A stretch of DNA of 32,000 bases, taken from assembly GCF_000017845.1 (NCBI RefSeq), contig NC_010546.1:4800001-4832000 (forward strand). The letters are read 5' to 3'. Of this stretch, positions 1 through 32,000 are shown piece by piece. The notes below the pieces were generated by a model. The model did not search any database, had not been told where the DNA came from, and saw only the letters and a program-made list of their open reading frames with translations. A program made the translations under genes and the position numbers. How positions within the stretch are numbered: position 1 is the first letter of the stretch; every line of letters starts with the position of its first letter. The DNA is from Crocosphaera subtropica ATCC 51142 (GTDB lineage Bacteria > Cyanobacteriota > Cyanobacteriia > Cyanobacteriales > Microcystaceae).

Positions 1-1113
1 ATCTTCGGGGTTGGTCGCTACGTCTTCAGGGCGAGAAAATTGAAATGCTCCTGCTTCGGCTACTAAAAAGTCTTGATAAATTTGGGTGGCGAAGCCTAGG
101 GTATCGTAATCAAAAGTACCATCTCCATCTACATCGATGCCATCAAAAACACCATCCCCATCAGCATCAATATGAACACTTGCGTCAGTTGCGTCAATGA
201 CTCCATCACTGTTGATATCTGCTGCATCAAAGATACCATCACCATTTAAGTCAGTATCAAAAACTAAATCTTCACGGTAATGTTCGATTTCTACAAAGCT
301 ACCAGATAAGCTATTTCCAGTGCCGTTAAATCCGGCAGGATCAGGGTTATTATCGGGATCAGCTTCGTTGTCTGTATCCCCCACTTCTCCATCGGGAACC
401 CAAGCATACAATTTACCCCCTGTTAACCCGTTCCGTTCTAGAAACCCTGCATCTACAGTGGTGTCTTTTTTCCCAACGTATAGTAATAGGGGTGCTGCTT
501 CTCGGTCATCTCCCACTAAAATAGCCACTTCTTCGGTGTTACCGATATCGAGTTGGGTAACATTTTCCCATGCTGCCCTTCCTAACCAGGGAACCGCATA
601 AAGGGTATTGGTAGCCACATCTAGGGCAAACTCTGTACCCCCAAAAGTTTCTTCTCCAGTGAAGTAAATACCATCAACAAAGCCATACCCTTCCCCAAAC
701 TGGTGCGCTTCGATGTAAATTGAGGAACAGAGACGGTTAATTCCTTCAAATTCTAGGTCAGAGGCTTCGTCTACTTCTTCTCCAGCACGATTGATAATCG
801 TATCATAAGCCAAACCTGCATCAATCACTTCTAAGGTTTGTTTATCAAAGTCAAAATAACTGACTCTGGCACCGGTTAAAGCGGTTCCATTGGCTAACGT
901 ATAAGCATAACCTGAACCACTGGTTAATTCGTGGTTGGTTAAAACTCTAACGGTATTTTCATCGAGTTCAAATGCGCCAATACCATCCAAAATACCAACA
1001 GGAGTATAGTCTCCTGCTGTGGTTGGAATGGTTTCACCAATGGTAACCAATGGTTTAACGTCATAGCCATTTAGACCGATCATTTGAGCCGGTTGAGTGG
1101 TGGTAAATGCCAT
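1..1113 (-). CDS. PhoX-family (DUF839-like) protein, first 371 codons; 3' end runs off the window
   Basis: Absent from the ORF track because there is no stop in the window. The reverse complement of 1111-1113 is ATG and the frame stays open to nt 1 (1113 nt = 371 codons): MAFTTTQPAQMIGLNGYDVKPLVTIGETIP...VLTNHELTSGSGYAY...FQFSRPEDVATNPED. The TNHE and RPED segments and the overall layout match my memory of DUF839/PhoX propeller phosphatases. Nt ~118-252 encode four DxDxDG calcium-loop-like motifs. Confidence 0.55.
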   Translation of the reverse strand, partial: MAFTTTQPAQMIGLNGYDVKPLVTIGETIPTTAGDYTPVGILDGIGAFELDENTVRVLTNHELTSGSGYAYTLANGTALTGARVSYFDFDKQTLEVIDAGLAYDTIINRAGEEVDEASDLEFEGINRLCSSIYIEAHQFGEGYGFVDGIYFTGEETFGGTEFALDVATNTLYAVPWLGRAAWENVTQLDIGNTEEVAILVGDDREAAPLLLYVGKKDTTVDAGFLERNGLTGGKLYAWVPDGEVGDTDNEADPDNNPDPAGFNGTGNSLSGSFVEIEHYREDLVFDTDLNGDGIFDAADINSDGVIDATDASVHIDADGDGVFDGIDVDGDGTFDYDTLGFATQIYQDFLVAEAGAFQFSRPEDVATNPED

Positions 1114-1424
1114 AATTTTTTTTCGTTTACAGGATGGATCGAAGGTTTAAAGGCAGCATTTACCAAAGATTTTCACAACAAGCAGATTAATAGCAATTGA
1201 ATACTATTAATCTTTATTTTATAATTGGAATCTAGAACAATTTGAGGTTTCTTGTTAAACCTTTTGGTACAGGAAGAAAGCCCTCTTCCTGTGCTGCCTT
1301 TCAACTTTTACAAGACTATGCTAGATGATAACTCACAAAAGAAGGTTAAGAAGAAAATAAGCTTTGGTAAGATCATCTCTTGCATTTTTGATAAAATTAA
1401 ATATTTTAGAGAGGGAATAGAATT

Positions 1425-1678
1425 TTATTTTGCTCTTGCTTGAAACGGATTATCTTCAAAGTAAGTTGAATCGTATAAATTTGCACCTGCATTAATTAAA
1501 AGCTTAACAATCTCTTTTCTCCTCAGCTTAATAGCAAGTAGTAAAGGAGTAAAACGCTCATTTTTGTCAACTCGATTAACATTAATTCCTTCAGCTATCA
1601 GTTCTTTAATTCTCGATAAATTAAGACGAATTTTTTTAATGATCGCTTAAACCGTGAAGTTAGAACTAATTGTTTCAT
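1425..1678 (-). pseudogene. Small ankyrin-repeat ORF split by a frameshift at an A7 run (or expressed by -1 slippage)
   Basis: On the minus strand, ATG at 1678 opens MKQLVLTSRFKRSLKKFVLIYRELKN*. The -1 frame, from the A7 run (plus-strand T7 at 1631-1637), reads IKKIRLNLSRIKELIAEGINVNRVDKNERFTPLLLAIKLRRKEIVKLLINAGANLYDSTYFEDNPFQARAK*, with its stop at 1425-1427. TPLLLAI..EIVKLLINAGANL is a good ankyrin consensus match. The ankyrin frame has no ATG, and a TAA lies just upstream of it. Confidence 0.3.
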
Positions 1679-1778
1679 TCATCCTTGTTATCTTGTAAAG
1701 AATTACGCAAATCAGCGATCGCTTGGGTAGCTTACATCGCTGGTAACTTACCTGTTCGATTAACATAACTACTTAAGT

Positions 1779-2705
1779 TTAACCCTTAGCTAATGTTTGA
1801 CGATTTCGCCACCAAGCTAGTGAGGTACTCGCAATAAAAATACTCGAATAAGAACCAGCAATAAAGCCTAAAATTAATGCCAGGGCAAAAAACTTAAGGG
1901 TTTCACCACCAAATAAGAAAATAGCAACCAGAGGCAATAAAGTGGTAAGGGTAGTATTAATAGAACGACCAAGGGTTTGATTAACAGAATTTTCTACAAT
2001 TTCATTAATCGATAATTCTTCACTGTAGCGATCTGTATTTTCTCGAATGCGATCGTAAATAACGACAGTATCGTTAACAGAAAAACCAATAATTGTTAGT
2101 AAAGCAACTAAAAATAAACTATCAACTTCTACGCCGGCAACTAATCCTAAAACCGCAAAAACACCTGCGGTTACTAAGACATCATGAAGTAAAGCTAAGA
2201 TAGCAAAAAAAGCATAATCAAACTTAAATCGAATACTGAGATAAACAATAATGCCAAAAAAGGAAACCAACAACGCTAAAATGCCTGACTCAAATAATTC
2301 TTGTCCAATTGTTGGCCCTACGGTATCAATTTGAATCGTTTCAGAATCAAAATTTCCTATCTTGTCATTTAATTCTTGTTGTAATTGGGTTCTTTCATCT
2401 ACATCTAAATTTTTAGTCCGAATGGAAAGAATATTACCTTCCAAAACTTGAATGGTACTGTTACCTAACTCTTGTTGGTTTAAAATATCTCGAACTTCTC
2501 CGACATTAATCGATTGTTCACAAGTACCTTCTACCGCACAAGCTAATTGTAATTGAAGTCGAGTCCCCCCAATAAAGTCTAAACCCGGTCTTAATGGAGC
2601 TTTAAAAGTAGTATAAGAAATGATCATGGCAATGATTCCACCTGCGATAACTAAGGCAGAAATAGACCACCATAATCGCTCCCATTTAATAATATTGAGT
2701 TGCAT
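1779..2705 (-). CDS. secF: Protein translocase subunit SecF
   Basis: 308-aa ORF with the SecF membrane topology and motifs ([24 protein letters not shown]). It lies directly downstream of secD with a 31-nt gap. Confidence 0.95.
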
Positions 2706-2736
2706 TTTCTTTAGTTAAATAGAACAATAATTTAGG

Positions 2737-4149
2737 TTAAGAATTACTCGTTTTCGGTAAATTCGGACAAAATAGTTCTGGTTTTTTACGAACCCCTGGC
2801 AGTCCTAACACCGTTACTAATAAGAAAGTACGAGTACAAGTTAAAGCCGTAAACATACTAACTAATACCCCAATAGCCAACGTTAAAGCAAACCCTTTAA
2901 CCAACCCAGACCCCAAACCAAATAAAGCACCACAGGCGATTAAAGTGGTAACGTTACTATCGATAATACTAGAAAATGCTCGATAAAACCCCGATTCTAC
3001 CCCACTATACAAGGTTTTGCCACTGCGTAACTCTTCACGGGTGCGCTCAAAAATTAAAACATTGGCATCGACGGCCATGCCAATACTAAGAATAAACCCG
3101 GCAATGCCCGGCAGGGTTAACGTAACACCGATCAAAGAATAACAAGCTAATGTTAAGAGCGTGTAAATAGCTAAAGCTAAATCCGCTAAAACTCCAGGCA
3201 GTCGATAATAAACCCCCATAAAGATTAAAACTAACACTAAACCAGCCACAGCAGCGTAGATACTGCGTCGAATACTATCCCGTCCCAACGTTGCCCCAAC
3301 GGTGCGATTTTCCACTACTTCCACAGGGAAAGGTAAAGAACCTCCCCGTAACTGTACCGCTAACTCGTTAGCGGTTTCGGCGGTGAAATTCCCTGTAATG
3401 ACCGCACTTCCCCCAGTGATACCAGCAGCAGCAAATTGAGGCCCCACCACCGGCGCACTAATTAAGACATCATCCAAAAAGATGCCAATACTGCGACCAG
3501 TTCCGGCGATATTTTTCGTTAATTCTGCAAACTTTTGACCCCCTTCGTTATCAAAATCGATAATAACCTCCCATTCTGTCCCTTGGGTGGGGCCATAACG
3601 GGCATTTTTCAGGTTTTTACCAGATAATCCTACCGACTCAAACAGGGCTAAAAGGGCTTGATTTGATTCTTCGATAGACTCAGTTAATTCAGCAATGCGT
3701 TGTTCTTCTTCGGGGGTAGGTTCCCCTTGTCTGAGAGCCTCTAATTCTGCTTCTTTTTGCTGTCTAATGTTAAATTCAACCGGTAGTTGCCCTTCAGTCC
3801 CCTGACGTTGTTGACGGAACTCTAATTGTGCCGTTCCCCCTAATACCCGTTCTGCTTGTTCAGGATCGGTGACTCCTGGCAACTGCACCACAATTTTATC
3901 TTGTCCGAGGGTTTGCACCACCGGTTCTGCTACCCCTAAGCCATCCACTCGGTTTTGGAGGACGGTTTTCGCTGCTTCTAAGTCCTCTTGGGAGATGGTT
4001 TGCACGTCTTCGGTGGGTTTGAGTTGAATCGTTAATTGGGCCCCACCCCTCAAGTCTAAACCCAGTTGTAACGGGATAGTATTAAGAAGGGCGATCGCAC
4101 CAATCACCAGGGCGATAATAAAACCGATCAACAAACGTCGTTGTTTCAT
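2737..4149 (-). CDS. secD: Protein translocase subunit SecD
   Basis: 470-aa ORF with GLDLRGG, a large periplasmic loop and a C-terminal membrane block (SIGMAVDANVLIFERTREE) typical of SecD. It forms the classical secDF pair. Confidence 0.95.
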   Translation of the reverse strand: MKQRRLLIGFIIALVIGAIALLNTIPLQLGLDLRGGAQLTIQLKPTEDVQTISQEDLEAAKTVLQNRVDGLGVAEPVVQTLGQDKIVVQLPGVTDPEQAERVLGGTAQLEFRQQRQGTEGQLPVEFNIRQQKEAELEALRQGEPTPEEEQRIAELTESIEESNQALLALFESVGLSGKNLKNARYGPTQGTEWEVIIDFDNEGGQKFAELTKNIAGTGRSIGIFLDDVLISAPVVGPQFAAAGITGGSAVITGNFTAETANELAVQLRGGSLPFPVEVVENRTVGATLGRDSIRRSIYAAVAGLVLVLIFMGVYYRLPGVLADLALAIYTLLTLACYSLIGVTLTLPGIAGFILSIGMAVDANVLIFERTREELRSGKTLYSGVESGFYRAFSSIIDSNVTTLIACGALFGLGSGLVKGFALTLAIGVLVSMFTALTCTRTFLLVTVLGLPGVRKKPELFCPNLPKTSNS

Positions 4150-4182
4150 ACTGGAGTCTTTTGTAAGGGTTTGGGACTATTT

Positions 4183-4220
4183 GGAGCAGGGGAGCAGGGA
4201 GCAGGGGGAGCAGAGGGAGA
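4183..4220 (+). repeat. Purine-rich GGAGCAG-type heptamer run with four G3+ tracts
   Basis: GGAGCAGGGGAGCAGGGAGCAGGGGGAGCAGAGGGAGA sits in the pdhB-secD intergenic spacer. A C/T-rich tract (CTTCC-type units) follows at 4237-4276. Confidence 0.5.
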
Positions 4221-4276
4221 AATATAGGTATAATTTTCTTCCTACCCTTCCCGCACTTCCTACACTTCCCACACCC

Positions 4277-5260
4277 CTAAATATGCAGTGTCATTAACTT
4301 ATCCACTGCTTCAGAAATTTGGGGGGGTTGGACAATGGTCAATCGTTCTAACATTCCATTGTAAGGGGTAGGAATGTCTTGAGAGGATAAACGAACCACC
4401 GGCGCATCTAATTCATCGAAAAAGTTATCATTAATTAAAGCAATTAATTCCGCTGCGATCCCGCCGGTTTTCATACATTCTTCAACAATGATCACTCGGT
4501 GAGTTTTGCGGATAGAGTCCCCAATGGTTTGTAAATCAAAGGGTTTTAGGGAAATTAAATCAATAATTTCGGGATCATAACCTTGTGATTCAATTTGTTT
4601 TAAAGCCTGTAAACAATGATGACGCATTCTCGAATAGGTCAGAATGGTGACATCTTTCCCCTCTCTGACAATTTCGGCCTTATCTAAGGGGACGATATAT
4701 TCATTGTCGGGGAGGTTTTCTTTTAAGTTGTAGAGTAAAACGTGTTCAAAAAAGAGAACGGGGTTTTCATCTCGAATGGCTGCTTTGAGGAGTCCTTTGG
4801 CATTATAAGGAGTTGAACAGGCCACAATTTTTAAGCCAGGAACCGCATGGAAATAGGCTTCTAACCGTTGGGAATGTTCAGCCCCTAACTGTCGTCCTAC
4901 CCCCCCAGGGCCACGAATGACCATCGGAATTTTAAAGTTTCCCCCAGAGGTATAGCGTAACATTCCGGCGTTGTTGGCGATTTGGTTAAAGGCTAATAAT
5001 AAAAAGCCCATATTCATCCCTTCAATGATGGGTTTTAACCCAGTCATTGCAGCACCTACCGCCATTCCGGTAAAGCTATTTTCTGCAATGGGTGTATCGA
5101 GAACCCGCAGTTCTCCATATTTTTTGTAAAGATCCTTGGTAACTTTGTAGGAACCGCCATAGTGACCTACATCTTCCCCCAAGACAAATACTGTGTCGTC
5201 TCGTCCCATTTCTTCATCAATGGCTTGACGCAGGGCATTAAATAATAAAGTTTCTGCCAT
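4277..5260 (-). CDS. pdhB: Pyruvate dehydrogenase E1 component, beta subunit
   Basis: 327-aa [24 protein letters not shown]...[23 protein letters not shown] is a typical transketolase-like pyrimidine-binding E1-beta layout. Confidence 0.93.
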
Positions 5261-5594
5261 ATATTTATACTAATTCCTTGCCTTTGTTATCCTATCATCA
5301 CAGCCCTACATTTTATCGTTTTTGGAAAGCTATGAAGCTTTGTTTGTATTAAATTTTCACAATACAGTCATAAAAATGCAGACTTTTTCTTCATAAAAAG
5401 CTGTTTTTATCTATCCTTAGCTTAAGGATGAATAATGATTTTTGCTAAACTCTCACCGATGGAATAAATCACTAAAATTTCAGTTTCATCATTAATAAAA
5501 ATGATTAAATAACTAGGTCATAAGGTAGAGGGAATCAAATATTTTAATAAATAACATAGATAAAAGATGAAGAGTAATTAGAAGGAAACTTGAT

Positions 5595-6434
5595 ATGGCA
5601 CTCATAAAAATAGAAGATTACAATCCTAACTATGAAGATAGTATTTTACATGGACATCGGTTGAACAGTTTTGATTTATATACCAGTGCTGACGGAAACA
5701 GAGTTGGCTCGGTGCGTGATATTTTAGTCGATGAATCAGGAAAAATACGTTATTTTATCATCGATACTGGATTTTGGATTTTTGGTAAAAAAGTCTTATT
5801 ACCCATCGGTTTGTGTCGAATTGATTACACTAAAGGCCGTGTTTATGCTTCTAACTTAACCGAAGCACGAGTTAAGGAACTACCGAGATATGATGAAGAT
5901 ACAACGGTAGATTATACCTATGAAGAGAAAGTAAGAAATATTTATCCTGTTCCCGAAAGACGTTATGCAGCCAATCAACATGACGAATCTAGTTATGATC
6001 ATGACGATCATGATCGTGATCTATTTGGTGTTCGAGAAGAGGATCACGGAATTCTCAAGCTTTACGAAGAACGGTTAATTGCTGATAAGAATCGCCAAAA
6101 AGTGGGAGAAGTGGCTGTCGGCAAAAGCATTGAAACACAGCAAGCTGAAGCTTCTGTCCCAGTTGAAAATGAACGAGTCGTAATTGATCGTCGGACTCCT
6201 ACCGATCCACAAGAACCGGTACCGAGTCACGAAACTGACTTTAGTAACGAAGAAGTTGCTCGTCTAGAAATTCACGAAGAAACAGCTAATATTGAGAAAG
6301 AAGCTTTTGTCAGTGAAGAAGTCTCTGTGAAAAAAGAAGTTGATCGAGATGTCGTTACTGCTCAAGAAAAATTGCGTCGAGAAAAACTGGATCTTGATGT
6401 AGAAGGAAGACCTACTGTTGAGCATAATCGGTAA
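5595..6434 (+). CDS. PRC-barrel plus DUF2382 (YsnF/AvaK-like) stress protein
   Basis: 279-aa ORF. The N-terminus resembles a PRC-barrel (VRDILVDESGKIRYFIIDTG). The C-terminal half carries the DUF2382 pattern LKLYEERLIADKNRQKVGEVAVGK...VENERVVIDR. A GAAGGAAAC purine tract precedes the ATG. Confidence 0.75.
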   Translation: MALIKIEDYNPNYEDSILHGHRLNSFDLYTSADGNRVGSVRDILVDESGKIRYFIIDTGFWIFGKKVLLPIGLCRIDYTKGRVYASNLTEARVKELPRYDEDTTVDYTYEEKVRNIYPVPERRYAANQHDESSYDHDDHDRDLFGVREEDHGILKLYEERLIADKNRQKVGEVAVGKSIETQQAEASVPVENERVVIDRRTPTDPQEPVPSHETDFSNEEVARLEIHEETANIEKEAFVSEEVSVKKEVDRDVVTAQEKLRREKLDLDVEGRPTVEHNR

Positions 6435-6442
6435 ATTTTCTT

Positions 6443-6513
6443 AGGAGAGAAAGCATTTGTGATCACTATATTCTTGATGATCAAGGGAGATAATGCTTTC
6501 TCCTATTTTCTTT
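6443..6513 (+). terminator. Candidate intrinsic terminator (long hairpin plus T-rich tail)
   Basis: GAGAAAGCATT (6447-6457) pairs perfectly with AATGCTTTCTC (6492-6502). The stem is extended by AG/CT across a 2-nt bulge and followed by TTTTCTTT (6506-6513). It starts 9 nt after the stop of 5595-6434. Confidence 0.45.
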
Positions 6514-6536
6514 AGGTTTTATATTAGGTAAAAACT

Positions 6537-6938
6537 ATGAAATCTCAATTATCTAATCATAACTCAAATAATAATCAAGACGAGATTAAATTATTACAAG
6601 AACGGTTGAAAGTGGAACGAGAAAAAGAGAAAGTTGGAGAAGTAATTGTTCGCAAAGAAACTGAAACCAAAGTTGCTATTGTTCCTCTACAGCAAGAAAA
6701 GTTAATTGTTGAGCAAGTTAATACTGATAATTCTCAAGTAGAAAAAATAGCAGAAGTTGATCTTAAAAAAAGTCAAGTTAGGGAGCAAAGAGTTGAGTCC
6801 GAAAGTGCATCAACTATTAAAGAAAAATTTAATTCTTGTCAAGAAGCTACAGATTATCTCCAAGACATTGTTCGAGAGTTATCGAAACAAGTTACTGCAG
6901 TAGAAATTAAACTAACTGTTCATAATAATCAAAATTGA
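6537..6938 (+). CDS. DUF2382-domain small protein
   Basis: 133-aa ORF. IKLLQERLKVEREKEKVGEVIVRKETETK...QQEKLIVEQV repeats the DUF2382 pattern of the preceding gene. Confidence 0.6.
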   Translation: MKSQLSNHNSNNNQDEIKLLQERLKVEREKEKVGEVIVRKETETKVAIVPLQQEKLIVEQVNTDNSQVEKIAEVDLKKSQVREQRVESESASTIKEKFNSCQEATDYLQDIVRELSKQVTAVEIKLTVHNNQN

Positions 6939-6940
6939 CC

Positions 6941-7112
6941 TTAAGATAAATGACTCATTATCAGAAAATCAGGTCTTTCTAAAATTTTTTCATAGGCCTT
7001 TTTTACCTGAGAAATATTATTCATTAAAGAATCTTGATCTAATACCCCTTATCTAGCTTTTTGTCTTGATAATTGGGTGATTTCCTTATGCTCCCGAAAC
7101 AAGGTAACAGCA
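6941..7112 (-). pseudogene. Decayed copy of the 3' end (~54 codons) of a GT4 glycosyltransferase gene
   Basis: The minus-strand translation is LFREHKEITQLSRQKAR*GVLDQDSLMNNISQVKKAYEKILERPDFLIMSHLS*. The intact gene end at 13810-13981 reads LFRDHHEITLLLGQKARQRVLDKYSLTNNISQVEKVYEEILGRPNFPMMSHLS*. Both share the same stop position, and the fragment has one in-frame TAA at 7049-7051. Hand alignment of the first 102 nt from the stop is ungapped with 85 identities. There is no upstream coding continuation. Confidence 0.7.
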
Positions 7113-7259
7113 TTTTATTTTTACCCTAATGGTTTTCAAATTGAGTGATTAAATAAACAATAACAGTGAGATTTAGATCACTCGTTACTTATACTGATTT
7201 ATCTATAATTTATATATTATTAGTCTAGTTATTTATTTTGAATACAGTTTAACACCTTT

Positions 7260-9389
7260 ATGTTAACTAATGTACTACAAACAAAGACCGATCAAGATAA
7301 CAAACATATTCTAGCGTTTAATTTAACAAATAATCAGCAAATTATTCATCTAGAGGACTCTCAATATTCCATTGGGCGAAGTCCTGAAAATTCTATTGTC
7401 ATCGAATCTGAGGCGATTTCTAGATTTCACGCTACTATTCTTAAACAGATCAATAAAGATGGAGAGATTTCCTTCGTTATTATTGATGGTGTGCCTAGCG
7501 GAGAACCTAGTCGCAACGGCTTATTTATTAATGGCAATAAGTGCTTAAAACATAAGCTAGAACATGGTGATATTATTCAATTTGAACCCGAAACCCAAGC
7601 GAATTACTATGTTCTTCAGAAAAAAAGTGAAGAATATATCAAAAATCTTCTCCCTAGAGTTTCTGCTAAGACAACATCTTCTTTTCCTTCTTTTCTTCCT
7701 CCCACTTCCAACGAACCAGTCAAACAAACCTTAATTGTCGCTGAACCAGACTTAAGTCATTCCCTCGCTGATTTTCAAAAATTTGCTTCTTTAATTGAGT
7801 TAAGTCCTAATCCAATCCTAGAAATTGATTATCAAGGAAAGCTCATTTATGCTAATTCGTCTGCTAAACTACACTTTCGGGATTTAAAGCAAACCCAGAT
7901 GAATCATCCCATTGTTCGAGGATTGTTCAATAATAATGAAAGCCGTCAGGGAAACTTATTAGTTCGTGAAATCACTATTGGTCAGGTGGTTTTTGAGCAA
8001 CACATACACTATCTTCCTCAAGAAAAATTAATTAGATGTTATCTCTTTGATGTTACCCAGCGACGAGAAGCCGAAGAAATTCTTAAGTATAAAGCCTTTC
8101 ATGATGAGTTAACAGGATTACCGAATCGCGCTTTTTTACATGAGCATCTGTCTCTTGCTTTAGGTAATGCACAAAGAAATAAGAGCTTAATGGCAATTTT
8201 ATTGTTAGATGTGGATGGGTTTAAAAATATTAATGATACCCTCGGACATAGTATAGGGGATTTAATTTTAAAATGCTTTGCTAAACGGTTACAATCACAA
8301 GTTCGGCAAGGAGATTTAGTTTGTCGTTGGGGAGGGGATGAATTTATCATTCTACTATCTAGAATCAAAGAACCTAAAGAGGCTGCACAATTTGCTGAAA
8401 GACTTTTAGAGGTTTTTAAACATCCCATTACCGTAGAAGGAAATCTAATTTACCTAAAATCGAGTATTGGAATTACTATTTATCCCGAAGATGGTCAAGA
8501 CCAAGAAACACTATTGAAATCGGCGGATTTAGCTTTATATAAAACTAAAAATAGTGGTCGGAATAATTATCAATTTTATCATTCCAAGATGGCTAGTGAA
8601 ATGAAAGCGGAGTTTGAACTAGAAAATGCTCTACATAAAGCCGTAGAACAGGAAGAATTTTATCTTCATTATCAACCCCAAGTGAATATTAGAACGGGAA
8701 AAATTGAAGGAATAGAAGCACTGATTCGTTGGGAAAGTTCGAGTTTAGGTCCTATTTCGCCACAAAAATTTATTCCTTTAGCAGAGAAAACAGGGTTAAT
8801 TCAGCCCATTGGTGAATGGGTCATTAAACAAGCGTGCCAGCAAGCAAAAACTTGGCAAAATATGGGCTTGGAATTCTTGAAGATTGCCATTAATTTATCC
8901 CCCCAACAATTTCAGCAATTTAATCTCATCGACAGAATTAACGAGATTTTACATTCCACTCAATTACCTCCCCAATTCTTAGAATTAGAAGTGACTGAAT
9001 CAAGTTTGATGCAAAACATTGATTTAACCAGAGAGACTTTAAAAGTCTTTCGAGACATGGAAATATCAATTTCAATGGACGATTTTGGAACGGGACATTC
9101 TTCCTTAGCCTATCTCAAACAATTTCCATTCCAAACCCTGAAAATTGATAGGTCTTTTATAAAAGACCTTCATAATAATACTCAAGAACAAGCGATTGTT
9201 GCAGCAATTATGACCTTAAGTCGTGGCTTAAATTTAAGGGTTGTGGCCGAGGGAATAGAAAACACTGAGCAACTCAATATTTTAAAAACCCTTGAATGCG
9301 AACAAATGCAAGGTTATTTTTTTAGTCGTCCTTTAAGCGCACAAAAAATGATGTTTTTTCTAAGCAATTTTCAAAAAATAAAAGACTGA
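7260..9389 (+). CDS. FHA-PAS-GGDEF-EAL multidomain c-di-GMP protein; all catalytic signatures intact
   Basis: 709 aa. FHA: YSIGRSPENSIVIESEAISRFHATI...RNGLFINGNK...HGDIIQF. PAS: around LIELSPNPILEIDYQGKLIYAN. GGDEF: RQGD-LVCRW-GGDEF (GGDEF codons at 8331-8345, with an RxxD I-site 5 residues upstream). EAL: EALIRW, INLSPQQF, LEVTES, DDFGTGHSSL, LKIDRSF, EGIEN, QGYFFSRP. Confidence 0.9.
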   Translation: MLTNVLQTKTDQDNKHILAFNLTNNQQIIHLEDSQYSIGRSPENSIVIESEAISRFHATILKQINKDGEISFVIIDGVPSGEPSRNGLFINGNKCLKHKLEHGDIIQFEPETQANYYVLQKKSEEYIKNLLPRVSAKTTSSFPSFLPPTSNEPVKQTLIVAEPDLSHSLADFQKFASLIELSPNPILEIDYQGKLIYANSSAKLHFRDLKQTQMNHPIVRGLFNNNESRQGNLLVREITIGQVVFEQHIHYLPQEKLIRCYLFDVTQRREAEEILKYKAFHDELTGLPNRAFLHEHLSLALGNAQRNKSLMAILLLDVDGFKNINDTLGHSIGDLILKCFAKRLQSQVRQGDLVCRWGGDEFIILLSRIKEPKEAAQFAERLLEVFKHPITVEGNLIYLKSSIGITIYPEDGQDQETLLKSADLALYKTKNSGRNNYQFYHSKMASEMKAEFELENALHKAVEQEEFYLHYQPQVNIRTGKIEGIEALIRWESSSLGPISPQKFIPLAEKTGLIQPIGEWVIKQACQQAKTWQNMGLEFLKIAINLSPQQFQQFNLIDRINEILHSTQLPPQFLELEVTESSLMQNIDLTRETLKVFRDMEISISMDDFGTGHSSLAYLKQFPFQTLKIDRSFIKDLHNNTQEQAIVAAIMTLSRGLNLRVVAEGIENTEQLNILKTLECEQMQGYFFSRPLSAQKMMFFLSNFQKIKD

Positions 9390-9435
9390 GTAAGCTCATA
9401 GTAATTCTCATCTTTGACTCATTTTATTTAATTGC

Positions 9436-10272
9436 GTGATAGTTATGCAGACCAATGTAAGGAATAACTCTAATATGACCACAGACTCAAATGTATTAAA
9501 AATGAAAACGGCACTAGAACAAGCTCTTGATAATGAGGAGTTTGTTTTATACTATCAACCTCAGATCAATGTCGAAACAGCGAAAGTGTCAGGGGTTGAA
9601 GCTTTAGTGCGTTGGAATCACCCGAAGTTAGGGCTAATCTCCCCCGATAAATTTATTGCTGTGGCTGAAAAAACAGATTTAATGGGGCGACTGGGCCAAT
9701 GGATTTTAAAAAGAGCTTGTCGTCAAAATCAAGTGTGGAAAAATCAAGGTTTACCTCCTTTGATTATTTCTGTTAATCTTTCGCTTTTTCAATTACAAGA
9801 CCCTAATTTTAGGGATATGGTCAAGGAGGTCTTAGAAGAAACCAAACTCCCGGCAACCTCTTTAGAATTAGAAATTACGGAAGCAATAATTTTAGCTAAT
9901 CCTGAGATGGTTCATCAAACTTTACTCAATTTGACACAATTGGGAGTTTATCTCTCGTTAGATGATTTTGGCAGTGGTTATTCTTGTCTTAATTATCTTT
10001 CTAAACTTCCTTTTGGAACTCTGAAAATTGCTCAGTCTTGTATCAAAAATCTGACTAAGGATTATCAAAATATTTCCTTAGTTTCCGTCATTCTCGCCGT
10101 TGGGAAAACTTTAGATATTCGTGTGGTGGCTGAAGGCGTAGAAACACAGCAACAACTGGATATATTAAAGAATTTACATTGTCCAGAAATGCAAGGATAT
10201 TTTTTCAGTCAACCTTTAACCCCAGACGAGGTCACTCAGTTTTTCGCTTTATCTCAGAGTTCAACAAGATAA
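9436..10272 (+). CDS. Stand-alone EAL-domain protein
   Basis: The track ORF starts at GTG 9436, and the first ATG is at 9445. Motifs: VEALVRWNH, VNLSLFQL, LEITEA, LDDFGSGYSCL, LKIAQSC, AEGVET, MQGYFFSQP. There is no sensor domain. It is the closest paralog of the EAL part of 11882-13696. Confidence 0.85.
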   Translation: MIVMQTNVRNNSNMTTDSNVLKMKTALEQALDNEEFVLYYQPQINVETAKVSGVEALVRWNHPKLGLISPDKFIAVAEKTDLMGRLGQWILKRACRQNQVWKNQGLPPLIISVNLSLFQLQDPNFRDMVKEVLEETKLPATSLELEITEAIILANPEMVHQTLLNLTQLGVYLSLDDFGSGYSCLNYLSKLPFGTLKIAQSCIKNLTKDYQNISLVSVILAVGKTLDIRVVAEGVETQQQLDILKNLHCPEMQGYFFSQPLTPDEVTQFFALSQSSTR

Positions 10273-10592
10273 AAACATAATTTTTTCGTGATTGATATCA
10301 TATCACTTGGTGATTGAGTCCATCACTTAGTAATTATAATTAGATAAGTGAAAAAAAGAAATAAAACTTGTAATTGAAATCACTGCTTTGTCCTCACAGG
10401 TGAGTTATTTTTGTTAAAGAATAAAAATTTCCTAGTTACCGCTGAAAGCATCTAGATAATTGAATCTCTAGACTATGAAGATTCCACTAATAATTAAAAA
10501 GTCCTGTTAACCTTTAATTATTAAAAGTATCTTCACAGATAGATAAAAAATTAGTCTTTTCAATATTTTACAAGAAATGAAATATTAAAATC

Positions 10593-11876
10593 ATGAATAG
10601 TGTACTAATGAACCAAGAACATCATCAAGTCTTAAACAATAAATATACACATCCACAAACTATTCAGGAATTTGATAGCATTTACGAACATTTTGTGTAT
10701 TATATTCAAATGGAATCTTCCTTTGAAGTTCTATCTCGTTTTCGCCTGTTAATAGAGGCAGAAAACTATCCAGACCCAAAAATTTTAGAGAGCCTTACTC
10801 AAACTCTTCGTAGCCAGTCGAATTCCCTTGATTTTAATTCTTTTTTTAATCGTTGCTGTCAGCTTTTCATTAGCTATTGGTCACAAACACCTGACAATGA
10901 ATCAGCAATGTTTGAGTTACTAAGTTTATTTAAAAATCTACCTTCTTCTCACAACAAAAGCGATCAATTTTCTCAAAAGTGGCAACAATCTATAACAGAT
11001 TTTGCTAAATCTGCCCAATATCTAAAACTACAAAGACTGGTTCGGTTGATTAATCCTCGTCTTGTTTCAGATGCACCTAAACCGCAATATTTAGGGGACT
11101 TAATTGGTCGTTATCCCTTCCTTTATAAAAATTGCTTACTTGATAAGGATGATCTTAGAGAGTACCGTCATTTATTAAGTCGCATCAGAAAAGAAAAACA
11201 ACATATTCTTAAACAAGGCTTTAGGAGAGGCATAATATTTCAAAAACAAAGACTTGAAATCGCTCGTCTTCGTCAAGTTTCCCCTGAAACCTTATTATCA
11301 TTGAGGCAACCAGCTAAACACCTAACTTTATTAAATGATAAAGAATACACCATTGCCCTACGACAATTCATTCCATTAACTCAAGGAAATTTATTTTTAG
11401 GATATCAAATTAACCAATTGAGAAATAATCTAGACGGTCTTAGCTTCAAGGAATTCAAAAATTGGTTTATTAACTATTTGCTACAAGATATCAATGAGTT
11501 ATCCAAAAGAGAGCAATTTAAGCAGTTTCTTAATAATAAGATCCCGCTGATAGCATCCTCATCTGATTATGATTCTAAACAGATAGATGAATTTCTTATT
11601 CAACGAACGTCTCATCAAGTGTTAAATGGATTAATCGGTTATCAAGGGCAAAATTTTAATTACCAAACTCTAGTTGACTTAATAACTGATTTAGGAGCTA
11701 CTCAAATAGCGAGTGTAATCGGCAAATTGTTATTATTAAATCCTCGGTTAAGAAATTATGTCACCTCCCAATTATCAGAATTGTTTTGTTTTCATGAATC
11801 AAAATCAATCTCTAACTGTGTTGGATTAATTCAGTTTTTGGAAAATTATTTAATTATCTGGAGCATTATTGCATAA
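10593..11876 (+). CDS. Hypothetical protein, 427 aa; no domain I recognise
   Basis: Long ATG-initiated ORF in the same orientation as its neighbours. Its stop lies 5 nt before the next start (11882). It looks mostly helical, with a basic central segment (RIRKEKQHILKQGFRRGIIFQKQRLEIARLRQ). No motif is recognisable by eye. Confidence 0.6.
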   Translation: MNSVLMNQEHHQVLNNKYTHPQTIQEFDSIYEHFVYYIQMESSFEVLSRFRLLIEAENYPDPKILESLTQTLRSQSNSLDFNSFFNRCCQLFISYWSQTPDNESAMFELLSLFKNLPSSHNKSDQFSQKWQQSITDFAKSAQYLKLQRLVRLINPRLVSDAPKPQYLGDLIGRYPFLYKNCLLDKDDLREYRHLLSRIRKEKQHILKQGFRRGIIFQKQRLEIARLRQVSPETLLSLRQPAKHLTLLNDKEYTIALRQFIPLTQGNLFLGYQINQLRNNLDGLSFKEFKNWFINYLLQDINELSKREQFKQFLNNKIPLIASSSDYDSKQIDEFLIQRTSHQVLNGLIGYQGQNFNYQTLVDLITDLGATQIASVIGKLLLLNPRLRNYVTSQLSELFCFHESKSISNCVGLIQFLENYLIIWSIIA

Positions 11877-11881
11877 AAGTC

Positions 11882-13696
11882 ATGAATCATCATCATCAGA
11901 CTCGTCATCTTCTCATTATCGAAGACACAAAATATCGAAGAACCTTATCATTGCAAGATGAAATCTATTCCATTGGGCGGAGTACCCATAATTCCATTGT
12001 TATTTATTCTGAGCAAGCATCTCGGCATCATGGAACCTTAATGCGTCGAAAAAATCGCCGAAGCAATGAGGAAACCTATTGGATTCTTGATGGAGATATG
12101 GATGGAAATAAAAGTCGAAATGGGATTTATGTTAATGGAGAAAAATGCTCCGTCAGAGAACTCAAACAGGGGGATTTAATTAACTTTGGTTGCGAAGTCA
12201 ATGCCACCTTTTATACGATGAATGGCTGGTCAGATACCATTATTCCTCTTAGGGAGGATAAACAAGATCATCTAACCAAAAGTCAATCAAAATCTGTTAG
12301 TGTTTCTGACCATAATATTGAATTACCCCATTCTCAGGTTCTCAATTCCACAAAAACCCTCAATCCTAAAGCTACCCTAAATCCTAAAGCAACCATTCAA
12401 GGACAAAATTATCAAGATCCTTTAACCAAATTAGCCAATCAACAACTATTTAGACAATCTCTATCCATTGCCCTCAAGAATGCCACCTTGAAAGAGTCTC
12501 CTCTGGCTCTGCTCTTCTTAGATATTAATCAGTTTGGTGCCATTAATGAAAAGTGGGGCTATTCTACAGGAAATCTTATTTTACAAGAAATAGCAAAGCG
12601 ATTAAATTCTAGTGTCAGAGGCAGTGATATCGTAGCCCGTTGGGAAGATGACCAGTTTGTCATTCTTTTTCCTAGAATTCGGAAATCTCAGGAGTTCGAG
12701 AAAATCTCTCAAAGAATTCTCAATACTATCGAGCAACCATTACTTATTTCAGAACATAAATTTTCTTTAGAGTATAGTCAAGGTATTGCTATCTATCCCC
12801 AAGATGGTCAAGAAGTCGACACCCTTTTGAGAACGGCTGAAATCAACTTATTCAATTATCAGCAAAAAAGTGTGTCCAAGCGGCCATTAAGTCAATTTGT
12901 CATCCAAGATAAAGAATCAAAACTATTCAAGGCAAAAACAGCACTACAAAAAGCACTTGAACAAGAGGATTTTCTTCTTTATTATCAACCTCAAGTTAAT
13001 CTTGAGACAGTCGGCGTGTCAAAGATGGAAGCCCTTATCCGTTGGAATCATCCCCAGTTAGGTCTAATTCCTCCTAATAAGTTTGTCCCTTTAGCCGAAC
13101 AAACCCAACTAATCTGTGCGCTGGGGGAATGGATTTTGAAGACAGCTTGTTCGCAAAATATCGCTTGGCAAAATCTTGGTTTACCTGCTGTAACTGTCTC
13201 TGTTAATATATCTCCTTACCAGTTACAAGATCCCAACTTTGTCAAAGTTGTTAAACAAATCTTGAAAGACACACAAATGAACCCTCAATGGTTAGAACTA
13301 GAAGTTACTGAAGAGGCTATTTTTACTAACCCAGAAATAGCTCATCAAACTTTACTAGAGTTAAAACAGCTAAACATTAATCTGTGTCTTGATGACTTTG
13401 GCAGTGGTTCTTCTTGTTTGAATCATCTTGTAAAATTTCCTTTTGATACTGTGAAAGTTGCTCAGTCTTGTGTAAAAAAATTAAACAAAGACAAGGAACA
13501 ATTTACTGTCATTTCAACTGCTTTAACTTTGGCCAAAGGTTTGAACATCCGAGCCGTTGCCGAAGGGGTAGAAACACAGCAACAACTGAATATATTAAAG
13601 AATTTGGATTGTCAAGAAATGCAAGGTTATATCTTTAGCGAGCCTTTAACCCCTGAAGAAGCCAGTCGCTTTTTATTCTCACATTTTAATACCTAA
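11882..13696 (+). CDS. FHA - degenerate GGDEF (EDDQF, RxxD I-site retained) - EAL protein
   Basis: 604 aa. FHA: YSIGRSTHNSIVIYSEQASRHHGTL...RNGIYVNGEK...QGDLINF. GGDEF-like: RGSD-IVARW-EDDQF (12644-12658). EAL: MEALIRWNH, VNISPYQL, LEVTEE, LDDFGSGSSCL, VKVAQSC, AEGVET, MQGYIFSEP. Confidence 0.9.
   Translation: MNHHHQTRHLLIIEDTKYRRTLSLQDEIYSIGRSTHNSIVIYSEQASRHHGTLMRRKNRRSNEETYWILDGDMDGNKSRNGIYVNGEKCSVRELKQGDLINFGCEVNATFYTMNGWSDTIIPLREDKQDHLTKSQSKSVSVSDHNIELPHSQVLNSTKTLNPKATLNPKATIQGQNYQDPLTKLANQQLFRQSLSIALKNATLKESPLALLFLDINQFGAINEKWGYSTGNLILQEIAKRLNSSVRGSDIVARWEDDQFVILFPRIRKSQEFEKISQRILNTIEQPLLISEHKFSLEYSQGIAIYPQDGQEVDTLLRTAEINLFNYQQKSVSKRPLSQFVIQDKESKLFKAKTALQKALEQEDFLLYYQPQVNLETVGVSKMEALIRWNHPQLGLIPPNKFVPLAEQTQLICALGEWILKTACSQNIAWQNLGLPAVTVSVNISPYQLQDPNFVKVVKQILKDTQMNPQWLELEVTEEAIFTNPEIAHQTLLELKQLNINLCLDDFGSGSSCLNHLVKFPFDTVKVAQSCVKKLNKDKEQFTVISTALTLAKGLNIRAVAEGVETQQQLNILKNLDCQEMQGYIFSEPLTPEEASRFLFSHFNT
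12356..12391 (+). repeat. Tandem 18-nt duplication inside the FHA-GGDEF linker
   Basis: accctcaatcctaaagct followed by accctaaatcctaaagca (16/18 identical), encoding TLNPKA-TLNPKA. Confidence 0.6.
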
Positions 13697-13809
13697 TGAG
13701 AAAGAACACAATAATTGTTTACTCGTTGCAAAAGATGGTAATCGTAATGTATACACGACATTAGAAAGTTAATCAACATGGTTAAACCGATTAATCAATA
13801 AAATTCCTG

Positions 13810-14961
13810 TTAGGATAAGTGACTCATCATAGGAAAATTGGGTCTTCCTAAAATTTCTTCATAGACCTTTTCCACCTGAGAAATATTATTAGTCAAAGAA
13901 TATTTATCTAAGACTCTTTGTCTTGCTTTTTGTCCTAGTAATAGGGTAATTTCGTGATGATCTCGAAACAAGGGTAATAGGGTTTTTAATTGTGTGGTAA
14001 CACCCTGAGTATTTAACACCACGCCAGCCCCGTCTTCTAAGACTTCACCATCAGCCCCGGCATCGGTGGCAATACAAGCCACACCGCAGGCCATAGCCTC
14101 CAATAAGGATAAAGATAATCCTTCGACTAAAGAGGGCAAAATAAACACATCAGCAGCCCGTAAAATATCAATCCGTTGTTGTTCATCAGCCACAAACCCC
14201 AACCAATAGATCCCGTGTTCTGCATTATAAAAGGGTTCTAAGGAGGGTTTAAGGGGTCCATCACCGACAATTAATAATTTACTCCCATCACCCATACCAA
14301 CTTGTTTCCAAGCCTTTAACAAAGCTTCTACGTTCTTCTCTGTGGCAATCCGTCCCACATAGATAAATAACCGTTTAGCTTTTACATGGGACTTAATAGA
14401 CGACGGTCCAGGAGAATATTTAATCGGGTCAACGCCATTGGGAATAATCGCTAATTTATCTTGATGAACCCCCAATTTCATCAATAATTCTTGTTGTAGC
14501 CGAGAAAAAATAATAACTTTATCGTAATGGGCTAAAAACGGCGCATATAGCTGATAGGTTAAAAATTGGGTGCTAGACTTTAAATTCCGTAATTTGCTAT
14601 CAAAAGGGGGATGAAACGTGGCGATGAGGGGCAAATTTAACGCCTGACAAATTTCAGGGAGTCGGAAGTCCAAAGGGGATAAAGTCAGAGAGGCATGAAC
14701 TAAATCAGGTTTCAGTTTAGCCAAAGCATCCATCAAAATCTTACTCGATTTCGGAGTTGGGATGGTGTAAATTTGCGATTTATAAAGGAAGGGTAAGGCT
14801 ACTTCCCTACAGTCTCGCCAGTGCGCCGAGTTTGTCTCTTCTTGCGAAAAATGAAGAAAACTAACTTGATAACCTCGGTCTAGAAGGGCGTTTGTGATTT
14901 CCCGACCATAGGTTACATTTCCACAGAAAGGGGATTTTTTCCCAAGCCAAGCGATGTGCAT
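13810..14961 (-). CDS. Glycosyltransferase, GT4 (group 1) family
   Basis: 383-aa ORF. The C-terminal Rossmann half carries the GT4 signature (LIVGDGP...VFILPSLVEGLSLSLLEAMACGVACIAT). Confidence 0.85.
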   Translation of the reverse strand: MHIAWLGKKSPFCGNVTYGREITNALLDRGYQVSFLHFSQEETNSAHWRDCREVALPFLYKSQIYTIPTPKSSKILMDALAKLKPDLVHASLTLSPLDFRLPEICQALNLPLIATFHPPFDSKLRNLKSSTQFLTYQLYAPFLAHYDKVIIFSRLQQELLMKLGVHQDKLAIIPNGVDPIKYSPGPSSIKSHVKAKRLFIYVGRIATEKNVEALLKAWKQVGMGDGSKLLIVGDGPLKPSLEPFYNAEHGIYWLGFVADEQQRIDILRAADVFILPSLVEGLSLSLLEAMACGVACIATDAGADGEVLEDGAGVVLNTQGVTTQLKTLLPLFRDHHEITLLLGQKARQRVLDKYSLTNNISQVEKVYEEILGRPNFPMMSHLS

Positions 14962-15184
14962 TCAAATATAAAAACAGATAGTTATCACGAACCGATACAG
15001 AATAATTCGTTGTAATTGTATGGATTATAAGCATAAGCTACCCATAACTACAAGGGGAAACTTTGGGTACCTTGGCTAGTCTGGGAAGATAACTATCAGT
15101 TCAAGAGGGATTTTGACCGAGGCTTTTCCCTGGGAGGTAAGAGTTATCAGGATAAGGTTTGTGTAAAAATGGGATACTCCCAAC

Positions 15185-15763
15185 TCATCGCCCCCAAAGG
15201 GCTAATCCGCCCCCTCTTCCCCGTGCAGCAATTACATTATTTTCTATTAAAAAGTAAGTAAAAAAAGCTTGTTTTTTAACTTTTTCCTCATAAAATTTTT
15301 CTTCACTTTCTTTGCCCCCACGAATCTTACCTTGATAGAGATTAACATTGCCCAGAGTAATGGATATTTGGGTAAAGTCAAAAGCCAGAATATTTTTCGG
15401 GGATAAAAATTTAGCGGGGCCCGTTAACGTTAGGTTGATTGCACCTAATTTAATAGCGTTTTCGATAGTTCCTAGTGTAGAAGCCTTCGCTGGATGATAA
15501 GTTAGTTCAATCATCGCCCAACGGGGTAAATACCGTCCGGAACGTAAGACTACCCCGGCCTTATTTTGAGCTTGTTTGGTTCCTGTAATAAAACAAAGTC
15601 GCCAGGTTCCTTTTAATTGTTGGGGGGTATAAGAAGGTTTCGTTTGACGACTGGATTTTTCGGCAGCAACTAAGGCAAGAACTAACTGATCAGAAGGGGG
15701 TTTTTCCTCTTGTTTTTTCAAAGTCCAGCTCACAGCTTGTTGAAGACTCAATAGATAATTCAT
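15185..15763 (-). CDS. PAP/fibrillin-like conserved cyanobacterial protein
   Basis: The track ORF begins at a TTG (15790); I prefer the ATG at 15763 (MNYLLSLQQ...). LKGTWRL, the beta-rich body and the C-terminal ARGRGGGLALW recall plastid lipid-associated protein/fibrillin-type proteins. This assignment is from memory only. Confidence 0.5.
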   Translation of the reverse strand: MNYLLSLQQAVSWTLKKQEEKPPSDQLVLALVAAEKSSRQTKPSYTPQQLKGTWRLCFITGTKQAQNKAGVVLRSGRYLPRWAMIELTYHPAKASTLGTIENAIKLGAINLTLTGPAKFLSPKNILAFDFTQISITLGNVNLYQGKIRGGKESEEKFYEEKVKKQAFFTYFLIENNVIAARGRGGGLALWGR

Positions 15764-15805
15764 AACTTTATTAAACAGGACAATAAGCAATTGTGTTCTG
15801 TAGAA

Positions 15806-17428
15806 TTAATCAAATTCCGATTCAGGCATCAATTGTAAGATTCCCATAGCTAGGGTTTTTGGTTCAAGATATTGGGCTTCAAAGACTGCTAACATATCCT
15901 TTAAAGTAGGATTACCGCGAGAACTTCCTGTTACCCCCATTGCTACGACTAAACCGCAATAGCCTCCTGTTTGCTGACACCGTTGATCCCATTTTTTTCG
16001 AGCTTGTTGATGTTCTGGATCATTTTGCATAAATTCTCCGAAAATAAATAGAGAATTATCCCCCGTTTGTAAAATACCCAAATCGTACATTAACTCTTCC
16101 CAAGGGTCTTCTCCTGGGTTAAAACAAACCCCTTGAAGGTTGCCTGCTTCTTGGAGGGTTTGAATCATCTGTTTCGCTTTGGGACGAGAAGTTTGCACCA
16201 CAACCACTGGCATTCCTTCCCCTTTAGGGGTTGCCTGGTGAGAAGGGTAATAGGTTTTCGGGTTATGTTGTAATTGTTCTAAGGTATTCCAAGGCATGAT
16301 GCCTAAACTTAAAAATGAATTTTCAGGAATTAAATCATCCCCTAACGGAAACTTCAGTTTATTGTCTTCATCTTCTTCGGCTTCTAATCCTTCTAATAAT
16401 TCCGCCGTCAGTTCAGGAAGGGTTGATACTTTCAAATTAATCATCTTGGGTTCACCCTTTTCTGACATATCGGTGAAACGATGATTTTTTTGAATTTTAT
16501 CGATTACTTCTTCACTTAACGATAATTTATTCCGCTCAAAGAACCGTAAAAAAGCTTGTATCCCATAGTAAACAATTTTCGCTTCTTCTTCATCAAGAAA
16601 AGGACGAATACCTTCGTAGGGATGAATACTACCATATCGAGGTAAGGTTAACTCTCCTGGGCCATCTGCTTCATGGAAATCATACTCATCTTCGTCTAAG
16701 TCTTCAGCAAATTCAAAATTCAAAAACCAACAATCTTGAGCTAAAAAGGCTTGTTCAAGATCATGACCAGAGGTTTCATGGATGGCAGCTTGACGAAACT
16801 GTTTGAGAGACTCTAAAGAACGATAGAGAATAAGACCATATTCTTCTCCTGACATTCCCATCACGCAGCAATAGAGGGTATCGATGCCCCAACGGTTAAA
16901 TTCAAGGGAAATAATATCGTAATCGGCTAAAATATCCCAGGGCGCAGCTTTAGCTACATCATGAGCAGCTTGGGTTAATAAGGGTTCGTAATACCCTGGT
17001 AGGGCAGGGGGTCGGGTATCTTCAACCGCTTCAAAACTACGAAATAGTTGATCAATTAAGGGTAAATCGGGGGCATAATCAATGGAAATATCTAAAGTTT
17101 GTAAAGCCCCTCGCAGGAAAAATTGTAATTCTCGACTACGGACAACGATTTTTTGCGGTCGGGCTGGTTGGGCGGGACTATGAGGGGTTTCGATCGCCCG
17201 TAGGAGGGTTCTGACCACAACTTCTGGTCCTGCGTCGCAGGGGGCCACATCCATCGCCCTCACCACCCCTTGAGAGCCATCAACCCAGATGATACATTCT
17301 TCTTGGTTTGGGTTGCCCGAAATTCTGCCTCTGAGGCCTGCCACAGAACGGCGATCGCCTTCCCAAACGCTGGGAATTTGAGGAATTCTCTGAAGCCGAC
17401 GCTGGGTGGTTTGAGGCAAATTATTCAT
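15806..17428 (-). CDS. Conserved hypothetical protein, 540 aa, with acidic patches
   Basis: Long ATG-initiated ORF whose stop lies 42 nt (15 nt if the TTG start is used) upstream of the next gene. It has acidic stretches (EDLDEDEYDFHEADG, LEAEEDEDNK). I recognise no catalytic motif. Confidence 0.6.
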   Translation of the reverse strand: MNNLPQTTQRRLQRIPQIPSVWEGDRRSVAGLRGRISGNPNQEECIIWVDGSQGVVRAMDVAPCDAGPEVVVRTLLRAIETPHSPAQPARPQKIVVRSRELQFFLRGALQTLDISIDYAPDLPLIDQLFRSFEAVEDTRPPALPGYYEPLLTQAAHDVAKAAPWDILADYDIISLEFNRWGIDTLYCCVMGMSGEEYGLILYRSLESLKQFRQAAIHETSGHDLEQAFLAQDCWFLNFEFAEDLDEDEYDFHEADGPGELTLPRYGSIHPYEGIRPFLDEEEAKIVYYGIQAFLRFFERNKLSLSEEVIDKIQKNHRFTDMSEKGEPKMINLKVSTLPELTAELLEGLEAEEDEDNKLKFPLGDDLIPENSFLSLGIMPWNTLEQLQHNPKTYYPSHQATPKGEGMPVVVVQTSRPKAKQMIQTLQEAGNLQGVCFNPGEDPWEELMYDLGILQTGDNSLFIFGEFMQNDPEHQQARKKWDQRCQQTGGYCGLVVAMGVTGSSRGNPTLKDMLAVFEAQYLEPKTLAMGILQLMPESEFD

Positions 17429-17608
17429 ACAATTTAATTTTTAAAGTAAGGTGAGCGGATCTGGCAGAGAAATAGTTAGGTTCTTGATAGCTCTGACCTT
17501 CAACCCTTATTTTAGCTTAAAAGGCAAGACAGATAAGGCAACCGATAGATAAGGTTGCGTCGGGAGCATTAGAGACACAAAAGAGACTATTTTGTTGAGC
17601 AACAGATT

Positions 17609-19822
17609 TTAAATCACTTGATAGATAAAGCTTAAGGTTGACCAAGCTTTAACATCAAGGATATAGCTATCAGGGTTAGGATCAAGGAGTGTGTTGGTTT
17701 GGTTACTAGCAGTTTCTAAATCTTGTAGCAATGCTTTGGCTACTTCCAGGGGATTTTCCAGGGTGAGAATTTGATCCTTATCGGTTTTAAATTCTGATAT
17801 TCCTTTTAGGGTTTCTAGGGTTTTTTGAAAGGGAGCAATGGCTGCGATCGCTACAATATGTTCCCATCCTTTGGTGCTGGAGGTTGTCCAGGTTAGTCCG
17901 GTGGAGGTGGCGGGGATAAAGTCTTTCATTCCTGGTTCAATCAAGCGTTGATCATTCTCGCTGGCTTCTATTTCTTCTTCGTAAGGAGGAACATAGGCGA
18001 TGGCTTTCCCACTACTGTTGATACCTAAAACGAGATAATAAAGAGGTTGTTCTCCTAGATTTTCTAATCGATAACGTAGACGAGTCCCCCGGGGGACTTT
18101 GGGCAGTCCTGGAACATTAAGTGCTGAGGTTTCATTGGTATTCTCATCGGTGTTTTGTTGTACGGTCTTGATTTTAGCTCTGATGGTTTGCCGTTGTTCG
18201 ATGGCGTAGGGTTTGGGATCAAGACCTTCTAGGGTAACTCGCCAAGGGACTTGAGACGATCCTTCATTGAGGGTTAAGCCCCATAATTTCATGGCTAGGA
18301 GTTTTTCTAAGGTAGGACGTAACCGTTCAATGGCCGATTTGATCGCTTCTCCGGATTTCCCAAGGGTATTGGGGAGTTGTACCCCTCCTGGGAGAAACAG
18401 AGAGTAGGTTCCTGTTTCTTGGGTTTGGGAAGATGGGGACGAAAAAGAAGATCGTAACCCTAAAATACAGTCGATGGGTTGTTCTCCTTCTGTAAGGACA
18501 TCAGAAACAATGTCAATGGCTGAAAACGCACTGGTGGCATCCACTCGTTCAATCCGTTGTAATTGGGGATCGAGGGCAACGGTTAAGCCAATACTCTGGG
18601 GTAAACAACGAAGGGACTCTTGTAATAATTGTCCGACAGCTAAGGGTTCACTTGGGGTTTGTTCTGAAGAGAGTTGACGAACCTTAGCGGTGAGTCCATT
18701 GCGAGAACGAAGTTGTAAGGGAAGGGAGGATGATGAGGAGTTGAGGGGATAAAAAATAGAATTCGTGCCATAATATCGCACAATATTGGCAGGAAAGCCT
18801 GTTAAGGTCATGGTGGCTCTAGCAGAATCTTCTACACTACTGATAAAGGCTTCTGCCCCTTGAGATACGGGGGGAAGAAGATAATAGGTAAACAGGGGTT
18901 GAGAAGGGCTATTTTCTTGTTGGGGTTCTTGTTTTCCTCCCATAATAGGGAGTATTTGTTCTGTGGTTTTGTTGAGGGTTATATTCAGTCGGCTGGCCGG
19001 GACAGTGGACCATAAATGTTGTGTCAGAGCATAGGTAAAGAGTCCTGCACTAAAGCCGTTGCCTTTAATTTCTGTAGCCAGTTGTTGTGACCCGGCTGCG
19101 CTGAGAATGATACCGGCATTGGTTCCAGCTTTGCTTTTGGGGAGTTTTTGTTTCAGTTCTGCTTGAAAGGTAAATTCTTCCCGTTCTATGTTATCCGTAG
19201 GGTAAGGGAACGATCGCACCCTGAGATTCCCTTGAACGGTGTGACCGCTACTATGGTAACTGGTATCGAGTACCATCGTTACTTTATCTGTAGAAAGCGA
19301 TCGCCCTAATAACCTTAGGGTATCTTCGAGAATATTATCGGTGCTAGGGTTGCCGTTATTTAATGTGATGCCATCTTTAGCAATAATTCCGGGTAATTGA
19401 CCTTTGGTAAGGGTAGGAACAATATCAGGGGGAATATTGATATAATTTCCATAACCACTAAAGTGGAAGATGACCACATCTCCTGCTTTAGCTTGTTTAA
19501 TTAAATGTTCTACAAAGGCGGTTTCGATGCCTTGACGGGTTGCTTCTTTATCCGTCACGGTGAGAATATCTTGGGGGTTAAATCCGAAGCGATGAATCAG
19601 TAAGTCTTTTTGTCGTTCAACGTCGGTGACACAGCCTTTGAGGTTAAATCCTTGTCCATAATCGTTGATTCCCACCAACAAGGCTAGTTTCCGATGGGTT
19701 GGTTCTGCTAACGTTTGATAGTATTTCTGAAATTGTTGGGTTGGATTTAGCCGTGTCAGGCTTTCTTGAGCGACCCCCCAGGTGAGTAAGGTCTGTAAAA
19801 AAGTCCGCCGATCCCATTTCAT
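17609..19822 (-). CDS. Caspase-fold (peptidase C14) pseudo-orthocaspase with a twin-arginine signal and a long C-terminal region
   Basis: 737 aa. N-terminal MKWDRRTFLQTLLTWGVAQ looks like a Tat signal. The p20-like core reads KLALLVGINDYG...LKGCVTDV...GDVVIFHFSGYGN, where Tyr124 (codon 19451-19453) replaces the catalytic His. VTMVLDTSYHSSG sits where D-x-C-H-S-G is expected and contains no Cys. Confidence 0.8.
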   Translation of the reverse strand: MKWDRRTFLQTLLTWGVAQESLTRLNPTQQFQKYYQTLAEPTHRKLALLVGINDYGQGFNLKGCVTDVERQKDLLIHRFGFNPQDILTVTDKEATRQGIETAFVEHLIKQAKAGDVVIFHFSGYGNYINIPPDIVPTLTKGQLPGIIAKDGITLNNGNPSTDNILEDTLRLLGRSLSTDKVTMVLDTSYHSSGHTVQGNLRVRSFPYPTDNIEREEFTFQAELKQKLPKSKAGTNAGIILSAAGSQQLATEIKGNGFSAGLFTYALTQHLWSTVPASRLNITLNKTTEQILPIMGGKQEPQQENSPSQPLFTYYLLPPVSQGAEAFISSVEDSARATMTLTGFPANIVRYYGTNSIFYPLNSSSSSLPLQLRSRNGLTAKVRQLSSEQTPSEPLAVGQLLQESLRCLPQSIGLTVALDPQLQRIERVDATSAFSAIDIVSDVLTEGEQPIDCILGLRSSFSSPSSQTQETGTYSLFLPGGVQLPNTLGKSGEAIKSAIERLRPTLEKLLAMKLWGLTLNEGSSQVPWRVTLEGLDPKPYAIEQRQTIRAKIKTVQQNTDENTNETSALNVPGLPKVPRGTRLRYRLENLGEQPLYYLVLGINSSGKAIAYVPPYEEEIEASENDQRLIEPGMKDFIPATSTGLTWTTSSTKGWEHIVAIAAIAPFQKTLETLKGISEFKTDKDQILTLENPLEVAKALLQDLETASNQTNTLLDPNPDSYILDVKAWSTLSFIYQVI

Positions 19823-19964
19823 GGTTTCTGTTTGCTCTCTTGGGAAGATAACGCTATTACACTCACGTTAAGATGTATAGGCTTCATTTATTCTATTACA
19901 AATTTGTTGTTTACAGGGAGTATATCGAAGAATCAGAGCCATGACAACAACGGACTGCGGAGTA

Positions 19965-20084
19965 ATATGAAATCCTGTTGAATAGCATACGTTAAACTAG
20001 GGTGAGCAAGGGAAGCAGAGGAGGCAGAGGAAGATGGATTTACCATAGCAGTTTTAACGTTTAGTGATTAGGCAGATTTCATAT
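19965..20084. repeat. ~120-nt imperfect palindromic element with a purine-rich core
   Basis: Outer arms ATATGAAATC (19965-19974) and GATTTCATAT (20075-20084) are perfect 10-bp inverted repeats. Inner arms ACGTTAAACT (19989-19998) and AGTTTTAACGT (20050-20060) differ by a 1-nt indel. The core is GGTGAGCAAGGGAAGCAGAGGAGGCAGAGGAAG. Confidence 0.4.
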
Positions 20085-20140
20085 AAGGGAGACGGGGCGA
20101 AGATCAATCCATCACTTCTCCCAGTCTCCCCGTGCCTTCA

Positions 20141-21304
20141 CTAATGTTGCATGGCTTTAATTAATTCCGCTGCGACTTCTGGACGAGAAAATTGAGGGGG
20201 TGGCATTTCTCCCCGTCTGAGCATTTCTCGCACTTTCGTACCTGAGAGGTGAATTCGCTCTTCTTTGCTACTGGGACTGGTTTTGGTGGTGGCCATTTGC
20301 CCGGTTCGCTTACAATAAAAGGCGTGTTCAAATTTCATGGGAACGATACCCAATGCGTCGGGATCGAATTCATCGAAAATATGTTGAGCATCGTAGGTTC
20401 CGTAATAATCTCCCACTCCAGCGTGATCCCGTCCTACAATAAAGTGGGTACAGCCATAATTTTTGCGGACAATGGCATGGAAAATGGCTTCTCTGGGGCC
20501 AGCATAGCGCATGGCGGAGGGGTTAATGGCAAGAATTACCCGGTCTTGGGGAAAATAGTTATCCATCATAATTTCATAACAACGCATCCGTACATCAGCC
20601 GGAATATCGTCGCTTTTGGTGGCACCAACGAGGGGATGTAAAAAGAGTCCGTCCACCACTTCTAAAGCGCATTTTTGGATATATTCATGGGCGCGGTGGA
20701 TGGGGTTACGGGTTTGAAAGCCAACCACAGTAGACCAGCCTCTTTCCCTAAATAATTTCCGAGACTCAGCCGGATCAATTTGGTATTTGGGAAATAATGG
20801 GTGTTCGTCCCGTTGTAATAGCCAAACGGGACCGGCTAAATTAACAGCCCCTTGATCGTAAATAACTTTAACCCCTGGATGCTTACTTTCATCGGTTTTA
20901 TAGACGTTGACAGCTTCGTGGGTTTTATTATAGTGATACTTCTGAGTCAGTTCTAGCACCCCGATAAAGTTACCATTGGGATCGTCTAATCTCACCCAGT
21001 TTCCTTCTTGGAGAGAGTCAGCCACTTCTTCACTCACCGAGAGGGTAACAGGAATAGACCAAGGAACCCCATTGCTTAAGTGCATATCTTCGACAACGGT
21101 TTCATAGTCAGCCCTTTCCATAAAGCCTTTGAGGGGACTAAACCCACCAATGGCAATCATAACGAGGTCAGAGGTAGCTCGTTCATCTAGGGTAATTTTG
21201 GGTAATTTGTCGGCTTGCGCTAAAAATTCCGCTTTTTCTGCGGGGCTTGCGATACGATTAATTAATTGACCGCCGTGAGGGGCAATGCCATCTGTATGTG
21301 TCAT
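20141..21304 (-). CDS. sat: Sulfate adenylyltransferase (ATP sulfurylase)
   Basis: [17 protein letters not shown]...[13 protein letters not shown]...[12 protein letters not shown] are hallmark ATP-sulfurylase motifs. I place the start at the ATG at 21304. The 50 extra N-terminal residues of the track ORF (to 21454) resemble no Sat N-terminus I know. Confidence 0.93.
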
Positions 21305-21581
21305 CTTAATTATATTTTTATAGTAGCTGTCAGGATTTATCCTACCAGGGTCTGAGAACTTTGGGTGAAGCAACCTTATATAAATGGGGAAAAGGCAGTT
21401 TTGAGAGAAGACACTGTTAAAATGTAAGGACTTATATCCAAGATGATTGGACATTTTCCCCTAGGACTTCGCAGTGATGAGTCAATGGATTAATTTTTCC
21501 TGGATTCTCCCCAGGGGTTAAAAAGGTTAGAGATTGGGGGAAAATGTTTAATGAATTAGAGCAATTTTAAGGGACTGTTCT

Positions 21582-21950
21582 ATGAATATAATGGTTGTAG
21601 ATGATGAACAAGATATCACGCTCTTATTTAAACAGAAGTTTAGAAGAGAAATTAGAAAAAATAAGGTAAAATTCTCTTTTGTTTTTTCTGCTGAAGATGC
21701 TTTAAATTCTTTAGAAAAGCAAGAGAATCATTTAATTCTTATTTTAGCTGATATTAATATGCCGGGGATGAATGGCTTAGAATTACTGAAAATCATTAAA
21801 GATAATTATCCAGAGATAAAGGTATTTATGATCACAGCTTACGGAGATGATTATAATTATCAAACAGCGATACAATACGGAGCCGATGATTATCTTACTA
21901 AGCCGATTCAATTTGAACATCTTAAAGAAAAAATCAGTGAACTTATTTAA
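21582..21950 (+). CDS. Single-domain response regulator (CheY-like receiver)
   Basis: 122 aa. It has the acidic pocket VVDDE, the phospho-acceptor context LILADINMPGMNG, ITAYG and YLTKP. Confidence 0.9.
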   Translation: MNIMVVDDEQDITLLFKQKFRREIRKNKVKFSFVFSAEDALNSLEKQENHLILILADINMPGMNGLELLKIIKDNYPEIKVFMITAYGDDYNYQTAIQYGADDYLTKPIQFEHLKEKISELI

Positions 21951-21966
21951 CTAAAAACTGACTGAT

Positions 21967-24156
21967 ATGGAAATTCCTAAAATTTTAGTCGTTGATGATG
22001 AATTAGATTTAGAGCGACTCATTAGACAAAAATTTAGAAAAAAAATCAGACAAAAAGAACTTGATTTTGTGTTTGCTCATAATGGACGAGAAGCTCTAGA
22101 GTATATTCAAGGTAAGGGCAACATTGATATGGTTTTAACCGATATCTATATGCCTGAAATGGATGGTCTAACCCTATTAACTAAAATTCAAGAAATTGAT
22201 CCAATTATTAAAGCAATTATTATTTCTGCTTATGGTGATCTTGATAATATTAGAGCAGCCATGAATTATGGTGCATTTGATTTTTTAACGAAACCAATTG
22301 ATTTTAAAGATTTAGAAATTACCACAACTAAAACCTTAAATCATGTTCAACAGATTAAAACTGCTTTGGCTCAGGAAAAAGCAGCTAGAGAGGAACAAGA
22401 GAAGTCTTTAGATAAGTTGAAAAAAGAAGTTGAAAAACGTAAAAAAGTTGAAGAAGCTCTCCGAAATAATGAAAAGCAATTAACCCAATTTTTAGCAGGT
22501 ATTCCCGTTGGCATTTTTATTATTAATGCTAAAACTAAGTTTCCTTATTATGCTAATTATCAAGCTAAAAAGATTTTTGGACAAGAACTGTTAAGTGAAG
22601 TCAATTTTGATGATTTGATTAATATTTATCAACCTTATTGTTTACATACTGGTAAAAAATATCCTGTTGATAAATTACCGGTTAGACGTGCCTTAAAAGG
22701 AGAAAGTACCACGGTTTCAGATGTAGAAATTCGTCATAATGAACAGCATATTCCTCTCGAAATTTCTGCCCAACCTATTTATGATGAAAAAGGTGATATT
22801 TCTTATGTGATTGCAGCTTTCCAAGATATTACACAAAGAAAAAAAGCAGAGGCGGAACGTATTCATTTTACTGAACAATTAGCCAAGAAAAATTTAGATT
22901 TACAACAAGCAAAAGAACAATTATCTCATTACAATGCTACCTTAGAAAAAAAGGTTCGTGAAAGAACTCAAGAACTAACAGAAACCTTAAAAATTCTCAA
23001 AGCAACTCAGGCAGATTTAATGATAGAAAATGCCTTGTTGCGAAGTGCTGATAATGAAAAAAGTTACGGTTATCAAGTAGGGGGGAGTTTACCAATAGAT
23101 GCTCCTAGTTATGTTGTTCGTTCTGCTGATCGCTATGTTTATAAAGCTTTAAAATCAGGAGAATTTTGTTATATTTTAAATGCAAGACAGATGGGTAAAT
23201 CGAGCCTACGAGTTCAAATCATGAAACGATTACAAGCTAAAGATTTTGCTTGTGTAGGTGTGGATTTATCGGAAATTGGTAATCGAAAATTAACCATTAA
23301 ACAATGGTATGCAGGATTTATGTATATCTTACTAAGTGGGCTGAATTTATTAGATCAAGTTAATATTAGAGAATGGTTAAAACAATACGACTTTTTATCT
23401 CCTGTACAGGGTTTAGGAGAATTAATTCATCAGGTTATTTTACCTAATATTTCTCACAATATTGTTATTTTTATTGATGAAATTGATAGTGTACTAAGTT
23501 TAGATTTTCCCATGGACGACTTTTTTATTTTCTTGAGAAGTTGTTATAATAAAAGGGCTGATAATCCTGATTATCAACGGCTGACTTTTGCTTTATTAGG
23601 GGTTGCTAGTCCTTCCCAATTATTAGAAGATAAACAAAGGACTCCCTTTAATATTGGTCAAGTGATTTATTTACAAGGGTTTCAGTTTCATGAAGCACAA
23701 CCGTTATTAGAAGGATTAAAATCTAAAGTTAATCACCCTAAAGCTATTTTAAAATCTGTATTATATTGGACTAATGGTCAACCTTTTTTAACCCAAAAAA
23801 TCTGTCAACTGATTCATAATTCTCAAAAAGAAATCCCTGAAAATCAGGAAAAGCAATGGGTTGCTCAATTAGTGCGATCGCAGATTATAGAAAATTGGGA
23901 ATGTCAAGATGAACCAGAACATTTAAGAACCATTCGCGATCGCATTCTTAAAAGTTCTCTTGATAAAAAACGACTATTAAAACGCTATCAAGCAATATTA
24001 CATAACCCTAATTATCTGATCACTGATGATGAGGAAATTAGAGAATTAATTTTATCAGGACTCGTTATTAAAGATGACCAATCTTTAAAGGTTCATAATC
24101 CCATTTATGAAGCGATTTTTAATGATAGTTGGATAGAATTTATCACTAATAAATAG
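21967..24156 (+). CDS. Receiver - PAS - coiled coil - P-loop NTPase (AAA-like/STAND-like) fusion protein
   Basis: 729 aa. REC: VVDDE, MVLTDIYMPEMDG, ISAYG, FLTKP. PAS: QFLAGIPVGIFIINAK...AAFQDITQRKKAE. Then a ~60-residue coiled coil. NTPase: YVVRSADRYVYKALKSGEFCYILNARQMGKSSL (Walker A GKS) and IVIFIDEIDS (Walker B). The NTPase resembles the Pfam AAA-like domain (AAA_35) as I remember it. Confidence 0.85.
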   Translation: MEIPKILVVDDELDLERLIRQKFRKKIRQKELDFVFAHNGREALEYIQGKGNIDMVLTDIYMPEMDGLTLLTKIQEIDPIIKAIIISAYGDLDNIRAAMNYGAFDFLTKPIDFKDLEITTTKTLNHVQQIKTALAQEKAAREEQEKSLDKLKKEVEKRKKVEEALRNNEKQLTQFLAGIPVGIFIINAKTKFPYYANYQAKKIFGQELLSEVNFDDLINIYQPYCLHTGKKYPVDKLPVRRALKGESTTVSDVEIRHNEQHIPLEISAQPIYDEKGDISYVIAAFQDITQRKKAEAERIHFTEQLAKKNLDLQQAKEQLSHYNATLEKKVRERTQELTETLKILKATQADLMIENALLRSADNEKSYGYQVGGSLPIDAPSYVVRSADRYVYKALKSGEFCYILNARQMGKSSLRVQIMKRLQAKDFACVGVDLSEIGNRKLTIKQWYAGFMYILLSGLNLLDQVNIREWLKQYDFLSPVQGLGELIHQVILPNISHNIVIFIDEIDSVLSLDFPMDDFFIFLRSCYNKRADNPDYQRLTFALLGVASPSQLLEDKQRTPFNIGQVIYLQGFQFHEAQPLLEGLKSKVNHPKAILKSVLYWTNGQPFLTQKICQLIHNSQKEIPENQEKQWVAQLVRSQIIENWECQDEPEHLRTIRDRILKSSLDKKRLLKRYQAILHNPNYLITDDEEIRELILSGLVIKDDQSLKVHNPIYEAIFNDSWIEFITNK

Positions 24157-24172
24157 ATTTTATATCAGTTTA

Positions 24173-24736
24173 TTATTCCAATAACCATGAAAACAATTCT
24201 CCTACAGATAATTTAAAAGAATTGGCGAAATTAGGAACAGGCAAATTATCTGTTTTTGCTTCAAAAAACCCAGGTTTTTGTTGAGAAAAATAAACCACTA
24301 CAGATTTATCATTAGGATCAATTAACCATCCGATTTCTGTTCCATTCTCTAAACAATATAGAATATTTTTGACAACTTTTGTTTGACTTTGTTCAGGGGA
24401 TAAAATCTCAATTATCCAGTCTGGTGCAAGATAAAATGAGTCTGCTATTTCGCCATTATTATCACGAGGAATATGATTCCATGTTAAGATACTGATATCA
24501 GGAACAATAGAGTGATCGCCAAAAGTACATCTTAATTCAGAAAAAGCACGAGCAATTTTTTTAGATTTCAAAGTAATATTAATAGCAGTAGACAGTTCAG
24601 TTTGTATGGTGCTATGTTTTCCTTTCGGCATTGGTTTTTCAGTAATTTTTCCATTAATATATTCCTTGACTGGTTTAGTTTCTGGTAATGCTAAGAATTC
24701 TTTTAAAGTAAGAGATTTAGAAGAAATTTGAATCAT
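24173..24736 (-). CDS. Uma2-family (DUF820) putative endonuclease
   Basis: 187 aa. LTLKEFLALPETKPVKEYINGKI..KPMPKGKHSTIQ...APDWIIEILSP is the typical Uma2 restriction-endonuclease-like pattern, which is abundant in cyanobacteria. Confidence 0.8.
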   Translation of the reverse strand: MIQISSKSLTLKEFLALPETKPVKEYINGKITEKPMPKGKHSTIQTELSTAINITLKSKKIARAFSELRCTFGDHSIVPDISILTWNHIPRDNNGEIADSFYLAPDWIIEILSPEQSQTKVVKNILYCLENGTEIGWLIDPNDKSVVVYFSQQKPGFFEAKTDNLPVPNFANSFKLSVGELFSWLLE

Positions 24737-24870
24737 ATTTTTGAACAGTTGTTAATCTTAGTTTTCGATGGATAATTTCCAACTAAATTATTAAAATAAT
24801 AACTAAAATTTCATGAAAAATAAAAACAGAAAACAATTAACCTCAAAAAGTTTTTTATATTAGTTTTCTT

Positions 24871-24934
24871 GGGTGGGCAAAGTTTTCTACTTTATTTTAT
24901 CGGTAGTTAAGATAAATCTTTGATTTGCCCACCC
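24871..24934. repeat. 11-bp perfect inverted repeat GGGTGGGCAAA / TTTGCCCACCC with a 42-nt spacer
   Basis: Arms are at 24871-24881 and 24924-24934, in the AT-rich divergent region between the Uma2 gene and the FrhB-family gene. Confidence 0.4.
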
Positions 24935-25162
24935 TACGGTCTTAAATTTTATTTTGAAACAGTTTCTAATTATTGTTTACCAACTTATTAATATTATAGC
25001 TAAAATTTAATCAAAAATTTAAGTACAAAATAGTAACTATACTAGGTTTTGTTACATTAGTTTACAAAAAAACAAGAACTGACGATAATAGCGTAATCTA
25101 ATATCATATATACTGTTCACTGATTCAATGTAATTACTTTTGTTTAAGAAATACTTTAATCT

Positions 25163-26359
25163 ATGACATCTATTTACCCTCACAGCAAAGCAAAAGCCCT
25201 TAAACCTGGCAGTCGTCGTCCCGCCAAAGAACTCTGTAGTGAGTGTGGGTTATGTGATACCTATTATATCCATTATGTTAAAGAAGCTTGTGCATTTCTC
25301 AATCAACAAATTGCAGAATTAGAAACCATTGCTCACGGAAAAAGTCGCAATTTAGAGGATGAAAATGATTGCTATTTTGGGGTTCATCAAGAGATGATGG
25401 CAGCCCGAAAAAAAGACCCCATTGAAGGGGCGCAATGGACAGGAATTGTTAGTACCATTGCTTGCGAAATGCTAGAAAAGGGGTTAGTAGAAGGAGTGGT
25501 ATGTGTTCAAAATACAAAAGAAGATAGATTTCAACCGATGCCAGTCATCGCTAGAACTTCTGAGGAAGTTTTGGCTGCTAGGGTAAATAAACCCACTTTA
25601 TCCCCTAATTTATCCATCTTAGAACAAATAGAAAAATCTAACCTAAAACGTCTCTTAGTGATTGGAGTAGGCTGTCAAATTCAAGCGTTACGGGCAGTGG
25701 AAAAAGAATTAGGATTAGAGAAATTGTATGTATTAGGAACGCCCTGTGTCGATAATGTGACCCGTGAAGGGTTACAAAAATTCTTAGAAACCACCAGTCA
25801 ATCTCCTGATACGGTGGTTCATTATGAGTTTATGCAGGATTTTCGAGTTCATTTTAAACACGAAGATGGTTCAGTGGAAAAAGTTCCTTTTTTTGGCTTA
25901 AAAACGAATAAATTAAAAGATGTTTTTGCCCCTTCTTGCATGAGTTGTTTTGATTATGTTAATTCTTTGGCTGACTTAGTAGTAGGCTATATGGGGGCAG
26001 AGTTTGGTTGGCAATGGATTATGGTTCGTAATGATACAGGAAAAGAAATGTTATCCCTGGTAGAAGACCAAATTAATACGAAACCGGTCATTTCTCAAGG
26101 GGATAGAAAACAAGCGGTTCAACAAAGTATTCCTGCTTATGATAAAGGCGTAACCTTGCCCATGTGGGCTGCTAAATTAATGGGAGTTGTTATTGAAAAA
26201 GTGGGACCAAAAGGGTTAGAATATGCCCGTTTTTCTATTGATTCTCATTTCACTCGTAATTATTTATATGTAAAACGGAATCATCCTGAAAAGTTAGATA
26301 ATCATGTCCCTGACTATGCAAAAAAAATTGTGTCTCAATATCAGTTACCTGATAAATAA
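25163..26359 (+). CDS. bciB: FrhB-family Fe-S flavoprotein, probably ferredoxin-dependent 8-vinyl reductase (BciB / Slr1923-like; HCAR homolog)
   Basis: 398 aa. N-terminal Cys cluster CSECGLCDTYYIHYVKEAC, then an F420-hydrogenase-beta-like core (VGVGCQIQALR...LGTPCVDN...PSCMSCFDY). Cyanobacterial members of this family are the F-DVR type. The family call is firm; the specific function is inferred. Confidence 0.7.
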   Translation: MTSIYPHSKAKALKPGSRRPAKELCSECGLCDTYYIHYVKEACAFLNQQIAELETIAHGKSRNLEDENDCYFGVHQEMMAARKKDPIEGAQWTGIVSTIACEMLEKGLVEGVVCVQNTKEDRFQPMPVIARTSEEVLAARVNKPTLSPNLSILEQIEKSNLKRLLVIGVGCQIQALRAVEKELGLEKLYVLGTPCVDNVTREGLQKFLETTSQSPDTVVHYEFMQDFRVHFKHEDGSVEKVPFFGLKTNKLKDVFAPSCMSCFDYVNSLADLVVGYMGAEFGWQWIMVRNDTGKEMLSLVEDQINTKPVISQGDRKQAVQQSIPAYDKGVTLPMWAAKLMGVVIEKVGPKGLEYARFSIDSHFTRNYLYVKRNHPEKLDNHVPDYAKKIVSQYQLPDK

Positions 26360-26386
26360 ACACAACATAAATAAGAGTATTAATCT

Positions 26387-26464
26387 CTATTGAAAACAAG
26401 ATTTAGGGTCATTAAATCCACTTAAGAATGCCCGTCCTCGTTGTTCAGGGGTTCCATGATGATG
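26387..26464 (-). CDS. Exon 2 (predicted) of the intron-split YpfJ-like zinc metallopeptidase gene
   Basis: The minus strand immediately after the predicted intron 3' end reads CAT CAT CAT GGA ACC CCT GAA CAA CGA ..., giving HHHGTPEQRGRAFLSGFNDPKSCFQ* (stop at 26387-26389). It is in frame with exon 1. It matches the C-terminal HGT..QR...F..GF..DP..C motif I recall for YpfJ-like peptidases. Confidence 0.65.
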   Translation of the reverse strand, partial: HHHGTPEQRGRAFLSGFNDPKSCFQ

Positions 26465-26505
26465 GTTGGAGTCGAACAGGTAGTCACCTACCTGAACTCT
26501 CCTCA

Positions 26506-26539
26506 GAACCGTACATGAAATTTTCACTTCATACGGCTC
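26506..26539 (-). ncRNA. Group II intron domain V (catalytic hairpin)
   Basis: The minus strand reads GAGCCGUAUGAAGUGAAAAUUUCAUGUACGGUUC. This is 34 nt with the AGC catalytic triad, a GAAA tetraloop and a 2-nt bulge in the 3' strand, i.e. the canonical domain V pattern. Confidence 0.88.
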
Positions 26540-26546
26540 CCATTAA

Positions 26547-28346
26547 CTAGCCTATTGTCATAGGTACGATTACTACATCTTCTTTCCATTCATAATCATT
26601 TTTAGACCAATCCTGGGAACCGTCATTTCTGCTTTTGACATCATGACAGTGTCGATGTAGGGCTTGTAGATTATTATTTTCATCCTTTCCATTTTTTGAT
26701 TTGGGGATGATGTGGTCTATTTCTACAATATCCTCAGGTGTAAAGTGTTGGTTGCAGAGATTACATTTACCTTTTTGTTTCTTTAGGAGTTTGGCTACTC
26801 TTTTTGGTGTTTCTGGGTATTCACCTCTTCTTTTACTCCAATATGTCCAGTTTCCATCGTATGGTGAGGCATTGTCTTTTACTTTGATATGACGTTTGAT
26901 TTTTGTTTTTGAGTGCATTAGTAGAAAGTAACTCTTATTTTGAAACGTCCATTTCCCATGTATTCCATGAGAGAAGTATTTGTTCAATGCTTCCTTTTTG
27001 CCTTTTTTACTTCTGTTGATTGCCCAGGATTTTAGGTTTTCCCAAATATAACGGTCTTCATCGCTGAAGATTTTTTTACTGCACACCGTTGAGAAATAGT
27101 TGCTCCATCCTCTGATTATTGGATTTAGTTTGTTAATCAGAGCGTCTTGTGGTGCATTTCGATGAGTTCTGATAACTCTTTTTATCTCTATTCGGTGTTT
27201 TTGTTGGGATTTTTTACTGGGTTTGATGATTGTTTTGAATCCTAGTTTTTCTCCCATTGTGTTACATCCTGTTTGGTATTTTCCTACATGATGTTGTTTA
27301 ATGGTGAATCCTAGGAAGTCGAATCCAGCTTTTTCCATCTTTCCATCAATCATTATGTCATTTAGTGTATGACAGATTCTGGTTTTAGATGGTTTGAGTT
27401 CTAGTCCAACTTTTTCTAACCATTTATTTACCAGTTTTTGAGTATGGTTTATGATTTCTAATTCGTGATGTAGAATTACGAAATCGTCTGCATATCTGAT
27501 GATTTTTGGTTGATATCCTCTTATTCTTTTTCCTTCTCTTGTTATGGAGTTAGGGAAAGATTTTTGGATATCTCTAATCATTCCATCTAGTGCGATATTC
27601 GCCAATAATGGGCTTATAACTCCACCTTGTGGCGTTCCGCTATCAGTGGATTCAAATATGCCTTTATCCATTACCCCTGCTTTCAACCATTGTTTAATGA
27701 TTGATTTGAAATAGGGACAATCTGTTTTATCCAGGAGATATTTGTGATTTATTTTGTCAAAACATTTTGATATATCGGCATCTAGTACATATTTGGTTTT
27801 ATACCTTATATGATTGAAGATTGCTTCTATGGCATCATGAGTTGACCTTCCTGGGCGGAAACCGTATGAGTTACCTTCAAATTTGGCTTCCCAATATGGT
27901 TCCATACATAGTTTTATTAGGCATTGCATTGCTCTGTCGGTGATAGTTGGTATTCCTAGTGGACGTTTTTCATCTTTTCCAGGTTTGGATATCCATACTC
28001 TTCTTAGAGGTTTGGATTTGTAACCTTTTAGATTTAAACTTAGGGCTAATTGATATCGCTGTTGTGGGTGGATGATTTTCTTTCCATCTACTCCAGCAGT
28101 TTTTTTGCCCTTATTATCCTGTGTTACCTTTCTTACCGATAAGAGTTTTGCATAATACGATTTGGCTAGAAGTTTTTGAAGCTTATGTGCTTTTGCTTTT
28201 TCACCTGACTTAATCGCTTGAAAAATCCGCTTTTGAAGCTTAAACACTTTCCTTTGGACTTTTGCCCAATTGATAGTGTTCCATGATTCCGTAGTCTTGG
28301 TTATACTCGTTTTTTCCATTTTAACTTCTACTTGTTTGTTTTTCAT
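26547..28346 (-). CDS. Group II intron reverse transcriptase/maturase with a C-terminal HNH endonuclease
   Basis: 599 aa. RT motifs include RPLGIPTITDRAMQ and IRYADDFVILH (YADD). Maturase X region: IIRGWSNYF. HNH: CNLCNQHF...EIDHIIPKSKNGKDENNNLQALHRHCH. Confidence 0.95.
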   Translation of the reverse strand: MKNKQVEVKMEKTSITKTTESWNTINWAKVQRKVFKLQKRIFQAIKSGEKAKAHKLQKLLAKSYYAKLLSVRKVTQDNKGKKTAGVDGKKIIHPQQRYQLALSLNLKGYKSKPLRRVWISKPGKDEKRPLGIPTITDRAMQCLIKLCMEPYWEAKFEGNSYGFRPGRSTHDAIEAIFNHIRYKTKYVLDADISKCFDKINHKYLLDKTDCPYFKSIIKQWLKAGVMDKGIFESTDSGTPQGGVISPLLANIALDGMIRDIQKSFPNSITREGKRIRGYQPKIIRYADDFVILHHELEIINHTQKLVNKWLEKVGLELKPSKTRICHTLNDIMIDGKMEKAGFDFLGFTIKQHHVGKYQTGCNTMGEKLGFKTIIKPSKKSQQKHRIEIKRVIRTHRNAPQDALINKLNPIIRGWSNYFSTVCSKKIFSDEDRYIWENLKSWAINRSKKGKKEALNKYFSHGIHGKWTFQNKSYFLLMHSKTKIKRHIKVKDNASPYDGNWTYWSKRRGEYPETPKRVAKLLKKQKGKCNLCNQHFTPEDIVEIDHIIPKSKNGKDENNNLQALHRHCHDVKSRNDGSQDWSKNDYEWKEDVVIVPMTIG

Positions 28347-28919
28347 CTAATTAACGTCGAAGTACGTCTGCATATCCTTACCATTACAGTCAGGCATTAG
28401 CTTTTTACTTCTTCCTACTCCCATGTATCTTGCGCTTAGGTTTGTCACTACTCATTTATCGACCAATATGATGAGAGATATCATGGGGTTTCCCCGTTCC
28501 TCTTTTCTGGGTTATATGGTTTTAGATTCTCCCTCTCTCCCAGGCTACTTTTGGGAATCTGCTCAACTGACCAAACTAATCGTTGACTTTCGCCATGTTC
28601 TTTTGAACGCAGTGTGTCAGGTATATTTCACTGCTCGTAATTTTTTATGTATTGAGAGGTTAAGACAGGAGTTCAGCCGAAGCTTAATCTTGACCATTTG
28701 ACTTGCAGGGATTGTCTCATACCTGAGATTGGAACCTGCTTCCATTCCTGCTTCAAACTAAGAGTTACCAGCCCTTAATCTGAGGAAAGTGTCGTTGTAC
28801 CTTGGATTCCGTACAGAGCTACCTTTAAGCTCACAGAAAAGAAGTTATTTAGATTTCAAGGTTCATCTAAATGTCTAGCACGATGGTTTTGTCCATCTTT
28901 CCTAGACAACGGGTCGCAC

Positions 28920-29483
28920 AGTATGTTCATAATCATAGTCCCCTGTCATCATGGCAGTGATAGCCCCTTCTTTGACATCTCCAGGTTCTAATATTCCTAA
29001 CTCATCGGTAGCAGCAAAAAATGCCCCTGCTAAACAGTCAGCTTGCAACTCTAAAACCATGATAGGCAAATTCTTGTCAAGAATTCCTAAATGTTTTTGC
29101 ACAGAATGACCATATTCGTGGGCCAAAGCGAAAAAACCAGCAGAGTCACCTACTCTTTCAACTAATTTATCCATTTGAACCATATTCAGATGAATGGTGT
29201 TAGAATCAGCACAATAATGGGCTAATAATGAAGGACCACAGGGGGTCAACTCAATATTTCGGTGAGAATAAACCATCGGATAGGCATAGCCTATCCCTAA
29301 ACGGGTCAAAATTCCGCCCCAAAATGCGTGTAGTCCATTACTTACGGCTGATAAAGTAGGAGGGTCCCATGCTGCTTGGGTGGGTTGGAAGGGAAATAAA
29401 CCCAAAGACAGGGCAAGAATACTGAGAGCAACCTGTTTTTTCATCTTAATTCTCTTCATTAGCTTTTGGCTAGTTACGCACAT
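28920..29483 (-). CDS. Exon 1 of a secreted YpfJ-like putative neutral zinc metallopeptidase
   Basis: Signal-peptide-like MKKQVALSILALSLGLFPFQPTQA (alternative starts at 29459 or 29444). HExxH appears as AHEYGHSVQ, and ELQADCLAGAF follows. The track ORF (to 28902) continues 6 codons into the intron 5' end (GTG CGA CCC GTT GTC TAG), so the true exon ends at 28920. Confidence 0.8.
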
Positions 29484-30045
29484 TGGTGGCGCAACGGTAA
29501 AAGGAATTAAGCAGAGATAATTTAGCCTATTTCCTTAATGATAGTTCAACCATAAGGAAAAGTTATGCAACAATTATAAACTAATCATTAAGTTAGAAAC
29601 CATTTAGTCAAGCCATAAGCTTTATCGGATAAGGGTTGGAACACAGCGAAGCGATCGCAACCGAAAAAGTTTGACCGTATCTTGTCAGATTTTAAGGGAC
29701 AAAAAAACCTAATTAGATGAGTATACAAACATTAATTCCTCAGTTTATTTTTCAAGAAAAAATAGGAATAAAAATCTTTTAAATTCTAGAATAAAACAGG
29801 AAAATATGTTAAGTTAAAGAAAGAAAAAGAATTATGCACTTTCAAGATAAAATTCTGACTCTTCTAGACCCAAAAACGATTTTTAAGATCACAGAGGTTA
29901 CTAATACTTAGCCTTAACCTTGAAATCTTCACAACAGCAAGAGCAAAAATTTTGCTTAACTGACTTTTTTCCTAAAAATACCTGATCTAATCGAGAAAAA
30001 TCAGTTACAGTATTAAATAAAAGCTAAGACGCGCGCTTAAGTATT

Positions 30046-30684
30046 ATGACATCTTCTTCCCTTGCAGTTCGAGAACTTCCTATTTTTCCCCTACCCGAAG
30101 TCGTATTATTTCCTGGTCGTCCTCTTCCTCTGCATATCTTTGAGTTTCGTTATCGCATGATGATGAATACCATATTAGAAGAGGATCGCCGTTTTGGTGT
30201 GGTGATGGTCAACCCCGTCAATGGGGAAATAGCTAAAGTAGGATCTTGTGCAGAGTTGGTTCGCTTTCAACGACTTCCTGACGATCGCATGAAAATTTTA
30301 ACCATGGGACAACAACGGTTCCGTATCCTTGAATACGTTAGAGAAAAGCCTTATCGGGTAGGTTTGGTAGAATGGATTGAAGATAAACCAACCACAGAAA
30401 ATATTTATCCTATGGCTACGGAAGTGGGACAATTATTACAGGATGTGGTGCGTCTTTCAGCTAAGTTAACGGATCAAAAAATTGAATTACCCGACGATTT
30501 GCCTGAGCTTCCTGTAGAATTATCTTACTGGGTCGCTGGTAATTTATACGGTGTGGCTGCAGAACAACAGGCACTTTTAGAAATGCAAGAAACTAAAGGT
30601 CGTCTAGAACGGGAAATTGAAATTTTAACTTCTACCCGTAATCATTTAGCTGCACGAACTGCTTTAAAAGATGTGCTTAAATAG
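30046..30684 (+). CDS. LON N-terminal (substrate-binding) domain protein
   Basis: 212 aa. LPIFPLPEVVLFPGRPLPLHIFEFRYRMM is the classic opening of the LON/PUA-like N domain. There is no ATPase or protease part. Confidence 0.85.
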   Translation: MTSSSLAVRELPIFPLPEVVLFPGRPLPLHIFEFRYRMMMNTILEEDRRFGVVMVNPVNGEIAKVGSCAELVRFQRLPDDRMKILTMGQQRFRILEYVREKPYRVGLVEWIEDKPTTENIYPMATEVGQLLQDVVRLSAKLTDQKIELPDDLPELPVELSYWVAGNLYGVAAEQQALLEMQETKGRLEREIEILTSTRNHLAARTALKDVLK

Positions 30685-30690
30685 ATTTGA

Positions 30691-30709
30691 CCTGTTATCA
30701 TAGAACAGG
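30691..30709. terminator. Weak hairpin between convergent genes (possible bidirectional terminator)
   Basis: CCTGTT (30691-30696) and AACAGG (30704-30709) form a 6-bp stem with a 7-nt loop. It sits in the 26-nt gap between the stops at 30684 and 30711. There is no clear U-tract. Confidence 0.25.
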
Positions 30710-30710
30710 A

Positions 30711-31577
30711 TTAAAGTTGCTCAAGATCCCTCTCTTGGAGAAGTAAGACTGGATAACTACCATATATCTTGAGAACTTCTGTATGATGGGTTAAAGCGTT
30801 TAACGCATCAATGATGTTGGGATCTTCTTGGTTCCCTTCAACATCAAGATAAAAGACATATTCCCCCAGGGATCGCTTAGTGGGACGGGACTCAATGCGA
30901 CTTAAATTGATATTGCGTTGAGCAAACACTTGCAACGGTTTCATCAGCGAACCCGGCACATTAGCAGGGACACTGAATGCTAAGGAGATACGACTTCCTA
31001 CTGTCGGTGTTGGGTTTAAGGTCATCACCCAAAACCGAGTACAGTTATCGGCATAATCGTTGATATGATTGACCAAAATAGGGACATTATACAATTTGAC
31101 TGCACGGGGTGCTGCGATCGCTCCGGCAGTAGGTTCAAGACTGATTTTTTGTAAAGCTTCGGCGGTAGAATTAGTAGGAATTAAAGCAACATTGGGTAGG
31201 TTGTGCTGCAACCATCGTTGACATTGTGCCAAAGCTTGGGGGTGAGAATAGACCGTTTTTATTCCATTTAGAGACGTTCCCCGTGAAAAAAAAGCATGGA
31301 TAATAGGTAACACAACCTCTTGTTGAATTTGTAGGCGATCGAGTTGCCATAAGGTATCTAAGGTACTGGCCACACTCCCTTCTGTTGAGTTTTCCACCGG
31401 AACCACTGCTTTATTGGTGTCTCCCCTGGCCACAGAATGCAAAGTTTGAGCAATACTTGGACAAGGACATAATAAAGAGGATTTTCCCTGGTTTTCTTCT
31501 AACCAATGAGCATAGGCTAAAGCTGCCGTTTCTGCATTAGTGCCAACTGGACCCAGATGAGCAATAGAAATGACCAT
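30711..31577 (-). CDS. pheA: Prephenate dehydratase (PDT plus ACT domains)
   Basis: 288 aa. It has the NCTRFWV (TRF) motif and the ACT-domain LSRIESRPTKR (ESRP) motif. Confidence 0.92.
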   Translation of the reverse strand: MVISIAHLGPVGTNAETAALAYAHWLEENQGKSSLLCPCPSIAQTLHSVARGDTNKAVVPVENSTEGSVASTLDTLWQLDRLQIQQEVVLPIIHAFFSRGTSLNGIKTVYSHPQALAQCQRWLQHNLPNVALIPTNSTAEALQKISLEPTAGAIAAPRAVKLYNVPILVNHINDYADNCTRFWVMTLNPTPTVGSRISLAFSVPANVPGSLMKPLQVFAQRNINLSRIESRPTKRSLGEYVFYLDVEGNQEDPNIIDALNALTHHTEVLKIYGSYPVLLLQERDLEQL

Positions 31578-31686
31578 AAGCGAACACCGCTAAGTTAATA
31601 GGAAAGCCCCATTAATTCTAGCTTTGCAAACCTTGGAAGACAAGGGAGTTTAGGAAAATAGAGACAAAGCAAAGAAGATACCCAAT

Positions 31687-32000
31687 TCATTGAATATCCA
31701 CAACTAACAATTGAGGCTGATAAGTCTCAATAAATGTTACTAATGTGGAAAAATGTCCACGAGATCCTAAACCAATACAACCGGCTGTTCCATCTTCGCC
31801 ATTTCCTTTATTATAACTGGGATCATAATGAATACCTAATGCACTTCTTCCTGTAGAAAATTGGGGATAAACGGGTAAAAAACGTCCCCCAACTTCGGCT
31901 AACGTTCCTGGAACGGTATGGGAACTAATTCGATAATTTCCATCAGGTAAAGGGGCTTCGGTACCTGCTTGATTACGGTTTCTGTTTTGGGTGAAATAAC
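31687..32000 (-). CDS. L,D-transpeptidase-fold (YkuD/Tlde1-like) protein, C-terminal part; 5' end outside the window
   Basis: The minus strand reads ...PLPDGNYRISSHTVPGTLAEVGGRFLPVYPQFSTGRSALGIHYDPSYNKGNGEDGTAGCIGLGSRGHFSTLVTFIETYQPQLLVVDIQ*, with the stop at 31687-31689. The IH...G.T.GCIGL pattern resembles the His/Cys catalytic loop of the L,D-transpeptidase fold. Confidence 0.5.
   Translation of the reverse strand, partial: YFTQNRNRNQAGTEAPLPDGNYRISSHTVPGTLAEVGGRFLPVYPQFSTGRSALGIHYDPSYNKGNGEDGTAGCIGLGSRGHFSTLVTFIETYQPQLLVVDIQ

Follow-up and report, generated by a model that had tools for sequence, protein, structure and literature searches.

The 32,000-nt stretch of Crocosphaera subtropica ATCC 51142 DNA analysed here (the window) holds four plus-strand signalling genes that lie between an intact glycosyltransferase (GT) gene and a decayed second copy of the 3' end of that gene. 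The features of the locus, in window positions, are the following.

5595-6434, plus strand: DUF2382L, a PRC-barrel/DUF2382 gene (Pfam) in the conserved left flank that is common to strain SU3
6537-6938, plus strand: DUF2382S, a short DUF2382 gene (Pfam PF09557), convergent with GT in the presumed ancestral arrangement
6898-6922, plus strand: probable leftward extension of the duplicated unit, with weak colinear similarity to 13759-13791 (p about 0.03)
6923-7116, minus strand: R_frag, the decayed left repeat copy, from BLASTN, translation and one colinear alignment with the SU3 junction
7117-13758, plus strand: X, the inserted segment of about 6.64 kb, which carries cce_4650-4653 and is absent from SU3 and the other GT loci examined
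7260-9389, plus strand: g1 (cce_4650), FHA-PAS-GGDEF-EAL (Pfam; 100% match to cce_4650)
9436-10272, plus strand: g2, a stand-alone EAL, phosphodiesterase-type protein (Pfam)
10593-11876, plus strand: g3 (cce_4652), a Sll1247_N/Sll1247_C protein (precomputed Pfam)
11882-13696, plus strand: g4, FHA-GGDEF-EAL (Pfam)
13759-13791, plus strand: probable decayed right copy of the DUF2382S 3' end, from a local alignment that carries indels
13792-13986, minus strand: R_int, the functional right repeat copy, which is the 3' end of the intact GT gene (SU3 comparison)
13810-14961, minus strand: the intact GT4 glycosyltransferase gene (Pfam), a core cyanobacterial gene

When the window was compared with itself by BLASTN, positions 6923-7116 and 13792-13986 were found to form a direct repeat with an identity of 78.5% over 195 nt (E 8e-41) and an offset of 6869, and this was the sole pair of its sort for the fragment segment in the 32-kb window. 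The initial annotation had proposed this repeat from a hand alignment, and the pairwise alignment bears it out: the 85/102 identities counted from the stop (6941-7042) were obtained again in an ungapped recount, and over 6941-7112 and 13810-13981 the ungapped identity at the same offset is 134/172 (77.9%). The similarity, which had been followed to about 7112-7130, extends as far as 7116 and is not significant beyond that point, and outside the repeat limits the identity drops to a background of about 20-30%. The left copy contains GT codons 326 to 383 approximately, the stop at 6941-6943 and 18 nt past the stop, and the ancestral DUF2382S flank adjoins it without a break. Its minus-strand translation is the GT C-terminus with the stop codon position unchanged, as expected for a decayed GT 3' end, and the remnant corresponds to the 57 terminal codons of the intact GT4 gene, where about 54 had been estimated earlier. 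The in-frame TAA at 7049-7051 is present as described, and translation of the DNA directly upstream of the fragment gives several stops and no coding continuation. Compared to the intact copy, the differences in the fragment are spread over the three codon positions as 13/7/17, and 20 of its 29 changed codons are non-synonymous and 9 are synonymous; this spread and this split match what is expected of a pseudogene. A simple tandem duplication (S-S) was also looked for and not found: apart from the junction remnant, 6850-6922 is not significantly similar to 13697-13791, and neither is 7117-7260 to 13987-14400. A second duplication around g2-g3 within the insert gave only weak, unconvincing similarity.

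The repeats bracket exactly the four plus-strand genes that had been described, with ORFs spanning 7260-13696, and the only Pfam domains in the insert are FHA, PAS, GGDEF, EAL and Sll1247 domains. In the translation of g1 the RWGGDEF, EALIRW and DDFGTG motifs are intact whereas in that of g4 the GGDEF motif is degenerate (EDDQF) and the EAL motif is intact. The g2 protein is 59% identical (70% at the nucleotide level) to the EAL part of g4. Three EAL domains of the cargo are apparently competent and one GGDEF domain is intact and, judging from its domains, the cargo likely couples phospho-threonine (FHA) signalling to c-di-GMP turnover. No paper on cce_4649-4654 was found in the literature. 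The insert is AT-rich as had been noted, with 34.5% GC compared to 38.9% in the rest of the window, but this composition is within the native range: GC3 is 0.25-0.31 in the insert genes and 0.23, 0.24 and 0.30 in the native neighbours secF, DUF2382L and hyp201, respectively, and 16% of windows of the same size equal or exceed the insert in AT content. A foreign origin was therefore not accepted on the basis of composition, as GC, GC3 and HIP1 density all fail to set the insert apart from its native neighbours.

The arrangement without the insert, which the initial annotation had predicted as an empty site, was found in the unicellular cyanobacterium SU3 (L004), where GT abuts the same short DUF2382 gene in convergent orientation and the two genes overlap by 9 nt. 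The site comparison is based on this one closely related genome, the closest of those compared. Both repeat copies of the window map to one SU3 segment, L004 10976-11152. The left flank together with the fragment (window 5423-7116) aligns with L004 12669-10976 in a single colinear alignment of 1.7 kb, and the right flank (window 13810-15114) is also colinear with SU3. DUF2382S is 80% identical in amino acids to the SU3 gene that abuts GT, and DUF2382L is 87% identical to its SU3 counterpart; dS compared to SU3 is 0.34 for GT, 0.27 for DUF2382S and 0.41 for DUF2382L, and thus both flanks are similarly diverged. In the fragment, 26 of the 35 private differences are autapomorphies distributed across all codon positions, and 2-3 derived states are held in common with the GT of ATCC 51142 and of SU3, which indicates that the fragment stems from the orthologous GT lineage.

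The GT4 protein is 69-96% identical in 80 cyanobacterial genomes. X was not found next to GT in any of 83 GT loci (one genome per species) or in L091, and neither SU3 nor any other Crocosphaera locus examined contains it. No second GT 3' end was present in 80 GT loci of other genomes, and the one found elsewhere is that of the window's own contig (L001). A few GT loci of other genomes hold weak second GT-like matches that are merely 23-29% identical in amino acids. Otherwise the scan for second GT 3' copies gave just one repeat of 62 nt, in L073, which is unrelated. The slot downstream of GT is occupied by other genes in each Crocosphaera genome examined: a TPR protein gene in L005, a CHASE2-GGDEF gene in L006, Uma2/HTH/kinase genes in L008 and the DUF2382 pair in SU3. 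In relatives the four insert genes are at separate loci and in other combinations and do not form one unit. Homologs of g3, of which only 9 were found with 47% identity for the best non-self match, stand alone at L084 and L085; g4-like genes adjoin a RodZ-like gene in L087 and L090; a pair of g1-like and g4-like genes is near pdxA in L089; and the g1+g2 pair is also in Crocosphaera sp. UHCC 0190 (L092). The closest relatives of X, with about 80% nucleotide identity, are in L091, where g1 is directly beside g4 with g2 and g3 absent, the genomic context is different and no GT follows the g4 relative. The closest relatives of the g4 protein are 76% (L091) and then 61-64% identical, all at other loci. 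When metagenomes were scanned with the DUF2382L protein for close relatives of the site, all matches were 54% identical or less and were uninformative.

Identity to the SU3 GT 3' end is 95.3% for R_int and 77.8% for the fragment. The divergence of R_int from SU3 is 4.6% and that of the rest of GT is 8.0% (Fisher p 0.16), and no change point in GT divergence from SU3 was detected (max-chi-square permutation test, p 0.18). A foreign or donor-derived GT 3' end was rejected on the absence of this change point and the similar dS on both flanks; on these comparisons the right copy, which restores the gene, is native. Past the intact GT stop, 13759-13791 has a local similarity to the DUF2382S end, with p 0.029 against the fragment copy and p 0.024 against SU3, and control alignments of this segment with five other relatives were not significant. 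Its left counterpart, 6898-6922, is part of the last 13 or so DUF2382S codons, the remainder of which are within 6923-6938; the DUF2382S end in the left copy is functional and conserved and at 6898-6922 it is highly similar to SU3. This weak colinear similarity suggests that the whole junction was duplicated, and the duplicated unit therefore appears to be the entire tail-to-tail junction with its redundant halves decaying, with the reservation that the extension past the GT stop is marginal (p about 0.03).

Mobile-element features were looked for at the site. As the initial annotation had stated, the insert has no integrase or transposase and no terminal inverted repeats are seen at the ends of X. 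Non-coding DNA makes up just about 600 nt of X, and the spacers (7117-7259, 9390-9435, 10273-10592 and 13697-13791) contain no ORF of more than 33 aa and no ORF remnants. The search suggested earlier for att-like repeats or copies of the insert boundaries elsewhere gave none in the window or in 170 loci, no tRNA, tmRNA or Rfam elements are at the site, and a search for a plasmid source gave only short EAL-domain matches to unrelated plasmids and no g3 homolog. Insertion of an IS or transposon was rejected because there is no transposase domain, there are no inverted repeats and the duplication is about 195-220 bp whereas 2-15 bp is expected.

Very probably, the structure is an old, lineage-specific R-X-R insertion in which the junction was duplicated and then decayed reciprocally. 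The explanation that we prefer as a whole, to which we give a probability of roughly 0.6, is that this was an old, recombinase-independent duplicative insertion. On the very probable part of this reading, the GT4 and the short DUF2382 genes were convergent and abutting in the common ancestor of ATCC 51142 and SU3, and the 6.6-kb X with its four c-di-GMP signalling genes entered at their meeting point. The junction R of about 195-220 bp, which consists of 57 terminal GT codons with the stop and probably also of some 13 codons from the end of DUF2382S, was duplicated, and both convergent genes therefore retained a complete 3' end, DUF2382S being served by the left R copy and GT by the right one. 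It is proposed that this variant was retained because only such an insertion leaves neither gene truncated. After the insertion, again with high probability, neutral decay set in at the redundant half of each R copy: in the left copy the GT half turned into the pseudogene fragment at 6941-7116, and in the right copy the DUF2382S half turned into a stretch that is barely recognisable now. As to how X entered, a one-step duplicative insertion is put forward tentatively, with a likelihood that we place just short of even; it was chosen by parsimony as the joining has left no specific signature. It would require two joins, illegitimate or by microhomology, at a distance of about 200 bp from each other, for which replication template switching is one possible route and capture of a DNA fragment between two sister chromosome copies in a polyploid cell is another. 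TTTT starts both X (from 7117) and the GT body (from 13986) past the repeat boundary and is a possible microhomology at the junction, but in such AT-rich DNA it is weak evidence.

The divergence of the fragment would date the event to about the split of ATCC 51142 and SU3, and whether X came before or after this split leads to the first alternative, which is that R-X-R predates the divergence and that SU3 later lost X in a precise deletion, its two R copies having recombined homologously. We regard this as possible, though with the odds leaning against it. The intact copy and SU3 agree with each other against the outgroups at 7 sites, and at 3 of these the fragment has the outgroup state and lacks the derived one, for which chance reversion is estimated at roughly 0.02. 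This is a hint that the duplication took place before the split, and the empty site of SU3 would then be a secondary loss; direct repeats of about 200 bp lend themselves well to precise deletion. The fragment branch has 35 private differences in 174 positions (JC about 0.23), which is at least the per-lineage neutral divergence (dS/2 about 0.17-0.19), but the excess is just about 1.3 standard errors and the neutral rate is probably higher than the NG86 dS suggests. It is unlikely, yet possible, that three of 39 neutral changes were reversions, and parsimony is against the early date since X is absent in SU3 and in all other Crocosphaera loci. Also, protein searches gave no g1 or g3 orthologs above 47-69% identity except in ATCC 51142 itself.

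The second alternative, which we consider unlikely, is a homologous or homology-facilitated transfer from a donor strain that had X in the variable slot just downstream of GT, either by HFIR, with GT as the homology anchor and an illegitimate far join, or by a single Campbell-type crossover with an R+X circle, and either route would leave the old 3' end of the recipient as the fragment. A donor with GT and X adjacent is plausible because the slot varies among the Crocosphaera genomes examined, a single crossover with a circle yields exactly R-X-R, and HFIR and C-terminal displacement are documented sources of orphaned 3' ends (PMC5361080). However, X is not adjacent to GT in any of the 83 GT loci, the nearest g4 relative (L091) is followed by unrelated sequence and not by GT, the GT gene has no mosaic divergence from SU3, and the apparent remnant of the DUF2382S end in the right copy would be unexpected if the donor slot never had DUF2382S.

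A third alternative, that a recombinase inserted an island at the GT 3' end, supplied a replacement end and that its integrase was later lost, is very improbable here. The geometry fits that of the e14 prophage, which sits in the icd gene of E. coli with a 163-bp pseudo icd' at the far end of the element and for which relatives have empty sites (PMC6379469), and as in that system the insert is flanked by direct repeats and an empty site exists in a relative. Against this, there is no recombinase or remnant of one in the four genes, no tRNA or att-like core, no element-borne restoring copy, as neither repeat copy is foreign, and no recurrence of the four genes as a unit in other genomes; moreover, the roughly 600 nt of non-coding DNA has no ORF remnants, and a pseudogene of the age of the fragment would remain recognisable. 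Of the initial reading as an island at a gene 3' end, the block of about 6.6-6.9 kb between two GT 3' ends thus stands, and the integrative mechanism is not supported, on account of the missing recombinase, att site and tRNA, the native restoring copy, the genes that are not a unit and a composition that is not diagnostic. Finally, the other possibility raised initially, that the fragment is a relic of a deleted second GT paralog unconnected with the four genes, would account for a gene end that is truncated and has a premature stop but is practically untenable, because both window copies fall on one SU3 segment at the GT/DUF2382S junction with the fragment and its flank colinear with it, the fragment bears derived states of the orthologous GT lineage, and no second GT 3' end of its own kind is in the 80 GT loci of other genomes.

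The duplicative R-X-R insertion resembles e14 in that a conserved gene received an insert at its 3' end and stayed intact, and a copy of its end of about 160-200 bp was left across the insert. It differs in that e14 encodes an integrase and a foreign replacement end whereas here there is no recombinase and both copies are of the host lineage, the duplicated unit seems to extend into the end of the neighbouring convergent gene, and the cargo does not form a coherent element. Campbell-type single crossovers and HFIR with C-terminal displacement, as in the rhs, CDI and T6SS orphan arrays, likewise leave direct repeats or orphaned 3' ends beside acquired DNA with no element-encoded recombinase (PMC5361080). 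Unlike in those cases, where a variable 3' end is swapped and the donor is evident, here the native end is kept, a donor arrangement was looked for and not found, and GT shows no sign of a recombination tract. With insertions of the FoSTeS/MMBIR type the locus has in common the flanking target duplication and the lack of a transposase, with a trivial microhomology (TTTT) at one junction, and this is a likeness of footprint only. Most documented examples of such rearrangements come from eukaryotes and from bacterial experiments; in them, the segment that was copied or captured has a target duplication of tens to hundreds of bp on its flanks and there is no transposase signature.

The rearrangement footprint is clear but fairly ordinary, with no mobile-element trace, and it holds no new biological principle unless the R-X-R pattern proves recurrent. 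Because each species examined has a different occupant downstream of GT, this site might be a recurrent slot for signalling genes, and Crocosphaera might slot cargo between abutting convergent genes with no recombinase, duplicating the junction; we think this quite improbable, but if it is true and further convergent junctions of polyploid cyanobacteria have R-X-R as well, it would be a distinct mode of island formation that is invisible to integrase-based finders. As it stands, the locus is a clean natural case of gene gain at a zero-length intergenic site in which the ancestral state, the insertion and the reciprocal pseudogene decay are all legible in the sequence, and a duplicated gene end beside an accessory block is not by itself a sign of an integrase-driven island. 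For Crocosphaera, the GT-pdhB interval is flagged as a variable slot, and the acquisition of the extra FHA/c-di-GMP module of the model diazotroph ATCC 51142 would date to about its split from SU3.

The initial annotation had proposed that a decayed duplicate of the 3' end of an intact GT4 glycosyltransferase gene (GT) lies on the far side of four plus-strand signalling genes, and both the alignment and the gene map bear this out. The segments 6941-7112 and 13810-13981 match at 134 of 172 positions at a fixed offset of 6869 nt, and the earlier hand count of 85 identities in 102 from the stop codon was reproduced exactly. By BLASTN the pair widened to 6923-7116 and 13792-13986 (78.5% over 195 nt, E 8e-41); beyond these limits similarity drops to background and, the EAL paralogy of g2 and g4 aside, the region has no other long repeat. 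The left copy, called here the fragment, corresponds on the minus strand to the last 57 residues of GT and has its stop codon at the equivalent place; a TAA interrupts the frame at 7049-7051, and the sequence upstream is filled with stops. All three codon positions have changed relative to the intact copy (13/7/17) and the 29 changed codons comprise 20 non-synonymous and 9 synonymous changes, which is the behavior of a pseudogene. The two copies flank g1-g4 (7260-13696) in a locus with the following features:

1779-5260, minus strand, secF, secD and pdhB
5595-6434, plus strand, PRC-barrel/DUF2382 long gene (DUF2382L)
6537-6938, plus strand, short DUF2382 gene (DUF2382S)
6941-7116, minus strand, GT fragment
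7260-9389, plus strand, g1, FHA-PAS-GGDEF-EAL
9436-10272, plus strand, g2, EAL
10593-11876, plus strand, g3, Sll1247_N/C
11882-13696, plus strand, g4, FHA-GGDEF-EAL
13810-14961, minus strand, intact GT4

The genes g1 and g3 are cce_4650 and cce_4652 of the 4.93-Mb chromosome of Crocosphaera subtropica ATCC 51142 at 100% identity. When the translations were read, the GGDEF motif of g1 was found to be intact (RWGGDEF) and that of g4 degenerate (RWEDDQF, window 12620-12640, codons ~250), and because its signature is EDDQF, g4 is probably not a cyclase. The EAL, DDFG(T/S)G and EG(I/V)E motifs are kept in all three EAL domains and, judged from domains alone, the four genes probably connect FHA (phospho-threonine) inputs with a c-di-GMP turnover that is weighted towards hydrolysis.

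A GT protein scan with one genome per species returned 80 loci, of which the closest is that of the unicellular cyanobacterium SU3 (L004), whose GT is 96% identical in amino acids. In SU3, GT and the orthologous DUF2382S converge directly and overlap by 9 nt, DUF2382L comes next, and none of g1-g4 (0/4) is present at this locus. Window 5423-7116 aligns with L004 12669-10976 as a single colinear DNA alignment (85.7%) and window 13810-15114 aligns with L004 11152-9848 (92.0%), and therefore both repeat copies map onto one SU3 segment, 10976-11152. This is the empty site that had been predicted, a DUF2382 gene directly convergent with GT, and thus the repeat alignment and SU3 together confirm the original observation and an insertion at this site. 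The locus has the architecture R-X-R, where R is the duplicated GT 3' end, probably with the rest of the GT/DUF2382S junction, and X is the inserted segment with g1-g4. Among the 80 GT loci of other genomes, not one repeats its GT 3' end; only the window's own contig does.

The duplication appears to extend beyond GT. The 50 nt past the intact GT stop (13759-13809) are colinear, with indels, to the last DUF2382S codons (p 0.029 compared to the sequence after the fragment's stop and p 0.024 compared to SU3, against shuffles), and a like alignment test on the downstream sequences of five other relatives was not significant. The duplicated unit is therefore probably the entire tail-to-tail gene-end junction, for which the statistical support is marginal; if the match is accepted, the repeat spans 6898-7116/13759-13986 and the insert 7117-13758. 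The left copy retains a functional, conserved DUF2382S half next to a decayed GT half, and the right copy has kept its GT half and lost its DUF2382S half to decay. Decay of opposite halves is predicted by local duplication of a tail-to-tail junction, and it is not expected from an incoming element that brings just a GT end.

Both copies are native in origin. The synonymous divergence from SU3 is alike on either side of the insert (dS 0.34 for GT, 0.27 for DUF2382S and 0.41 for DUF2382L), and therefore the flanks have one common history. The intact copy is 95.3% identical to the SU3 GT 3' end versus 77.8% for the fragment, no change point in divergence from SU3 was detected along GT (permutation p 0.18), and its last 174 nt are not more divergent than the remaining gene; the gene-restoring right copy is therefore native and not element-borne. 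The fragment differs from the intact copy and SU3 alike at 35 sites, 26 of which are private to it. At seven sites ATCC 51142 and SU3 have a state in common that outgroup Crocosphaera sequences lack; of these, the fragment is derived at 2-3, agrees with the outgroup at 3 and has a different base at 1, so it comes from the same GT lineage as the intact gene. It branched off at about the time ATCC 51142 and SU3 separated, or somewhat earlier, and its private branch (JC about 0.23) equals or slightly exceeds the neutral divergence that each lineage has gathered since then (about 0.17-0.19). That branch, being slightly long, and the three outgroup states also fit an insertion older than the split, with SU3 then losing X by recombination between the repeats; we consider this possible, though not probable, and if true it would alter the timing of the event and not its nature.

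As to how the two novel junctions formed, we favor a single duplicative insertion independent of a recombinase, because it calls for the fewest events and accounts for the copying of both gene ends from local sequence. It would involve two joins roughly 200 bp apart, each illegitimate or at a microhomology, made when replication switched template or when a piece of DNA was trapped between two sister copies of the chromosome. The sole junction feature is a trivial TTTT with which both X and the GT stretch that follows the repeat begin. Homologous routes, either a Campbell-type crossover with a circle carrying R and X or homology-facilitated illegitimate recombination from a strain with X in its GT slot, are possible, but neither such a donor arrangement nor a recombination tract was found. 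The integrative-island mechanism suggested at first is not supported: there is no recombinase or transposase domain in g1-g4, no ORF remnant in the internal spacers of the insert (roughly 600 nt), no terminal inverted or att-like repeat, no tRNA or Rfam match at the site, and no plasmid counterpart. An integrase event like that of e14 at icd is likewise not supported, since the geometry is right (PMC6379469) but three of the defining features of e14/icd are missing here. The remaining suggestion, a remnant of a deleted GT paralog, is refuted because the fragment, colinear with the SU3 GT/DUF2382S junction, is the orthologous GT end still joined to its ancestral neighbor.

The insert also shows no sign of being a coherent cassette, as g1-g4 do not occur together in the other genomes examined. 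Homologs of g3 (37-47%) stand alone elsewhere, the closest g4 clade (61-63%) adjoins a RodZ-like gene, and near pdxA there is a conserved pair of a g1-like and a g4-like gene, represented in ATCC 51142 by the paralogs cce_2788 and cce_2787 (53-55%). Crocosphaera sp. UHCC 0190 has g1 and g2 (69% and 67%), and in the metagenomic contig L091 (1-2410) g1 is followed directly by g4 (80% and 76% aa, about 80% nt) without g2-g3 and with unrelated sequence, not GT, downstream. The EAL part of g4 resembles g2 (70% DNA, 59% aa; 9483-10244 versus 12913-13674, offset 3430 nt) and the end of g3 (its last ~12 codons) overlaps a stretch with homology to the spacer between g1 and g4 in L091; from these and the L091 layout it follows that the block has its own history of internal gain or loss. 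Of the claimed AT-richness, the lower GC stood (34.5% vs 38.9%), but GC3 falls among native values and 16% of windows of equal size reach this AT content, and composition is thus no mark of foreign origin. HIP1 (GCGATCGC) has no site in 4099-17350 (13.2 kb) and nine in the other 18.7 kb, the chance expectation being 0.08 for the whole window; this gap spans insert and native flanks alike, so it is no argument for foreign origin either. The most AT-rich block of the window is 21500-25000 (GC 28-32%, GC3 0.18-0.24), which encodes a response regulator, an RR-PAS-AAA_35 protein and a Uma2-family gene (24173-24736). About 12.5 kb from GT there is a bona fide mobile retroelement with no link to the insertion, a complete group II intron-type reverse transcriptase/maturase with HNH (26547-28346, minus strand; RVT_N, RVT_1, GIIM, HNH) in a stretch of strong AT skew (about -0.3). 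In a Limnothrix MAG (L073 12623-12684) a 62-nt sequence over the GT stop region reappears 1.5 kb downstream with 84% identity; this probable dispersed short repeat is unrelated to the ATCC 51142 case.

Synteny upstream of GT is conserved between no two relatives. A metacaspase-like gene (17609-19822, minus strand, 737 aa, Peptidase_C14 caspase domain) lies upstream of a DUF6930/DUF7309 gene and a 201-aa orphan, for which no counterparts adjoining GT were found in relatives. Downstream, the order GT ... pdhB-secD-secF is kept in the window and in three Crocosphaera MAGs (L005, L006, L008). The neighbor that converges immediately on the GT stop, one gene or several, differs each time among the Crocosphaera genomes examined: a TPR protein (L005 1828-3432), CHASE2-GGDEF (L006 1540-3270), Uma2, HTH and Ser/Thr kinase (L008 11175-14047), a TsaD-like gene (L009 11171-11815), and the DUF2382 pair in SU3 (L004 11144-12496) and ATCC 51142. 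This position looks like a variable slot, its occupants are mostly signalling proteins, and in every one of these genomes the neighbor abuts the GT stop within 0-55 nt. Selection probably accounts for the outcome in ATCC 51142, since abutting convergent genes both stay intact only if an insertion duplicates their junction. The Uma2 gene directly downstream of GT in L008 (11175-11741) is a homolog (50% aa) of that at 24173-24736, which suggests that such accessory genes may move between slots of this kind. The significance of the locus is modest unless the pattern recurs; it illustrates at good resolution a footprint of a known kind, acquired DNA flanked by a duplicated gene end, which here occurs without the usual recombinase and in which a convergent gene junction may be what was duplicated.

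Follow-up and report, generated by a model that had tools for sequence, protein, structure and literature searches.

Group II introns inside protein-coding genes represent a minority habit among bacterial introns. In cyanobacteria, a general class of group II introns is found inside conserved genes, with core housekeeping genes as hosts. Among the introns for which structures have been solved, T.el4h (TeI4h, Th.e.I3; PDB 6ME0, 6MEC) of the cyanobacterium Thermosynechococcus elongatus is an IIB1/CL1 intron (PMC8643678), in which a domain IV ORF codes for a protein with RT, X and En domains. In T.el4h, EBS2 is placed in the ID multi-branched loop and EBS1 in a more 3' hairpin loop, and in all IIA and IIB introns EBS1 lies within subdomain ID (PMC8643678). 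With regard to target choice, Mohr et al. noted that poor splicing is to be expected where the IBS matches badly, and they regard largely complementary sites, with one or no mismatches, as typical of retrohoming (PMC2882425).

We have analysed a window of 32,000 nucleotides from Crocosphaera subtropica ATCC 51142, in which a small zinc-peptidase gene, cce_4664, hosts an insertion and is adjoined by an RT gene. In GenBank and RefSeq cce_4664 (ACB54012.1 / WP_009543289.1) appears as a full-length protein of 193 or 180 aa. In a preliminary description of this DNA it was claimed that a complete group II intron splits the gene, and we are confident that the element is a bona fide group II intron, apparently of the IIB chloroplast-like type, inserted in sense orientation in a PF04228 peptidase gene. 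As part of that explanation it is, with the same confidence, an ORF-containing intron of a known kind, and it fits the pattern of cyanobacterial introns inside conserved genes, although its host codes for a small peptidase whose function is not known and is not a core housekeeping gene, so that selection for efficient splicing may be weaker. Like T.el4h it has a cyanobacterial host, a domain IV ORF with RT, X and En, and the same layout of EBS1 and EBS2; this likeness rests on the protein match and the EBS layout. Unlike T.el4h, which resides in a tRNA-Ile(CAU) gene, begins with U and has YAGD in its RT (PMC2882425), the window intron resides in a protein-coding gene, begins with GUGCG and has YADD. 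No published description of this intron was found in the literature searched. It adds another apparently chloroplast-like group II intron within a cyanobacterial protein-coding gene, and leaves the understanding of how group II introns work unchanged.

Intron boundaries and the interrupted peptidase gene

The intron, its 5' motif and the two exons were placed as follows.

26465 to 28919, minus strand: group II intron, 2455 nt (GUGCG 5' end, RF00029 match end, ortholog alignment)
28915 to 28919, minus strand: 5' splice-site motif GUGCG (GUGYG in relatives)
28920 to 29444, minus strand: peptidase 5' exon, 175 codons from ATG 29444 (MKKQV...)
26387 to 26464, minus strand: peptidase 3' exon, HHHGTPEQRGRAFLSGFNDPKSCFQ plus stop codon

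The Rfam check proposed earlier returned an RF00029 match at 26541..26465 (63.6 bits against a gathering score of 40, E=1.8e-10, full model 1-77) that ended exactly at 26465, the predicted 3' boundary. A permissive-E-value Rfam search of 26300-29100 gave domain V/VI models only and none for the intron 5' half, and for this reason the 5' boundary rests on the GUGCG motif, found at 28919..28915 as had been claimed, and on ortholog alignment. Five Crocosphaera/Cyanothece orthologs are uninterrupted and have an identical tail, running through EHT-HHHG without a gap, as anticipated. With the closest of them (locus L001, 97% protein identity) the joined CDS could be aligned ungapped over 603/603 nt at 93.7% identity, and the BLAST alignment with this intron-less locus is interrupted at 28921/26465, its two parts abutting in the subject (6524/6525). 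The uncertainty of one nucleotide comes from BG0011 having ACC where the window has ACT. Empty sites of the form ...GAACATAC(C/T)CATCATCAT... were present in six loci from five Crocosphaera/Cyanothece orthologs, whose proteins run EHTHHHGTPEQR; the gene order PDT, LON-domain protein, peptidase and FrhB is common to the window and these loci. The GUGCG start, the RF00029 end and ortholog continuity agree on a complete intron at 26465-28919. The predicted junction is an exact match to the uninterrupted orthologs, which marks the element as an ordinary intron overlooked in the public annotation.

It was also suggested that the 3' splice site might lie 3 nt further on (26462/26461), giving a product with EHT-HHG. 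Such a junction stays in frame, and in orthologs further removed just two His stand here, after N, S or Q, but the Rfam model ends at 26465, the usual 7 nt after the bulged A, HHH occurs in all orthologs that are at least 84% identical, and the gapless 603/603-nt alignment was obtained only with 26464. The alternative junction was rejected in favour of 26464, and we give it practically no credence.

The exon-1 ORF (28902-29483, minus strand) had been described as an incomplete gene whose last 6 codons are intronic, and it does terminate ...GAACATACT/GTGCGACCCGTTGTCTAG; the unspliced frame reads 6 codons of the intron (VRPVV and a stop at 28902). Ligation of 28920 to 26464 keeps the frame, as proposed, and gives ...DYDYEHT/HHHGTPEQRGRAFLSGFNDPKSCFQ followed by a stop codon, a 642-nt ORF of 213 aa from the longest start that is continuous with the uninterrupted orthologs. 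While the spliced ORF stands as computed, the 213-aa product does not, since this ORF begins at 29483, and orthologs and RefSeq WP_009543289.1 share a start 13 codons downstream, the MKKQV ATG at 29444; the spliced peptidase is thus probably 200 aa long, not 213. The insertion point lies 26 codons ahead of the peptidase stop. Going by the joined frame, what is annotated as the cce_4664 protein is exon 1 of this predicted peptidase of 200 aa, whose true C-terminus, including the conserved HHGTPxQR motif, has been left out of the public annotation. Exon 2 differs from that of BG0011 in 2 codons, both synonymous, and contains no frameshift and no stop.

The joined product matched PF04228 (Zn_peptidase) with 59.1 bits (cut-off 23.2, profile positions 98-285). 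Its HExxH motif, present as HEYGH, is invariant in homolog alignments, and HHGTPxQR...G...P..C in the exon-2 tail is near-invariant across 49 homologs, in accord with the earlier statement that the tail carries a conserved family motif. The term YpfJ-like, used in the preliminary description, holds at the Pfam level, as E. coli YpfJ / KPN_02809 shares PF04228, HExxH and the C-terminal HHGTPxQR with the joined product, but it fails at the equivalog level, where the score for NCBIfam NF050010 (YpfJ/KPN_02809) was 73.8 bits against a cut-off of 250. Because of this score we regard the product, which has 200 aa compared with about 285 in the E. coli YpfJ / KPN_02809 family, as a family relative (a shorter paralogous subfamily) and not as a YpfJ ortholog. 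The AlphaFold model of an ortholog is confident (pLDDT 87-98) over residues 171-200, the exon-2 tail. No sequence relative of the peptidase was found in the PDB, and Foldseek against the PDB gave weak matches only, to selecase and SPRTN-type minimal zincins (E ~0.1-1); the exon-2 histidines are thus putative metal ligands. The exon-2 tail may be needed for activity, and the peptidase, which bears a signal peptide, is presumably secreted.

Ribozyme domains and the intron-encoded protein

The six domains of the intron were assigned from the RNAalifold consensus (domains I to III), the ORF (domain IV) and RF00029 (domains V and VI).

28493 to 28913, minus strand: domain I (intron nt 7-427), closing helix CCCGUU/AACGGG
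28420 to 28487, minus strand: domain II (intron nt 433-500)
28359 to 28411, minus strand: domain III (intron nt 509-561)
26547 to 28346, minus strand: intron-encoded protein in domain IV, 599 aa from ATG 28346
26506 to 26539, minus strand: domain V, 34 nt, AGC triad and GAAA tetraloop (RF00029 alignment)
26468 to 26502, minus strand: domain VI, bulged branch-point A 26472 (RF00029 structure line)

Folding of domains I-III from 15 relatives gave 110 consensus pairs, of which 80 had compensatory changes, and the window intron maps onto all of the consensus helices. The 34-nt domain V at 26506-26539, predicted earlier, was confirmed; its sequence occurs once in the window, and it scored 51.9 bits with the plastid ndhA/ndhB D5 model, just below the cut-off of 53. 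In the RF00029 alignment the branch-point A26472 occupies the bulge columns and leaves 7 nt to the 3' end, which agrees with the branch A previously nominated. The catalytic elements that were checked (GUGCG, AGC triad, GAAA loop, bulged A and domain I-III helices) are all intact.

From ATG 28319, the start that relatives share and RefSeq adopts, the intron-encoded protein has 590 aa. The proposed RT/X/HNH ORF was borne out by matches to RVT_N, RVT_1 (145 bits), GIIM (71 bits) and HNH, and to the group II intron RT/maturase model TIGR04416 (350.7 bits, cut-off 300). The RT active site YADD is at residue 285, and the predicted HNH domain (PF01844, 42.1 bits) spans residues 528-572 with CNLCN...DHIIP...NNLQALHRHCH. 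Judged by its translation, the RT/maturase/HNH reading frame is intact. In a comparison that covered solved structures only, the best match was the T.el4h maturase 6ME0_C (368 bits, E=6e-109), nearly full-length and including En (residues 2-577), followed by the GsI-IIC RT 6AR1 (128 bits), the group II RT/maturase 7UIM (123) and LtrA (110).

Exon recognition and an internal loop-loop contact

The following elements were located from comparison with relatives.

28920 to 28925, minus strand: IBS1, CAUACU (exon -6 to -1), from the pairing comparison
28928 to 28932, minus strand: IBS2, UUAUG (exon -13 to -9), same exon positions in relatives
28572 to 28577, minus strand: EBS1, AGUUUG (intron nt 343-348), loop of hairpin nt 334-357
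28645 to 28649, minus strand: EBS2 candidate, CAUAA (intron nt 271-275), position homologous to EBS2 of relatives
28719 to 28724, minus strand: AGGUAU in hairpin nt 181-215 (IC2-like position), loop-loop pairing partner
28619 to 28624, minus strand: AUACCU in the loop of hairpin nt 286-311, partner of AGGUAU

When 33 related insertion sites were compared, the loop at nt 337-357 proved complementary to the 5' exon of its own intron (permutation p<=2e-4), with at least 5 bp to its own exon in 58% of relatives compared with 16% for the exons of other introns. In the window intron EBS1 occupies the same position as in relatives, measured from both flanking anchors, and AGUUUG pairs with 5/6 of IBS1, with a U.U mismatch at -4. 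CAUAA pairs 5/5 with UUAUG, and EBS1 and EBS2 together pair with 10/11 exon positions. The CAUAA sequence is in single-stranded nt 268-285, between the helix 262-267/378-383 and the hairpin 286-311, a placement that agrees with EBS2 of subgroup IIB, and the C. watsonii copies have a GGAGG/CCUCC pairing at the same IBS2 exon positions.

The AGGUAU/AUACCU contact is internal to the intron and was found in 10 distinct covarying hexamer variants, with complementary hexamers in 22/23 relatives. It was scored by an anchor-defined hexamer test, since MAFFT left the loops of two subgroups out of register. The AUACCU hairpin adjoins EBS2. Taken together, the comparative set places both exon-binding sites, EBS1 and EBS2, as well as the covarying loop-loop contact, in a whole Crocosphaera intron family.

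In the preliminary description GGUAUG (28723..28718) was tentatively named EBS1, and it might be functional in this way either in place of the canonical loop or with its nucleotides serving two roles. Its 6-bp complementarity to CAUACU, including one G-U, is real and becomes 6 Watson-Crick pairs with CAUACC of the BG0011-type empty site; in addition, the close relatives L048 and L070 have runs of at least 6 bp between the GGUAUG region and their own exon. When the first 600 nt of the intron were dinucleotide-shuffled, however, at least one match of this type arose by chance in 45% of shuffles (mean 0.57), and across the 33 sites the region had no own-exon preference (p=0.48) where the nt 337-357 loop did. 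Five of the 6 GGUAUG nucleotides fall in the hexamer that pairs with nt 296-301 and covaries through the 10 variants, two also fall in a local hairpin stem, and the hairpin itself (nt 181-215) precedes subdomain ID, where EBS1 belongs. Position, chance rate and the covarying contact therefore speak against such a role, which we consider highly improbable. GGUAUG was dropped as a candidate EBS1, as it overlaps AGGUAU and the relatives carry EBS1 in another hairpin.

Splicing, mobility and the lineage of the intron

With AGUUUG as EBS1, the pre-mRNA would fold into a six-domain ribozyme in which EBS1 and EBS2 (CAUAA), both in subdomain ID, grip the 5' exon by pairing with its IBS1 (CAUACU) and IBS2 (UUAUG). 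The bulged A26472 would use its 2'-OH to attack the phosphate at 28920/28919, and the released 5' exon would then attack 26465/26464, with splicing helped by the intron's own RT/maturase. Exon ligation would yield the 200-aa ORF, its last 25 residues being the HHGTPxQR tail, whereas without splicing a truncated product of 180 aa from MKKQV, ending VRPVV, would be expected. In principle, the excised RNP could reverse-splice into DNA, where the HNH domain would nick the opposite strand and target-primed reverse transcription would copy the intron. Given the sequence, it is reasonable to suppose that the intron splices in vivo, that peptidase function depends on splicing and that the intron is mobile at present.

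It may instead be that the intron is real but splices very poorly or no longer, and that cce_4664 was truncated or inactivated by a recent, mildly deleterious retrotransposition. Since EBS1-IBS1 has an internal U.U and EBS2-IBS2 consists of 5 AU-rich bp, splicing could be inefficient, and the rule of Mohr et al. on mismatched IBS (PMC2882425) counts in favour of this possibility. An exact look-up among 15 billion proteins did not return the joined protein (200, 205 or 213 aa). The insertion is seen only in this strain and, unspliced, in Logan contig L002 from one further sequencing run, the sole other record of the intron-bearing allele, while the six loci of the five orthologs are empty; as presence or absence varies at strain level, the insertion is dated as recent. 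Against this, a single EBS1 mismatch is still inside the one-or-no-mismatch class (PMC2882425), the catalytic elements checked and the maturase ORF are intact, and exon 2 is free of non-synonymous changes, frameshifts and stops, although this last point carries little weight should the insertion be recent. We therefore hold a loss of splicing to be unlikely and prefer the reading of an active intron, in which the single EBS1 mismatch offers a convenient natural test of mispairing tolerance in vivo.

The related introns (L003-L077) come from Crocosphaera watsonii WH 8501, Cyanothece sp. BG0011, C. chwakensis and Crocosphaera MAGs. Their proteins are 63-72% identical to that of the window intron, their 5' ribozyme halves can be aligned with it (nhmmer E down to 1e-55), and the domain I-III helices, the EBS1/EBS2 positions and the loop-loop pairing are common to all. 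For many relatives the exact 3' end is uncertain. The window intron differs in that it is without one small domain I hairpin present in most relatives and has an extra 8-nt A-rich insertion beside EBS2. Metagenome scans gave no match to the exact intron 5' end and none to the ligated-exon junction, a plasmid megablast gave no match, and the contig index contained no record of the exact intron protein. In a genome-contig collection without the C. subtropica genome the closest other intron protein was 72% identical; as no copy exceeded this value, the window intron appears to be a separate member of the lineage, known from C. subtropica alone.

The nearest RNA relatives with a GUGCGACC start are at the 3' ends of tRNA genes, in contrast to the protein-coding location of the window intron; L048 is inserted in tRNA-Ala(CGC) and L077 in tRNA-Arg(CCT), both between tRNA positions 71 and 72. 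The window intron might descend from this Crocosphaera/Microcystaceae tRNA-3'-end lineage, re-targeted by EBS divergence, with partial splicing throttling the peptidase. We see this as a rather unlikely origin; if true, it would capture an intermediate in target switching. On such a reading, EBS2 would appear as fully re-matched and EBS1 as one mismatch short.

The intron and the gene that it splits

The peptidase gene is interrupted by a group II intron that runs on the minus strand from 28919 to 26465 (2455 nt). The exon-1 ORF (28902-29483, minus strand) ends in GAT TAT GAA CAT ACT followed, across the 5' splice site, by GTG CGA CCC GTT GTC TAG. Every element named in the preliminary description was recovered where it had been placed.

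26541..26465, minus strand: match to RF00029 (group II intron domains V/VI), 63.6 bits against a gathering score of 40, full model covered
26539..26506, minus strand: domain V, occurring once within the window
26472, minus strand: bulged A of domain VI
26547-28346, minus strand: intron ORF of 599 aa with RVT_N, RVT_1, GIIM and HNH domains, lying between both intron ends

RF00029 was the sole Rfam match above gathering score in the whole window, and on its 3' side the intron ends with the last nucleotide of that match, 26465. The intron protein contains YADD and scored 350.7 bits against the NCBI group II RT/maturase equivalog model (cut-off 300). The first ATG of its ORF (28346) is not conserved, as relatives have AAG or stop codons at that place; the second (28319, MEKTS...) is common to relatives and is also the RefSeq start, giving 590 aa. 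Just 5' of the ORF start (28319-28346) lies a hairpin, ACGU-ACUUCG-ACGU, that resembles a domain IVa maturase-binding site spanning the start region.

Joining 28920 to 26464 produces a 642-nt ORF ending in ...DYDYEHTHHHGTPEQRGRAFLSGFNDPKSCFQ and a stop; the predicted ligated exons read ...GAACATACT joined to CATCATCAT..., and the predicted peptidase includes the peptide ...DYDYEHTHHHGTPEQR. Among 5.8 billion protein clusters, uninterrupted 200-aa orthologs were found at 97, 96, 92, 84 and 82% identity, from sources including Cyanothece sp. BG0011, Crocosphaera chwakensis and Crocosphaera MAGs. The closest (P0001, P0002, P0003 and P0006, at least 84% identity) have exactly the tail of the joined product, with three histidines, the first of which is replaced by N, S or Q in orthologs at 82% identity or less. 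The intron-free locus of BG0011 (L001) has the same neighbours as the window, namely a prephenate dehydratase, a LON-domain protein, the peptidase and an FrhB-like gene. Exons 1 and 2 map to its adjoining positions 6524/6525, and the joined CDS aligned to it without gaps over 603/603 nt at 93.7% identity. The empty site, GAACATAC(C/T) directly followed by CATCATCAT, was present in six loci from five orthologs. A junction 3 nt further on, which would remove one histidine, is ruled out by the Rfam boundary and the ortholog alignments. The main claim of the preliminary description, a group II intron in a peptidase gene, holds good, and so does its predicted junction, 28920/26464. Its 213-aa product is less likely than one of 200 aa, since the orthologs and RefSeq start at MKKQV (ATG 29444); from sequence comparison, 200 aa is most likely the length of the peptidase.

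The host peptidase and its annotation

The product had also been called YpfJ-like. The joined protein does match Pfam PF04228 (59 bits, cut-off 23.2), but scored 73.8 against the YpfJ equivalog model, far under the cut-off of 250; judged by these scores, it is related to YpfJ but shorter, and not an ortholog. HEYGH is invariant among the homologs, and the exon-2 residues H177, H178, G179, T180, P181, Q183 and R184 (numbered in the 200-aa protein) vary little or not at all in 49 homologs, down to 30% identity. For the 97%-identical ortholog AlphaFold gave a confident model (mean pLDDT 90.7), in which the exon-2 tail folds into two helices (residues 171-200, pLDDT 87-98). Confidence is low for residues 1-26, which hold a hydrophobic helix, short, of the kind that a signal peptide would have. 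Because Foldseek found only weak likeness, to minimal zincins (selecase, SPRTN), and no PDB relative was found by sequence, we reasonably infer, rather than report as results, that the exon-2 tail is required for peptidase activity and that the peptidase is exported.

The intron protein matches ACB54011.1/WP_009543291.1 at 100% identity. Two records are identical to the exon-1 ORF: cce_4664 (ACB54012.1), a "hypothetical protein" of 193 aa, and WP_009543289.1, a "neutral zinc metallopeptidase" of 180 aa. All of these lie on the 4.93-Mb chromosome of strain ATCC 51142 of Crocosphaera subtropica, a species once named Cyanothece sp. The public annotation therefore takes exon 1 for the whole gene: exon 1 plus six intron codons (28902-29483) is given as a complete protein, and exon 2 (26387-26464) is without coding annotation. 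No description of this intron was found in the literature that was searched, and one value of the finding is the correction of this annotation.

Ribozyme fold and exon-binding sites

The 5' 570 nt of the intron could be aligned with about 70 related introns retrieved via the intron protein. The RNAalifold consensus of 15 of them has 110 pairs, 80 with compensatory changes, and mapping its helices onto the window intron gave the following limits, in intron nt.

7-427: domain I
433-500: domain II
509-561: domain III
domain IV: holds the ORF
2381-2414: domain V
2448 of 2455: branch-point A

The closest solved relative of the intron protein is the maturase of T.el4h, an intron of Thermosynechococcus elongatus (6ME0_C; 368 bits, near full length), and domain V almost reaches the plastid ndhA/ndhB D5 model; on these grounds the intron was filed as IIB, chloroplast-like. 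T.el4h itself belongs to IIB1, and its RT is of the chloroplast-like-1 type (PMC8643678). The present intron is provisionally placed in clade CL1; it is unexceptional within a class that is well understood. It differs from its relatives in two places: an A-rich insertion of 8 nt follows EBS2 immediately on the 3' side (28636-28644, intron nt 276-284), and the nt 105-124 stem-loop (28796-28815) is without a small hairpin that most of them have.

GGUAUG (intron nt 197-202) had been tentatively proposed as EBS1. It is complementary to IBS1 (CAUACU, exon -6 to -1), yet such a hexamer is expected 0.57 times per 600 nt and occurs at least once in 45% of dinucleotide shuffles. The proposal is rejected. 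GGUAUG sits in a hairpin (nt 181-215) 5' of subdomain ID, the IC2 position of the standard nomenclature. The loop of this hairpin has, in 22 of 23 relatives, a hexamer that pairs fully with the six nt immediately 5' of a conserved GA(C/U)A; this motif is part of the hairpin loop that comes after EBS2. Ten versions of the hexamer occur across the window intron and its relatives.

Loop-loop pairs
Window: AGGUAU/AUACCU
Relatives: AGAUAU/AUAUCU; AAGCAC/GUGCUU; AAACAC/GUGUUU; AAACAG/CUGUUU; AAUCAG/CUGAUU; AACCAA/UUGGUU; AAAUCC/GGAUUU; AGACAG/CUGUCU
Tenth loop hexamer: AUGUUU (L012); it alone lacks a fully complementary hairpin partner

The two loops form a kissing interaction inside the intron, presumably the beta-beta' of group II introns.

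EBS1 was sought at 33 related insertion sites by complementarity anchored at exon position -1, each intron's own exon being compared with the exons of other introns by permutation. The loop aligned with window nt 337-357 formed at least 5 bp with its own exon in 58% of cases against 16% for other exons (p<=2e-4), and the nt 181-215 hairpin showed no own-exon preference across the same sites (15% vs 12%, p=0.48). As in the window intron, 6-7 bp can form between the homologous hairpin and the end of the intron's own 5' exon in two of the five closest relatives (L048, L070), against a background of about 12%; the positions within the hairpin differ, and this was taken as chance.

28577..28572, minus strand: EBS1 candidate AGUUUG, at the position homologous to the relatives' EBS1, counted from both flanking anchors
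28649..28645, minus strand: EBS2 candidate CAUAA, in a single-stranded multi-branch loop, pairing with UUAUG (IBS2) at exon -13 to -9

AGUUUG pairs with CAUACU at 5/6 positions, with a U.U mismatch at -4. As T stands at exon -4 in all empty sites, the mismatch was not made by later exon mutation. A single-stranded multi-branch loop is the location of EBS2 in IIB introns (PMC8643678), and the exon positions paired with EBS2 are the same in relatives. Together the two sites pair with the 5' exon at 10/11 positions; for Mohr et al., "one or no mismatches" is what marks sites of the retrohoming type that are competent for splicing (PMC2882425).

Occurrence and related introns

An exact-sequence look-up in the protein collection did not find the spliced product, and the only other record of the intron-bearing allele is a Logan contig, which is unspliced. 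Among other intron proteins in public data the closest is 72% identical, and the intron is therefore at most a low-copy, strain-restricted element. It may still be mobile, to judge by its intact ORF and ribozyme. The locus offers a tidy natural case of a cyanobacterial protein-coding gene that has recently gained an intron.

Of the RNA relatives that start GUGCGACC, those nearest to the window intron interrupt tRNA genes at their very 3' end.

L048: 2169-2318 and 4899-4998
L077: 2195-2344 and 4922-5021
also L011, L070 and L073

On the joined exons ARAGORN called tRNA-Ala(CGC) in L048 and tRNA-Arg(CCT) in L077, with both introns between tRNA positions 71 and 72, such that splicing would rebuild the 1-72 pair and the discriminator base. 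The flanks of L011 and L070 resemble a T-arm, yet no tRNA was called in them. T.el4h is likewise known to be inserted into a tRNA-Ile gene (PMC2882425).

In eight relatives (L057, L038, L004, L013, L042, L024, L025 and L021) no GUGYG lies 70 nt or less from where the 5' end is expected; the intron proteins of several of them are among the most similar to that of the window (68-71% identical). At the same site all eight carry a UUACCGAACARC-like motif, repeated twice, about 60-130 nt 5' of the nhmmer match; either these introns have 5' ends of an unusual kind, or the ends have been replaced. Crocosphaera watsonii WH 8501, the source of about 25-30 of the 76 related loci, has extra intron 5'-region fragments, inverted, beside full copies in L021 and L023 (nhmmer, minus strand, about 4893-5293 and 1994-2174), an arrangement that suggests nested or clustered intron insertions.
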